Positions 1-64,000 of a stretch of 64,000 bases of DNA are shown piece after piece. Under the pieces are notes generated by a model. The model did not search any database, was not told where the DNA came from, and was given only the letters and a program-made list of their open reading frames with translations. Numbering within the stretch: position 1 is the first letter of the stretch; each line of letters begins with the position of its first letter. The stretch lies in NCBI GenBank assembly GCA_950097015.1, contig CATNEN010000001.1, positions 11,346,001 to 11,410,000 on the forward strand. The letters are read 5' to 3'. Made by a program: the position numbers and the translations under genes. The DNA comes from Macrostomum hystrix (lineage: Eukaryota > Animalia > Platyhelminthes).

Positions 1-1188
1 TCCTACCCCGTGTGATGAGCGGCGTGCTGGCTTCGATGCGTCGAAAGATGGGCGTGAACGAGGTCCACCTGCCGGACGATGACAAGCCCAGCATCATGTG
101 GGATCCGGTGAAAAAGGTGTGGGTTAATGTCAGCGAAGGGGAAGATCAAAATAAATTGGCCTCGGCACCGCCGCCTGCTCCAGTTGGCAGCCACCTGCAA
201 CAGCAGGGCGGTCAGCTGCACCGGTTGGACGCTGCCGCTCTCGGACGGCCCAAGTGAGTTGCTGTCGCGTGATAATCCCATGAATATTAGGCGTGATAAT
301 CTTCACAGTTCAGGTGGGATAATCCTAACAGATCAGGTGGGATAATCCTCGCAGATCAGGTGGGATAATCCTAACAGATCAGGTGGGATAAGCTTTATAG
401 ATCAGGTGGGATAATCCTCGCAGATCAGGTGGGATAATCCTTACAGATCAGGTGGGATAAGCTTTATAGATCAGGTGGGATAATCCTCGCAGATCAGGTG
501 GGATAATCCTTACAGATCAGGTGGGATAAGCTTTATAGATCAGGTGGGATAATCCTTACAGATCAGATGGCTAAGCTTTATAGATCAGGTGGGATAATCC
601 TTAAAGATCAGGTGGAATATTCATTATAGATCAGGTGGGATAATCCTTACAGATCAGATGGCTAAGCTTTATAGATCAGGTGGGATAATCCTTAAAGATC
701 AGGTGGAATATTCATTATAGATCAGGTGGGATAATCCTCACTGATCAATTAGGATAATCCTTACAGATCAGGTGGGAAAATTTTTTTAATATCAAGTGTG
801 TTAATTCTTTCAATATCAGGTGTGATGATCCTTAGGTCGTTAGATACACAGGTCGCGTTTGATAATCTAATCCTTTCGATTATTAAGTGGGATAATCCTT
901 ACAGATCAGGTGTGATAATCCGCAGAATTCAGGCTTAATAAAACTGAATATAAATATTCAACAGTTACTAAATTTCTGCCGCTACTTCACTCCAGGTACG
1001 TGGACCTACTCGGCAGCCAGTCTAATAGATCGCAGCAAACATCTCAGCCGCAGCAGCAGCTACCGGGTGCGCCTCTGCCGCCGCCGCCGCCGCCAATGCT
1101 GCAGTTGTACAATCCAGGTTCCAGTGGACCCACCGCTGCCGCTAGCGGTACTAACTACAATTTCTTTGTGCCATCATCCACAACTTGA
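1..1188 (+). CDS. SEC16: SEC16 (ER exit-site scaffold) homolog, 3' end only; exons <1..253 and 996..1188
   Basis: EVHLPDDDKPSIMWDPVKKVWVN resembles the conserved SEC16 C-terminal LPDD..SIVWD...WVN motif. Splicing AA|gtgag(254)...ccag|G(996) gives GRPKYVDLL, like the SEC16 RYVD motif, followed by a Pro-rich tail with FFVP. Confidence 0.75.
310..920. repeat. ~23-bp intronic minisatellite (agatcaggtgggataatccttac)
   Basis: Degenerate tandem copies filling the SEC16 intron. Confidence 0.9.
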
Positions 1189-2802
1189 ATTATTCGTTTA
1201 AGTAGAATCGGATCTATGAAAACTACTGAATTTACTCGTAGAGTTTAGCTGCTTTTAGATGGTTAGATAGATTTCATTGATTTGTGTCGTATTGATTATT
1301 AAATTTGAATTTTGACATTCTTTCTTTCGCTATGCAATGTTCTTGTCGATTGTTATTTCTTAAAACTAATGCAGTTAGAAAAAAAGTAAATAATATTTTG
1401 GGCTTGCATATAAATAGTTAGTAAATGATAATTGCGTATGTTTCATTATTTCAAGTCAACATTCCTTGTGCTAATTAAAAGTTCAATACAATTAAAAATT
1501 CACTTTGAAGTGCCGTGACTTTATATATGTTTAGTCCAATAATGTGTGTTTTTATTTATAGATTTCCTTATCTTTCAGTTTGTGAGTGCAAGCCCTGCCC
1601 AGCCCGCTACCCTCTGGCGTTTCCTTTCTGCCCCGCCAGCACCCCAGCCGCGTGCGTACATTGAGTGTACATTCCCTGCCCCGCTCCGGCGGGGCCTGTT
1701 ACCCCTCTGCCCCATGCAGGTTTCTTGTTCCCTCGTCCCTCCCTAGCCTGTGCCCGTCTGGTATAACTTATTTATTTTAATTTTGGCTTCTGCTTTTTAT
1801 TTTGTTATTTCGTTTTGGGAATGAAGCACTACTATATAATACTTTTATGTAATCTGAATCTATCTGTAAACAGCTATCTTTCGGGTGTGATTTTTTGTCT
1901 CCTTCGCTATCGCTATTCAATTCATTCAATTTAATGCTATGTTCTTACACGTAAATGAAACATTTATAACAAGAAAAGTAAGGATATTGCAGCCGTTAAG
2001 AAACAAAAGAAAAAAGGATATACGAGTAATGATACTTTACCCAGTTAGGTAACAGATGTACAGCCAGTGGCTACGTTTAGCAATTCAGTCTATGGACTGG
2101 GAAATGACACGCTCGGCTTATCAAATTACCAATATTACAGTTTGAACTTTTAGTAGTCTGCCGACAGAAGACTCAGACTCGAGTCTATTGGGGTACAACC
2201 TCCTCAAATCTAGTAACAAAGCTATGCTTGAATTAATACTCGTACTATCCAACTATAAACTATTGTGTGTGTTTTTTCGTGTTACATCTTTAGATTTCCG
2301 TGTATTCACTGTCGCTGCCTATTGTCAATCAATTTGTTGGTGATTTGATTATTATTATTTTGAATTTTTCGTTGCTTTTCTCAGTTACTTTGACTCACAC
2401 TCATTCACATGAAAATCAGAGAGAACTTAGGCTTGATATGGATTAACAGTTAAGTCTAGAAATACTCATTTATGATCCAAATTGAAGATGAAAGGACAAA
2501 AATAAACTAGCTGGTTCTTGATTGTTGTTTGCTAAGCCAGGCGTGCTTATTTTCAGCCTATTTCTTTCAGTTTGTGTGGGTTATGATATGACTAGTAGTC
2601 CTAGTCTGTTCTCATTACATTATATTTTGTTATACTCGTATCTTGGTTTTTAGTAAAGGGTTAGTTGCTAAGCGGGAATAGCTCACTTGGTAATTTCGTA
2701 CCAAGTCTTGGCTGATGTAGACACCTGCGTGTTCCAAATTGCCTCTACGCAGATCGACTATCATTTAAGTGATGTGTCTGTGCCTACCGCCCTTAAAAAT
2801 AG

Positions 2803-3830
2803 AATTCTTGACATCCTGGAGGTCCAGCACCTTAGTGTCATTCTTGACATCCTGGAGGTCCAGCACCTTAGTGTCATTCTTGACATCCTGGAGCTCCAGC
2901 ACCTTAGTGTCATTCTTGACATCCTGGAGGTCCCAAACGTTGGTGTCATTCTTGATATCCTGGAGGTCCCAAACATTAGTGTCATTCTTGATATCCTGGA
3001 GGTCCAGCACGTTAGTGTCATTCTTGACATCCTGGAGGTCCCAAACATTAGTGTCATTCTTGATATCCTGGAGGTCCAGCACCTTAGTGTCATTCTTGAC
3101 ATCCTGGAGGTCCCAAACATTAGTGTCATTCTTGATATCCTGGAGGTCCAGCACGTTAGTGTCATTCTTGACATCCTGGAGGTCCCAAAAATTAGTGTCA
3201 TTCTTGATATCCTGGAGGTCCAGCACCTTAGTGTCATTCTTGACATCCTGGAGGTCCAGCACGTTAGTGTCATTCTTGACATCCTGGAGGTCCCAAACAT
3301 TAGTGTCATTCTTGACATCCTGGAGGTCCAGCACCTTAGTGTCATTCTTGATATCCTGGAGGTTCAGCACGTTAGTGTCATTCTTGACATCCTGGAGGTC
3401 CCAAACATTAGTGTCATTCTTGATATCCTGGAGGTCCCAAACGTTGGTGTCATTCTTGATATCCTGGAGGTCCCAAACTTTGGTGTCATTCTTGATATCC
3501 TGGAGGTCCCAAACATTAGTGTCATTCTTGATATCCTGGAGGTCCCAAACATTAGTGTCATTCTTGATATCCTGGAGGTCCCAAACGTTGGTGTCATTCT
3601 TGATATCCTGGAGGTCCCAAACTTTGGTGTCATTCTTGATATCCTGGAGGTCCCAAACATTAGTGTCATTCTTGATATCCTGGAGGTCCCAAACATTAGT
3701 GTCATTCTTGATATCCTGGAGGTCCCAAACGTTGGTGTCATTCTTGATATCCTGGAGGTCCCAAACGTTGGTGTCATCCTTGATATCCTGGAGGTCCCAA
3801 ACGTTGGCGTCATTCTTGATATCCTGGTCT
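2803..3830. repeat. 36-bp minisatellite, ~28 copies (attcttgayatcctggaggtcc...agtgtc)
   Basis: Tandem units with variant cores (cagcacctt/cagcacgtt/ccaaacatt/ccaaacgtt). Confidence 0.95.
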
Positions 3831-4059
3831 TGATATCCTGGTTCTTGATATCCGATATTAGTACTCGAAACAAAAAGTTTCGGATTTTTAAAATATTTAT
3901 TTAAAGTGTCAGTGTAAGAAAAGTTCAATTCAGCATTTGAGCTAGTAAATCTTGAACACTAATAAACCGACTTTCCATTGCAGCCTAAAGCTCAAGGACT
4001 TGACTAAAACAAAAGCCTTGTTTTAAAATATTTTATTGGTTTAAAAATAGTTAGCCAGC

Positions 4060-7000
4060 ATGCAGTCTGTGGACCTGAACAAAGTGGCTAGCTGCTCGTC
4101 CGAGGACCCCGCTTATCCGGCCAGCAATCTGTTGCTTAGCAACGGTTCGCACAAATGGAAGTGCGCCAAACCAGGCGAACAGAAAGCCATTGTCTGTTTT
4201 CAATTGAAATCGCCAGTTAAATTTGTTCAAATCGATGTCGGCAATGAGGGCTCAGCCCTGGTTGAAGTGCTAGTCAGCCGGTCGGCCGATCCAACCGACA
4301 CCTGGCAGGTGCTGCTAGCCGCTTCGTCTCTGATGAGCCCGGCCGATGCTAAAAAGAGCACCGATTTGAATCGGGTTCGCACATTTCGCTCAGACCAGCT
4401 GCACAAACCGGCCAGCAATGAGAAGTGGGACCGGGTGCGCGTTATTTGCAGCCAGCCGTTCAGCAAGACCCTGCAGTACGGTTTGAGCTTCTTCAAGATG
4501 TCCGCAGCTGCCGACGCCTCAGGCGGTGGTGAAACTGTACACACCAAGGTGAGTTGCGACCATCTCTCGACTGTCTCTCTGGCGGCTTGCTATGCGATTC
4601 GCACCCTTCAGGGCCAACCCTCAAGGCAAAATGTATTCCTAGTTAGCATCGGACTCACGATTTGAAGGTCGGGGGTTCGATTCCCACTGAAACTTCACTG
4701 AAACAATTTTTGTGTCCATTAGCGTAACACTTGACTCTGCATTGCTTCAGTTCACCCAGCTGTTAAATGAGTACTAGCATCAGCTGAGGGTAATTGAGGA
4801 TGGTTGAGGCGTCACCCTGTCCATGGACTGACTTAAAATCCATACGCAGCCTTCAGATGAGCTGCTGTGCTGTTTGCTGCACATCTAGCCCGATTAGGGA
4901 AATGTAATCAATTACTATTAATTATTTTTATCCCAGAAATCCCACTTTCCCTCGTCCTCAGTATGTACTCGTACGTTCCTAGTTCCGTTACTTTCAACTT
5001 GGCTCCCAAAATTCCTTAAAATAATTGTAGCAAATAAATAAGCAGGTTTTCTTTTTTTTCTACTAGGTTGGCGATTTCAAAATTCGCGGCGAAGACGAAG
5101 ATGCAGAAGATGTCAAGGCTGACGAGGCTAAGAAGCAGAAGAATGGTGTTGACAAAGACCCAGACAGTAGTAGGGCGACAAAGACTGGGAATGGCGGTGA
5201 CACGTCTGCTGCTATCACCAAGCCTGGCGGTTTGTTCTCATCAGCTGTTGCGGCGGCCGCTGCTAAGTCCAAAAAATCGGAGGCTGCTGCCGCCGAAGAG
5301 TCAACTAGCAAGAAGGCGCCAGCGAAACCGAAGCTTTTCCACGCTTCATCCGGCGACGAAGACGACGAAGAAGATGATAAAGTTGATAGTAAAAATCGTA
5401 CGAAAAAAGCTGACAATACTACTGCGGCCGCTGCTGACGATAGTAGTAAAGACAAGAAATCTTCGTCCAATGAATTCTCGCGCATTCTCTCTGGCGTGGT
5501 GTTCGCAATGTCCGGCTATCAGAATCCCAGACGTGGCCAATTGCGTGACAAGGCAACTAAGATGGGCGCCAAGTACCGGCCTGACTGGGGACCCGGCTGC
5601 ACCCACCTAGTGTGCGCGTTCGCCCACACGCCAAAGTTTAGCCAGGTCAGCTTCCTGGAAATGTCGAAATCCGTGTTTACTTTGATTCTGTTTCGAGCAG
5701 AAAATTGTGCTATAACTAGCGGTTTTATCGTAGTGTCTAGCGCTTCTTAAACGGCTCAAACGCTTATCTAACGACTCAAAAAAACGCTTATCTAACGACA
5801 TACGCATGACGCGTTTGTAGATGTGTGGCAGAGTCTCTGATTTGAAACGCTTCAAAACGACTAAGCGGCACGTATCGTGACAACCAAGCCGCTTATCGTG
5901 CTTTTTAAATTAACCCAAGACCGAACGCATTTAGAAAAAATAGTTGTTTGCTGAGGATTTTTCACTAAAATTCGACAAACCACCTGATTTTAATAGGTCC
6001 GCGGAAAGGGCAAAATCGTGCTAGCTGAATGGATTGAACAATGCTACAAAGAGCGCCGCCTAGTCGATTGGGAGCTCTTTGATCTTGCCGCTAAGGCTGG
6101 CTCTGGCGGCGGCGGTGGTCGGCCAACCCGCGCCGTGGCGTCTAAGAAGCCGAACTATGTTGCCGACGATGACGACGACACTGACGATAGTGACGCCGCG
6201 TCGGCTCGGCGTCAGAAGAACAAACGATTGACGGTGGCGACGCCAACGAAGAAACGCGCCCGCGGTGTTAGCGACAGCGACGACGAAGACGACGCCGTCG
6301 ACGATGACGACGATGACGATGACCGACGGGCCAGGGTGCAGCGTCAGCAGAAGCGCAGTCGCGGCGCCAAGGCTAGCAAATCCAGCGACGAAGAATGGCG
6401 CGGTGGCGCCGATGAGGAGGAAGACGACGACGAGGCTGTCGGAGAAGAGGACGAAGCCGAAGATCGGGATGGAGACAGCGACAGCGACTACAAGCTTGGC
6501 GGCGGCGGCGGAAAGAAGAAGCTGAAGAGGCGGTCCTCAGCTTCAGGCAAGAAGTCGCCACTGAAGCGTCGCAAATCAGCCACTTCGAAAAAGCCTGCGT
6601 TGCCGCGTCAACCTTCGTCTAGGCCGGTTCGCGCCGCCGCAGTTGTTGCCGCAGCCAAGGCTAAGATCAGCGACAGCGATGAGGACGACGATTTCGACGA
6701 CGAAGACGAACAGGACAGGCTGACAACGAAGCCGAAGCCGGCAACCCCAGCGCCGCCCAAGCGCGCCTCGCCTACCAAGAAGTCGCCTCCGCAGAAGAAG
6801 AAAACTTCCACTGGAGACGATGACAATGAAAGCGACGCCAGCGGCTCCGGCTGGGCGGTGGTTCGGCGAAAGAAGGGCGACGCCGACGAAGCTGAGAAGG
6901 TTAGTCCGCCAGCGGCTAAGAAGCCTCGCCATAAGGTTAGCCAAAGCGAAGAGGAACACGAAGAAGAGAAAGAAAAAGCTGACCAAAAGCCGGCAGCGAA

Positions 7001-7370
7001 GCCCGCCGCCAAAGATGCCGAATTCGACGCCGACACGGACATCGAAGACGACAAGCCGGCGGTGGCCGCCAAGCCCGAAGATTTGCCGGACTTTTTCAAA
7101 GGCGCGCATTTTTTCATCTATGGCGACAGTGTAGATTCGGAGGAGCGGCGACAATTGAAGCGCGTCATCTACGCCTTCAACGGCTACTTGGACGAATACA
7201 ATGGGCCCGGTGTGAAGTACATTGTGACTAGGAATCCTTGGGATAAGAATTTCGACGACGCCCTTGAGGACAATGCCGGTGTGATGTTTGTGAAGCCGGA
7301 CTGGCTGTTTGAGCTGGAGCGCACTAGAAAATACTGCCAGCCAAACAAGTACCAGGTCGTGGCCGCTTGA
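4060..7370 (+). CDS. XRCC1: DNA repair protein XRCC1; exons 4060..4548, 5067..5645, 5997..7370
   Basis: N-terminal domain (SCSSED..YPASNLL, IDVGNEGSALVEVLV, WDRVRVICSQPFSK.LQYGLSF), BRCT1 (GVVFAMSGYQNPRRGQLRDKATKMGAKYRPDW...THLVCAFAHTPKF), an acidic/basic linker and BRCT2 (LPDFFKGAHFFIYG...FVKPDWL). All junctions are GT-AG and phase 0. Confidence 0.95.
4640..4926 (+). mobile_element. tRNA-derived SINE with CORE-like domain in XRCC1 intron 1
   Basis: B-box ggttcgattccc at ~4674, then tgtgtccattagcgtaacacttgactctgcattgcttcagttcacccagctgttaaatgag resembling the CORE-SINE central domain, then an (att)-type tail. Confidence 0.6.
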
Positions 7371-8104
7371 TGATTATTGATTTCATTCTGTCTATAAAAT
7401 AGCCAGCGCATCGTAAGCATATTTATAACTAGCCATAGTTTAGGCAGCTCATTTCACTTACAATTTTCAATGATAAGACAGTTTTTTGAGTTGCTTTAAT
7501 TTAGACTCAATAGTTATTATCTCACTACTTACATTGTTGTAAATCATATGCTTAGCGTTTTTTATAACAGTCTGATGTAATTCATAATCTGGCGTGTTTT
7601 AAAACTCCCCTCCTTGATAGTTTTTTGTTGTCTTTTCGCTGAGCTATATAAATTGTGTCATTTTCTGGCACCTTTGGAGTGTTACACCAGTGTAAACTGT
7701 AAAGCCCTAGAAGTGAATTTGTAATACTTACCGCCCGGTACTCCTAGTAATGTGTTGTCTGTCTTTTGTGCTCTCTTTCCCCGTTCAGTGTGTAATACTG
7801 CATTATCAGTCAATTTTTATTTGCGTTGCGCTTATTATCAAATTTATATTTGAACAAAGATTATGTTCAATCTCGTCCGATTTCATCATTTTTATTACAC
7901 AATTACATTTTTCGCACATTGCTGTCTCGCGAATAAACATCTCGGTGTCATCACCATTTTAAAGTGTTTTTTTTAGTTTATTGCAATCAACAAACTCGTC
8001 CTTGCTCATTTTAATATGTAACGATAGTTAATTACTAGTTATCGGATAAAGTTGTGACGGCTATCCTGAGTAATGGTCTGTGGTACGGGTAAAGCGTCGG
8101 TCTA

Positions 8105-8570
8105 ATGAAGGACGTAGCATTTCGGGTTTTCGATATTCTGACGTCACAGTCTTGGTGAAGGACGCAACATTGTTAGTTTTTGCCGCTCTGACATAATAGT
8201 ATTGCGGGGACGCAATATTGTTTGTTTTCTACGTTCTGACGTCACAGTCTTGTTGAAGGACGCAGCATTATAAGTTTTCTACGTTCTGACGTACAGTCTT
8301 GGTGAAGGACGCAGCATTATAAGTTTTCTACGTTCTGACGTCACAGTCTTGGTGAAGGACGCAGCATTATAAGTTTTCTACGTTCTGACGTCACAGTCTT
8401 GGTGAAGGACGCAGCATTATAAGTTTCCTACGTTCTGACGTCACAGTCTTGGTGAAGGACGCAGCATTATAAGTTTCCTACGTTCTGACGTTTACAGTGT
8501 CGAAAAAGGACGCAGCATTGCTAGTTTTGGACGTTCTGACGTCACCGTCTTGGTGAAGGACGCAGTTTTC
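8105..8570. repeat. 50-bp tandem repeat, ~9 copies
   Basis: cagtcttggtgaaggacgcagcattataagttttctacgttctgacgtca units, homogeneous in the centre and degenerate at the edges. Confidence 0.9.
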
Positions 8571-8981
8571 CGTCATTATGTGTCATTCCTATAAAGGACG
8601 TAATCGATTTTCGTTTTTGACGTTGCAATGATCACGGTCTTGGGAATGTGTCATGCGAATTGACTTTTTGCGTTAGTTTCTATCTTTTAAAAACTGTACG
8701 AGTAGAATATAAATTTTCAGCTTATTTGATTTTTCGTTCTTGCAGAAGAATGTTCTACGATGTTTTTCTGCGTTTGATATTAGCTAGTAGATCGTCTTTT
8801 CAATTGAAGTGTCAGTGTCGGTCGTCATGTTTGTGACGTCAAACGTAATAGTCCTGAAGTATTATTTTAAAATCAGTACTTATACCTAAGCACAGCACTT
8901 AGCACTTATAGCTGCGACTTTATCTTACCTAGGAAGTTTGAATGATTAATTTTTAACACAGTTTTCAGCTACTTAAGGACA

Positions 8982-11900
8982 ATGGACGAATGCCAAGGTC
9001 GCACAGCCAGCCTGGAACAACTGCATCACGAAGTTGAGAGTCTGTTCCTGCGCGAATTCGGCTGTAAACCGGATCATGTGGTGTACGCGCCCGGCCGGGT
9101 TAACATCATCGGGGAGCACACCGATTACAATGACGGCTTGGTGCTGCCCATGGCTCTGCCGCTAGTCACTATGATGGCTGGAAAACGGACCGACGCTAAC
9201 ACGGTTGGTTGTGACGACCCAATTAAATGAGTCCTATAGAAATAGATAAATGTCAGCCACAGCCATTAGCCGGGATGGAAATTGTTTGAGGTTGCGCGCA
9301 GCCTATTGACCGAACGCAGCCTTTAACAGTACTTCACTTAACAGTACAGCCAACTACTTCACTTCATGATAGCTCCAAAACAGAATGATAGATTTTCGTG
9401 AAAGTCCACCAAAATTTTCCGCTCTTTACTATGAACTAATCATTGAGAATTTAGCGATTCTCGTCGAAGACCCTGTTGACAAGGACAACTAAAATTGCTA
9501 CAGCAGCTAATTTATGGTTTCTTGTCACTGCTAAATGCAAGCTTTTGCCTATCGCATACCTCTGCGGCATTTCCTAGCACTTATCTTACCTCTTACGATG
9601 GTCAAACAGCGCGAAGTCGTTGTTGACTGCTTCAAGGCCGGGAGATCGGCCAAGGAGTGCATACAGCACCTGCAGGCCATCTACGGCAGCGAAGCCTTGT
9701 CGCGGAGGCAAGTATATCACATATTTGAACAGCTTCGTGAAGGTCACGATGGCTCACGAGGTCACCATCGTGATCCAACTGTTAGGACGCCAGCGAATGT
9801 GGCGATGGTTGAGGAGATGATCAGCGACGACAGGCGCCTCACTGTTAGGGAACTGGCCGACTTGACTGGCATCTCGAAGACAACTGTTGACGAGATTCTG
9901 ACCAAGGATCTGCAGCTGAAGCATGTGTCAGCAAGATGGGTGCCGCACCTTCTGACTGAGGAGAACCGAGCTGAGCGAGTTCGCTGCGCCAAGAACTTCT
10001 ATCGCCTGAAGTGCCTGAAGCGCAGCAATCCCGGCTTCCTTGATAGAGTCACTGCTGATGAGACATGGCTGCACTATGTGACGCCAGGGACCAAGGTTCA
10101 GTCGAAGCAGTGGGTTCCGCGTGCAGCTGCGGCCCCAACGAAAGCGCGGGTGTCGCGCAGTGCCAAGAAGACCATGGCCATTGTGTTCTTCGACTCGAGC
10201 GGGCTGGTGTACACGAATTATGTGCCAAATGGGCTGACGGTCAACAGCCAGTACTACTGCGAGATCCTGGACACTCTTCAAGAGCAAATCAGCCGCAAGA
10301 GGCCGCAGCTGACGCGAAGAGGCTGGTTCCTCCATCATGACAATGCCCGCCCCCATGTGTCAGCGTTGACCCAGTAGTTCCTCGAGAGGCGAGGCATTCA
10401 GACTGTGCCACATCCGCCGTACTCCCCGGACTTGGCCCCATGCGGACTTTCGGCTATTTCCCAAAGTCAAAGCCGCGATCGCTGGCACCCGTTTTGACTC
10501 CAGGCTGCAGGAGGTCAAGAATGCTTCGGAGGGGTCACGACCCCTATGCCTGCGTCTAGCTTCGCAGAGGCCTTCGACAAGTGGCTGGTGAGGTGGGAGC
10601 GGTGTCTGGAGAAAGGTGGCAACTTTGTTGAGAAGTGACTCAAGTTTCGTTTTGTTTGCATGCATTGTTGCTGGGTTATTAAAGCAGTCCTATTTTTGGC
10701 CTACCCTCGTATAAGCCTCTATGGTTAATCTATATTAGCAATACAATTTATAATACAACAATTATAGCCGACAGCTGTTGGTAACTAACATGATTTTGTG
10801 AGCAGAGAAAGTATGCCTATATTGATGGTTTTCGACCATCCATTATCCAGGTAAACGTTGTCACAGGCGGCAAAGATGTCACTGTAAAACTGTTACCAAG
10901 CTCGGCTAAGGACATCTGTGCCAGCTTCTCCGTGCCAGATCCCAAACGAGAGCGTCGCGACGGTGCCGAACGCATCCCGGATGCCGATTGGCCCAACTAT
11001 GTCAAAGGTGTCATCGTTAATTATAAGCGACTTTGCGGCGGATTCAATGCGGCCATTGTCACCACTGTACCGTTGGGTGGCGGTTTGTCTTCGTCTGCCG
11101 CGTTGGAGGTGGCCACCTACACCTTGCTGGAGCAGCTATTCCCAATGGACAGTCCGGCGACGCCGGTGAGTGAGTGTGAGGGAGTGTGAGGAGGGTAGCA
11201 TGGAGTGAGGTGGGTGGCATGGAGTGAGTTGGGTGGCATGGAGTGAGGTGGGTGGCATGGAGTGAGGTGGGTGGCATGGAGTGAGGTGGGTGGCATGGAG
11301 TGAGGTGGGTGGCATGGAGTGAGGTGGGTGGCATGGAGTGAGGTGGGTGGCATGGAGTGAGGTGGGTGGCATGGAATGAGGTAGGTGGCATGGAGTGAGG
11401 CGGGCGGCATGAGCGGGTGTGTTGGAGTAGCGCGGGTGTCTCAGAGTGAGCCAGGTGTATCAGAGTGGGGCGGGTGTCTCAGACTGATTTGACATTGCAG
11501 CAATAACATAGTCTAATAAATTCGCAACCAACCAGGTTGAGAAGGCCCTAGCCTGTCAGGAGGCGGAGCATGTCTACGCAGGTGTGCCCTGCGGCATCAT
11601 GGACCAGTTTGTCAGCGTGATGGCCACCGAGAACCACCTGCTGTGTATTGATTGCGAATCTATGCGCGTCACCCAGGTGCCGCTTCAAAATCCGCACGTT
11701 GTGGTGCTAATTACTAATTCCAATGTGCATCACAACCTGGGCAGCAGCGAGTATCCGGTTAGGCGGCTGCAGTGCGAAGCCGCCAGCAAAGCAATGGGCA
11801 AGCGATCGCTGCGGCTCTGCACAATGGCCGATCTAGATGCTGCGGCCAATATTGATGAGGTGTCGGCTGTCTCTTCAACTTCGGCTGTGTGCTAACTAGC

Positions 11901-12572
11901 AAAAGTTTCCTTGAGATTAGTCTAGTCTGTTCAGTGCGTTTGTTAACACCCTCCAGAATACCAACCTGACTCCAGGACACCCACCTGACTCCAGGACGCC
12001 CACCTCACTCCAGGACGCCCACCTCACTCCAGGACGCCCACCTCACTCCAGGACGCCCACCTCACTCCAGGACGCCCACCAAATTCCAGAACACCCGCTT
12101 CAATACAGAACACCCACCTCAGTTCAGAACACCCATCGTCAGGCTTTATCATTTATATCGTTAAGCCCCAATAATCCCGATCCAACTACCCCAGACAACC
12201 AGACGCCGCGCGCGTCACGTGATCAGCGAAAACGCTCGTGTTCTGCAGGCGATCGAAAGTCTGAAGACCACCGACTTTTGCCGCCTCGGCGCCCTCATGA
12301 ACGAGTCGCACGCCAGTCTACGCGACGATTTCGCCGTCTCCTGTCCGGAGATCGACCAGCTGGTGGACATCGCCCAGAAGCAGCCGGGTGTCTACGGCAG
12401 TCGCATCACAGGGGGCGGCTTCGGTGGCTGCACTGTCACCCTTGTCAAACGGAGCCACGTTGACGAGCTGATGAAAGCAATCTATGAGGGCTACGCTACC
12501 GCTGATAGGAGACCCACTTTCTACGTTTGCAACGCTTCTGGCGGTGCAGGTCTCTATGCCATTGACAAATGA
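8982..12572 (+). CDS. GALK1: Galactokinase; exons 8982..9203, 10851..11165, 11536..11859, 12195..12572
   Basis: [85 protein letters not shown]. All four exons join in phase 0 at GT-AG sites. Confidence 0.95.
9598..10711 (+). mobile_element. Mariner (DD34D) transposon, inactivated, in GALK1 intron 1
   Basis: [21 protein letters not shown] and [13 protein letters not shown] motifs with 34-residue D-D spacing. In-frame TAG at 10375 and a +1 frameshift near 10444. The right end ...ggcctaccctcgTA (10711) looks like a mariner TIR; no left TIR was found. Confidence 0.9.
11198..11410. repeat. 19-bp minisatellite (gcatggagtgaggtgggtg) in GALK1 intron 2
   Basis: ~11 tandem copies. Confidence 0.95.
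11963..12080. repeat. 19-bp minisatellite (cgcccacctcactccagga) in GALK1 intron 3
   Basis: ~6 tandem copies, related to the reverse complement of the intron 2 unit. Confidence 0.9.
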
Positions 12573-13162
12573 TTAACGGATACTTTTTTAGCGAGCGTTG
12601 GACTTCTAAATAGATTACCTAACTTACATCTAGGATGCTATTTCCAGAGTACCTTTTGGGTTGAATATCAAAATGCTTTGATTTTTTAGCTTTAGCACTT
12701 TAAAAAATATTATTTCTGATTACTCAGACTGTCACCTGTACGACACACTGTCACCTGTTAGTAGGTAGGATGCTGGCTCCTTTAATATTGTGCGTTAAAA
12801 TTGTGTTAATAACTTTCATAAGACATTTTCACAAGAAAAATTCTAATTTTTACAACACTGCAACATACAAAAATATTTTACAACACTTATATTGCTACTG
12901 TACGAATGTTTCTCTTAGTATTTTACATTTGCTAATTTAAGCAGATAATTTATTTAAATTTTTTATCTACGATTTTTTTAATTTAAAACAAATCTACAAC
13001 ATTCTTCATTGCTTCATTTCCCACACTGAAAAAAATGTATACGCTTTATGTGGAGCTTGCAAAAGCATGGAAATGTTTATGACCTTTTCAATTAGTTTTT
13101 TATCAAACTTTCAGAGATCAAGAAAGTCAAGAAGGTTTCTAAAAACTCCAAGCAACATACAA

Positions 13163-16100
13163 ATGGGACAGAAAATCAGCTTTGAGCGAGCTGTAGCAGA
13201 GGGGCTGGAAACCGAAGTTCGAAATCACTTAAAATCAATCAAAAGCAGCTCAAGAAGAGATGGACTGTGTGAAGTGCATTGGCGTCTTGCTGCGAATCAC
13301 CGTCACTGGGAAATTGTGAAACTTCTGGTGCAGACAGTTGCGGACCAAACACTGAGAGATCAGTGCTGCAAGGAGGCTGTGGAATCCGCTGCAAGATTAG
13401 GTCAGTTGGAAGTGGTCAAATTTTTGGTGCCGACAATTGCTGACCAACCACTGAGAGATCAGTGCTGCAAGGAGGCTGCAGAGTTTGCTGCAAACAATGG
13501 TCAGTTGGAAGTGGTCAAATTTTTGGTGCCGACAATTGCCGACCAACCACTGAGAGATCAGTTCTGCAAGGAGGCTGCAGTAATGGGTCAGTTGGAAGTG
13601 GTCAAATTTTTGGTGCGGACAATTGCTGACCAAACACTGAGAGATCAGTGCTGCAAAGAGGCTGCGGAATCTGCTGCAAGATATGGTCAGTGGGAAGTGG
13701 TCAAGTTTTTGGTGCCGACAATCGCTGACCAACCACTGAGAGATCAGTGCTGCAAGGCGGCTGCGGAATCTGCTGCAAGAACGGGTCAGTGGGAAATGGT
13801 CAAATTTTTCTTGGGGACAGATGCCGACCAAGACTTTCGTTATGTCTGTGCAGTCGCGGCTTGCACTCATCTCCGTGAAAATGTCGTAAAGGAACTTGGA
13901 CTTCAGCCCGAGTGGCTCTTCGAGTCCAGCAAAGTCCTCAGCTTCACCGCCTCGATGGCCATTGAGGGCAGGAACGATGTTCTCAGCCAGACTCTGTCTC
14001 GAATGCAGCCAGCTCAGATCACACAGCTGCTCTGTGTCTCCATCTCCCATGGCCATGTCGCACTGGCTCTCACACTCCTCCATGACCAGCGATTCAGCAA
14101 AAAACATGTCGATGTGCCCGACAGCACAGGAGCCACTGCTCTCATGCTGGCAGCTGATGCAGGTCATCACGAGCTCATCGAGAGGCTGGTGGATCTCGGT
14201 GCGTCAGTGCGAGCTGAAGACAGTCAGGGTCGGACAGCTCTGTCGCGAGCTTGTGAGGCGGGTCACGTGCGAGCAGCCAAGACGCTGATGGACAGAGGAG
14301 CGGATGCGAGTCATCGGGACAGTCGGGGCCAGACGTGCGCGCAGGTGGCGGAGCAGCTGGGACATCAGCAGGTGCTGCGGCTGCTGGAGAACAGAACTTC
14401 GAAGTGAGTCCGTTCTCATTTGCAGTGCTGTAAAAGCCTTATTCCTTGCCCAATCTGAACACTAAGACAACTAAAACAACCAAAACCTATATCTTACCCA
14501 ACACATTAGTCTCTTTTCCATTACAAGCACTCTGCCGATCTAGTCATTGCAACTGTGACACTTCATTCTGATCGAGGATTTGATTTCAGTTTTTCTTCTG
14601 AACTTTCAGTGACTTGAGTGCTGAGGAGGTAGCCGGACTCTGCACCGACTCGGGTCTCGTTGAGTGAGTTGCTGATTCTGATTGAGAATTCCCCTCTGCT
14701 GATGAGCTTGAGATGCCAGTCTGAATGCAGCAGCAGCTGGACTCTCAGCTGATCAGCTTGAGATGCCAGTCTGAATGCAGCAGCAGCTGGACTCTCAGCT
14801 GATCAGCTTGAGATGCCAGTCTGTGCAGGTGTACAACCCATCAGCTGACTGAATTCCCCATCATTCCAGGCTCAGAGACGACTCACAGCGGGACAGGCAG
14901 CTCAGTGAGGAACTGCACCGACTGCTCAGCGAGGCGGGATTCACTCAGAAGAGAGCGGAGTGTCAGCAGAGAATGGCTGACTGGCTGCAACTAGTCGCTC
15001 GAGTCCTCACTCAGAACTGGGAGATGCAGATGACAGGCAGCTACGCAGAGGGCTGGGCCAACAGTCTGGTGCAAGTGAACGGCAGGACAGCGGCTGACTC
15101 AGACATTGACTGGACTGTGCTGGTTCAAGGGCAACTGCTGCATCTGGAGGGCACCTGCGACGGAAAAAAGGATGCTTGGAAAGACTGTGAAGCTGCCACG
15201 AAGCTGCGGGTCATGGAGGGTCACGCTCAGGTGGCAGTGGGGTCGGGTGAGTCACACCGGATATTCTTTTTTTTATTATTTTTTTTATCTTTTTACTAGC
15301 GTGCATTAGTATTTCACTGTTAAATTTATCATTTTTATAATTATTTCCCTGTGGTTCACATTTAAGTGCAAGTTGTTTTCCACTACCCTATGATGTACAG
15401 TTTGAACGATGGTTTTGAGCTATTTTGAGCTAGTTTGAACTAAATAATAGTTTTGAGCTATAATATATCATGAGCGAAATAATTATAATTTCTTGATTTC
15501 AAACATAACTACCAATTTCTTATCGATAAATTTTCGCAAAAGTCTGCTCTACTGGTCACCACTCACTGCAGGCAGCCAACCTGCCGTCTCAGCCAAGGCA
15601 TGCGGTGTGCGGCCTGCTCAGGACACGTGCCATGCGATCCAGTGCTGCAGTGGCTTCTGTGAGGACAGAGTCGAGAAGCTGATTGGACACAGCTACACTT
15701 CTGTTCACCTCGTGAGGGCGACCAAACCGAATGAGACCAATGAGCTCAGAGTGAGCTTCAGCTTCCAAGAGAAAGAGGCCATGAGACGGCTGAGCACAGT
15801 CCTGGGACAGCTGTTCTCAATCATCAAGTTCATCTTTAAGCGACATTTGCCACTCACTCTGGACACTCCTGGACTCAAGACCTACCATGCAAAGACTCTG
15901 CTCTTCTTCATGCTGGAGAAGCATGGCACAGACCCGAATGCTGAAGCTTGGCAGTCTCAGAATCTGATCTCACTGCTGAAGGAGTCTCTCGACATGATGC
16001 TGAGCTTCATCGACTCAAGCAGCTCACCCGATGAGTGCATGCCGCACTTCTTCATGCCCGACGCTCCGCTCTACTTCAAGAACGCTGGAATCGGCGGCGA

Positions 16101-16692
16101 CTTCGACAACACAAAGACGAGGGTTCGAGACCGACTGAGAGAGCTGAGAAGCGACATCGGCGGAGTGGTTGAGCAGATGAGGAGACTCGTGAGACCTCTG
16201 CAGTCAGAGAATTTCTACTTTCACCTGTTCACTCTGCTGCCACTGACAGCGCCGCCTGCTGTCACTCAGATTAGGCAAGAATCTGATTATAGTAGTCTTG
16301 AGAAGTCAGCAGACGTGTACAGTGTGGTGCACCATTGTGTTCGCGAGCTGCAGTCAGAGTCTGCAGACAGAGACACCCTGATGAGGCAGCTCAGTCTCCT
16401 GCTTCAGCTGCGGTGGTGCAAGTGCGCCGCCCTGTGCATGACCGCCATGGCGCATCAAATGGATCCTGAAACGGATCTAGAGCGACTCCTTAGAGATAAG
16501 CCTTCGGCAAATCGAAGAAATAGAAAAATTCTTGCCTTGTTATTGTGGCAGTGTGTTTTAGAAAAGGTTTTCATTTTTGTATATACGTTTATGCTTTGTC
16601 ATTTCTTTCTTACATTATGTAAAAAAATAAGTAAAATTATTAAAATCAAAAACGCGCCAAAAATAAATATTTTGTTTTACTTTTTCCCGTAA
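13163..16692 (+). CDS. Ankyrin-repeat + Mab21/cGAS-like receptor (cGLR) nucleotidyltransferase, copy A (5 variable repeats, 3'-truncated, possibly a pseudogene); exons 13163..14403, 14870..15246, 15572..16692
   Basis: 33-aa ankyrin-like array plus canonical ANKs (GATALMLAADAGH, GRTALSRACEAGH). NTase motif TGSYAEG...DSDID, candidate third Asp QDTCHAI, and Mab21 motifs LRVSFSFQEK, LKTYHAKTLLF, MPHFFMP. Exons join in frame (2739 nt). Homology to copy B stops after MAH at ~16455. Confidence 0.85.
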
Positions 16693-17670
16693 AAAAATAA
16701 TACTGTATATAAATATTTTGTTTTATTTTCTACCGTATAAATATTATTCTGTAAAATTTTGCCATTTAAACAAATGTAACATTTTGCTGTGTATATATAG
16801 CCGCAACTTGTGACCAGAAAAGTAAAGTTTTGGTCGAGTGTGTTGAAGTCGTGTATAGTTTGTCTAAAGCGTTTTAAGCGTGTTTTTAAGAAGTGTTCCT
16901 AGTGTCTCGAAGTGTTTTAAGGCAAAGTTCTGAAGCCAAAGTTTGAAGTTTGAAGTGTTGTATTGTGTTATTCAATTTTAAGAGGGAAATATACTCAGAA
17001 CCATACTCAGAATTATACTAAGAATTATACTAAGAATATTACAGAACGGAAACTGCTAAACTCTAATCTCGGGGACGCCTAATTGACTGGAAACGCATAC
17101 AGTTGCCTAATTACCGCTCGTGCAAACATATACGCTACCATATTGAGAAGCTAAAACGGCCCATTTAAGGACCGCCAGTTAAATATCTATTAGATTGAGC
17201 CAGCAGCAGTTAGAAAAGACCTACAACAACTTTGGTGCCATTCAGTGGAATTTTCTTATAAAAGCCAGCATTGTTTAAACACGCCTGGTACAACTTTGGT
17301 GGCATCATTGGGATAAATACATTACAAAGAAATTAGGCCTGTAACAACTTTGGTACAAGCGGTGGGATATAAGTTAAATTTATTAAATAAAGGCCTATAA
17401 CATTCTGTAGATTGTCTTCATCAAACTCTTCAGCCGCGCGAATTCCTGTTTTCGCTAAGGAATCTGTCTTCGAATGGGTATTTGACCAATTAGCTCTCGT
17501 GGACTTTGTTCTATGTTTGTTCAACACAGAAATTAAACTAATATATTCGATTTCGCCGACCATCTCTAGTTAACTTTTCCAGTTCTAACTCGAGCAGGTT
17601 AATACCCTACTTTCATGTGATCTGATTGCTCCTAGCATCGAAGGGAGACGACTTGTTCACAGGCCCATAA

Positions 17671-18497
17671 GTGCAGTGTGAGTCAGTTCAGTGTGGGTCA
17701 GTGCAGTGTGGGTCAGTGCAGTGTGGGTCAGTGCAGTGCGGGTCAGTGCAGTGTGGGTCAGTGCAGTGTGGGTCAGTGCAGTGCGGGTCAGTGCAGTGTG
17801 GGTCAGTGCAGTGTGGGTCAGTGCAGTGTGGGTCAGTGCAGTGTGGGCCAGTGCAGTGTGGGTCAGTGCAGTGTGGGTCAGTGCAGTGTGGGTCATTGTA
17901 GTGTGGGTCAGTGCAGTGTGGGTCAGTGCAGTGTGGGTCAGTGCAGTGTGGGTCAGTGCAGTGTGGGTCAGTGCAGTGCGGGTCAGTGCAGTGTGGGTCA
18001 GTGCAGTGTGGGTCAGTGCAGTGTGGGTCAGTGCAGTGTGGGTCAGTGCAGTGTGAGTCAGTGCAGTGTGAGTCAGTGCAGTGTGGGTCAGTGCAGTGTG
18101 GGTCAGTGCAGTGCGGGTCAGTGCAGTGTGGGTCAGTGCAGTGTGGGTCAGTGCAGTGTGGGTCAGTGCAGTGTGGGCCAGTGCAGTGTGGGTCAGTGCA
18201 GTGTGGGTCAGTGCAGTGTGGGTCATTGTAGTGTGGGTCAGTGCAGTGTGGGTCAGTGCAGTGTGGGTCAGTGCAGTGTGGGTCAGTGCAGTGCGGGTCA
18301 GTGCAGTGTGGGTCAGTGCAGTGTGGGTCAGTGCAGTGTGGGTCAGTGCAGTGTGAGTCAGTGCAGTGTGAGTCAGTGCAGTGTGGGTCAGTGCAGTGTG
18401 GGTCAGTACAGTGTGGGTCAGTGCAGTGTGGGTCAGTGCAGTGTGGGTCAGTGCAGTGCGGGTCAGTGCAGTGTGGGTCAGTGCAGTGTGGGTCAGT
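17671..18497. repeat. 15-bp satellite (gtgcagtgtgggtca), ~55 copies
   Basis: Tandem array whose variant units recur with a 330-bp period. Confidence 0.97.
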
Positions 18498-19085
18498 GAG
18501 TTGTGGCCCGAATTCTTATTTGCCTTTGGTTAACATTTGAGCTGGCTAGCATGTTTCTAACGTGTGTTTTGGAAACTAAATGAAATTATTCTCAAGAGTT
18601 TAATGAACTTCAGAAGTGTGAAGAACTGAAGACTGTAAAAAATTTGTGGATACGCTCATCATGGCTAATCACACTAATCATGGCCATCCTGAATCACTGG
18701 TTTATTTAAGCACATCTTGACTCAAACTCATGAGACTCAAACTCAATATGCAAATATGAGGTGTGAAATACTCTGAAGAAATGCAATAAATTTTGTTTGA
18801 AGTAAACGGTTTGCTCAAATTTTGGAGTCTTGTCAGGCAGCAATTTGCCAATAAACGCTATAAATTGGGTCAGAAATTGTTTCAAAATTAGAATCAAAAG
18901 ATTTTTTGATGATGTTTAATCACTGAGCAAAAAATCTGCCTTTGCCGGTTTTCTTTTATTATAATTATTTAATGGAAAATATCGCTAGGGTTGAAGGCTC
19001 GAGGCGTAAATTTATTGACAGAGGCGCAGTTGAGACTCGTGCCGAGTGCCTTTCACCATAGACAGCCGAAATAAATGTGAAATAT

Positions 19086-19257
19086 GGTATGTATCCCCCT
19101 TGCGGGGGTGTGGTGGCAGAGCCGGCGCACTTAATAACGTTGAGACAATTTTGTTATATTGTCTATGGTCGAGTGAAATAAACCGTTTATTTGCACCGAT
19201 GCAAATAAATGAAATTTACACTGAGATCATAGACATTCGAAGTGGGGGATACATACC
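19086..19257. mobile_element. Possible small MITE bounded by 14-bp inverted repeats
   Basis: ggtatgtatccccc (19086) and gggggatacatacc (19244-19257). Confidence 0.4.
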
Positions 19258-19489
19258 CTTTACCTCATGAGGCCAGTTTTTCCCCTGCTTTCTATGGAAT
19301 CTGTCAAACTGGGAAATGCAAGATCGCAAATTCAAATATCGTAAATGCAGAGATGTACTAGTGCAGGTTTATACTTGGCCCGCGTCTGCGACTTAAATTC
19401 TTCACTCTACTGTTGTCGCAGCTGTCTACTGCGCAGATTATATATTACCTATAGAATCTGTAGGTAATATAGAATCTGTAGGTAATATG

Positions 19490-20135
19490 TGAGAACAGTG
19501 AGTGTGTAAGAACAGTGAGTGTGTGAGAATAGTGATTATGTGAGAACAGTGAGTGTGTGAGAACAGTGAGTGTGTGAGAACAGTGATTATGTGAGAACAG
19601 TGAGTGTGTGACAACAGTGAGTGTGTGAGAACAGTGAGTGTGTGAGAACAGTGAGTGTGTGAGAACAGTGATTGTGTGAGAACAGTGAGTGTGTGAGAAC
19701 AGTGAGTGTGTGAGAACATTAAGTGTGTGAGAACAGTGAGTGTCTGAGAACAGTGAGTGTCTGAGAACAGTGAGTGTCTGAGAACAGTGAGTGTCTGAGA
19801 ACAGTGAGTGTCTGAGAACAGTGAGTGTCTGAGAACAGTGAGTGTGTGAGAACAGTGAGTGTTTGAGAACAGTGAGTGTGTGAGAACAGTGAGTGTCTGA
19901 GAACAGTGAGTGTCTGAGAACAGTGAGTGTGTGAGAACAGTGAGTGTGTGAGAACAGTGAGTGTGTGAGAACAGTGAGTGTCTGAGAACAGTGAGTGTGT
20001 GAGAACAGTGAGTGTGTGAGAACAGTGAGTGTGTAAGAACAGTGAGTGTGACAGAACAGCGAGTGTGTGAGAACAGTGAGTGTGTGAGAAGAGTGATTAT
20101 TTGAGAACAGTGAGTGTGTGAGAACAGTGAGTGTT
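19490..20135. repeat. 17-bp minisatellite (gagaacagtgagtgtgt)
   Basis: Tandem array. Confidence 0.95.
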
Positions 20136-21546
20136 AAGAAACATGGCAGCAAAAATGCCCTAAAAACTATTGTTTTGTTGATTTCTACCTACTTCTAGCC
20201 AGTATTTCAGGTCCAAAAGCACCACATGCCTCACCTGGCTGTGCGTTGGTGATGTCTGAGACATCTCCAAAGTTGCTCCTGACTTGACCGATCTCTGCAT
20301 GAAGAAATGCAGCACAATCTTCTCAGGTGACCCACGCAGCCTTAGGCAGCCGATCAGAAGTCTCAGGTCCAAAATCAGCAATGCTTCTTGCTAATCATCA
20401 TGAGTACCCAATACACAAAGCAAGCCAGGCCAGACAGTCTCGTGTTGCTTGAAGTGCATTCTTTGCCCGCTAGCTGCCCCAATGAGCCCAGTGCACTGCT
20501 AACAGGACTATTCAATTGATTTGACTGCCAACTGATTATTGACGTGTTCTCATTGTCAGCACAATGTCAGCATGTCATGTCAATTGATGGCCCGGCTACC
20601 TTTGTGAGCAGATGCCAGAACTTCTCAATTCAGCTCCGTTTCACAGCGGGGTGGATGCCGCGGCTCTGTTGCTGCAAGGTCTGACGGAAGCTTGTCAATA
20701 AACTTTTTGAGTTTGTAGAATATCGAAGAAAATTACTGTTTGGGAGCCATGCTCTGGCTAGACAATGTTGTAAAGATAGACAGATGCATCGAAGCACCTG
20801 ATCTCACCGGTCTACTTCTCGCGCTGTGAGAGCTGCTTATCGTGCCTACAAGCTTAGTACAGTGTCAGCGAAATGAAGCTTAATTGCAGAAAACGTGAAT
20901 ACCTATAGAGTGAAGTAATAAACTTTTCAAAATAAGAAAAATTGAAAATTTTCTGCAGGAGAACCCGACAGTTTTTTGGGCTGCACCCGAACGGAGCAAC
21001 GCAAGCACACGAAACTCAAGAACGCGGGCCAACTGTTTGTCGCGCATCTTCTGAAACAATAATCAAGCAGCCAGCTCTTCAGACCGTCGAGAAATTCAAT
21101 GGTTCTGGCCGAAGGTCAGACTTTTTCCATAAGCGCTAGTCCATTTCATATCCCCCTCTACATGAATTAGCACTGCGCCTCAGTGCGGCCTTGTCAGGCC
21201 TTCAAAATTTATCAGCATGTCACCCGAATGGGCCTGCATCATCTCCGTCTTCGGTGGTCACCTACCTTTATCTAGACGTATCTGCAGAACCTTAAAGTCC
21301 CTTAACTTTATTTAAGCACTGCTCAGTAGCTGAAACAGGTGAACACACAAGCTGCAACTAAAATATTGAGAATTTATATATCTTTCTAAGAAAAAAACAT
21401 TTAGAAAAAATGGGGAACGTTCTGGTCAGTGGGGGTTTGGCGGGGAGTGTCTGAGCAGTTTCTTGACTCAGAGCTCTATGACTGAGAAATCAACTCTAAG
21501 CAGCTGCCGATGCTGAAAGGGTTGGCTGAGAGGCTCGCCGCGAGGA

Positions 21547-22568
21547 AGGGGACAAATGGGAGAGGAAATGTCGGGGGAGGGGATAGGGGAAAGCAGCTAC
21601 CAGGGAAGATGACAGAGGAGAAAGGGGAGTGGAGTCTGTGAAAGAAGGGAGTGATTCTATTGGCCTCATGCCAGCCCAGTCACACTCGTCCCACAGGTCA
21701 CGAACAGAATTGTTGTGCCTACCCCAAGCAATGCTCGAACCCAGCAATGAACTAGCATGACAGCTAAGGAGAAAGAGGCTGGCTATCGATGCCTTCCACG
21801 TCTATCGCAGTCGCTTCTTGTCACTGAAGTCACACTGGGGTTGACGGACATTTGAACCAATTTGAACCAATCGAAAAAACTGTATTCGTCGTGAATAAAC
21901 TGTATTTGTGTTGAATAAACAGTATTTGTGTTAAATAAACAATATTTGTGTTGAATAAACAGCATTTGTATTGAATAAACAGTATTTGTGTTAGATAAAC
22001 AGTATTTGTGTTAAATAAACAATATTTGTGTTGAATAAACTGTATTTGTGTTGAATAAGGGGACAAATGGGAGAGGAAATGTCGGGGGAGGGGATAGGGG
22101 AAAGCAGCTACCAGGGAAGATGACAGAGGAGAAAGGGGAGTGGAGTCTGTGAAAGAAGGGAGTGATTCTATTGGCCTCATGCCAGCCCAGTCACACTCGT
22201 CCCACAGGTCACGAACAGAATTGTTGTGCCTACCCCAAGCAATGCTCGAACCCAGCAATGAACTAGCATGACAGCTAAGGAGAAAGAGGCTGGCTATCGA
22301 TGCCTTCCACGTCTATCGCAGTCGCTTCTTGTCACTGAAGTCACACTGGGGTTGACGGACATTTGAACCAATTTGAACCAATCGAAAAAACTGTATTCGT
22401 CGTGAATAAACTGTATTTGTGTTGAATAAACAGTATTTGTGTTAAATAAACAATATTTGTGTTGAATAAACAGCATTTGTATTGAATAAACAGTATTTGT
22501 GTTAGATAAACAGTATTTGTGTTAAATAAACAATATTTGTGTTGAATAAACTGTATTTGTGTTGAATA
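21547..22568. repeat. Direct tandem duplication of a 511-bp unit
   Basis: 21547.. recurs at 22058.. (identical ORF-track peptides at 21783 and 22294); the unit includes part of the 20-bp satellite. Confidence 0.9.
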
Positions 22569-22900
22569 AACAGTATTTGTGTTGAATAAACAATATTTGT
22601 GTTGAAAAAGCAGTATTTGTGGTAAATAAACAGTATTTGTGTTGAATAAACAGCATTTGTGTTAAATAAACAATATTTGTGTTGATAAACAGTATTTGTG
22701 TTAAATAAACAGTATTTGTGTTAAATAAACAATATTTGTGTTGAATAAACAATATTTGTGTTGAATAAACAGTATTTGTGTTGAATAAACAGTATTTGTG
22801 TTGAATAAACAGCATTTGTGTTGAATAAACAGCATTTGTGTTGAATAAACAGTATTTGTGTTGAATAAACAGTATTTGTGTTGAATAAACAGTATCTGCG
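22400..22900. repeat. 20-bp AT-rich minisatellite (tgaataaacagtatttgtgt)
   Basis: Tandem array, with a shorter copy at 21890-22057. Confidence 0.95.
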
Positions 22901-23224
22901 GAGAATAAAACAGTATTTTAAATAAAAACAGTTTTGAGCTAGCTATCAGAGTGTTGTGTGAGTGGACGGTGATTGGGTTTATTTAACGTACTTTGGTTAA
23001 AGAAGCGGTATTCGCAGACGAGTGCAGAAGTAAAAATATATTAGCAACTTGACATGGGACAATTCTGAATTCTTGTGCTGCTTTTCGCTTGCAATCCAAA
23101 AACTAAAACCATTTGACACTGAGTCCGGTTAATAATTTCAATTGATCCAATCTCCTGCCGTCCTATTGTCAATGTTTCAGGGCATCACTGCGTCACTGCT
23201 TCCAGTCACTCCTGTCATCACCGG

Positions 23225-23380
23225 TCACTACCTTTCACCACCTGTCACCACCTGTCACGACCTATCACCACCTGTCGACACCTGTCACCACCTGTCGACA
23301 CCTGTCACCACCTGTCATTACCTGTCACCACCAGTCACCACCTGTCACCACCTGTCGACACCTGTCACCACCTGTCACTG
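23225..23380. repeat. 10-bp repeat (cacctgtcac)
   Basis: Degenerate tandem copies. Confidence 0.8.
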
Positions 23381-23424
23381 TCGCCATCTGAGGCACAGAT
23401 TGGCGGCTCCCCTCGCTCTGAGCG

Positions 23425-26400
23425 TCAGCCGCAGGCCACAGACACGCTCAGCAGCACGCGGCCCTGAAGCTCCGAGTTGGCGCCGGTGGCGGTGGCGCAA
23501 CCGAAGCCGCTGCAGAAGGAGCCGCCGCCACCTCCGGCCTTTCCTGGGGCAGTGCCGGTGCCCCCGCCGCTGAATCCGCCGCCTCCGCCGCCAGCACCGA
23601 TGCGACCACCAGCGCAGCAGCCGCCGCCAGCCCCGCCTCCGCCGAAGCCGCCGTCGCCAGTGGGGCAGGAGGAGCTGCGAGCTCCGCCGAGCCAGCCGTC
23701 GATGCGGCTCAGACCGGGACCTCCGGGATCAGCGAAGGACTCGTTGCTGGGCTGGGCCGAGCCGAGCCAGCCGGCGCCGGCACCGCCGCACGAGAAGAGG
23801 GGGTAGTCGTTGCGGCGATTGGGCGCCACCAGACCCGGCTGACCGGCAGCTCCTCCAGCGCCAGTCCAGTTGTTCTTCGGCCAGCTGTCCGTGCCGTTGA
23901 TGCCGCCGTCGCCACTCACGCCATCTGGGATTTCAGCGGACACGCCATTGGTTTCCATGGTTTCTGTCAATCAGCTCAGCTGGCACACCGCTCGGTGAGC
24001 TGCCAGTTTCCTAATATATTGCTGAAAGTCTGTAAAACTGGCGGACAAGCCAATTTTCACTTTCAGTAGTTCTAAAATATTCTTCGCTCGTACGAATATG
24101 AGCTGCTCAGTTCTTTATCTCATGAATTTCACAACCTATTTGCGGATCTCCGAGTTCTTCGAGCATGCGCAGATCTGTCCTCCAACTGCCTCGAATCTGT
24201 CTGCTAAAACCCTGCTGATACTACTCAATACTCACGATGGAATGAGTAGCTGAAATAGAGTGTACTTTGTCTGTGTTCAATGAAAATGTTTTAAACAGCC
24301 AAGCCAAGTTTTGGCTGCTTCAGTGCTTGCCAGGTCCAATTTGGGCAGTTCAGGTGAGATCGAGCAAAGGAACACCTGAGAGAGCTCTTTTCATTTCTAG
24401 TTTCGTGGCAGATTGAATAAAATGATTAAAGTCACAGTTTTGAATCGCTTTTAGTTTCTCTGATTTTGATGCGATGAAGTCCGTGTTCCTATTTTCTTGA
24501 TTGGCAATTTTTCGTCAAACTGCTTTGGATGGCTAATAAAGAGAATTAAATTTACCGATTAACCGCTTGTCAGCCAGGATTTGCTCTCCATGTTGCTTCT
24601 GTCTAAATCTGCTGCACTGCAGCTTTTGTTGAAAGTTCAAGTCCATTGAATGTGACGCCTGCCAATCAGAGCCCTCGACATCTATGGTCCTTCCTGCCCA
24701 GCAACTCCTGGCCACAGACGCTGCCACAGCTGATCCTGCTCTGCTGTCTGTGACCCTGGCTGAACCTGGAGAGACTGCACCAGTCGCTGAGGCTCATTCA
24801 GTGAATGCTTGAGCTCTGGGCCTACAAAGGCTGCATCATGAGCCCTGAGATGGCACAGATTCAACCTTTGCGGTCACTCACAAGTAAAAACTTGCAGCTT
24901 TTTCTAACTCTGTTAAGAGAGAAAAAAAAATTTTGAATTGCACACTTTCTTCAGGGCCTCGGTTTACTTACAATGATTCCAATATGTCCCTCCGCCTCCT
25001 CCAGCAGCCAGGAGCAGCCGAGGACTGCCAGTGCCGTTGCTGATGTACACGAAGCTGCCACCGCCACCACCTGCGCCATATTCGCACGCCGAGTTGCCAC
25101 CGGCCTGTCCGACCACAATGTCCAGTCGGGTGTCAGCGGCGAGCCAGAAGCTCCCAGCTGATGAGGCGCCTCTGCCGCCGCGGCTCGAGTTTGTCGTGTT
25201 GCCCCCAGCAGCTCCGAAGGCCTCAATGCGGAAGCATGCAGCGAACGGCACGGAGAAGAGCTGAACCGATCCGTTCCGGCCGGAGCTGCTGTCTGTTTGG
25301 TGAGTCGAATAGTGATGCGGCAGTGTGAGAGATTGGCTGCTCACATGTAACGAGTCAGGTGTGAGAAGCTAATCCGCAATGCACTTTGAAAAATTGCTTT
25401 AAAAAAGAGCAACTTAAGTTAAGTTGAAGTAAGATGAAAATTTTATTTTGGTCCTTCTGTTCTGTTTCTGCTTTCTTCATCTCTCCTGGTCCGTCCTTCT
25501 CAGTGTGTCTTCCTTCTTCTCATTGGTTTTTATCTTTAGCCCCCTTTTTCAACCGTTCTTGTGCTCAACTCGCAATCTTCTTTTTCTGCGCCAACTGAAT
25601 TTATTAGTTATGTTTCTTTTATTTTATCTCGCTAATAATTTACCTCATTTATTCACGCTTGTGTCAGCGTTGTTTTGCAATATTACTCGCTGATCACTTT
25701 ACTAAATTCACTTGTTCTTTTTAATCCTTGGGATTCGGGACTGCCACCAAAGGAATCCCACTCTCCTTTTCTGCTGTGCTTTGAAACCCAGTTTTAGCGT
25801 TGGTCTCATTTTATACTCGTATTATTGTTATCGGTCGATTCCTCTCTGTTGTACTTTTCCCTACAAGTTCGTTTGCTATGGTTTCAACTGCAAACTTTTC
25901 AAGTGCCAACGTTCTCTCCTCAAGCTCAAGCTGTTACAGTTGGGTCAAGGGCGTTAATTAAATTATCTTCCCGTTTCCTTTAACATTCGAAAGACATGGG
26001 GTATTTCAAATACCCAGATTTTTCTTCCTTCTGTATCTCCTAAAATATTTAACCAATCGCCTTGATAATCCAGAACACGGCACTCTAGCTGATGAAACAA
26101 CTTCTAGACTCAAATTCCAGAATTCTCGTCGAAGATTCTGGTGGCAAAAACCAACAATATAGGCATAATTTTTCTGCTCACAATTTCATAATGTATCATG
26201 CCGGTTATTAATGCTCACTATTTTGTATTGTGTTGCTGTTTTTAACTATTGTATGGATTCGCTATAGAGGTTCACACAGAACAATGTCAGTTGTCCTTGT
26301 CATCAGTGTCTTCGACAAGACTTGCTGAATATCTTGTTCAGTTAGTCAGTTCATCGTAAAGTGTGATCTCGTCATCTCGCGTTGCGCCGTATCTTAGAAG

Positions 26401-28803
26401 AAGCTCGCATCCACCAATCGATCGTCGTCTGCATCTTCGTGGACTTTCTGAAGGCCTTCGATTCGGTGTCGAGGCGAGTCATTGCGACCATCCTGCGTGC
26501 GTACCATGTGCCTGAGCAGCTGGTAATGGCTGTGATGGCCCTGTACCATGAGACCAAGGCGGCAGTCGTGACGCCAGACGGTCTGTCGGACTTTTTCGAC
26601 ACGTCCTCTGGCGTGCTGCAGGGGGACACTCTGGCGCCCTTCCTGTTCGTCCTGGTCCTGGACTGGGTGCTGCGCGTCAGCCTTCCTGATGACTCCAATG
26701 GCTTTTTGCTCTGTCGCAGAACAAGCAGGCGACATCCCGAGAAGCGGCTCTCCGTTCTGGCCTACGCAGACGATCTGGCGCTGCTTTCAAGCTCTGCGGA
26801 AGGAGCCCAACGACTGCTGGACAAGCTGACGGCCGCGGCAGCCGTGGTCGGTCTGTCTGTGAACGCCAAGAAGACGATGGTGCTTACCGTCCCGGCAGAC
26901 CTGCCCGCTGAGATCCGCTGTCGTAATGCGAACGGGCAGGCGGCGATGCTGCCTCGCTGCACGACATTCACCTACCTCGGCGGTCTGGTGCCAAGCGTGC
27001 AGGACGACATCGCTCGGCGCAGGGCGCTCGCCTGGGGGGCGTTTCGCTCCCTGCGAACTTTACTGCAGTGTCCCGCGCTGCCAGACCGGCTGAGGAGGCG
27101 TCTGTACCAGGCCGTCATCGAAACTGTGCTCCTGTACAACGCCCACACGTGGACCCTGACCAGCTCACAGGAGCGGCAGCTGGACGCCGCGCACGCTGCA
27201 CTTCTGCGCGCTGCCTTCGGAGTCCACTACTCGCCGAACTCCACGACCAACATCAGCAACGACGAGCCGTACCACCGGGCCCAGCTCTGCCGGCCAAGCC
27301 AGCTACTCCGCACCCAGCGCTTGCAGCTGGCCGGCCACGTTATCCGTGTGGCGCTGCCCAGAGCCCCTGCAAGATGTGCTGCTGCTTTCCCTGCAGGGAC
27401 CACGGCGGTGCGGCCAGGCGAGGACACCACGTTTCGTCGACCTGCTGCTGACTGATGCCGGCATCTCCGACCCTCGCGGACTGATCCTCCTGCGCAGTTC
27501 TGCGCTCGCGCGCGCTTTTTGACAGCTTCCCACTCTTTGGCCTCAGCCAGGGTTGCTGTAGTTTGTTGTTGTTGTTGTAAAGTGTGAAAAAAAATTTTCA
27601 GATGGTAGACTGTCATTCGGTTTAGGAGCTTTTGTGAAAATGGCAGCGGGTATTTAAAATAGCATGGTTTTTCTCTGTTCCAGACGTCACCAAACTCGTG
27701 CAGCGTTGCCCCGACTGCAATCAGCTACACCCACATAATGGTCAAGACAGTGATCTTTGGTCACCGTCAGGCTACCCCATTCCAGCGCGCATTCATATGG
27801 ATTGGGCCTACGTAAATATCACTGATAACACTTTGTCATCCGGGGCTCTTTCTCACCTTAGATAGAGGCCTTCCCATGCCGCGATCGGGCAACCGATTCC
27901 GTCATACATTGCCTCAGAACCGTATTCACACGATTTGGCGTTCTGGAGACAGTAGTGTCGGACAACGCACCCGAGTTTATAGCAGACCCACTCACCTCAT
28001 GGTTGCGCGCCAACGGCGATGTCTTAAGACCTCGAGCCTACTTTCAGTTTCGTTTAGAACCTTTGAACTTGCTAATCAATAAATACGCACAATAAACGTG
28101 CCTTGTCAAACACACGTCATTTTCCCACAACCCAAACTCCATTCCACAATCCCAATCCCAGTATCAGCAGCGAATAGACTATGTGGTCTGCTATGGAGCC
28201 ACAGCCACCCGCTGGGATTTTTCTATACCAGATTTCAGCAGACTCACTCTCGAAAACTCGCCAGAAAAGTCGCGACCGAAGCTGCTGCTCGAAGTCATCC
28301 GCCTTCCACAGCCTCACGGCTCCGTCGGTTGGCGAGCCCAGCTGCCTCGACACGTGACTGCCGTTCGGCCCAGTCTGACCCGATGACTCATCGTTGATGA
28401 CGAGCATCTGGCAGACACGGCTGGTCTCATTCAGCACTGCGGCAGCGCAGCCTCTGTCATCGCACCAGTACAGGCACTCGGCAGCCGAGCGCAACCCGGA
28501 CTGGTTGACCAGACTGCTGCTCACCGACTCATTCAGAGTGAGGGAGCCGCTGGCATCTCGACGGAACACCGTCACACTCGAGGTTGTCACTGAGGAAGTG
28601 GATTCGGGTGCAAAATCATGGAAAATGATTTGCGAACAGTGAATGAAGAATGAAGCATGCAAATGCTGCGGCACAATGCTACGCATGCAGAAAGATCCGC
28701 GTCCGGAGCAGCTGGTGGATTGAATGGACTGCTCAAATGCCAACTGGGACTCACCTTCTGCAGTGTGAACAATGAGCAGGACTAAAAGTGTTTGGAGTCG
28801 CAT
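23425..28803 (-). CDS. Secreted PAN/Apple-domain + ALK/LTK-type glycine-rich-domain protein (~403 aa); exons 28803..28755, 28589..28248, 25292..24972, 23924..23425
   Basis: Signal-like MRLQTLLVLLIVHTAE; PAN-like SAAECLYWCDDRGCAAAVLNETSRVCQM; GRD motifs QLFSVP..CFRIEAFGAAGG, GGRGA...F.L...LDIVVGQAG, GGGGGSFVY, LLLAAGGGGG, GGFGGGG, GGGGGFSGG, GGGGGSF. The exons join in frame (1212 nt). Confidence 0.8.
26375..27455 (+). mobile_element. 5'-truncated non-LTR retrotransposon (RTE-like) reverse transcriptase, antisense within an intron of the PAN-GRD gene
   Basis: FVDFLKAFDSV, GVLQGDTLAPFLF, LAYADDL, FTYLG and ETVLLYNAHTWTLT motifs; no endonuclease domain; the 3' end is frameshifted. Confidence 0.9.
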
Positions 28804-29639
28804 TGCAAGTCTCACAGTGAAGTCACTTTGAGTCGAGCTGCTAGGGTTTGAGTCAAGTTGCGTCCGCAGCTGAAATGCAGAGTACATTTCGAAGTGAAGT
28901 ACTTTAACATGTCACACAAAAAGGATTTTCCTCGTGTAATTTTCCGGCAATGTCGGCCGGAAAAATGCCGGCATTAACTGCCGGAACAGAAATGACAAGC
29001 AGTTCTGACCAAAGGTGCCTATTCTTAGTTGCTAGGCTATAGTTTTAACATGGCAACAAAAGGCAAGATGACAATGGCGTATGTCGTCCAGACAAGTCAC
29101 CAACCTAGCGATGCTTCACTCAAACTGGAATTGTAAGTCATTTTTATAATACTTCTAGGAGACAGAATGACGCGTCACTCACCAACTAGCAACACGGCAA
29201 CAACCGGAGCGAAAGATATTTATCGATTTGCAAATACTTTTCTTTATAGGCTATTACTATAGCCTTGGCAATGGATGCGATTTGTGAAATTGCTGAAACT
29301 GAGTTGACAGAAAATTTATAGTTTGAATGTCCTGGGAATTCTGTCAGATGTCGCCTCCTAGCAAAGATGAGTTCTTGCTAATTAAGTAAGCTATTTGCAG
29401 GCAACAAAAGAACTACGAAGCTGTTTGCTGAGGTATCTTAATTATGTGGCATTTCCTGCGACAGCTTTTAGATTGAGATTTCAAAACCTGCTCGGGAATT
29501 CTAACAGAGCAATCTATTTTACAGCTTCTTTTTCATATACTCATTTAAATAAAAGAAACTTGACTAAATAAGCGGCAAAGTTATGGCTCCGTACTAGACA
29601 GTGCTTCTGAAATACAAAAATATAAGTAACATGATATTA

Positions 29640-29785
29640 TAATAATATTAATTGCAGGAGGGCTGCGGGCAATGGCACATCATCTGGTGACACTCTAGAC
29701 CTGCAGCCAGCGAGGAGGCAATTCTGCGATCCGTTTCGCTGACTCCTGAGCACACACGCAAAGAGATACCGTACGCAGGTACCAC
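29640..29785 (-). mobile_element. 3' fragment of the SINE family seen full-length at 47189
   Basis: Reverse complement shares gtgctcaggagtcagcgaaa...gcagaattgcctcctcgctggctgc...gatgtgccattgcccgcagccctcctgcaatta. Confidence 0.75.
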
Positions 29786-30248
29786 ATCTCATTCCCACAA
29801 CCACCTCACTCAGCCGACCATTTCACTCGATCAACCGACCATCTCACTCGTTATAACCCTACATTATTCCACCAAAACAGTATCGCATGCTTGAATGATA
29901 AATGTTTTATGCTTTCGTCTAGTTTTCGTCTATGGTCGAAATATCACCCAGGCAGAGCATTGAATTTCAAGTGCTCTATCAGCTTACATGTTTGCAAAGT
30001 TGGTCATAGATTAAAGGTAATTTTTGCACTTTAACTTTTTTTGTTTTTTACTTTCAGGCAATTACTTTAATACAACGGCTTGTATCGCATGCAATGACAT
30101 TTTTCTGTCTTTTGTCGTCCAACAAAAAGTTGCGTAGGCTCATTAGGCGGCAGTTAATTATAATTGTAAAAACTTCAGCAATCTTTTGTGATAAAGCAGA
30201 AAGAAAAATAGCAACATCTGGTCGCATCTCCGAACCATCATTTTCTTA

Positions 30249-32323
30249 CCATTTCCTTTCAATGTTTTCCTACAACTCAATTTTATTAGAATAATTTCAT
30301 TTGCCTAATCACTGCCAGCAACCAGCAGCTACGAGCGAATCTACCGTGCGTCATATTGTTTACTCTAAATTGTAAGCTCTCAACCGAGGCTAAATTGGTT
30401 ACTTGCTTCATTTTGGTTTAAATCCTTGCCCTATTTTTATGATTCTTATCGCCCAATGTCTGCATCTGGCTGTTAAAAGCTTAACTTTTGAATTTTACAT
30501 CTGGAGCGTCAGAGGCATTCACCAAAAAACGAATATGCTGCACTGATATTTAAAGTAATGCGATTCGTACCTGAGTTTACTCCGAAACTTTTTAAAATTA
30601 TCAGTCCATAAATAAGTTTTCAAATTCTACCAATCAGCATCCACTCTGACCAATCAGCATCCACTCTGACCAATCAGCATCCACTCTGACCAATCAGCAT
30701 CCACTCTGACCAATCAGCATCCACTCTGACCAATCAGCATCCACTCTGACCAATCAGCATCCACTCTGACCAATCAGCCTCCACTCTGACCAATCAGCCT
30801 CCACTCTGACCAATCAGCATCCACTCTGACCAATCAGCATCCACTCTGACCAATCAGCATCCACTCTGACCAATCAGCATCCACTCTGACCAATCAGCAT
30901 CCACTCTGACCAATCAGCATCCACTCTGACCAATCAGCATCCACTCTGACCAATCAGCATCCACTCTGACCAATCAGCATCCACTCTGATCAATCAGCAT
31001 CCACTCTGACCAATCAGCATTCACTCTGACCAATCAGCATCCACTCTGACCAATCAGCATCCACTCTGACCAATCAGCATCCACTCTGACCAATCAGCAT
31101 CCACTCTGACCAATCAGCATTCACTCTGACCAATCAGCATCCACTCTGACCAATCAGCATCCACTCTGACCAATCAGCATCCACTCTGACAAATCAGCAT
31201 CCACTCTGACCAATCAGCATCCACTCTGACCAATCAGCATCCACTCTGACCAATCAGCATCCACTCTGACCAATCAGCATCCACTCTGACCAATCAGCAT
31301 CCACTCTGACCAATCAGCATCCACTCTGACCAATCAGCATCCACTCTGACCAATCAGCATCCACTCTGATCAATCAGCATCCACTCTGACCAATCAGCAT
31401 TCACTCTGACCAATCAGCATCCACTCTGACCAATCAGCATCCACTCTGACCAATCAGCATCCACTCTGACCAATCAGCATCCACTCTGACCAATCAGCAT
31501 TCACTCTGACCAATCAGCATCCACTCTGACCAATCAGCATCCACTCTGACCAATCAGCATCCACTCTGACAAATCAGCATCCACTCTGACCAATCAGCAT
31601 CCACTCTGACCAATCAGCATTCATTCTGACCAATCAGCATCCACTCTGACCAATCAGCATCCACTCTGACCAATCAGCATCCACTCTGACCAATCAGCAT
31701 CCACTCTGACCAATCAGCATCCTCTGCTCTCATGAAAAGTCACAAGTCACTGAAGTCGGGTCTCGTCGTATGAGGTGGCAGAAAAAATGAAGGCAATGTT
31801 ACGCAGGCCATACTGATATCGCATGCTCTGTATAATTCTGGCTCAAAAAGCAGACTTGGAAACAAAATTTGGGCCACTCAAATGTTCGATTCGGCCTCTT
31901 GAGCACATGAGCTCAGTCTCGGCTGCGGGACTTCCTCAGCTGCAGCCGAAGGTCAGCTCGGTGCTCCGAAGCCAGCATCTGCAGGCGAGTGAAGATTGGC
32001 GCTCAGGTAAAAATTAGCTCTGTCTCCGAGAGCATGCCTGTAGGGCTGCGTTCTCGTGATTTTAATTTCCTCAACATTAATTTGATCCTTGTTCTGTGCG
32101 TTTCCCTCTTCACTGCTGCCTTGAGTGTGTTACTGCAAACTGCACCAGTGTGCGTGTGCTCAGGAGCGGAATGGACAGAATTGCGTGTCGCTGGCTGCGG
32201 GTCCAATGACTCAAAATTGTGTGCCAGTGCCTACAGTTCCCTGCAATACCCTAAGTCCCCATTACCTAACCGTCTTCCCGTCCTCTCACCCTTGCCCGTC
32301 TCCCACCTGTCCCTCAGCGAGGC
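30249..32323. repeat. Left arm of an inverted segmental duplication (partner 41967..43196)
   Basis: Near-identical reverse complement; the ORF-track peptides at 31823/42467 and 31989/42301 match. Confidence 0.93.
30629..31721. repeat. 20-bp CCAAT-containing satellite (gaccaatcagcatccactct), ~55 copies
   Basis: Tandem array; inverted copies at 42568-42802 and 49247-49553. Confidence 0.97.
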
Positions 32324-33403
32324 TGTTAGACAGAGTCTGTCACCTATTAGACAGAGTCTGTCACCTGTTAGACAGAGTCTGTCACCTGTTAGACAGAGTC
32401 TGTCACCTATTAGACAGAGTCTGTCACCTGTTAGACAGAGTCTGTCACCTGTTAGACAGAGACTGTCACCTGTTAGACAGAGTCTGTCACCTGTTAGACA
32501 GAGACTGTCACCTGTTAGACAGAGACTGTCACCTGTTAGACAAAGACTGTCACCTGTTAGACAAAGACTGTCACCTGTTAGACAAAGACTGTCACCTGTT
32601 AGACAAAGACTGTCACCTCTTAGACAAAGTCTGTCACCTGTTAGACAAAGTCTGTCACCTATTAGACAGAGACTGTCACCTGTTAGACAGTCTGTCACCT
32701 GTTTGACAGAGTCTGTCACCTGTTAGACAGAGACTGTCACCTGTTAGACAGAGTCTGTCACCTGTTAGACAGAGTCTGTCACCTGTTAGACAGAGACTGT
32801 CACCTATTAGACAGAGACTGTCACCTATTAGACAGAGTCTGTCACCTGTTAGACAAAGTCTGTCACCTATTAGACAGAGACTGTCACCTATTAGACAGAG
32901 ACTGTCACCTGTTAGACAGAGTCTGTCACCTATTAGACAGAGACTGTCACCTGTTAGACAGAGACTGTCACCTATTAGACAGAGACTGTCACCTGTTAGA
33001 CAGAGACTGTCACCTGTTAGACAGAGTCTGTCACCTGTTAGACAGAGTCTGTCACCTGTTAGACAAAGACTGTCACCTGTTAGACAAAGTCTGTCACCTA
33101 TTAGACAGAGACTGTCACCTATTAGACAGAGTCTGTCACCTGTTAGACAAAGTCTGTCACCTATTAGACAGAGACTGTCACCTATTAGACAGAGACTGTC
33201 ACCTGTTAGACAGAGTCTGTCACCTGTTAGACAGAGTCTGTCACCTATTAGACAGAGACTGTCACCTATTAGACAGAGTCTGTCACCTGTTAGACAAAGT
33301 CTGTCACCTATTAGACAGAGACTGTCACCTATTAGACAGAGACTGTCACCTGTTAGACAGAGACTGTCACCTGTTAGACAGAGACTGTCACCTGTTAGAC
33401 AGA
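32324..33403. repeat. 21-bp satellite (gttagacagagtctgtcacct), ~51 copies
   Basis: Tandem array; inverted short arrays at 41165-41325 and 52695-52862. Confidence 0.97.
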
Positions 33404-34180
33404 TCTTAGATTCTAGATTCCCTGCTGCTATCCATGATATCTAGCGCTATATTCTTTAGTTTTATGTTCTCATTCGAATTATTATACTTTCAAAATACAG
33501 AAAAACAATGATTGCTTTCCTGCAAGAAAAAAACGCTAAGTTTGTTAAGAGTAATCCTATTAGCTAGTATACAAATATTATCTCCTAGTTTTGAATCTAA
33601 TAACGATTACAGCAATGCTCGGAACACATTTCTTTAGTTTAGAATATAAAATAACGTATAACATAACAGCTACGTATGCTCTGAAAACAGCTTCGTCATT
33701 TATTTTATAATCCTATTGAATATTGCTTGCAAGAATGCTTGAAAAACGTTAAAATTAAAAATGAACCGAGCTTTGCTCAAAGTATTTTTGAATCTAAAAA
33801 ACGCTGGCAGAAATGCTCGAGAATTATTTTCTCAGTTTTGTATCGAATAAAAGTTGCTGCTGCACTCAAAAAAATATTTTTTCTTTTCTCAGAGCGAGAA
33901 ACTTAATTATTTGCTTTGACAGTAGCTCATTATATCACCAGTTCGTTGTACAATAAAAACCTAAAAGAGAATAATGAAAAACTTATACGAACCGTACTGA
34001 CATTTTTAACTGTTGAGGATAGACTATTACTCAATATATCATGCTACCCCTCGATAATTTATGCAAGCCAGTTAATAAATATCATTCTACCCCCTTGATA
34101 AATTATGCTTCCACCTAGATAATTCATGCTTTTTCATTTATAATTCATCTTTCCCCTAAAAAATGCATGACTCCACCTAG

Positions 34181-37083
34181 ATAATTAATGCTTTCCATCG
34201 ATAATTCATGCTTTCCATCGATAATTCATGCTTTCCATCGATAATTCATGCTTTCCATCGATAATTCATGCTTTCCATCGATAATTAATGCTTTCCATCG
34301 ATAATTAATGCTTTCCATCGATAATTAATGCTTTCCATCGATAATTAATGCTTTCCATCGATAATTCATGCTTTCCATCGATAATTAATGCTTTCCATCG
34401 ATAATTCATGCTTTCCATCGATAATTAATGCTTTCCATCGATAATTCATGCTTTCCATCGATAATTCATGCTTTCCATCGATAATTCATGCTTTCCATCG
34501 ATAATTAATGCTTTCCATCGATAATTCATGCTTTCCATCGATAATTCATGCTTTCCATCGATAATTCATGCTTTCCAACGATAATTCATGCTTTCCATCG
34601 ATAATTCATGCTTTCCAACGATAATTCATGCTTTCCATCGATAATTCATGTTTTCTATCGATAATTCATGCTTTCCATCGATAATTCATGCTTTCCATCG
34701 ATAATTCATGCTTTCCATCGATAATTCATGCTTTCCATCGATAATTCATGCTTTCCATCGATAATTAATGCTTTCCATCGATAATTCATGCTTTCCATCG
34801 ATAATTAATGCTTTCCATCGATAATTAATGCTTTCCATCGATAATTCATGCTTTCCATCGATAATTCATGCTTTCCATCGATAATTCATGCTTTCCATCG
34901 ATAATTCATGCTTTCCATCGATAATTCATGCTTTCCATCGATAATTCATGCTTTCCATCGATAATTCATGCTTTCCATCGATACTTCATGCTTTCCATCG
35001 ATAATTCATGCTTTCCATCGATAATTCATGCTTCCTATCGATAATTCATGCTTTCCATCGATAATTCATGCTTTCCATCGATAATTAATGCTTTCCATCG
35101 ATAATTCATGCTTTCCATCGATAATTCATGCTTTCCATCGATACTTCATGCTTTCCATCGATAATTCATGCTTTCCATCGATAATTCATGCTTCCTATCG
35201 ATAATTCATGCTTTCCATCGATAATTAATGCTTTCCATCGATAATTCATGTTTTCCATCGATAATTCATGCTTTCCATCGATAATTCATGCTTTCCATCG
35301 ATAATTCATGCTTTCCATCGATAATTCATGCTTTCCATCGATAATTCATGTTTTCCATCGATAATTCATGCTTTCCATCGATAATTCATGCTTTCCATCG
35401 ATAATTCATGCTTTCCATCGATAATTCATGCTTTCCATCGATAATTCATGCTTTCCATCGATAATTCATGCTTTCCATCGATAATTCATGCTTTCCATCG
35501 ATAATTCATGCTTTCCATCGATAATTCATGCTTTCCATCGATAATTCATGTTTTCCATCGATAATTCATGCTTCCCATCGATAATTCATGTTTTCCATCG
35601 ATAATTCATGCTTCCCATCGATAATTCATGTTTTCCATCGATAATTCATGTTTTCCATCGATAATTCATGCTTTCCATCGATAATTCATGCTTTCCATCG
35701 ATAATTCATGCTTTCCATCGATAATTCATGTTTTCCATCGATAATTCATGCTTTCCATCGATAATTCATGCTTTCCATCGATACTTCATGCTTTCCATCG
35801 ATAATTCATGCTTTCCATCGATAATTCATGTTTTCCATCGATAATTCATGCTTTCCATCGATAATTCATGCTTTCCATCGATAATTCATGCTTTCCATCG
35901 ATAATTCATGCTTTCCATCGATAATTCATGTTTTCCATCGATAATTCATGCTTTCCATCGATAATTCATGTTTTCCATCGATAATTCATGCTTTCCATCG
36001 ATAATTCATGTTTTCCATCGATAATTCATGCTTTCCATCGATAATTCATGCTTTCCATCGATAATTCATGCTTTCCATCGATAATTCATGCTTTCCATCG
36101 ATAATTCATGCTTTCCATCGATAATTCATGCTTCCCATCGATAATTCATGCTTTCCATCGATAATTCATGCTTTCCATCGATAATTCATGCTTTCCATCG
36201 ATAATTCATGCTTTCCATCGATAATTCATGCTTTCCATCGATAATTCATGTTTTCCATCGATAATTCATGCTTTCCATCGATAATTCATGCTTTCCATCG
36301 ATAATTCATGCTTTCCATCGATAATTCATGCTTTCCATCGATAATTCATGTTTTCTATCGATAATTCATGTTTTCCATCGATAATTCATGCTTTCCATCG
36401 ATAATTCATGCTTTCCATCGATAATTCATGCTTTCCATCGATAATTCATGCTTTCCATCGATAATTCATGCTTTCCATCGATAATTCATGCTTTCCATCG
36501 ATAATTCATGTTTTCTATCGATAATTCATGTTTTCCATCGATAATTCATGTTTTCCATCGATAATTCATGTTTTCCATCGATAATTCATGCTTTCCATCG
36601 ATAATTCATGCTTTCCATCGATAATTCATGCTTTCCATCGATAATTCATGCTTTCCATCGATAATTCATGCTTTCCATCGATAATTCATGCTTTCCATCG
36701 ATAATTAATGCTTTCCATCGATAATTCATGCTTTCCATCGATAATTCATGCTTTCCATCGATAATTCATGCTTTCCATCGATAATTCATGCTTTCCATCG
36801 ATACTTCATGCTTTCCATCGATAATTCATGCTTCCTATCGATAATTCATGCTTTCCATCGATAATTCATGCTTTCCATCGATAATTCATGCTTTCCATCG
36901 ATAATTCATGCTTTCCATCGATAATTCATGCTTTCCATCGATAATTCATGCTTTCCATCGATAATTCATGTTTTCCATCGATAATTCATGCTTCCCATCG
37001 ATAATTCATGTTTTCCATCGATAATTCATGCTTTCCATCGATAATTCATGCTTTCCATCGATAATTCATGCTTTCCATCGATA
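34181..37083. repeat. 20-bp satellite (ataattcatgctttccatcg), ~145 copies
   Basis: Long homogeneous array with degenerate flanking units. Confidence 0.98.
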
Positions 37084-37274
37084 ACTTATTCTTCGCCTGG
37101 ATATTTCACTCTTTCCCTTTCGATAATTACTACTTACCCCTCGATGCGAGCTTTATTTCACCGATAATTCATGCTACCAAATCGATAATTTCTGTTCTTC
37201 TTTAATAATTCATGCTACCCCTTGGTAATTTATGCTTTTCCCACGTTAATTCATGCTTCCCCTCGTTAATACTA

Positions 37275-37650
37275 TCCTGAAGTGCCTAGTAAGAGACGCA
37301 GATGTACTAGCAGCTAGGAACAGCCCCGAAAACATTGCACTGAGGCGTGAGCATGCCGAACGGCTCCTTGGCCTTCCAGCTGACTGTCATTTGATTTACG
37401 TTGGTGAAACAGGTTTTAACTTGTGGAAACGACGTGGTCAAGGTCGCAGTATGAGGGGTCAACGAGTGCGCCGCGTAGTTCATACGCAACGCGGCATCCA
37501 AGTGAACATCTTCCAAGCCATTTCATCAAATCCTGGCCTCAGGTTTCAAGGCTGTATCGAACGACTGGTCATGAAAGTTAGTGGTTGCCACGATGTACAG
37601 CCTCAGCAGCAGTTCTACATAGTAATGGACGGAGCAAGGATTTCATAATG
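37275..37650 (+). mobile_element. Degenerate Tc1/IS630-like (DDE_3) transposase fragment
   Basis: RNSPENIALRRE..., IYVGETGFNLW (first catalytic D changed to G), GRS.RGQR, FYIVMDGARI (normally MDNA). Confidence 0.65.
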
Positions 37651-39427
37651 CGGCGTTCGAATTTAGGAAGTCATCGAGGAGAACTGTTTTTTATGACATT
37701 TTTCCTTATAATGTTCCTATTCCAGTTTTTTTCATGAGATTATGCTAATCTCAAGCGACAGCGAAACGAATTGAATTTCGCTCAAGGACAACTAAATAAC
37801 TCTGGACCGGAAACAAGACAATTCATGGCGAAAAAATGTATGAGGCTCGTTTAAAAGCATCGTTCTAGCTCACTCCATCCCTCCTCGATCGCACTACACA
37901 ATTTGATTTCCTCGAATCCTTGATTTCGGTATAGTGGATTAAATTGATCACTGCTCCTAGGACCAATTTGATCGGGATGTGCTATACAAAAAGTCTGAAG
38001 AAACGTCAGTCTAAGTTGCTATATCTATATAAATTCATTAATTTACCATAGACTATGCAGAAAGTGTTAATCAATCGACTTTTAAAATTGTCATCACCAA
38101 TTATTACGGATTGTAGAGAATAAATTGTCTATACTAGCTAAAGCAAGATAGAAAACGCATTCCCTATCTGCCCAAGAGCCTTGAGATCGCGCTGTGATGT
38201 AAGTATCTGTTTTAATTAATGAATTTATTTTTCATGCACATGGAATGCAAAATATAAAAGACCCCCACCTCACTCCAGGACCCCAGAACAACCACCCCAC
38301 TCCAAGACACACCTATCTTACTCTAAAACTAATGCATTACAAATAAATGACGTCGCCCCTTTTCGCGTCTAGCTTAAGAAGGCGCTACCGGGGATAGCGA
38401 TAGGAGATTCCGGCCTCATCCCCCCGTAACTACTCCACCTCTGATGACATTGGTAGCTTTGGGATGTGACTGACTGGTAAAGATCCCAGGGACCAAGGGG
38501 AGAAGACCGTGCAGGGTTGTGAGTAGGTAGGACCTGCTAGACAGGGTTGCCACCAGCCACCTTCAGGACAGGACAACCAACTGACCCTGATGAAACAGGG
38601 CTTCCTCTCTAAAAGAGGATGTACTTTAGGCTCATCCCTAAAGTCCATGGCCGAAGCCAGGGACTCTATGCGAGGAATTGTCAGGGAATAGACAGTTTAG
38701 CATGACTTTTGCATAGGGGATTGTTAGGGATGCAGCAAGGATAGAGGGCCCGAGCCAGGTCGCCAGTTGTCCATATAGAAACAGCTCTTAAGGTATTATT
38801 AGGCCTGGGCCTGGGACGTTGGCCGCTTGGCAACCTGATCTAGATATCTAGACCGCTTGGCAACCTGATCTTCTAGATATTGAAATTAATAACAGTTCAA
38901 CATACAAAGTAACATAAAGTTGAGATAGAGACGGAGATGAGGTGGCCTGATGAACTAGTGAAATTCTGATGCTGTCAGGTCGGGCTGTCAGATGTAAGCC
39001 TCATGTGGTTTGAGGTGGGCTCAGGCGGTCAGGCCGATGTAAGCGAGACGAGGTCTCAGCCTAGATGAAGACACCACAACGACGAGAGACGTTAAAAAGG
39101 TCTGAAGATGTAGTTGGTTGAGTAAAGACGCGAAAATAAACAGGTCACGACACGATTGACAACCGTAGAAGATAACGTTAAGTCTCAAGGGGCAGGCCGG
39201 GAAGTCTAGATAAACCCGAGGTGTATCGCAAATTTATGACATAAAACACAGAGAATAGGAAATGAGGAGTTTGATTTAATACAACTAATAGGGAGAATAA
39301 AAAAGTTTACAGCCCCTCAAAGTCGCTGTTACACCAGAAACATATTGTATCCTGCTTACAAGCAAGCTGTTCTTAAACCACATCATTTTAAGAAGCGACT
39401 TCTAATCAGGCTATTTGGCTGTAAACA

Positions 39428-41983
39428 ATGGCATCAGAGAAGCTCAGCTCCATTTGCGTCGAGCCCGAGTTGGTCGAGGCATTTTCCAACCGCTGTGGCG
39501 AAGCGAAAGCCTGGATCCAGAATTTTCGACAGTTGATTGAGGACTCCGTGCAGTCGGAATTCTCTTCGATAAAGTTTGCCAATTATCTGGTAGGCGCTTT
39601 TGGGATCTGCGATCTAGGATCTGGGATCTAGGATCTGGGATCTAGGATCTGGGATCTAGGATCTGGGATCTAGGATCTGGGATCTAGGATCTGGGATCTA
39701 GGATCTGGGATCTAGGATCTGGGATCTAGGATCTGGGATCTAGGATCTGGGATCTAGGATCTGGGATCTAGGATCTGGGATCTAGGATCTGGGATCTAGG
39801 ATCTGGGATCTAGGATCTGGGATCTAGGATCTGGGATCTAGGATCTGGGATCTAGGATCTGGGATCTAGGATCTGGGATCTAGGATCTGGGATCTAGGAT
39901 CTGGGATCTAGGATCTGGGATCTAGGATCTGGGATCTAGGATCTGGGATCTAGGATCTGGGATCTAGGATCTGGGATCTAGGATCTGGGATCTAGGATCT
40001 GGGATCTAGGATCTGGGATCTAGGATCTGGGATCTAGGATCTGGGATCTAGGATCTGGGATCTAGGATCTGGGATCTAGGATCTGGGATCTAGGATCTGG
40101 GATCTAGGATCTGGGATCTAGGATCTGGGATCTAGGATCTGGGATCTAGGATCTGGGATCTAGGATCTGGGATCTAGGATCTGGGATCTAGGATCTGGGA
40201 TCTAGGATCTGGGATCTAGGATCTGGGATCTAGGATCTGGGATCTAGGATCTGGGATCTAGGATCTGGGATCTAGGATCTGGGATCTAGGATCTCCTCAT
40301 CCCGCAGGACGCTGAGCGCGAACTTCATCGCCGTCTGCCGGAGCTTCGGGCCATCTGTCGGGAAGCTCGCCGCCTGTGTCAGCAGGAGCCCCGGCTTAGC
40401 CCGATGCTGGCAACGGCAGTCAACGAGCTGCAGTCCGCCTGGCTGACTTTGGAGGACCGTCTGGCTGAGCTGAAGCCTGAAAGAAGTCTCATTGTTGGTG
40501 AGAGCTTGGCGGTGAATCAATTCAGTAACTCAGTCGCACCTTTAGTTGAACTTAAAAACGGGCGTGAGATTGAACTTTTAATTCTTTTTACTCAGCATTG
40601 TCTGGCGATCTCAAACACCTACCGGACGCGTGTCGTGGTGAGTAGCTAACTGCATGTTATCCAGCACTGTTTAGCACCTTTAAAACTTTTATTTAACTTG
40701 CTCTACTAAAAGATGAGTTGCAATAAAATTATATTACACATCTTACAGATCAGATTAAATCAACTGGAACCGTTGCAAAAGAAGATTATGGCATCTGCAG
40801 CAGTGATAATTTGAAAGCTAAGATTAAAAACTTGGACACTAAAATACAGGTAATCCACATACTGCGCACCGCTACGAGACACCCACCCCACCGCTACACC
40901 TCTCCAAATCCTCGACTGTCATAACTACACACACCCCACTCCTCAGCAAAATGGCAGCCAATTGCAGCGAATGCTGAATGTGACCTCAACCATCAGCCGG
41001 CTTCTCGATGTTGTCTGCTCCAGCGACCTACTGCACAGTCATCGGTCCGAAGACATGCTCAGTAGCGACTACAGGGCACCCACAGCCACCGGTGTTAAAG
41101 CCAAAGGTTACAAGGTAATTTTTGGCTTTTGCAAATATCCGTTTCCTTCCTAGTTAGAATGGTGTCTAACAGTCTGTCTAACAGGTGACAGTCTCTGTCT
41201 AATAGGTGACAGACTTTGTCTAACAGGTGACAGTCTTTGTCTAACAGGTGACAGTCTTTGTCTAACAGGTGACAGTCTCTGTCTAACAGGTGACAGTCTT
41301 TGTCACACTGGTGACAGTCTCTGTAACCAGTGAATCCGATTCAAAATCCCAAACTTAGCGTCAGCCTCAGCAACAGGAAACCGAGCTGTCAACTTCAAGA
41401 AGCGCGATAACTCTCCAACGACCAGAAGTCGTTTGCGACTTCGGATCCCAAGCCGCGACCGCCAGCAACGCCAGCGCGAAATGCACCCAGCCGTCTGACT
41501 TCGAACTGGACAATTCGCAAGGTCCCAGCGAGGCTATTGTGCAGTGCGGTGAGTGAGAACAGTGAGCAGGCGAGATCTCAGAACTCAGCAATCTAAAGAC
41601 TCACCAATCTCACATCCAGACAACTCAAGCAATTCTTCTAAGACAGTTGGTTTCGGAAATCGCTTCCGACTGTGGCGGGCGACAGTTCGTGACTCTGCCA
41701 CCTCAGACCAATCGAATGCGCCGCGGTTCGGCTGCCTCAGGAAGGTCGAGGCCGCCACCGACCGACCCGAAGCTCTGGCCGTGTCGGCCAGTTCCGCTAG
41801 CGAGCAGCTGCAGCTGCTGGCGATGACGGAGGCGGCTCTCCGCGACTGGCAGGTGGAGCTGGAGGCGCTCCGGCTTCGAGCGGCTCAAGAAGGCGTTGAC
41901 TGCGAGGGCGGCGCCACCCTGAGAACTGCTCAGACTGAGGGTCTGGCCCTGCTCGGCAACTGGGCGGCCTCGCTAAGGGACAG
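39428..41983 (+). CDS. Multi-exon gene with a spectrin-repeat-like N-terminus; exons 39428..39589, 40308..40497, 40596..40637, 40749..40849, 40947..41114, 41371..41548, 41707..41983; 3' end not determined
   Basis: Seven GT-AG exons chain in frame without stops. EAFSNRCGEAKAWI...ERELHRRLPELRAICREARRL...VNELQSAWLTLEDRL fits a spectrin-repeat pattern. Confidence 0.55.
39612..40294. repeat. 13-bp perfect satellite (gatctaggatctgg-type unit), ~52 copies, filling an intron
   Basis: Uninterrupted tandem array between donor 39590 and acceptor 40307. Confidence 0.97.
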
Positions 41984-43196
41984 GTGGGAGACGGGCAAGG
42001 GTGAGAGGACGGGAAGACGGTTAGGTAATGGGGACTTAGGGTATTGCAGGGAACTGTAGGCACTGGCACACAATTTTGAGTCATTGGACCCGCAGCCAGC
42101 GACACGCAATTCTGTCCATTCCGCTCCTGAGCACACACGCACTGGTGCAGTTTGCAGTAACACACTCAAGGCAGCAGTGAAGAGGGAAACGCACAGAACA
42201 AGGATCAAATTAATGTTGAGGAAATTAAAATCACGAGAACGCAGGCCTACAGGCATGCTCTCGGAGACAGAGCTAATTTTTACCTGAGCGCCAATCTTCA
42301 CTCGCCTGCAGATGCTGGCTTCGGAGCACCGAGCTGACCTTCGGCTGCAGCTGAGGAAGTCCCGCAGCCGAGACTGAGCTCATGTGCTCAAGAGGCCGAA
42401 TCGAACATTTGAGTGGCCCAACTTTTGTTTCCAAGTCTGCTTTTTGAGCCAGAATTATACAGAGCATGCGATATCAGTATGGCCTGCGTAACATTGCCTT
42501 CATTTTTTCTGCCACCTCATACGACGAGACCCGACTTCAGTGACTTGTGACTTTTCATGAGAACAGAGGATGCTGATTGGTCAGAGTGGATGCTGATTGG
42601 TCAGAGTGGATGCTGATTGGTCAGAGTGGATGCTGATTGGTCAGAGTGGATGCTGATTGGTCAGAGTGGATGCTGATTGGTCAGAGTGGATGCTGATTGG
42701 TCAGAGTGGAGGCTGATTGGTCAGAGTGGATGCTGATTGGTCAGAGTGGATGCTGATTGGTCAGAGTGGATGCTGATTGGTCAGAGTGGATGCTGATTGG
42801 TAGAATTTGAAAACTTATTTATGGACTGATAATTTAAAAAAGTTTCGGAGTAAACTCATGTACGAGTCGCATTACTTTAAATATCAGTGCAGCATATTAG
42901 TTTTTTGGTGAATGTCACTGACGCTCCAGATGTAAAATTCAAAAGTTAAGCTTTTAACTTAAGCTTTTAACAGCCAGATGCAGACATTGGGCGATAAGAA
43001 TCATAAAAATAGGGCAAGGATTTAAACCAAAATGAAGCAAGTAACCATTTTTAGCCTCGGTTGAGAGCTTACAATTTAGAGTAAACAATATGACGCACGG
43101 TAGATTCGCTCGTAGCTGCTGGTTGCTGGCAGTGATTAGGCAAATGAAATTATTCTAATAAAATTGAGTTGTAGGAAAAACATTGAAAGGAAATGG
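41967..43196. repeat. Right arm of the inverted segmental duplication (partner 30249..32323)
   Basis: Reverse complement match; holds ~12 copies of the CCAAT satellite versus ~55 in the left arm. Confidence 0.93.
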
Positions 43197-44391
43197 AGTT
43201 TCAGGACCGTGTTACACATAGCAGTTTAACTAAATTGTTCGCTAGCTCCGGTTTGAATTATAAAAAGCGAATAAGATCAATAGTGAGATTGTTAACTGTA
43301 GATGCCAAATCTCTCGTCACTGCTGCTTCTTCTCCCCCGGACTTAGCTCCACTGGTTCAGACACCGTCACCTCAGCTTCCAGTACTGCAGGCTATCTTAT
43401 GTTATTTGTTATTATGTACAACACCTTAAATGACGTAACGTATATATAAATAAGTGGGCCATTCTGCAGAATGCTTGTAAATTTAGTTTTTACACATACA
43501 TAAGTATATTTTAATCGATTTACCAATGGAAACTGCGTAGTATATATCTTTGGTAATGTCCACTCTGTTGAATCTGCTCTGTGGTCAATATGTGTCGCTT
43601 ACCTGTAAAAGAAAACATTATAAACTTGTCAAAGTCAGCAATGGTACTTTGTACTTGACTGTACTTAAAAAGTTTGTCATGTTGGAGATCCAAGAACTTG
43701 GCTTGAAGGTCGGTCGACATGAAGTTCAAACATTGAATACTTGGAAGTTATTATCTGAAATAGTTTGGTATCTGTACTTGAAAGTAACTTTAAATTCAAA
43801 ATCAACATCGCAAACTTGCCAAGCTTGTAACAATACTTTGCAGTAATTATTCAAGTATGTCATGCTTAATTTCAAAGTTACTTGTCAAGTTTATCATAAC
43901 ATTTTTTCTCGGGAATTGCTTACCTATTAGTATTGGGCAAATATTATGGCAATATGTTTATGTTTCGCGAGTTGCCACATAGCACATTTGCCACATTGTA
44001 AATTAAATTTCGGTACATTTGGTTGTAGGTATCTTGTATCTCTGTCAGACTTTTCACGGACATGGCAAGGAAGTACGGAAAAAAGTTTTTTTTTCTGGAG
44101 AGCCATTGTCGTTGCCATGGAGGCCTGTTGGCAACGCATGAAAAAGAGAGAAAAGTTTTTTGAATAGTACGGGCATTGAATGATTCTTCCTCTCTGGTGA
44201 GGAAAATATGGCTGTGTAGATTCTAGTAGGATTGGCTGCCAGTTCCAATGTACAGGTTCACTTGCTTCATAGACTTTCCAGTTCATGCATCCTAAACTTA
44301 TCATTTTCCAAACAGTGTCAGTGGCCAGCATGCTAACTCCCGCTGTCTTTACTTAGGAATCTTTCTCACAAAGTGCGCTTGTAACACAATA

Positions 44392-47300
44392 ATGGAAAAA
44401 GGCAAGACAGCTTCTGCAACAAGCCGAAAGGGAACCGGAAGAACCATGAAAGCATCGGCGAAATCCCACCGCTTAAAATCCGCGAACGAAATTGTGCGCC
44501 GTGGAGAGGCAACGGACGAAGGTTCGATCTTTTGACGCTTCAATGCATTGCTGATATTCAGAATTCGAGCACTTCCCGTGCGAAAAGGAACTTAAATTAT
44601 GAATGTGTGTATTATGTTTACCTGTTGCGATTGTCGTCCGATTCACGTTCTGCATGTACGTCATCTCAGGCTCTCTTACATGCCCCAGCGCGCGCTTTAT
44701 TATCGATCGCTCTCACCCCCTCCATTTGGACCCACCTGCGCCAACTCCCATTGCTGTCCTTTCGTCCATTATATCTCATCTCGTTCATGCTCAAGACGTT
44801 CAGGCTCGTTCAGGCTCGCTCGTATGAGAGCCAGTTATACAATAAACTGGTAATGGGCTTTGGTAAATTTTATAAATATTGACAGTATTTGGCGAATCGC
44901 CGAGAAGATTGCCTGGCGGAAAAATGCTTGACTGGAATAAAATATTAAACAAAATCCTTTTTTCAGCACTTCGAGAAACATTTGAACAGCTTTGCCTCGG
45001 AAGAAGCAGCCACCTGCCATTGAACCTGATTGGCGTAGCCCTGCGAATGAACAACCAATGCCCCTCAGAGGCAGAGCTCAGCAAGATTATTGAAGATCAC
45101 AAAGATGTTCTTGATGCTGGTAGGATCTTATGGATTATTCCTATTGGTTTGCAACTTCTTTTTCAAACTAAGTAACTTCAATTTCGCCCGCGGGGAGGGG
45201 ATGCTCGTGTGTACCCCGTTAGTAACTTCTATTTCGCCCGGCGGCTCTCCGGCTGGCGTTAGTAACTTCTATTTCGCCCGGCGGCTCTCCGGGTGGCGTT
45301 AGTAACTTCTATTTCGCCCGGCGGCTCTCCGGGTGGCGTTAGTACTTCGCCCGCGAGACCGGCCTGCCCAAGTTAGAGCAAATCAATTTTTAAAAAGGTA
45401 ACTGCTATTTCGTCTTGCATTTTTTCATCCGGCTTCAAACATTGCATGATGGGCCTGTACTTTCAATATATATTTTTGACAATAAGATGGGAGCTTCAAG
45501 AGCGGCTGGATGTGAAAGTGTCGGCGCTATCCAATTAGTTGACTTTTTTGTGATTCTGTGCTATAGTGCCAAATTCACAGGGCCATAAATCTCTCGACAC
45601 TCGACAGAATTTTTATAATTGCATTGCGGCTGAGTCGGTGGTGGCGTTGGCGAGGATCAAAGGCAAGGACAAAGTCCTTATTTCACAGAGTGGACGCAAA
45701 CACAAATCGCTGTGCTGAAGAGACGAAATAGAAGTTACATTTTGTGAAATTGATTTGCTCTAACTTGGGCAGGCCGGTCTCGCGGACGAAATGGAAGTTA
45801 CTAACGCCAGCCGGAGAGCCACCGTGCGAAATGGAAGTTACTAACGCCAGCCGGAGAGCCACCGTGCGAAATGGAAGTTACTAACGCCAGCCGGAGAGCC
45901 ACCGTGCGAAATGGAAGTTACTAACGCCAGCCGGAGAGCCACCGTGCGAAATGGAAGTTACTAACGCCAGCCGGAGAGCCACCGTGCGAAATGGAAGTTA
46001 CTAACGCCAGCCGGAGAGCCACCGTGCGAAATGGAAGTTACTAACGCCAGCCGGAGAGCCACCGTGCGAAATGGAAGTTACTAACGCCAGCCGGAGAGCC
46101 ACCGTGCGAAATGGAAGTTACTAACGCCAGCCGGAGAGCCACCGTGCGAAATGGAAGTTACTAACGCCAGCCGGAGAGCCACCGTGCGAAATGGAAGTTA
46201 CTAACGCCAGCCGGAGAGCCACCGTGCGAAATGGAAGTTACTAACGCCAGCCGGAGAGCCGCCGTGCGAAATTGAAGTTACTAACGCCAGCCGGAGAGCC
46301 GCCGTGCGAAATGGAAGTTACTAACGCCAGCCGGAGAGCCGCCGTGCGAAATTGAAGTTACTAACGCCAGCCGGAGAGCCGCCGTGCGAAATGGAAGTTA
46401 CTAACGCCAGCCGGAGAGCCGCCGTGCGAAATTGAAGTTACTAACGCCAGCCGGAGAGCCGCCGTGCGAAATTGAAGTTACTAACGCCAGCCGGAGAGCC
46501 GCCGTGCGAAATTGAAGTTACTAACGCCAGCCGGAGAGCCGCCGTGCGAAATTGAAGTTACTAACGCCAGCCGGAGAGCCGCCGTGCGAAATTGAAGTTA
46601 CTAACGCCAGCCGGAGAGCCGCCGTGCGAAATTGAAGTTACTAACGCCAGCCGGAGAGCCGCCGTGCGAAATTGAAGTTACTAACGCCAGCCGGAGAGCC
46701 GCCGTGCGAAATTGAAGTTACTAACGCCAGCCGGAGAGCCGCCGTGCGAAATTGAAGTTACTTAGTTTGAAATAGAAGTTCAAAACCAATACCTTTTACG
46801 GTCTGGAAAGCAACTTTTGATCTTTTGATCTTTGAAGTTGAAGTTGATCCAGACGATTCATTGACTTAAAAATGGTTTTTCGAGCATACGATGTTAATCA
46901 GTGCGCTGTCTCGTCCTTAAACTTCACTTTTAGACGTCGTTCCCGAAATAGACTTTGATGATTTTTGTGCAATCATGCGAGCCAACTGGAGAAGCCGAGA
47001 TCAGCTTTTGGAAGAGATTTCAGGCGCTTTCAGCACCTTTGATCCGGGAGACACAGGGATTATCAGTGCTGATGAATTTCGAACAAGTTTGACAAGTCTG
47101 GGAGAAGTCATCGATGAAGCTGAGGTCACCGAATTGCTGAAGGATGCGAACATGATCGAAGGAAAAATACCGTACTCAGGTGAGACTTGGGGGTCGGTGG
47201 CAGAGCGGATATCGCGTTTGCCTCTCGCACCACGGTCCCTAAGTTCGATTCCACGGCGAGGCCACATTTATTTGTTGCGAAGCCGCCGAGAGAAGGCTTG

Positions 47301-48437
47301 GGGGCTTGTGCAATTTTCGCCCTTGAGGGCCAACCTCCAAGGCACAGTGAGAGTGTAATCTGCCTGACGATAAGAAAGTCAGGGCAGATGTACACACCTG
47401 TGTGAGCGTATGCCTGCGTACAGTATATGTGTGCCTGTGTGCTCAGGAGTCAGCGAAATGGGCAGAATTGCCTCCTCGCTGGCTGCGTGTCTATAGTGTC
47501 TCTAAATGATGTGCCATTGCCCGCAGCCCTCCTGCAATTATTATTTTTTATATTATCAGGTGAGACTTCCAAAATATTTACTTCTTAAAATAATTTAAAT
47601 GGTTTGGATATCATGGTGGACGTGCTTGTTTAACAGTACGAAAACTATTCTGTTATATTTCACACCCTTTCTAGTAGCATGGGAAAATTTAGTTTTAGTA
47701 CCTAAAGAAATTTTTCTGCGCCAGAGTGGAACAACGCAGGCACATGAACTTCAAGAACAGGGCTAACTCTTTGTTGTGCATTTTATAAAACTCAGAGATA
47801 CTCCATGATTCTGACAGAGGTCCACTTTCCCGGAGAGCTAATGCATTCAGCACCGCACCTCAGAACAGCTTTTTCAAGCAATATCTCCAACGCCATCGGC
47901 ATCTCCAAAGGGTGACATCTAAACACCGTAAAAACGAAATATGTGAGATGGCTGAATGGCTGAGAGTCTATAGTCGATGATGCCCAGTGTAGTTCAGTTT
48001 TTTTCAAAGTAGTCCACGCTTGCTTCTGGCGACAAATTCTTTTCGTTCAAAAGATTCGCAGCAAAAGTATTACAGTGCTTCAGAAAATATTTCCCTGCAT
48101 TGCTCTGTTCAGGTAAAACAAAAAATGTCTGGCGAGAAAACTGATAGCAGTAGAAACACCACGGTTGGCTTTCAAATACCCACATCGTTCCTTTTTTGTA
48201 TCTCCCAGAATACTCAATCAATCGCTATAAGAATCCAGAATATGGGCTAATATTTGGTATTTGAAATATCCGAGCTGTTCTACTGGGAGACAAACAGAGA
48301 AGTTGGAAAATACTTGCTTTGACTCCTGGCCTTGTCTTTCAGATCTCATCAGGCTAATGCTGGATGCCTACAGTCGTCCAACGTCAAAGAAGGGTGCAAA
48401 TAAAAAGGCCAGAAGCGGTAGCAGCAGCAGGAAGTGA
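44392..48437 (+). CDS. Calmodulin-like EF-hand protein (~207 aa; calmodulin/centrin/DRC8-like); exons 44392..44521, 44967..45119, 46934..47179, 48343..48437
   Basis: LRETFE...IGVALRMNNQCPSEAELSKII, IDFDDFCAIM, AFSTFDPGDTGIISADEFRTSLTSLGEVIDEAEVTELL...GKIPYSDLI. All introns are phase 1 and the CDS totals 624 nt. Basic N- and C-terminal extensions. Confidence 0.8.
45142..46791. mobile_element. Foldback-type element with long inverted arms built of 40-bp tandem repeats
   Basis: The left arm 45142-~45388 and right arm ~45748-46791 are reverse complements at both outer (tattggttt...caaactaagtaacttcaatttcgc) and inner (cgcgagaccggcctgcccaagttagagcaaatcaattt) ends. About 4 versus 24 copies of the 40-mer. 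Confidence 0.85.
47189..47555 (+). mobile_element. Full-length tRNA-derived SINE with 13-bp target-site duplication
   Basis: tRNA-like head (ggtggcagagcgg ... gttcgattcc), AT-rich tail, TSD tcaggtgagactt at 47176-47188 and 47556-47568. Confidence 0.8.
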
Positions 48438-49136
48438 TGGATTCCCTTGTAGCTTTGAAGTTGAGCGTCAAATGTTTTCTTGACAGTGAGTCGCGACTTT
48501 AAGTAAGCAGTTTGACAACAGAATGCCACTTTTTTCCAATAAATAATAGCACATGACTTGGATGTTTAAGATCTCACAGACAGAGCAATTCATTTGAAAT
48601 AAGCAAACCTCTTCTACATTGAAGTCAAGTCTGGAAGTAAAACAACATACACAAGACTATTTGACGGCCTCAAGATTTTCTTCTTGATAGTTTTGGCTCT
48701 TCACCAAACCATTTTTCTTGTTTTTCGGTTCGCTGATTACGTAGTTTACGACGAATATCCTATGGCGTTGTCACTGTGCTTGCAATATATACTTTTACGG
48801 AGTTAGTTTTATTGCAACAACAATCCACAATGCGCATGATGGCTCACGGAGATTTTCTTGCGTAGAACTTGAATTGTTCCTTGCTTGCCTATCGTTTTTG
48901 CTTATAGTATAGGCTACAGTTCTGTCCCTACGCGCTGGCAATTTCCCTTGCTAATGTATGTCTTATTCGCTTGTCGTCTGATTTGCTACTAGAAGCCGAC
49001 CAATCAGCGCAATTGCAAATAAACGAGTAACTAGGAAACGAGCTAAGCTTAAAGGATATAGCAATTGCAACAACTAATACAGGTTTACTAATGCTAGCTG
49101 AGAATACCAATGCTGCCACACTCCACACTGAGCTCA

Positions 49137-49553
49137 TATGCTCAAGTGGCCGAACCGAGCAAACTTTTTGTCTCCAAGTCTGCTTTTAGAGCCAGAATTA
49201 TACAGAGCATGCGATATCAGTATGGCCTTCATGAGAAGAGTGAATACTGATTGGTCAGAGTGGATGCTGATTGGTCAGAGTGGATGCTGATTGGTCAGGG
49301 TGGGTGCTGATTGGTCAGAGTGGATGCTGATTGGTCAGAGTGGATGCTGATTGGTCAGAGTGGATGCTGATTGGTCAGAGTGGATGCTGATTGGTCAAAG
49401 TGGATGCTGATTGGTCAGGGTGGGTGCTGATTGGTCAAAGTGGATGCTGATTGGTCAGGGTGGGTGCTGATTGGTCAGAGTGGATGCTGATTGGTCAGAG
49501 TGGATGCTGATTGGTCAGAGTGGATGCTGATTGGTCAGAGTAGAGGCTGATTC
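49137..49553. repeat. Partial third copy of the 42.4-42.8 kb block with CCAAT satellite (~15 copies)
   Basis: ccaagtctgctttt.gagccagaattatacagagcatgcgatatcagtatggcct followed by tgctgattggtcagagtgga repeats. Confidence 0.85.
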
Positions 49554-49909
49554 TGGCACAGGAAACTTAGCTTTTTTTGCAATAAAAAACAGCAAACTGC
49601 ATGTCAAAATAATAAGTGACATTCTAAATCAACAATAAAATTAAGGAAGAAAGTGACAGTTAGTAAATAAGAGTTAAGTGTTTCTTACTGACGAAGTAGA
49701 GCTTAACATGGAATTAGTTCTCATTAAGACCATTGTCGTCCGGAATAAACAGAAAGACACTGATAAATCAATAATTAGTTAATTAATTAAACTAAATGAG
49801 CAAGAGTTCGCGCAACACAATTTTGAATACTTTAGAAAAAAAATTTTTGTGTTTCTCAAAAATTCAAAAATTTCTCAGTCAGCTTCAAATTCGAAGCTAT
49901 TTGTTCCAA

Positions 49910-50405
49910 TTTAGTTTCCAAAAATACACGTTAGAAACATGCTAGCCAGCTCAAAGTTAACCAAAAGCAAATAAGAATTCGGGCCCGAACCCACTGACCC
50001 ACACTGCACTGACCCACACTGCACTGACCCACACTGCACTGACCCACACTGCACTGACCCACACTGCACTGACCCACACTGCACTGACCCACACTGCACT
50101 GACCCACACTGCACTGACCCACACTGCACTGACCCACACTGCACTGACCCACACTGCACTGACCCACACTGCACTGACCCACACTGCACTGACCCACACT
50201 GCACTGACCCACACTGCACTGACCCACACTGCACTGACCCACACTGCACTGACCCACACTGCACTGACCCACACTGCACTGACCCACACTGCACTGACCC
50301 ACACTGCACTGACCCACACTGCACTGACCCACACTGCACTGACCCACACTGCACTGACCCACACTGCACTGACCCACACTGCACTGACCCTCACTGCACT
50401 GACCC
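49910..50405. repeat. 15-bp satellite (cactgcactgaccca, ~27 copies) plus ~75-bp unique flank; inverted copy of 17671-18580
   Basis: The flank ttagtttcca...gctagccagctcaaa...aagaattcgggcc matches the reverse complement of 18505-18580. Confidence 0.92.
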
Positions 50406-50589
50406 CTGTAGGTGATGTGTGACCAGTGTTTATTGTTCGCATATAGTTATCATGATCAGTATTGTTCGCAATACTGATCATGAGCAAATCAATCAGAGCA
50501 AATCAAGGCACTCACGCTGCAGTTGTTGATAGTTAATTGAGCCTTTGACCGAGAGGGCATACCTCACTTTCTTACTAACTTAAGCCGAA

Positions 50590-50942
50590 TTTCGTTAACT
50601 TTATCAAATTCCGGTAACTTTATCAAATTCCGTTACCTTTATCAAATTCCGTTAACTTTATCTAATTCCGTTAACTTTTTATAATTCCTTTAAGTTTTTT
50701 TAAAATCCGTTTAAGTTTACTGATTCCGTTAACTTTATATAATTCCGTTAAGTTAATATAATTCCGTTAAATTTTTCCGATTACGTTAACTTTATAAAAT
50801 TCCGTTAACTTTATTAAATTCCGTTAACTGTATCAAATTCCGTTAAGTTTATCAAATTCCGTTAACATTTTATAATTCAGTTAAGTTTATATAATTCCGT
50901 TAAGTTAATATAATTCCATTAAGTTTATATGATTCCGTTAAG
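50590..50942. repeat. Degenerate ~19-bp AT-rich repeat (aattccgttaactttatca)
   Basis: Tandem degenerate copies. Confidence 0.8.
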
Positions 50943-51309
50943 TCTAGCTCAACTTTCGTCCTGTTACCTCTGCTGAAAACAGCAAAAACTGATTCTCTTA
51001 TGAACAGCAAATCTGCTCCAATGAAAGTTTATTTAAACTATGAAAACAGAAAAAGCAGATATATGAAATGCAGATATATACGACATTAAATGTTAGAAAT
51101 TATAAAGCGGTCCAATCAACGTACACCAACGTCAGACACCACAGCATGCTGCATTGTCCAGCGATGAACTGAAAGAAACGCACCGCCACCTTCAGCTTGA
51201 TGACAGGCGAGGACCTCGGCAGCTGTCTTCACTAGCTGTCATGCGGCTTCGGACGGTCTCAGTCTCCGTTTCCATAGAAACTGCATGCGATCGATTTGAT
51301 TTCCTTAGT

Positions 51310-51483
51310 CGCTCCAGCTTCTCCCTGACACAGCGGATCTTCTCCTCATCCTGCGTCTCCATGGCGACGCCTCTCGTCCCTGACGGTCTCCATCTGTCGC
51401 AGGCTGATCTCCGCGTGCTCAACTTGGTCGCTGTAGTGAGCCAGAGTGAGCAGCTCCTCCAAGTCCGGGTCCTCTTGCAGCTC
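51310..51483 (-). pseudogene. Remnant of a third cGLR copy (C-terminal region), frameshifted
   Basis: Encodes ELQEDPDLEELLTLAHYSDQ.EH.E.SL.QMETVRDE, then a 2-nt deletion relative to copy B, then VAMETQDEEKIR.VREK. Cut upstream by a satellite. Confidence 0.85.
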
Positions 51484-52128
51484 CTGTCTCTGAGCTGGGA
51501 CACCTGTCTATGAGCTAGGACACCTGTCTATGAGCTAGGACACCTGCCTATGAGCTGGGACACCTGTCTATGAGCTGGGACACCTGTCTATGAGCTAGGA
51601 CACCTGCCTATGAGCTGGGACACCTGTCTATGAGCTGGGACACCTGTCTATGAGCTGGGACGCCTGTCTATGAGCTGGGACACCTGTCTATGAGCTGGGA
51701 CACCTGTCTATGAGCTGGGACACCTGTCTATAAGCTGGGACACCTGTCTATGAGCTGGGACACCTGTCTATGAGCTGGGACACCTGTCTATGAGCTGGGA
51801 CACCTGTCTATGAGCTAGGACACCTGCCTATGAGCTGGGACACCTGTCTATGAGCTGGGACACCTGTCTATGAGCTGGGACGCCTGTCTATGAGCTGGGA
51901 CACCTGTCTATGAGCTGGGACACCTGTCTATGAGCTGGGACACCTGTCTATAAGCTGGGACACCTGTCTATGAGCTGGGACACCTGTCTATGAGCTGGGA
52001 CACCTGTCTATGAGCTGGGACACCTGTCTATAAGCTGGGACACCTGTCTATGAGCTGGGACACCTGTCTATGAGCTGGGACACCTGTCTATGAGCTGGGA
52101 CGCCTGTCTATGAGCTGGGACACCTGTC
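51484..52128. repeat. 20-bp satellite (tgagctgggacacctgtcta), ~32 copies
   Basis: Tandem array. Confidence 0.97.
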
Positions 52129-52694
52129 TGCCTGCCGTCCGCCAGCCGCAGGTAGGTATCGAACAGTTGCACCATCATCTTCGCGGCAGCCTGGGCTTCA
52201 GTGGGCGTCGAGCTGGGGAGCCGGAGTTACCAGGCTGGTCGGGTCAACCCGAGATTCGCCGCTCTGGCCATCTCCATCGTGAGGCCGGCTTCTGCCGCAC
52301 AGTGGCGTTTCAGCAGGGCGATTCCGCTCCTCGGCTTCGCAACGCACTGACGCAACAACGCAACGCACTCCGAGGTACTTGTCCTGGTCCTGGACCCTTA
52401 GCTCTTGACCCGCAATAGCCACCCAGACATTGTCTTTCCGGTCGAGACGGAAGACGCATTTCCTCTTGTTGAGGCTGAGCAGCCATTCCTCACTCCACCT
52501 GGAACGTCAGCTGTCACGTCAGCACGTCAGCACGTCAGCTGCTTTCAGGACTTCACTGCTAGCTTTATTGAGTCTTCGCCGCTCACCAGACCGACAGAAT
52601 TTCCGAATCTTAGTCGGTCTTTGTGTGGTCTTTGTGCAAGAAGTCGTTACTGAAATTTGGAATAGAAGGGGTTACAGGATCGTGACTGGTTGGC

Positions 52695-52862
52695 TCTGTC
52701 TATCAGGTGACGGTCTCTGTCTAACAGGTGACAGTCTCTGTCTTACAGGTGACAGTCTCTGTCTAACAGGTGACAGTCTTTGTCTAACAGGTGACAGTCT
52801 CTGTCTTACAGGTGACAGTCTCTGTCTTACAGGTGACAGTCTCTGTCTTACAGGTGACAGTC
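52695..52862. repeat. 21-bp satellite (reverse complement of the 32.3-33.4 kb unit)
   Basis: acaggtgacagtctctgtcta units. Confidence 0.9.
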
Positions 52863-52959
52863 TGAGGATCCGAGGACGGCTCCTCAATGAGAACTGCTCA
52901 GACTGAGGGTCTGGCCCTGCTCGGCAACTGGGCGGCCTCGCTAAAGGGACAGGTGGCAG

Positions 52960-53250
52960 AGGGGCGAGGGTGAGAGGACAGAGAAGAGAGTGAGAGAACG
53001 GGGAAGAGGGTGAGAGGACAGGGAAGAGGGTGAGAGGACGAGGAAGAGGGTGAGAGAACGGGGAAGAGGGTGAGAGGACAGGGAAGAGGGTGAGATGACA
53101 GTGAAGAGGGTGAGAGGACGGGGAAGAGGGTCAGAGGACAGGGAAGAGGGTTAGAGGACAGGGAAGAGGGTGAGAGGGCGGGGAAGAGGATGAGAGGACG
53201 GGGAAGAGGGTGAGAGGACAGGGAAGAGGGTGAGATGACAGGGAAGAGGG
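52960..53250. repeat. ~20-bp purine-rich repeat (gggaagagggtgagaggaca)
   Basis: Tandem copies after a duplicated piece (52888-52955) of the 41.92-41.99 kb exon end. Confidence 0.85.
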
Positions 53251-53277
53251 TTGGACTCGTGAGGGTTAGATTCCACC

Positions 53278-53530
53278 TATTTAGCTGACTCCTGAGCACT
53301 CGCAGTCAGTTACCGTTTGCAGTAAGACACCTAAAACATGTGTGTACATCTGCACTGGCTTATTCACTGTCAGGCAGTGTACACTCTCACTATGCCTTGG
53401 CTTTTTGGAACTCGAGTTGCACGACAAGCCCTTAATACTTCTCTCCGTGACTGCAGGCAGAATCAAGTTTGCCGCGGATTCGAGCTCAATACCACGGTGC
53501 GAGAGTCGGGATGTTGTCAGAGGCTGATCA
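53278..53530 (-). mobile_element. Diverged copy of the 47189 SINE family
   Basis: Reverse complement shares ctctcgcacc, ccaaggca.agtgagagtgta, gcagatgtacaca and gtgctcaggagtcagc. Confidence 0.65.
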
Positions 53531-54681
53531 GCACACCGATTCCATGTAGATGGCATGAACTTTAGAAGGAAACTCAGGTGCCAAGCGCTTTGATTGGCTG
53601 GCAGTGCAGTGTATTTGATATCGATTTAAATTCGGGTGAATGGCAGTTTCTAATACACACATTTCAGAGACAAGGTCGAATTAGAAGACCGAACGACAGC
53701 AAAAGTGCAGGTAAAATTGATTTACTTATTGGCTTAAATAAGAAAAGCAGCAAACAGAATGACTTCTGAATGAGTGACAGTTGACATCATCAATTAACTT
53801 CAGGTAGAGATTGAGAATTCAGCACTTTTAGCCAAAGAAAAAATAGTCCTACGAAGTACTTCGGTGCCAGGTGCAACCAACATGAAAATTGACTTGCTTG
53901 AGTTACTACTGGAATATTTGAGTAGGACTTTATGGAAAATGGAAATACAAATGTTATATTTGGTTACTGTATGCATATCATATAGTCAAGGCTGTTTTCA
54001 CATGAGCAATCAAAATCACAGATAATTGATTTTCAGATAAATAGCGAAGTATCGAAATAAAATTTCTGACTTTATTTCTAAAATTCGCGTCAGAAATAAA
54101 GTCATGCAGCACAGCAACAACTCTCAGCAACCGGCCAGCATGCACTCTGAAGCTTAACTGCAAAACAAAGGGAGATAGCAGTAGGAGTACATCGATACAT
54201 ATGCAGTGATAAATTGACTGATTACTTATTCAGTCAACTAAACTCAATAAACTCAACAGTCAGCATATGAAATGAGGACTGCACTGACTCACAATGTCCT
54301 GTATTATTGGCAGCGTTCGGAACCTTCATTAACGTTTGATAACTTCCGTTAATTATTTTAGCCTCTTTCCAATATCTTCCGATAAATGAAAAAACTTCCG
54401 TTAAATTTTGTAGGCCTAGTCTTGCTGCTGCTGCTCGTGCGAGGGGCTGTAGCCTGCGTTACCTCATTCAAATGAAAAAACTGACTAACGGTAAAGGTGC
54501 AGAACGATATTAATTCTGCTTCGATTAAGTGTTATGAGGCACAGATTTACAGAAGTTTCAGTTTTAAGGGGATTCAACAAGAAAAAACGAACAGCTCTGA
54601 ATGCTCAGATATTCAGCTTCACACAAAGCAAAAACTTCCGCAGCTACTTTCTGTCTCCATGGCAACGGGTTAATGTTTCTT

Positions 54682-57600
54682 TCAAGGCTCCGGCAGCGAC
54701 TTCGCAAACCGCTGCAGCTTTGATTGGACCCAGCCGTCTCTCTGCAGCGCTACCGTTTCCATGGCAACAAGTCGACCGAAGTCAGCTCTGACTGGATGCA
54801 GCCGCGCTCTCACCCACAGCCTCTGCTCCTCATCCTCCGAGCTCGAGTGACCGACGCTGCAGCTGCGAGTGGAAATTCGCCACCGCTTCTCCCTGACCCA
54901 GCGGATCTTCTCCTCATCCTGCGTCTCCATGGCGACGCGTCTCTCGTCCCTGACGGTCTCCATCTGTTGCAGGCTGAACTCCACGTGCTCAGCTTGGTCG
55001 CTGTAGTGAGCCAGAGTGAGCAGCTCCTCCAAGTCCGGGTCCTCTTGCAGCTCTAAGAGCCACGCATCGAAGTCGATTGCTGTGCGATTGCGGAGCAGCT
55101 CAGCTTGGAGACTCCAGCTCAGGCAGCGGAAGTTCACGTACAGGTGCTCAGAGCGAGGCTGTGACAGTCTGGCTGTGAGCAGAGTCTGCGTGAACTCGGG
55201 AAGGAATGGGAATCGAGGCGGAGTGTCTGCTGGGAGGCAGAACTTCCACGCCCAGTCCGAGCCTGATGGCAGCTTTGCTCCGATATCAACAGGCCTCATT
55301 CCACTCTGAACTCTGTGACTCTGGAGCTCCATCGCGAGTCTCTCAGCCTCCTCGGAGTCTCCGAACTTCAAATGCGCCATGGCGGTCATGCACAGGGCGG
55401 CGCACTTGCACCACCGCAGCTGATGCAGGAGACTGAGCTGCCTCATCAGGGTGTCTCTGTCTGCAGACTCTGACTGCAGCTCGCGAACACAATGGTGCAC
55501 CACACTGTACACGTCTGCTGACATCTTATAACTAGCACCTTCCCTTATCTGAGTGACAGCAGGCGGCGCTGTCAGTGGCAGCAGAGTGAACGGGTGAAAG
55601 TAGAAGTTCTCTGACTGCAGACGTCTCACGAGTCTCCTCATCTGCTCAACCACTCCGCCGATGTCGCTTTTCAGCTCTCTCAGTCGGTCTCGTACCCTCG
55701 TCTTCGTGTTGTCGAAGTCGCCGCCGATTCCAGCGTTCTTGAAGTAGAGCGGAGCGCCGGGCATGAAGAAGTGCGGCATGCACTCATCGGGTGAGCTGCT
55801 TAAGTCGATGAAGCTCAGCATCATGTCGAGAGACTCCTTCAGCCGTGAGATCAGATTCTGAGGCTGCCAAGCTTGCCAAGGATTCGGGTCTGTGCCATGC
55901 TTCTCCAGCATGAAGAAGAGCAGAGTCTTTGCATGGTAGGTCTTGAGTCCAGGAGTGTCCAGAGTGAGTGGCAAGTGTCTCTTGAAAATGAACTTGATGA
56001 CTGAGAACAGCTGTCCCTGGACTGTGCTCAGCCGTCTCATGGCGTGTTTCTCTTGGAAGCTGAAGCTCACTCTGAGCTCATTGGTCTCATTCGGTCTGGT
56101 CGCCCTCACGAGGTGAACAGTTAGGACATTTTCCACCCCGTAGCTGTATCGAATCAGCTTTCTGATTCTGTCCTCACAGAAGCCACTGCAGCACTGGATC
56201 GCATGGCACGTGTCCTGAGCAGGCCGCACACCGCATGCCTTGGCTGAGACGGCAGGTTGGCTGCCTGCAGTGAGTGGTGACCAGTGGAGCAGATTTTTGC
56301 GAAAATTTATCGATAAGAAATTGGCAGTTATGTTTAATATCAAGAAATTATAATTATTTCGCTCATCATAGCTCAAAACTATAATTTAGCTGACTTTGAA
56401 ATTCTCAACTTTGAAATCGACAGCGACATACGAAAAGTCAAAATGAAATCCTAAATACTAAAGTATTTATTACTTAACGAAGCAGCATGTTCTGGATGTG
56501 ATCATTCGATTCCCAAGTTAAGGCATCCCATCACTCAAACTGTACGTCACAAGGTAGTAGAAAAATGTGCACTGAAATGTGAACCAGCGGGAAATAATTA
56601 TAAAAAGGATAAATTTAACAGTGAAATACTAACACACGCTCGTAAAAAGATAAAAAAAAATAATTAAAAAAAAGAATATCCGGTGTGACTCACCCGACCC
56701 CACTGCCACCTGAGCGTGACCCTCCATGACCCGCAGCTTCGTGGCAGCTTCACAGTCTTTCCAAAGCTCATTCGTTCCATCGCAACCGCCCTCCAGATGC
56801 AGCAGTTGCCCTTGAACCGGCACAGTCCAGTCAATGTCTGAGTCAGCCGCTGTCCTGCCGTTCACTTGCACCAGACTGTTGGCCCAGCCCTCTGCGTAGC
56901 TGCCTGTCATCTGCATCTGCGAGTTCTGAGTGAGGACTCGAGCGACTCCTTCCAGCAAGTCAGCCATTCTCTGCTGACACATTGCTCTCTCCCGAGTGAA
57001 TCCCGCCTCGCTGAGCAGTCGGTGCAGTTCCTCACTGAGCTGCCAGTCCCGCTGTGAGTCGTCGCTGAGCCTGGAATGATGGGGAATTCAGTCAGCTGAT
57101 GGGTTGTACACCTGCACAGACTGGCATCTCAAGCTGATCAGCTGAGGCGAATTTCCAATCAGAATCAGAAACTCACTCAGCGAGAGCCGAGTCGGTGCGG
57201 AGTCCAGCTGCCTTTTTCTTTTTTCTGCTGCTGGAAAAGGGCGCAGGTTTAGATTAGTTTTACCCGAAACGGTCTGCACGAGTACACCAAGGGCAAAAAG
57301 CGGGTTAAAATTTAGAATATAAAAACGGACTTACTTCGAAGTTCTGTTCTCCAGCAGCCGCAGCACCTGCTGATGTCCCAGCTGCTCCGCTACCTGCGCG
57401 CACTTCTGGCCCCGACTGTCCCGATGACTCGCATCCGCTCCTCTGTCCATCAGCGTCTTGGCTGCTCGCACGTGACCCGCCTCACAAGCTCGCGACAGAG
57501 CTGTCCGACCCTGACTGTCTTCAGCTCGCACTGACGCACCGAGATCCACCAGCCTCTCAATGAGCTCGTGATGACCTGCATCAGCTGCCAGCATGAGAGC

Positions 57601-59484
57601 AGTGGCTCCTGTGCTGTCGTCTGGCAGATCGACATGTTCTCTGCTGAATCGCTTGTCATGGAGGAGTGTGAGAGCCAGTGCGACATGGCCATGGGAGATG
57701 GAGACACAGAGCAGCTGTGTGATCTGAGCTGGCTGCATTCGAGACAGAGTCTGGCTGAGAACATCGTTCCTGCCCTCAATGGCCATCGAGGCGGTGAAGT
57801 TGAGGACTTGGATGGACTGGAAGAGCCACTCGGGCTGAATTCCAAGTTCCTTGACGACATTTTCACGGAGATGAGAGCAAGCCGCGACTGCACAGACATA
57901 GCGAAAATCTTGGTCAGCATCTGTCCCCAACAAAAATTTGACCAGCACTTCCAACTGATCATTGTTTGCAGCAGATTTCGCAGCCTCCTTGCAGCACTGA
58001 TCTCTCAGTGGTTGGTCAGCAATTGTCGGCACCAAAAATTTGACCACTTCCCACTGACCCTCACTTGCAGCAGATTCCGCAGCCTCCTTGCAGCACTGAT
58101 CTCTCAGTGTTTGATCAGCAATTGTCGGCACCAAAAATTTAACAACTTCCAACTGACCATTGATTGCAGCCAATTTCGCAGAGTCCTTGCAGCACTGATC
58201 TTTCAGTTTTTGGTCAGCAATTGTCGGCAACAAATATTTGACCACTTCCCACTGACCATCGATTGCAGCCAATTTCGCAGTCTCCTTGCAGCACTGATCT
58301 TTCAGTTTTTGGTCAGCAATTGTCGGCACCAAAAATTTGACCACTTCCCACTGACCCCTGATTGCTGCAGATTCCGCAGCCTCCTTGCAGCACTGATCTC
58401 TCAGAGTTTGGTCAGCAATTGTCGGCACCAAAAATTTGACCACTTCCCACTGACCATCGATTGCAGCCAATTTCGCAGTCTCCTTGCAGCACTGATCTTT
58501 CAGTTTTTGGTCAGCAATTGTCGGCACCAAAAATTTGACCACTTCCCACTGACCCCTGATTGCTGCAGATTCCGCAGCCTCCTTGCAGCACTGATCTCTC
58601 AGAGTTTGGTCAGCAATTGTCGGCACCAAAAATTTGACCACTTCTAACTGACCCTTCCATGCTGCAGATTCCGCAGCCTCCTTGCAGCACTGATCTCTCA
58701 GTGTTTGGTCAGCAATTGTCGGCACCAAAAATTTGACCACTTCCAACCGACCATTTCTTGCAGCAGATTCCGCAGCCTCCTTGCAGCACTGATCTCTCAG
58801 TGTTTGGTCAGCAATTGTCGGCACCAAAAATTTGACCACTTCCCACTGACCATTGATTGCAACAGATTTCGCAGCCTCCTTGCAGCACTGATCTCTCATT
58901 TTTTCGTCAGCGATTGTCGGCACCAAAAATTTGACCACTTCCAACCGACCATTTCTTGCAGCAGATTCCGCAGCCTCCTTGCAGCACTGATCTCTCAGTG
59001 TTTGGTCAGCAATTGTCGGCACCAAAAATTTGACCACTTCCCACTGACCATTGATTGCAACAGATTTCGCAGCCTCCTTGCAGCACTGATCTCTCATTTT
59101 TTCGTCAGCGATTGTCGGCACCAAAAATTTGACCACTTCCAACCGACCATTTCTTGCAGCAGATTTCGCAGCCTCCTTGCAGCACTGATCTCTCAGTTTT
59201 TCATCAGCAATTGTCGGCACCAAAAATTTGACCACTTCTAACTGACCCTTCCATGCAGCAGATTCCGCAGCCTCCTTGCAGCACTGATCTCTCAGTGATT
59301 GGTCCGCAACTGTCTGCACCAGAAGTTTCACAATTTCCCACTGACTGTGATTCGCAGCAAGACGCCAACGCTTTACACACAGTCGATTCCTTCTGGAGCT
59401 GCTTTTGATTGATCTTAAGTGATTTCGAACTTCGGTTTCCAGCCCCTCTGCTACAGCTCGCTCAAAGCTAATTTTCTGACCCAT
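54682..59484 (-). CDS. Ankyrin-repeat + Mab21/cGAS-like receptor (cGLR) nucleotidyltransferase, copy B (intact, 14 variable repeats, ~1369 aa); exons 59484..57335, 57070..56694, 56264..54682
   Basis: Same introns as copy A (phase 2, phase 1), 4110 nt in frame. N-cap + 14 x 33-aa repeats + canonical ANKs + NTase (GSYAEG...DSDID; QDTCHAI) + Mab21 C-lobe (LKTYHAKT, MPHFFMP) + helical/TPR-like tail (AHLKFGDSEEAERL). Confidence 0.9.
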
Positions 59485-59798
59485 TTGTATGTTGCTTGGA
59501 GTTTTTGGAAACCTTCTTGACTTTCTTGATCTCTGAAAGTTTGATAAAAAAAACTAATTAAAAAGGTCATAAAAATTATCATGTCTTCGCATGCCCTAAA
59601 GCGCATAAATTTTGTCTTTCTAAGAGTTTCAATTGGTTGGGGCTGGGAATTACATAACAAATTTTTTCTTTACCTCGAGAAAAACTAAACACAACCATTA
59701 AGTTCTTTTGTGGCGCACTTTCCCGCCGTGAATATATGGCAAATGAGAAGTGCAGTACGAATATTCTGCCCACATGTACTTAAATTCTGGGAATTTCT

Positions 59799-59918
59799 AG
59801 CTGTGGATGGGATCAGCTGTGGATGGGATCAGCTGTGGATGGGATCAGCTGTGGATGGGATCAGCTGTGGATGGGATCAGCTGTGGATGGGATCTGCTGT
59901 GGATGGGATCCGCTGTGG
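59799..59918. repeat. 16-bp minisatellite (agctgtggatgggatc)
   Basis: ~7 tandem copies. Confidence 0.9.
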
Positions 59919-60719
59919 ACCCCTGAGGGAGCTTGGCAACCAAATTAACACTGAGGCTGGATGCATGAGACCAGAGACGAAAACGGGCATGAAAATTTAC
60001 TCAATTAGAAGGACATGCCGATCCACATAAATTCCACCAATATACGAGTATTTATTGACCCTCCCCCAGGTTGAGCTTGTCTTGCATGGCAACCAATTCA
60101 ACTGACACTGATTCGTGTACACCTAGCAGGCTGCAATCCCTGAATTCCATTGTCAAAATCTATCACAAATAGTTGAGTTACTGACAAACTCCCCGCCTGG
60201 AGAGGGTGGGAAGTCACCAATATTATCAGAGCTTGTGATTCGCAGTGACTCACGGCTCCCCAGCAGCTCACGGGCAGCGGCACGAAGCCGGCAGTCGCCT
60301 CACGGTTAATGGAAGAAGCAGGTGATGCGGTCCGCTGAAAATGATGTTGAAAACAGGGAGTGAAATTTGAAGTGGATAAGTTGTGCAGTGGATCAAGTGG
60401 ATATTTGATCAACACAACTTGGATTTAATGGATTATAAAACGACAATAAAGTACTTTTATTCATAATTGACTCAACTGATTGAAATAAAAATATCGAAGA
60501 TTAGCTGGAGGTGGGATCAATACAGAGCCCCATCCTATGCCCATTCCAGCTAACCCACAATTTATCGATTCCGTCGCTGGAGTTGTTGATGTGAGAGGAG
60601 GGCCCGGGACAAGACAAAGCTGGGATAAAATCTGAGCAAAGTGACTCACCAGCTCACCAGCAGCTCACGGGGGGCGGCACTGAGTTTTTAATCGTCTAGC
60701 AGATGCTCGGAGAAGCTTT

Positions 60720-60945
60720 CAGAAGTGCTCAAGCTGTCAGGAGTGCTCAAGCTGTCAGAAGTGCTCAAGCTGTCAGGAGTGCTCAAGCTGTCAGAAGTGC
60801 TCAAGCTGTCAGGAGTGCTCAAGCTGTCAGGAGTGCTCAAGCTGTCAGAAGTGCTCAAGCTGTCAGGAGTGCTCAAGCTGTCAGGAGTGCTCAAGCTGTC
60901 AGGAGTGCTCAAGCTGTCAGGAGTGCTCAAGCTGTCAGTGCTCAA
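60720..60945. repeat. 18-bp minisatellite (gagtgctcaagctgtcag)
   Basis: ~12 tandem copies. Confidence 0.93.
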
Positions 60946-62837
60946 AGAAGTTACGTTTGGCTTTTCTAAGAATTTGCAGCTCAGCCATGAGTTTTTAGAG
61001 CCAGTTGTGGGTGGGGCATTTTGAAGCCTTGGTCCTGCTGAGTACAGTTGCCCGAAGCAACCAGACAACATTTCAAACTAAGATATGCACTCTCTAACAG
61101 AGTACTCGAGAAGAGCTCAGCAGAGAAGATGCATCTGTACTCAGAGATGAAGCACTCCCCCTTCCTCCGGTGGGGTGATATGAGAATGAGCATAAGAATG
61201 AGCACACCGCCTCCCGTACTTCAACCTCAGGTGAAAATTTCTCCGGTGAAAATAAGCAGAATTGAAGAAGTTGGAAATGCGGACAGCATAGCAACTCATA
61301 GCTTGAGCTGATTGTGCCAAGGTGGGCAGAGGTTGAGCGCCTTTGTTTGCGTCTCCGTCTCCCTCTGTCTCTCAGCAGCAACAATGTACACTGTCAAGAT
61401 GGAGCGATCACAATGCAAGGAATCCACCGGCTGCACAGCATTGTCGATGGAAAGAATCAGGCCTGGCCCTGCCTCCTCATTTATTGTAGCAGTTAGCAGA
61501 CCTTCTTACAGGTATTATCTAAGCAAGAACATGATCAGCCGTGTGGAACAAAGCAACAGCTTTATGGTCCTGTTAATCTTCTCATTAAACTGGATTCCAG
61601 GATGCTGAGGGACTCAACCACAAACTGTCTTTATGGCTTGCAGATTTTAGTAGTAAATAATAAGTAGAATTTCAAAGCCATTATCATGAGATATTGAGCA
61701 GGCGTCTATTTTGTTAATCCAGGTGCTTTGGAATCAACTGAATAAATCAGGGTGATGACCTACCAAACAACTAATATTAATCAAGCATATGTTACAGTTC
61801 TCCCAGACAGTCTGACACTTCGCAGGCAAAGCACCACTCGATTCGATTCGCTAAGAATAATATTTACCTCGGTCTTGTTGCTTACTGTTCAATATCGGAG
61901 TAAGTGGCTTGTGCTCCGATATAATTTGAAACCATGGCAACCCTTCCAGGAACAAGCGACACCTGTGTGTGGACCAGACAATCGCAAGCAACTCAGGCTC
62001 AATCATGGCGTAGGTATTGATTTTGGACTCGGTAGGAAGGATAGAACGAAGGAATCACTCGAGCAGAGAGGAAGAGCTTCCCAACCTGGAAAAAAGAGAC
62101 AGGAACGAGAAAAAAGACAAGAAGCCGCAGAAACTAGAGACCAGAGGTCAGCGACTGGGTCGCAGAGCGCCCACCTGAAAAATTAGAAATAATTAAAAAA
62201 TCATTACTGAATTCCTTTGTGCTGCATTCGCATAACGAATTGGGTCAAAAATGACAAGTTTGTTCGTGCAAGTTGTAAAACCTGCGAAATTAAATATTTG
62301 TATGTTTTTGAGATGAATATTGGCTTGACTGCATATCTCGAAAGCTGCTTTTTACATTCTTCCGTCCGATTCTTGATGATCTTCTTTGCCCTGCTGTCAA
62401 AGCACAGAGAACTGCATCTGCACTTTTATTCAACTGAGTGTCATTCACAAACTGGTTCACTGTGATCATCTGGCTCACCAAAGCCTCAGGTAAATCCTAC
62501 CAATTGTAGTTAGCATTGTATCCCAGAAAAAGGACTCAGGACAAACAGAAAACATTCAACTGATGGATCACATTCAACTAATAGGCAATAGAGAAGCAGT
62601 GGGGCCTAGTTTCCATGGTTACCCGACCGAAACAAAATCTAATAGGCTTTTGATAAAGTACTTTTTATTCGAATTTCAAGCCGCTAGGAAGTGGAGCTTC
62701 CAGTTCGTCATTTTTATAGAAAAAAGACTCACTCAGTAGAGCTTTGAAGGTTGTGAGCACAGAAGCCAGAGCACATGAGACGATACGCAATTTTCTCGTG
62801 ACCATAACTTTAACATTTACCAGTATATCTAAGCTTT

Positions 62838-63827
62838 GACGAGGGAAATGGGAGAGAGGACGAGGGAGATGGGAGAGAAGACGAGGGAGATGGGAGAGAG
62901 GACGAGGGAGATGGGAGAGAAGACGAGGGAGATGGGAGAGAGGACGAGGGAGATGGGAGAGAGAACGAGGGAGATAGGAGAGAGGACGAGGGAGATGGGA
63001 GAGAGGACGAGGGAAATAGGAGAGAAAACGAGGGAGATGGGAGAGGACGAGGGAGATGGGAGAGTGGACGAGGGAGATGGGAGAGAGGACGAGGGAGATA
63101 GGAGAGAGGACGAGGGAGATGGGAGAGAGGACGAGGGAAATGGGAGAGAAGACGATGGAGATGGGAGAGAAGACGAGGGAGATGGGAGAGAGGACGAGGG
63201 AGATGGGAGAGAGGACGAGGGAGATGGGAGAGAGGACGAGCAAGATGGGAGAGAGGACGAGGGAGATGGGAGAGAGGACGAGCAAGATGGGAGAGAGGAC
63301 GAGCAAGATGGGAAAGAGGACGAGGGAGATGGGAGAGAAGACGAGGGAGATGGTAGAGAGGACGAGGGAGATGGGAGAGTGGACGAGGGAGAAGGGAGAG
63401 AGGACGAGGGAGACGGGAGAGAGGACGAGGGAGATGGTAGAGAGGACGAAGAAGATGGGAGAGAAGACGAGGGAAATGGGAGAGAAAACGAAGGAGATGG
63501 GAGAGGACGAGGGAGATGGGAGAGAGGACGAGGGAGATGGGAGAGAGGACGAGGGAGATGGGAGAGAGGACGAAGAAGATGGGAGAGAGGACGAGGGAGA
63601 TGGGAGAGAGGACGATGGAGATGGGAGAGAAGACGAGCAAGATGGGAGAGAGGACGAGGGAGATGGGAGAGAAGACGAGGGAAATGGGAGAGAAGACGAG
63701 GGAAATGGGAGAGAGGACGATGGAGATGGGAGAGAAGACGAGGGAGATGGGAGAGAAGACGAGGGAGATGGGAGAGAGGACGAGGGAGATGGGAGAGAGG
63801 ACGAGGGAAATGGGAGAGAAGACGAGA
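62838..63827. repeat. 21-bp purine-rich satellite (gacgagggagatgggagagag)
   Basis: ~47 tandem copies, with nearly all purines on one strand. Confidence 0.95.
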
Positions 63828-63830
63828 ATA

Positions 63831-64000
63831 CCCACACTGCACTGACCCACACTGCACTGACTCACACTGCACTGACCCACACCGCACTGACTCACACTGC
63901 ACTGACTCACACTGCACTGACCCACACTGCACTGACCCACACTGCACTGACCCACACTGCACTGACCCACACTGCACTGACCCACACTGCACTGACCCAC
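63831..64000. repeat. 15-bp satellite (cactgcactgaccca), running off the window end
   Basis: Same unit as the arrays at 17.7 kb and 50 kb. Confidence 0.95.

Follow-up and report, generated by a model that had tools for sequence, protein, structure and literature searches.

The window, a 64,000-nucleotide stretch of Macrostomum hystrix DNA, carries an intact, transcribed gene on its minus strand (54682-59484), and all of the elements read there in an earlier note were found at their coordinates. The encoded protein has about 1,369-1,387 residues, depending on whether a cassette exon is skipped or included. Its domain order is N-terminal cap, 14 near-identical units, canonical ankyrin repeats, optional basic cassette, nucleotidyltransferase, and TPR-like helical tail, with the following features.

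59484-57335, minus strand: exon 1, comprising the N-terminal cap, 14 tandem 33-aa ankyrin-like units, and canonical ankyrin repeats
59341..59484, minus strand: start codon and N-terminal cap, residues 1-48, beginning MGQKIS
57955..59340, minus strand: array of 14 tandem 33-aa (99-bp) ankyrin-like units (Tandem Repeats Finder [TRF], unit table, Pfam)
57335..57954, minus strand: remainder of exon 1, in which a degenerate unit and a linker precede the canonical ankyrin repeats (residues about 595-716)
57177..57230, minus strand: cassette exon, 54 nt, in frame, basic (transcript contig joints and translation)
56694..57070, minus strand: exon 2, spine helix and nucleotidyltransferase N-lobe (translation, motif conservation, transcript joints)
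56899-56904, minus strand: GS motif (exon 2 translation)
56836-56838 and 56830-56832, minus strand: DxD aspartates (exon 2 translation)
56264-54685, minus strand: exon 3 coding span without the stop codon
55630..56264, minus strand: first part of exon 3, with the third-Asp strand, the RVSFSF strand, and the Mab-21_C helical lobe
56212-56214, minus strand: third catalytic Asp, in PAQDTCHAI (exon 3 sequence)
about 55747-55965, minus strand: Mab-21_C helical lobe within exon 3
54682..55629, minus strand: second part of exon 3, a 315-aa family-specific helical, TPR-like tail, including the stop codon at 54682-54684

On direct reading, exon 1 ends at a donor site (...tcg aa/gtaagt), exon 2 begins with ccag/g ctc agc and ends with tcg g/gtgagt, and exon 3 begins with gcag/gc agc, such that the splice sites and phases of exons 1, 2, and 3 are compatible. 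Transcript evidence came from short contigs assembled from public runs; near-identical paralogues may have contributed to them, and some were 100% identical to the exons. The contigs joined the exons at exactly the two junctions that had been predicted: 56264/56694 was found in contigs from three runs, with zero transcript depth over 56292-56613 in the intron between exons 2 and 3, and 57070/57335, in which the cassette is skipped, was found in one contig of one run. In four runs, however, 57335 was joined to 57230 and 57177 to 57070. These joints have CT..AC ends on the plus strand, i.e., GT..AG on the gene strand, and delimit the cassette exon (57230-57177), whose whole codons read SRKKKKAAGLRTDSALA. 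The three-exon model of the earlier note was thus right in that its exons join in frame, but it overlooked this 54-nt exon, and most transcript contigs had four coding exons rather than three. Homologues from Macrostomum lignano carry 15-25 additional residues where the cassette exon sits, and the junction residues are the same in the annotated proteins of that species. At the other end of the protein, the cap sequence MGQKIS matches the N-myristoylation consensus G-x-x-x-S, and the N-terminus of the window gene is also found in its closest paralogues.

Nucleotidyltransferase core and helical tail

The translation of exon 2 contains ...TGSYAEGW...DSDIDW..., i.e., the GS and DxD motifs. In Pfam searches, exon 3 matched Mab-21_C (PF20266) with an E value of 1.1e-6, above the cut-off of that family, and exon 2, which encodes the N-lobe, matched no family. 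Exon 3 also matched MAB21L1 by sequence (E 0.019), in the C-lobe. When a profile of 69 family sequences was compared with the PDB, ankyrin matches swamped the output, and it was replaced by a profile of 13 ankyrin-free members, which matched Sp-cGLR1 (E 3.7e-6) and cGAS (E 1e-3) in the C-lobe only.

As a proxy for the fold, with the window exons left unjoined, we used the M. lignano homologue P0001, which is 73% identical to exon 3. The P0001 model (pLDDT 89.2, pTM 0.88) had cGAS as its top Foldseek matches (E 1e-7), and VIA superposed it on cGAS with Z scores of 13-14 (13.9) and an rmsd of 3.6-3.8 Å over about 260-264 residues, and on Sp-cGLR1, Cv-cGLR1, and MAB21L1 with Z scores of 13.2-13.3. 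The model of this homologue supports a bilobed cGAS/Mab21 nucleotidyltransferase fold for the window core. In P0001, G65/S66 follow beta-1, and D87/D89 lie at the start of beta-2, with D148 on a strand further along; at the level of sequence position, the GS, DxD, and third Asp of the window gene agree with these strands. All three were kept in 56-63 of the 69 family members (about 85-90%), and members keeping the triad diverge down to 20-30% identity. Both the fold and the retained catalytic residues had been proposed in the earlier note, and both stood. The active site is nevertheless degenerate in the paralogues P0020, P0025, P0031, and P0035-37, so part of the family presumably works without catalysis. 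The charge of the core was near neutral, and the nucleotidyltransferase gave no clue to the ligand.

The C-terminal tail of 315 aa, likewise anticipated to be helical, yielded an AlphaFold2 model with a pLDDT of 84.8 and a pTM of 0.82 that was TPR-like. Foldseek returned no match to this model at E <= 0.001, and nothing above 0.87 was found in the ESM Atlas. The VIA matches were to generic TPR/alpha-solenoid proteins only (best Z 8.8), and no specific fold was assigned.

MAB21L1 is thought to act as a structural or regulatory module, and the window gene could similarly encode a nonenzymatic Mab21-type scaffold, with the cGAS-like domain in a structural or regulatory role, the array recruiting partners, and no nucleotide messenger being made. 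The P0001 model matches MAB21L1 (Z 13.3) as well as it matches cGAS, and some paralogues lack the catalytic residues. One of these, P0031 of M. lignano, combines a Mab21-like core, the tail, ankyrin repeats, and a caspase domain with its degenerate active site, and its ankyrin-caspase fusion suggests direct signaling at the protein level. Moreover, two M. lignano proteins of the same clade, PAA86972.1 and PAA45980.1, were cloned for the screen of Li et al. 2023 (PMC9980059), and in the accessible part of that work two M. lignano clade members tested in vitro (Table S3, nos. 89-90) bear no "active" label; our guess is that the ligand was absent. On the other hand, it would be difficult to account for the GS, DxD, and third Asp being retained in most of the 69 divergent members if catalysis were not selected for, and Mab21L1/2/3 are described as having no predicted functional active site in the Figure 1 legend of the same article (PMC9980059). 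We regard a nonenzymatic scaffold as unlikely.

The ankyrin array and its variation among paralogues

Tandem Repeats Finder detected 14.5 copies of a 99-bp unit with 89% matches (57910-59345), which on translation gave 14 in-register 33-aa units. When read directly, the array units and the canonical ankyrin repeats of the same protein are collinear. Pfam matched exon 1 with Ank_2 (E 2.6e-71, in 11 stretches) and Ank (E 7.7e-41), and the canonical repeats were covered by Ank, Ank_2, and Ank_4 at residues 595-689. Repeat detection, translation, and Pfam hence agree on 14 near-identical units followed by canonical ankyrins, the arrangement originally described. From unit to unit, the framework EVVKFLVPTIAD..CC was almost without change, and the variable positions were 1, 14-17, 24, 26-28, 30, 31, and 33. 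Units 2-3 were identical to units 4-5 at the nucleotide level (unit table and identity matrix), as was unit 8 to unit 10 (identity matrix). The identical two-unit blocks point to very recent duplication. Two plus-strand open reading frames inside the array (57568-58647 and 58705-59241) were rejected as genes and are by-products of the repeat.

Across the 220-Mb genome, exon 3 had at least 86 matches, and down to an E value of about 1e-9 its family was found in Macrostomum only. The clade is a Macrostomum-specific, massively expanded set of cGAS-like receptor (cGLR) genes. A canonical Mab-21 gene is present separately in the genome (Pfam PF03281, E 3e-35, contig C24). Near-identical ankyrin arrays of the window type occurred only at loci of the exon 3 family. 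As the earlier note had predicted, the arrays varied among paralogues: they contained between 0 and 40 units in the 20 paralogues examined, with further long arrays seen, and when the units of 16 arrays were pooled (160 units), 127 were distinct. Of the three outcomes that the earlier note said would refute its reading, none was observed. In long arrays, the nearest unit of a given unit was within the same array. The array evolves through tandem duplication of units, and its length and content differ among paralogues. Long open frames considered as intronless paralogues were rejected, because they consist of exon 3 together with other repeats or C-terminal ankyrin repeats. An 11-aa NHPSKLRASSV array was one other repeat located after exon 3 in paralogues.

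Diversity within the units was concentrated at few positions. In the 160 pooled units, entropy was maximal at unit positions 30, 31, 26, and 15, and positions 30 and 31 correspond to the target-contact positions 13 and 14 of ankyrins/DARPins. Most of the variation is located on the face formed by helix 1 and the loop, with which ankyrin proteins bind their targets. At variable sites, which were partly picked after seeing the data and come from repeat units that are not independent, pN/pS was 0.33/0.20, versus 0.09/0.23 in the framework; at DARPin positions defined a priori, mean pN was 0.27 and mean pS 0.20. The excess of pN over pS at variable sites is only suggestive of positive selection. 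Purifying selection on the framework was clear (pN/pS about 0.39).

Such patterns bear on a second alternative, namely, that this is a fast-evolving nonimmune family engaged in reproduction, sexual conflict, or another lineage-specific process, with array variation as a mostly neutral by-product. Tandem 99-bp repeats grow and shrink mechanically by unequal crossing-over, and both the very recent duplication of two-unit blocks and the restriction of the family to Macrostomum would fit this; however, the constrained framework, the confinement of diversity to few positions including the ankyrin contact positions, which is unlike neutral decay, and the fact that all reading frames examined among paralogues were open make it quite improbable.

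Proposed mechanism and known systems

The explanation that we favor is a cGLR with a variable ankyrin sensor, putative messenger synthesis, and a diversified repertoire; taken in full, it stands at about an even chance of being correct. A ligand, most likely a protein and not a nucleic acid, would be bound by the ankyrin array, perhaps jointly with the tail. Binding would free or activate the nucleotidyltransferase, which in turn would produce a nucleotide second messenger for a downstream receptor. The specificities of the paralogues may be diversified by unequal crossing-over together with selection on the contact positions, as in fungal NLR arrays. Sensing, second-messenger synthesis, and a role in immunity or allorecognition are thus what we infer for the gene.

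The sole receptor candidate seen was one divergent STING-like open reading frame in the genome (G000:C2:9104529-9104996(-)). It matched positions 3-145 of the Pfam STING_LBD profile with an E value of 1.4e-5 and 25 bits (cut-off, 27) and contains an LRLILP motif. All 30 of its 30 weak PDB matches at E <= 10 were to STING (best E 0.064), and neither phmmer at E <= 1 nor a word-based homologue search gave a match. Judging from its sequence, it is a possible, sub-threshold receptor.

Characterized animal cGLRs sense dsDNA or dsRNA via the enzyme's own surface, and most animal cGLRs are, to our knowledge, orphan receptors. The repeat array of this clade looks built for protein recognition. The clade could serve as a natural system for finding non-nucleic-acid ligands of cGLRs, and it allows a test of whether repeat shuffling, which diversifies innate receptors in fungi, can do so in animals as well. 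The idea is testable, since RNAi and transgenesis are available in the laboratory model M. lignano. The clade would also correct the impression of flatworms without cGLR signaling. Most platyhelminths lack cGLRs except Mab21-like proteins, according to Li et al. 2023 (PMC9980059).

Compared with cGAS of vertebrates and with Sp-cGLR1 and Cv-cGLR1 of invertebrates (PDB 7uyz, 8gjy, and 8gjw), the core shares the bilobed fold, 16-22% identity, and the GS, DxD, and third Asp. The window gene, however, lacks the N-terminal disordered DNA-binding region, has about 700 ankyrin-repeat residues and the 315-residue TPR-like tail, and is near neutral in its core instead of strongly basic. With MAB21L1 (PDB 5eog), it shares the fold, as seen in the P0001 model (Z 13.3), and the C-lobe sequence match (E 0.019), but it differs in having kept the acidic triad. 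Platyhelminth ankyrin-prodomain caspases (PMC11463336) are similar in that ankyrin repeats are fused to an immune or cell death effector in flatworms, whereas a caspase domain is absent from the window gene.

Fungal NLRs carry highly internally conserved arrays, such as the WD40 array of HET-E but also ANK and TPR arrays, which evolve through unequal crossing-over and are attached to a NACHT/NB-ARC signaling module. The arrays described here resemble them in their near-identical units, variation of unit number among paralogues, few variable surface positions, and a suggestive nonsynonymous excess; they differ in the animal host and in the cGAS-like nucleotidyltransferase, and the variation seen here is among paralogues. 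By analogy, the clade might be an animal counterpart of fungal NLR repeat diversification, a germline repertoire of dozens of cGLRs whose specificities arise through unequal crossing-over and positive selection in the arrays and which couples the sensing of protein or other non-nucleic-acid ligands directly to messenger synthesis; we consider this conceivable but doubtful. If true, no earlier class of cGLRs would have had a recognition domain that is modular and evolvable.

Close parallels are found in the catalogue of Li et al. 2023 (PMC9980059), which includes ankyrin- and TPR-fused cGLRs, among them ANK-cGLRs of Stylophora pistillata. The statement in the earlier note that no described example was known was hence wrong for the architecture: in the ankyrin-cGLRs listed there, too, ankyrin repeats are combined with a cGAS-like nucleotidyltransferase for which an active site is predicted. 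PAA86972.1 and PAA45980.1 from M. lignano have, besides the long tail, the motifs GS..EGWG, SD.D, and LRVS.S..E of the window family. Near-identical arrays, copy number variation among paralogues, or focused hypervariability are not described in the accessible part of that catalogue (PMC9980059), and in the literature on Macrostomum cGLRs and ankyrin-cGLR expansions we found no description of the arrays. The ankyrin-plus-enzyme design and the flatworm clade were thus already catalogued in 2023; the new part is the variable array, which appears to be undescribed.

Gene structure and transcript evidence

In the Macrostomum hystrix genome assembly (220 Mb, 42 contigs), the ankyrin-array cGAS-like receptor (cGLR) gene of the window consists of three long open frames on the minus strand. 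All close protein relatives found by protein search were from Macrostomum lignano (73-78% identity). Splice donors, acceptors, and codon phases, read directly, agreed exactly with the in-frame splicing of three exons proposed in the earlier note, and this observation was thus confirmed, with one cassette exon to be added:

59484-57335, minus strand: exon 1, start MGQKIS; array of 33-aa units, then one degenerate unit, then canonical ankyrin repeats
57230-57177, minus strand: cassette exon, 54 nt, in frame, lysine-rich; whole codons SRKKKKAAGLRTDSALA
57070-56694, minus strand: exon 2; translation includes ...QMTGSYAEGWANSLVQVNGRTAADSDIDWTV...
56264-54685, minus strand: exon 3, with ...PAQDTCHAI... 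near its start; Mab-21_C match, E 1.1e-6

The predicted protein comprises ~1,369 residues without and ~1,387 residues with the cassette exon; searches and structure prediction took its exons singly. A unit table made from the translation of exon 1 contained 14 in-register 33-aa units; TRF reported a 99-bp tandem repeat (14.5 copies, 89% matches), and Pfam matches to Ank_2 (E 2.6e-71) and Ank (E 7.7e-41) were obtained for the same exon. Exon 3 matched human MAB21L1 directly but weakly (E 0.019). A 16-bp tandem repeat (59799-59919; 7.6 copies, 98% matches) is located ~300 bp upstream of the start codon.

Contigs of four public runs were placed on 54682-59484. Three small runs of a single study (X7-X9) yielded many contigs ≥99% identical to the window gene, some with zero differences (e.g., 55336-55478, 57670-57795, 57871-58001, and 54777-54914). 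Since depth over 56292-56613 was zero and the joints had GT..AG ends on the gene strand, we infer that these runs, for which no library type is on record, represent RNA. The 56264/56694 junction was seen in all three of them, and the 57070/57335 junction in one contig. Alternative joints present in the four runs, from 57335 to 57230 and from 57177 to 57070, delimit the 54-nt in-frame cassette exon. M. lignano gene models contain 15-25 extra residues at the cassette position and elsewhere have identical residues across both junctions. Because paralogues of 85-93% identity exist, not every transcript contig is attributable to the window copy.

The closest subfamily (59484 region; loci L015-L018, L020, L027, and L031) conserves the N-terminus MGQKIS(F), which conforms to the N-myristoylation consensus; other subfamilies begin with MASKSND or MDSQ. 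Judged from sequence, this N-terminus and the lysine-rich cassette exon hint at regulated membrane or nuclear targeting.

Nucleotidyltransferase fold, active site, and helical tail

As a proxy for the window gene, the M. lignano homologue P0001 (73% identical to exon 3) was folded with AlphaFold2 from an alignment of 69 family members (A1) in which it stands first (659 aa, without the ankyrin part). The best PDB matches of the resulting model (pLDDT 89.2, pTM 0.88) were all cGAS (Foldseek, E 1e-7, TM ~0.55 on the target). VIA-align superposed residues 24-332 on cGAS 149-506 with a Z of 13.9 and an rmsd of 3.8 Å over 264 residues, and gave Z values of 13.2-13.3 for Sp-cGLR1 (8gjy), Cv-cGLR1 (8gjw), and MAB21L1 (5eog). 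A profile of 13 ankyrin-free members retrieved Sp-cGLR1 (E 3.7e-6) and cGAS (1e-3), in both cases over the C-lobe only. In the model, G65-S66 follow beta-1, D87 and D89 are found at the start of beta-2, and D148 on a later strand; this predicted layout is canonical for cGAS-like nucleotidyltransferases. Among the 69 sequences, the motif residues are conserved in 62 (G), 63 (S), 58, 59, and 56 (the three D, in order). The window gene has kept all five, and a minority of paralogues (P0020, P0025, P0031, and P0035-37) have degenerate active sites. Fold matches and motif residues thus support the structural part of the earlier reading, an ankyrin-fused cGAS/Mab21-type enzyme with retained motifs. 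The putative function proposed with it, a variable sensor coupled to messenger synthesis in immunity or allorecognition, is plausible.

An H..C.C...GH cluster is conserved in an N-lobe insertion (around H100-H123 of P0001), and the strand with the third Asp is followed by an invariant CC (alignments A1 and A2). These residues may form a metal site, reminiscent of the cGAS zinc thumb but not collinear with it.

The tail (last 315 residues, 54685-55629) folded alone with confidence (pLDDT 84.8) into helical hairpins and a small sheet. Foldseek returned no structure at E ≤ 0.001, and the best VIA Z (≤ 8.8), to generic TPR-like proteins, lies under the level meaningful for helical repeats. We call the tail a predicted family-specific TPR-like domain.

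Array variation and family expansion

At least 86 sites of the genome match exon 3, many of them at 85-93% identity and clustered on contig C1, and a genome search found this type of array solely at exon 3-matching loci. One further paralogue lies just past the window end, and another within it:

12940-16692, plus strand: second ANK-cGLR paralogue; exon 1 with 5 repeat units and start MGQKIS, exon 2 with DIDW

Exon 3 of this copy is 88% identical, but only residues 1-312 of 526 match, and its tail is therefore truncated or replaced. Remnants of mobile elements lie between the two paralogues inside the window. The plus strand of the window also carries an XRCC1-like gene (4060-7370; XRCC1_N E 1e-54, BRCT domain in a downstream ORF), a mariner-type transposase ORF (9535-10377; Transposase_1, HTH_48), and a reverse-transcriptase fragment (26382-27455; RVT_1). 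Blocks of strong GC skew (18001-20000, +0.39; 30001-32000, -0.38; 34001-36000, -0.41; 62001-64000, +0.42, the last with an AT skew of +0.40 as well) are probably strand-biased simple repeats.

In a set of 20 paralogues retrieved together with upstream sequence, arrays ranged from 0 to 40 units, and 127 of the 160 units pooled from 16 arrays were distinct. Unit entropy was near zero in helix 2 (EVVKFLV) and highest at positions 30 and 31, with 26, 15, 27, and 22 next. By our own reading of the array unit against the canonical repeats of the protein, with which it is collinear, unit positions 30 and 31 fall on ankyrin/DARPin positions 13 and 14, and unit position 17 on position 33, all of which we take to be classical target-contact positions. 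The pN/pS values were 0.33/0.20 at variable sites versus 0.09/0.23 in the framework, and a-priori DARPin positions had a mean pN of 0.27 and a mean pS of 0.20; these statistics are indicative only, given the non-independence of units and a main site set picked from the data. The nearest relative of each unit was found in the same array for long arrays and in other arrays for short ones, a pattern that fits recent tandem duplication inside arrays on top of gene duplication.

Other architectures were also observed. At locus L013 (1333-4878, minus strand), exon 3 continues into an 11-aa unit repeated ~50 times in tandem (NHPSKLRASSV and variants), a second repeat array joined to the family and unrelated to the ankyrin-like array. 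Locus L014 (3768-5990, plus strand) represents a branch in reverse order, with a cGAS-like core, the tail, and ankyrin repeats at the C-terminus. M. lignano P0031 has a caspase domain (Peptidase_C14, E 2.7e-25) after core, tail, and ankyrin repeats, and its active-site residues are degenerate; this caspase domain connects the family with the ankyrin-caspases described in flatworms (PMC11463336).

A STING-like candidate and published cGLRs

The genome scan gave a sole STING_LBD match, on contig C2:

L035 (G000:C2:9103029-9106496), ORF 1000-2010, minus strand: divergent STING ligand-binding-domain-like ORF

This 337-aa open frame matched profile positions 3-145 of Pfam STING_LBD (E 1.4e-5; 25 bits versus a cut-off of 27) and contains ...FAWNFAFTFLRLILPKL... 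with an LRLILP motif. All 30 PDB sequences matched at E ≤ 10 were STING (best E 0.064). A word-based protein search detected no homologue, and no transmembrane exon was identified upstream. By its sequence, the ORF is a candidate downstream partner.

According to Li et al. 2023 (PMC9980059), 87% of cGLRs are stand-alone enzymes, but TPR or ankyrin modules occur in some; in Stylophora, three cGLRs are fusions with ankyrin or death domains, and most platyhelminths have Mab21-like proteins only. The 140 cloned enzymes of its Table S3 include M. lignano proteins with the motifs of this family, of which rows 89 and 90 lack the active label that characterised enzymes bear there. Because that source covers both ankyrin-fused cGLRs and M. 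lignano members, clade and architecture have both been catalogued before. Our literature search found no description of near-identical, variable ankyrin arrays in cGLRs. The fusion itself is thus not new; what appears to be new is the behaviour of the array and the scale of the expansion.

What the first reader, a model, noticed from the sequence alone, without database searches (positions are those of the whole stretch)
57901..59289. Repeat-variable di-residue at DARPin randomised positions
Seen: consensus DQCCKEAA[EK][SL]AA-xx-GQ[LW]EVVKFLVPTIADQTLR. In copy B xx = WK,RN,IN,RN,IN,RN,WK,IR,ID,IR,ID,IN,SE,NN; in copy A xx = RL,NN,VM,RY,RT. That is 11 different dipeptides in 19 repeats on an almost fixed scaffold, with lesser variation at [EK][SLF] one helical turn earlier and at DQT/DEK/DQP/DQK. 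Known: the two residues between LAA and G of helix 1 are among those randomised in designed ankyrin proteins (DARPins) because they face the ligand; TALE repeats use a similar variable-diresidue logic. Inference: diversifying selection on a binding surface, possibly a modular one-repeat-per-unit recognition code for a protein or nucleic-acid ligand.
Basis: partly seen in the sequence, partly recalled or inferred. Interest (0 to 1): 0.88.

Follow-up and report, generated by a model that had tools for sequence, protein, structure and literature searches.

The report
Hypervariable patch in flatworm ankyrin-cGLR array
A flatworm gene joins 14 near-identical ankyrin-type repeats to a cGAS-like enzyme, and the repeats differ mainly at a few residues that in known ankyrins face the ligand and that change faster than silent sites, as in fungal immune receptors; a TALE-like code is not supported.

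Summary
Copy B (57904-59289, minus strand) has 14 units of 33 aa and copy A has 5. The dipeptide lists and the count of 11 are exact.

A gapless alignment to designed ankyrins puts xx at DARPin positions 13-14.

I extracted 226 such units from 24 arrays of this 220-Mb Macrostomum-type genome. Positions 13 and 14 have the highest entropy, 2.3-2.4 bits.

In 12 independent arrays, replacement divergence at codons 13, 14, 9, 31, 10 and 17 is 2-5 times the array's silent divergence. Most other codons are well below it. Independent unit pairs give about 2-fold (p=6e-4).

RNA contigs show the array exon spliced in frame to Mab-21 (cGAS-like) exons.

Best reading (0.55): a diversifying ligand-binding patch on a concertedly evolving, non-canonical ankyrin solenoid that acts as the sensor arm of a cGAS-like receptor family. 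The closest analogue is the fungal NLR ankyrin repeats (PMC4986451).

- The variable element is a linked cassette, positions 13-17 plus 9/10 and 31.
- Scaffolds differ between arrays.
- The array is acidic. Nothing supports a one-repeat-one-unit or nucleic-acid code.

Surface exposure was inferred by homology, not measured. The scan had already flagged this family, and similar arrays on TRP channels, elsewhere in this genome.

The parts
57904..59289 (-). Array of 14 x 99-nt (33-aa) degenerate ankyrin units of copy B. Hot codons within each unit are 13, 14 (xx), 9, 10, 17 and 31. The xx codons of unit u lie at 59253-99(u-1)..59248-99(u-1).
59290..59484 (-). N-terminal cap of the array exon (residues 1-65, starting MGQKISF), including one degenerate unit. 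An upstream splice acceptor lies at 59532, so the true N-terminus is not settled.
57335..57903 (-). C-terminal part of the array exon: helical cap plus canonical ankyrin repeats (best Pfam Ank stretch is residues 595-689). It ends at the donor GAA|GTAAGT, which overlaps the apparent stop codon.
57177..57230 (-). 54-nt in-frame cassette exon (Lys-rich linker). It is present in some RNA contigs and skipped in one run.
56693..57070 (-). Exon with the nucleotidyltransferase-type motifs GSYAEGW and SDIDW. It has no significant Pfam or PDB sequence match on its own.
54682..56263 (-). Mab-21 C-terminal lobe and family-specific tail, up to the stop codon.
13358..13840 (+). Array of copy A (5 units, one with a 12-nt deletion), inside the ORF 13067..14407. 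It is followed by paralogous Mab-21 ORFs at 14973..15299 and 15493..16692, in inverted orientation to copy B.

Best explanation
The units form a non-canonical ankyrin solenoid. Each 33-aa unit is a 17-residue inner helix (positions 30-33 plus 1-13), a 3-residue turn (14-16), a 10-residue outer helix (17-26) and a short loop. The solenoid is the N-terminal arm of an ankyrin-cGAS-like (Mab-21) protein. It belongs to a lineage-specific Macrostomum family with dozens of loci and arrays of 4 to 41 units. Tandem duplication, unequal crossing-over and gene conversion keep the scaffold of each array homogeneous. A small patch stays diverse because amino-acid changes there are favoured. That patch is the end of the inner helix and the turn (13-17), one turn earlier (9/10), and position 31. 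By homology with ankyrins and DARPins, this patch lies on the inner-helix side that binds ligands. The arrays are therefore most likely a germline repertoire of different binding surfaces for proteins or peptides. Shown: the repeat anatomy, the hot positions, the excess of replacement over silent change, the concerted evolution and the splicing to the Mab-21 exons. Inferred: that the patch is a ligand-binding surface, that binding controls the enzyme, and that the role is immune.
For: Entropy peaks at positions 13 and 14 (2.33 and 2.41 bits), then 31, 9 and 10, in 185 unique units. Tree-based counts give a replacement rate over the global silent rate of 1.96, 2.34 and 2.54 at codons 13, 14 and 31 (Poisson p 1e-4 to 2e-7). 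In 84 disjoint nearest-neighbour unit pairs, codons 13+14 run at 2.1 times the silent rate (conditional binomial p 5.8e-4). Within arrays, the median pN/pS is 4.9 at codon 13, 3.9 at 14, 3.5 at 31, 3.4 at 9, 2.8 at 10 and 2.2 at 17, above 1 in 10-12 of 12 arrays. All other codons have a median of 1.4 or less. In copy B the 24 codons outside the hot set have pN 0.033 against pS 0.115. Twelve unit pairs are identical outside codons 13-14 but carry different dipeptides. Concerted evolution: 9.4 nt differences within arrays against 15.4 between arrays, and identical 99-mers shared between arrays. M. lignano homologues have the same hot positions. The units align without gaps to designed ankyrins. 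The AF2 model has pLDDT 91.8 and Foldseek's best match is the AnkB 24-repeat solenoid. GT..AG joints in contigs of four runs from two studies link the array exon to the Mab-21 exons. Exon 3 matches Mab-21_C at 29.4 bits against a cut-off of 24.1. The literature places the ligand groove on the inner helices and finger loops (PMC4358367). It also describes the same regime in fungal NLR ankyrin repeats (PMC4986451).
Against: Background constraint in the family is weak. Global omega over all units is 0.82-0.98, and pN/pS is about 0.99 in the non-repeat C-terminal domain of close paralogues. With each codon's own silent counts, only codon 14 is nominally significant (p 0.018). Single-codon p values in the independent-pair test do not survive correction for 33 codons. 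Fourfold-site diversity is raised next to the patch: 0.15-0.21 at codons 8, 11 and 15 against a mean of 0.077. A local mutation or conversion effect is therefore not excluded, although replacement-site diversity is still about twice that. Trees of 99-nt recombining units are unreliable, and arrays share ancestry, so the sign tests are approximate. Surface exposure was not computed. No ligand, enzyme activity or immune phenotype is known. The array is probably cytoplasmic. This genome also carries homogenised ankyrin arrays on TRP channels, so tandem homogenisation here is not specific to immune-type genes.
Confidence: 0.55

Rival explanations
1. There is no ligand-driven selection. The hot positions are simply the least constrained exposed residues of a fast-turning tandem array in a minisatellite-rich genome. 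The apparent excess over silent change comes from gene conversion that erases silent differences unevenly, from a local mutation hot spot, and from method bias.
For: Family-wide omega is near 1. Fourfold-site diversity is raised at codons 8, 11 and 15 beside the patch. Tests using each site's own silent counts are weak for codons 13 and 31. Positions 10 and 13 are among the most variable in natural ankyrins generally (PMC4308713). The window has 50 TRF rows, and the genome has other homogenised ankyrin arrays.
Against: Relaxed constraint gives omega up to 1, not 2-5. The excess recurs in 10-12 of 12 arrays at the same six codons and in independent close pairs. It remains about 2-fold against the locally raised fourfold diversity. 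Other codons in the same units are constrained (pN/pS 0.24-0.3 in copy B and in the array at C1:12820900). Of the 110 family matches, 108 have no internal stop and two carry one TAG. The same positions are hot in M. lignano.
Confidence: 0.25
2. The patch does not meet a foreign ligand. It mediates self-contacts instead, either autoinhibitory docking on the protein's own Mab-21 domain or tail, or homo-oligomerisation. It diverges between paralogues to keep them insulated from each other.
For: Ankyrin-B/G grooves bind their own disordered tail segments (PMC4358367). The protein has a long family-specific C-terminal tail. Many paralogues coexist in one genome.
Against: The diversity lies mainly between units inside one array rather than between paralogues. 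Array length ranges from 4 to 41 units, which is hard to reconcile with docking onto one fixed partner domain. No co-variation with the tail was examined.
Confidence: 0.12
3. This is a TALE-, PUF- or PPR-like modular code. Each unit type, defined by its 13-17 cassette, reads one element of a linear polymer (nucleic acid or peptide), so the order of units spells a target.
For: Long arrays use a small alphabet of unit types in aperiodic order. Examples are IK/IN/IR/RE in the 41-unit array and IE/TK/SE in the 21-unit array. The variable residues sit at the end of helix A and in the inter-helix turn, as TALE RVDs sit in an inter-helix loop (the TALE geometry is from my own knowledge).
Against: Units differ at several linked sites and scaffolds vary. 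The array is acidic (pI 5.2). The fold and superhelix match ankyrins with about 24 repeats per turn, not DNA-matched solenoids (PMC4358367). Variant-repeat interspersion arises from unequal crossing-over alone. Thirty-nine different dipeptides occur, which is not a compact code.
Confidence: 0.05

Closest known systems
[quoted passage not shown] 2014, PMC4986451)
   Same: Tandem, near-identical 33-aa ankyrin units with differing repeat numbers and concerted evolution within and between paralogues. A handful of codons are under positive diversifying selection on the inner helix or loop side. The array is attached to an innate-immunity-type signalling domain. Fungal NACHT-ANK proteins are the next-best sequence matches after Macrostomum.
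   Different: Here the host is an animal. The signalling domain is a Mab-21/cGAS-like nucleotidyltransferase, not a NOD, and it lies C-terminal to the array. The finger hairpin is replaced by a helix with a conserved Cys-Cys pair. Repeat-number variation between individuals has not been tested here, only differences between paralogues.
Ankyrin-repeat fusions among animal cGAS-like receptors (Li et al. 2023, 10.1101/2023.02.22.529553)
   Same: The ANK plus cGLR domain architecture. Macrostomum lignano cGLRs are in that paper's supplementary file 3, among the enzymes expressed for its screen.
   Different: The paper's main text mentions ankyrin only as a domain label. It does not describe repeat homogeneity, hypervariable positions or selection. 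No ligand or product is reported there for ANK-cGLRs.
Designed ankyrin repeat proteins (DARPins, ANK-N5C libraries; PMC3602593, PMC4308713)
   Same: 33-aa units on a constant framework, with diversity at positions 13/14 (DARPin) or 10/13 (ANK-N5C). The alignment is gapless at E 1e-23.
   Different: Natural, not designed. Hairpin positions 2, 3, 5 and 33 are not the variable ones. Framework G15, H16 and L17 do vary here. The TPLH motif is absent and the hairpin is predicted helical.
TALE repeat-variable diresidues
   Same: 33-34-aa two-helix units that are nearly identical, with two adjacent hypervariable residues at or near the inter-helix turn (the TALE geometry is from my own knowledge).
   Different: A different fold family. 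Variation is not confined to the diresidue. The array is acidic. There is no evidence of DNA binding or of a one-to-one code.
Ankyrin-B/G/R membrane-binding domain (4RLV; PMC4358367)
   Same: The best structural match (TM 0.57/0.51). A long solenoid whose inner groove binds extended peptides through several quasi-independent sites.
   Different: In ankyrins the groove is extremely conserved. Here the corresponding positions are the most variable.

Membership tests
Ankyrin repeat (Pfam clan Ank) | 33-residue tandem period with a significant match to ankyrin profiles or sequences | tested here: met
   Period of 99 nt. Pfam Ank_2 at E 2.6e-71 with 9 stretches. Five array units alone match designed ankyrins at E 1e-23 without gaps.
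Ankyrin repeat (Pfam clan Ank) | Helix-turn-helix units stacked into a curved solenoid | tested here: met
   AF2 model with pLDDT 91.8 and two helices per unit. Foldseek's best hits are AnkB, ankyrin-1 and DARPins. The same helix pattern appears in a second model of M. lignano P0014.
Ankyrin repeat (Pfam clan Ank) | TPLH motif and a beta-hairpin or finger loop (GxTPLH) between repeats | tested here: not met
   The units read DQCCKEAA in place of DxxGxTPLH. DSSP on both models shows a continuous 17-residue helix across positions 30-13 and no strands. This makes it a divergent, non-canonical ankyrin.
DARPin-like variable positions | xx corresponds to positions 13-14, at the end of helix 1 before G15 | tested here: met
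   Gapless alignment of AARNGRLEVVKFL to AARAGHLEIVEVL in 6mol, 4o60 and 4qfv. In the model, position 13 is the last helix-A residue and 14 the first turn residue.
DARPin-like variable positions | The variable residues line the concave, ligand-facing surface | not testable with these tools
   Model coordinates are not exported, so no solvent-exposure or concavity calculation was possible. The inference rests on homology (PMC4358367, PMC3602593). A weak helical periodicity of entropy on helix A (best angle 95 degrees, permutation p 0.07) points the same way.
Hypervariable, internally conserved repeats of immune-type receptors (fungal NLR type) | High internal conservation of the repeats | tested here: met
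   89% matches over 14.5 copies. Within arrays the units differ by 9.4 of 99 nt on average.
Hypervariable, internally conserved repeats of immune-type receptors (fungal NLR type) | Positive diversifying selection at a few codons | tested here: met
   all by counting methods. Formal recombination-aware codon models were not available.
Hypervariable, internally conserved repeats of immune-type receptors (fungal NLR type) | Concerted evolution and exchange of units within and between paralogues | tested here: met
   For 150 of 220 units the nearest unit lies in the same array. Eleven identical 99-mers are shared between arrays, four of them outside the duplicated gene pair.
Hypervariable, internally conserved repeats of immune-type receptors (fungal NLR type) | Repeat-number polymorphism between individuals | not tested
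   Only paralogue differences were seen (4 to 41 units). The single read-laying run returned short contigs that cannot span arrays.
cGAS-like receptor (Mab-21 nucleotidyltransferase) | Mab-21 C-terminal lobe | tested here: met
   PF20266 at 29.4 bits against a cut-off of 24.1 in exon 3. Weak match to MAB21L1 (5eog), E 0.018.
cGAS-like receptor (Mab-21 nucleotidyltransferase) | Nucleotidyltransferase core with a G-S motif and three catalytic acidic residues | tested here: inconclusive
   GSYAEGW and SDIDW are visible in exon 2. That exon has no significant Pfam or PDB match. The third acidic residue could only be guessed from memory of the cGAS sequence. The cGLR part of the P0014 model has pLDDT below 50.
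cGAS-like receptor (Mab-21 nucleotidyltransferase) | One transcript joins the array and the enzyme | tested here: met
   GT..AG joints at 57335>57230, 57177>57070 and 56693>56263 occur in contigs of three or four runs from two studies, and all are in frame. The contigs may come from this gene or from a near-identical paralogue.
TALE-like modular code | Repeats identical except for the diresidue | tested here: not met
   161 distinct scaffolds remain after masking 13/14. The cassettes span 13-17 and are linked to 9 and 2.
TALE-like modular code | One-to-one correspondence between repeat type and ligand element | not testable with these tools
   No ligand is known.

The most novel reading that the evidence does not exclude
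The unit types, defined by their 13-17 cassettes, act as modules that each read one element of an extended ligand lying along the solenoid. The ligand could be a peptide, or less likely another polymer. The order of units would then specify the target of each cGAS-like receptor: a natural, programmable ankyrin code.
Probability: 0.05. Interest if true: 0.95.

Novelty: new variant of a known kind. Interest (0 to 1): 0.6.

Why it matters
cGAS-like receptors are known mostly as sensors of nucleic acids, and most have no known ligand. Here an animal family of them carries a sensor arm that evolves like the hypervariable repeat domains of fungal NLRs: homogenised units, a handful of fast-changing residues at ligand-facing positions, and array lengths from 4 to 41 units. 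If the reading is right, some animals diversify cGLRs through germline repeat shuffling so that they recognise many, probably protein, ligands. That would be a third route to variable innate receptors beside the LRR- and NLR-based ones. It would also provide a natural library on an ankyrin scaffold with a helical finger. Macrostomum lignano supports RNAi and transgenesis (my own knowledge), so the idea can be tested.

Tried and rejected
1. Strict HMM extraction of units from the M. lignano proteins gave only 9 units. I replaced it with anchor-based extraction, which gave 59.

2. The non-repeat C-terminal domain was meant as a purifying-selection baseline. It gave pN/pS of about 0.99 between close paralogues, so it is not a constrained baseline. 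It instead shows weak constraint across the family.

3. Exon 2 alone matched no Pfam family at E up to 1 and no PDB sequence at a meaningful E value.

4. I folded the full-length M. lignano homologue P0014 to test the cGLR fold. The ankyrin part was confident, but the enzyme part had pLDDT below 50 from an 8-row alignment. I ran no fold search on it.

6. Helical periodicity of entropy on helix A was only suggestive (p 0.07).

7. A search for STING in the genome found one sub-threshold match (25.6 bits against a cut-off of 27). This is not enough to claim a receptor.

8. Literature searches found no description of hypervariable ankyrin positions in cGLRs or in flatworms.

9. I rejected assembly artefact. 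All arrays keep the reading frame, the variation falls on the same codons in every array, and independent contigs reproduce pieces of the array with 0-2 mismatches.

10. I rejected the long ORFs on the opposite strand of the array (57568..58647 and 58705..59241). They are by-products of a stop-free repeat.

11. I did not build or search a joined (spliced) protein of this gene. The exons were searched separately by reference.
Full report
WHAT IS THERE

The window is G000:C1:11346001-11410000 of a 220-Mb eukaryotic assembly. The closest proteins in public databases are all from the flatworm Macrostomum lignano, at 64% identity or less, so this is another Macrostomum-type species.

The finding lies in a 717-aa ORF on the minus strand, 57331..59484. 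After a 65-residue N-terminal cap come 14 units of exactly 33 aa. They run from residue 66, which is nt 59289 down to 57904. TRF reports a period of 99 nt, 14.5 copies and 89% matches. A helical cap and canonical ankyrin repeats follow, and these carry the best Pfam Ank match at residues 595-689.

The paralogue at 13067..14407 (+) has five units, one shortened by 12 nt. That gives 11 different dipeptides in 19 units.

THE GENE

The apparent stop codon of the ORF overlaps a splice donor, GAA|GTAAGT. Contigs from public runs show three GT..AG joints (read on the minus strand) in three or four runs from two studies:
- 57335>57230
- 57177>57070, which defines a 54-nt in-frame cassette exon; one run skips it
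- 56693>56263

The array exon is therefore spliced in frame to two further exons. One carries GSYAEGW...SDIDW. The other matches Pfam Mab-21_C (29.4 bits against a cut-off of 24.1) and, weakly, MAB21L1.

The contigs are 95-100% identical to the window, so they may come from this gene or from a near-identical paralogue. An upstream acceptor at 59532 means the N-terminus is not settled.

I did not build or search a joined protein. The exons were searched separately by reference.

M. lignano homologues annotated as single proteins have the same architecture: array, canonical ANK, linker, Mab-21, tail. ANK-cGLR fusions are catalogued in Li et al. 2023, and M. lignano cGLRs are listed in its supplementary file 3 among the enzymes expressed for its screen. 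That paper's main text does not describe repeat homogeneity or hypervariable positions.

THE FAMILY

A six-frame search of the genome gave 110 matches. Of these, 108 have no internal stop and two carry one TAG. The open frames reach 1810 aa.

From 30 fetched loci I extracted 232 full-length, indel-free units in 24 arrays of 1 to 41 units. Of these, 226 passed a score filter, giving 185 unique DNA units and 176 unique protein units. They carry 39 different xx dipeptides. IN, RN, IK, IE, RK, RL and SE are the most common.

IS THE VARIATION CONCENTRATED, AND IS IT SELECTED?

Entropy. Positions 14 (2.41 bits) and 13 (2.33) are highest, followed by 31 (1.90), 9 (1.78) and 10 (1.36). D1, C4, A11, A12, V19, V20 and L23 are nearly invariant.

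I ran four counting tests.

(i) All pairs. pN at codons 13 and 14 is 2.5 and 2.4 times the global pS.

(ii) Parsimony counts on a FastTree tree. The replacement rate over the global silent rate is 1.96, 2.34 and 2.54 at codons 13, 14 and 31 (Poisson p 1e-4, 2e-7, 2e-7). With each codon's own silent counts, only codon 14 is nominally significant (p 0.018).

(iii) 84 disjoint nearest-neighbour pairs (mean 3.7 nt apart). This design is robust to tree error and recombination. The ratios are 2.1, 2.1 and 2.2 at codons 13, 14 and 31. For the pre-specified pair 13+14, the conditional binomial p is 5.8e-4. Single-codon p values (0.002-0.006) do not survive correction for 33 codons.

(iv) Within arrays, which removes between-array scaffold differences. 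In all 12 independent arrays of six or more units, pN at codons 13-14 (0.16-0.61) exceeds the array's pS (0.044-0.16). Median per-codon pN/pS, with the number of arrays above 1:
- codon 13: 4.9 (12 of 12 arrays)
- codon 14: 3.9 (11 of 12)
- codon 31: 3.5 (11 of 12)
- codon 9: 3.4 (12 of 12)
- codon 10: 2.8 (10 of 12)
- codon 17: 2.2 (11 of 12)
- every other codon: 1.4 or less, mostly near 0

In copy B itself, pS is 0.115 and pN(13-14) is 0.469. pN over the 24 codons outside 9, 10, 13-17, 30 and 31 is 0.033.

Twelve unit pairs are identical over the other 93 nt yet differ in the dipeptide.

M. lignano units, a second species, also have position 13 as the most variable and 14 as the third most variable.

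CAVEATS ON SELECTION

- The family background is weakly constrained. Global omega over units is 0.82-0.98. pN/pS is about 0.99 in the non-repeat C-terminal domain of close paralogues.
- Fourfold-degenerate sites next to the patch (codons 8, 11, 15) have raised diversity, 0.15-0.21 against a mean of 0.077. This is what linked neutral variation around long-lived selected variants would look like. It is also what a local mutation or conversion effect would give. Replacement-site diversity at 13, 14, 17 and 9 (0.31-0.47) is still about twice as high.
- Arrays share ancestry, so the sign tests are approximate.
- No recombination-aware codon model was available.

I rate diversifying selection on the patch as likely but not proven.

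CORRECTION TO 'DI-RESIDUE ON A FIXED SCAFFOLD'

Printing the long arrays shows that the variable element is a linked cassette over positions 13-17. Examples are INGQL, INGML, IKGHL, RERQW and RERSW. It is often coupled to E/K at 9 and Q/R at 2.

In M. lignano P0001 the cassette is ENGQ, ILRK, RYRQ, IFGP and so on. The framework residues G15, Q16 and L17 of the DARPin design therefore vary here.

Genome-wide, masking 13/14 leaves 161 distinct scaffolds among 226 units. Units of one array are more alike (9.4 nt differences) than units of different arrays (15.4). For 150 of 220 units the nearest unit lies in the same array, and some identical 99-mers are shared between arrays. This is concerted evolution with exchange.

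STRUCTURE

An AF2 model of the array exon (27-row alignment, mean pLDDT 91.8) gives each unit four elements:
- a 17-residue helix (positions 30-33 plus 1-13)
- a 3-residue turn (14-16)
- a 10-residue helix (17-26)
- a short loop (27-29)

There is no beta-hairpin. A second model, of M. lignano P0014, repeats this pattern.

Foldseek's best matches are the 24-repeat AnkB solenoid (E 2e-14, TM 0.57/0.51), ankyrin-1 and DARPins. Five array units align without gaps to designed ankyrins (4o60, 6mol, 4qfv; E 1e-23 to 1e-20), with xx opposite DARPin positions 13-14.

The TPLH motif and the finger hairpin are missing, however. Hairpin positions 2, 3 and 5, which DARPins randomise, are conserved here (Q, C, C, K).

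Position 13 is the last residue of the inner helix and 14 is the first of the turn. Positions 9 and 10 lie one turn earlier, 17 opens the outer helix, and 31 sits at the far (N-terminal) end of the inner helix.

In ankyrins, the inner helices and finger loops form the ligand groove and the outer helices form the convex back (PMC4358367). DARPin and ANK-N5C libraries randomise positions on that concave face (PMC3602593, PMC4308713). By homology the main patch is therefore on the ligand side.

I could not compute exposure or concavity, because coordinates are not exported.

MECHANISM

The best-supported reading (0.55): the array is the recognition arm of an ankyrin-cGAS-like receptor. Duplication, unequal crossing-over and conversion homogenise the scaffold and shuffle unit types. 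Amino-acid change in the 13-17, 9/10 and 31 patch is favoured. The paralogous arrays then form a germline repertoire of binding surfaces, most likely for proteins or peptides lying along the solenoid, as in ankyrin-B/G.

It is inferred, not shown, that binding controls the Mab-21 enzyme and that the role is immune. The catalytic competence of this copy is undecided: two acidic residues are visible in SDIDW, and the third could not be placed by any tool.

Rivals:
- Relaxed constraint plus repeat-turnover artefacts (0.25).
- Self-contacts or paralogue insulation (0.12).
- A TALE-like modular code (0.05).

Four points argue against the code:
- Units differ at several linked sites, and 39 different dipeptides occur.
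- The array is acidic (pI 5.2, net -8).
- The solenoid is of the ankyrin type.
- A few unit types in aperiodic order is what any variant-repeat array shows.

COMPARISON AND NOVELTY

[quoted passage not shown] These show repeat-number polymorphism, concerted evolution and positive selection at a few positions on the inner helices and hairpin region (PMC4986451). That paper also reports that such repeats are rare in metazoa (0.8%).

The present case differs in four ways. It is in an animal. It is on a cGAS-like enzyme instead of a NOD. It has a helical finger with a conserved Cys-Cys pair. Its hot patch is centred on the inner-helix end and turn. I classify it as a new variant of a known kind.

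Earlier notes of this scan had already flagged ANK-cGLR genes at other loci of this genome. Follow-ups there found them spliced, expressed and catalogued. The scan also flagged homogenised ankyrin arrays on TRP channels, where selection was not shown.

Noticed in passing
window 8982-12572 (+): Exons of a galactokinase gene (GalKase_gal_bdg at E 3e-22, GHMP_kinases_C at E 2e-15). A mariner-type transposase ORF (9535-10377; Transposase_1, HTH_48) and minisatellites sit in its introns.
   Followed up: partly
window, whole: Extreme minisatellite load. There are 50 TRF rows in 64 kb, for example a 20-nt unit repeated 145 times at 34180-37084. Several families recur in both orientations around the two ANK-cGLR paralogues, which face each other about 40 kb apart.
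   Followed up: no
window 57177-57230 (-): A 54-nt in-frame cassette exon that encodes a Lys-rich linker between the ankyrin and Mab-21 parts. It is included in contigs of four runs and skipped in one, so it is alternatively spliced.
   Followed up: partly
window 59485-59532 (-): A splice acceptor (tttcag|AG) 48 nt upstream of the MGQKISF start, in frame and without a stop. RNA contigs continue from it into an unseen upstream exon. The conserved MGxxxS start looks like an N-myristoylation motif (my own knowledge), but it may not be the true N-terminus.
   Followed up: partly
each unit, positions 3-4 (for example window 59283-59278 in unit 1): A Cys-Cys pair is among the most conserved features of the unit (C3 in 172 of 185 units, C4 in 181 of 185). 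It stands where canonical ankyrins have the hairpin xG. Copy B's array has 28 cysteines. It could serve packing, metal binding or redox sensing.
   Followed up: no
G000:C2:9104529-9104996 (-): The only STING ligand-binding-domain-like match in the genome. It scores 25.6 bits, just under the Pfam cut-off of 27, covers profile positions 3-145 and lies in a 337-aa open frame. It is a possible receptor for cGLR products.
   Followed up: no
G000:C1:12762205-12762897 and 12773555-12774247: Two 7-unit arrays with identical units, about 11 kb apart. This is a very recent tandem duplication of a whole gene.
   Followed up: no
G000:C1:13854935-13859587 (-): The largest array seen, in an open frame of 1810 aa. 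Forty-one indel-free units were extracted, with gaps that suggest about 48 in all. Its core uses essentially four cassettes (IN, IK, IR, RE types) in aperiodic order.
   Followed up: partly
M. lignano proteins P0015-P0017, P0019: Relatives of the ankyrin part are annotated together with protein-kinase domains instead of, or beside, Mab-21. The match is mainly to the canonical C-terminal ankyrin region. This may be domain shuffling or merged gene models.
   Followed up: no
window 57568-58647 and 58705-59241 (+): Long ORFs (359 and 178 aa) on the strand opposite the array. They are a by-product of a repeat that has no stop codons in that frame, not genes.
   Followed up: partly
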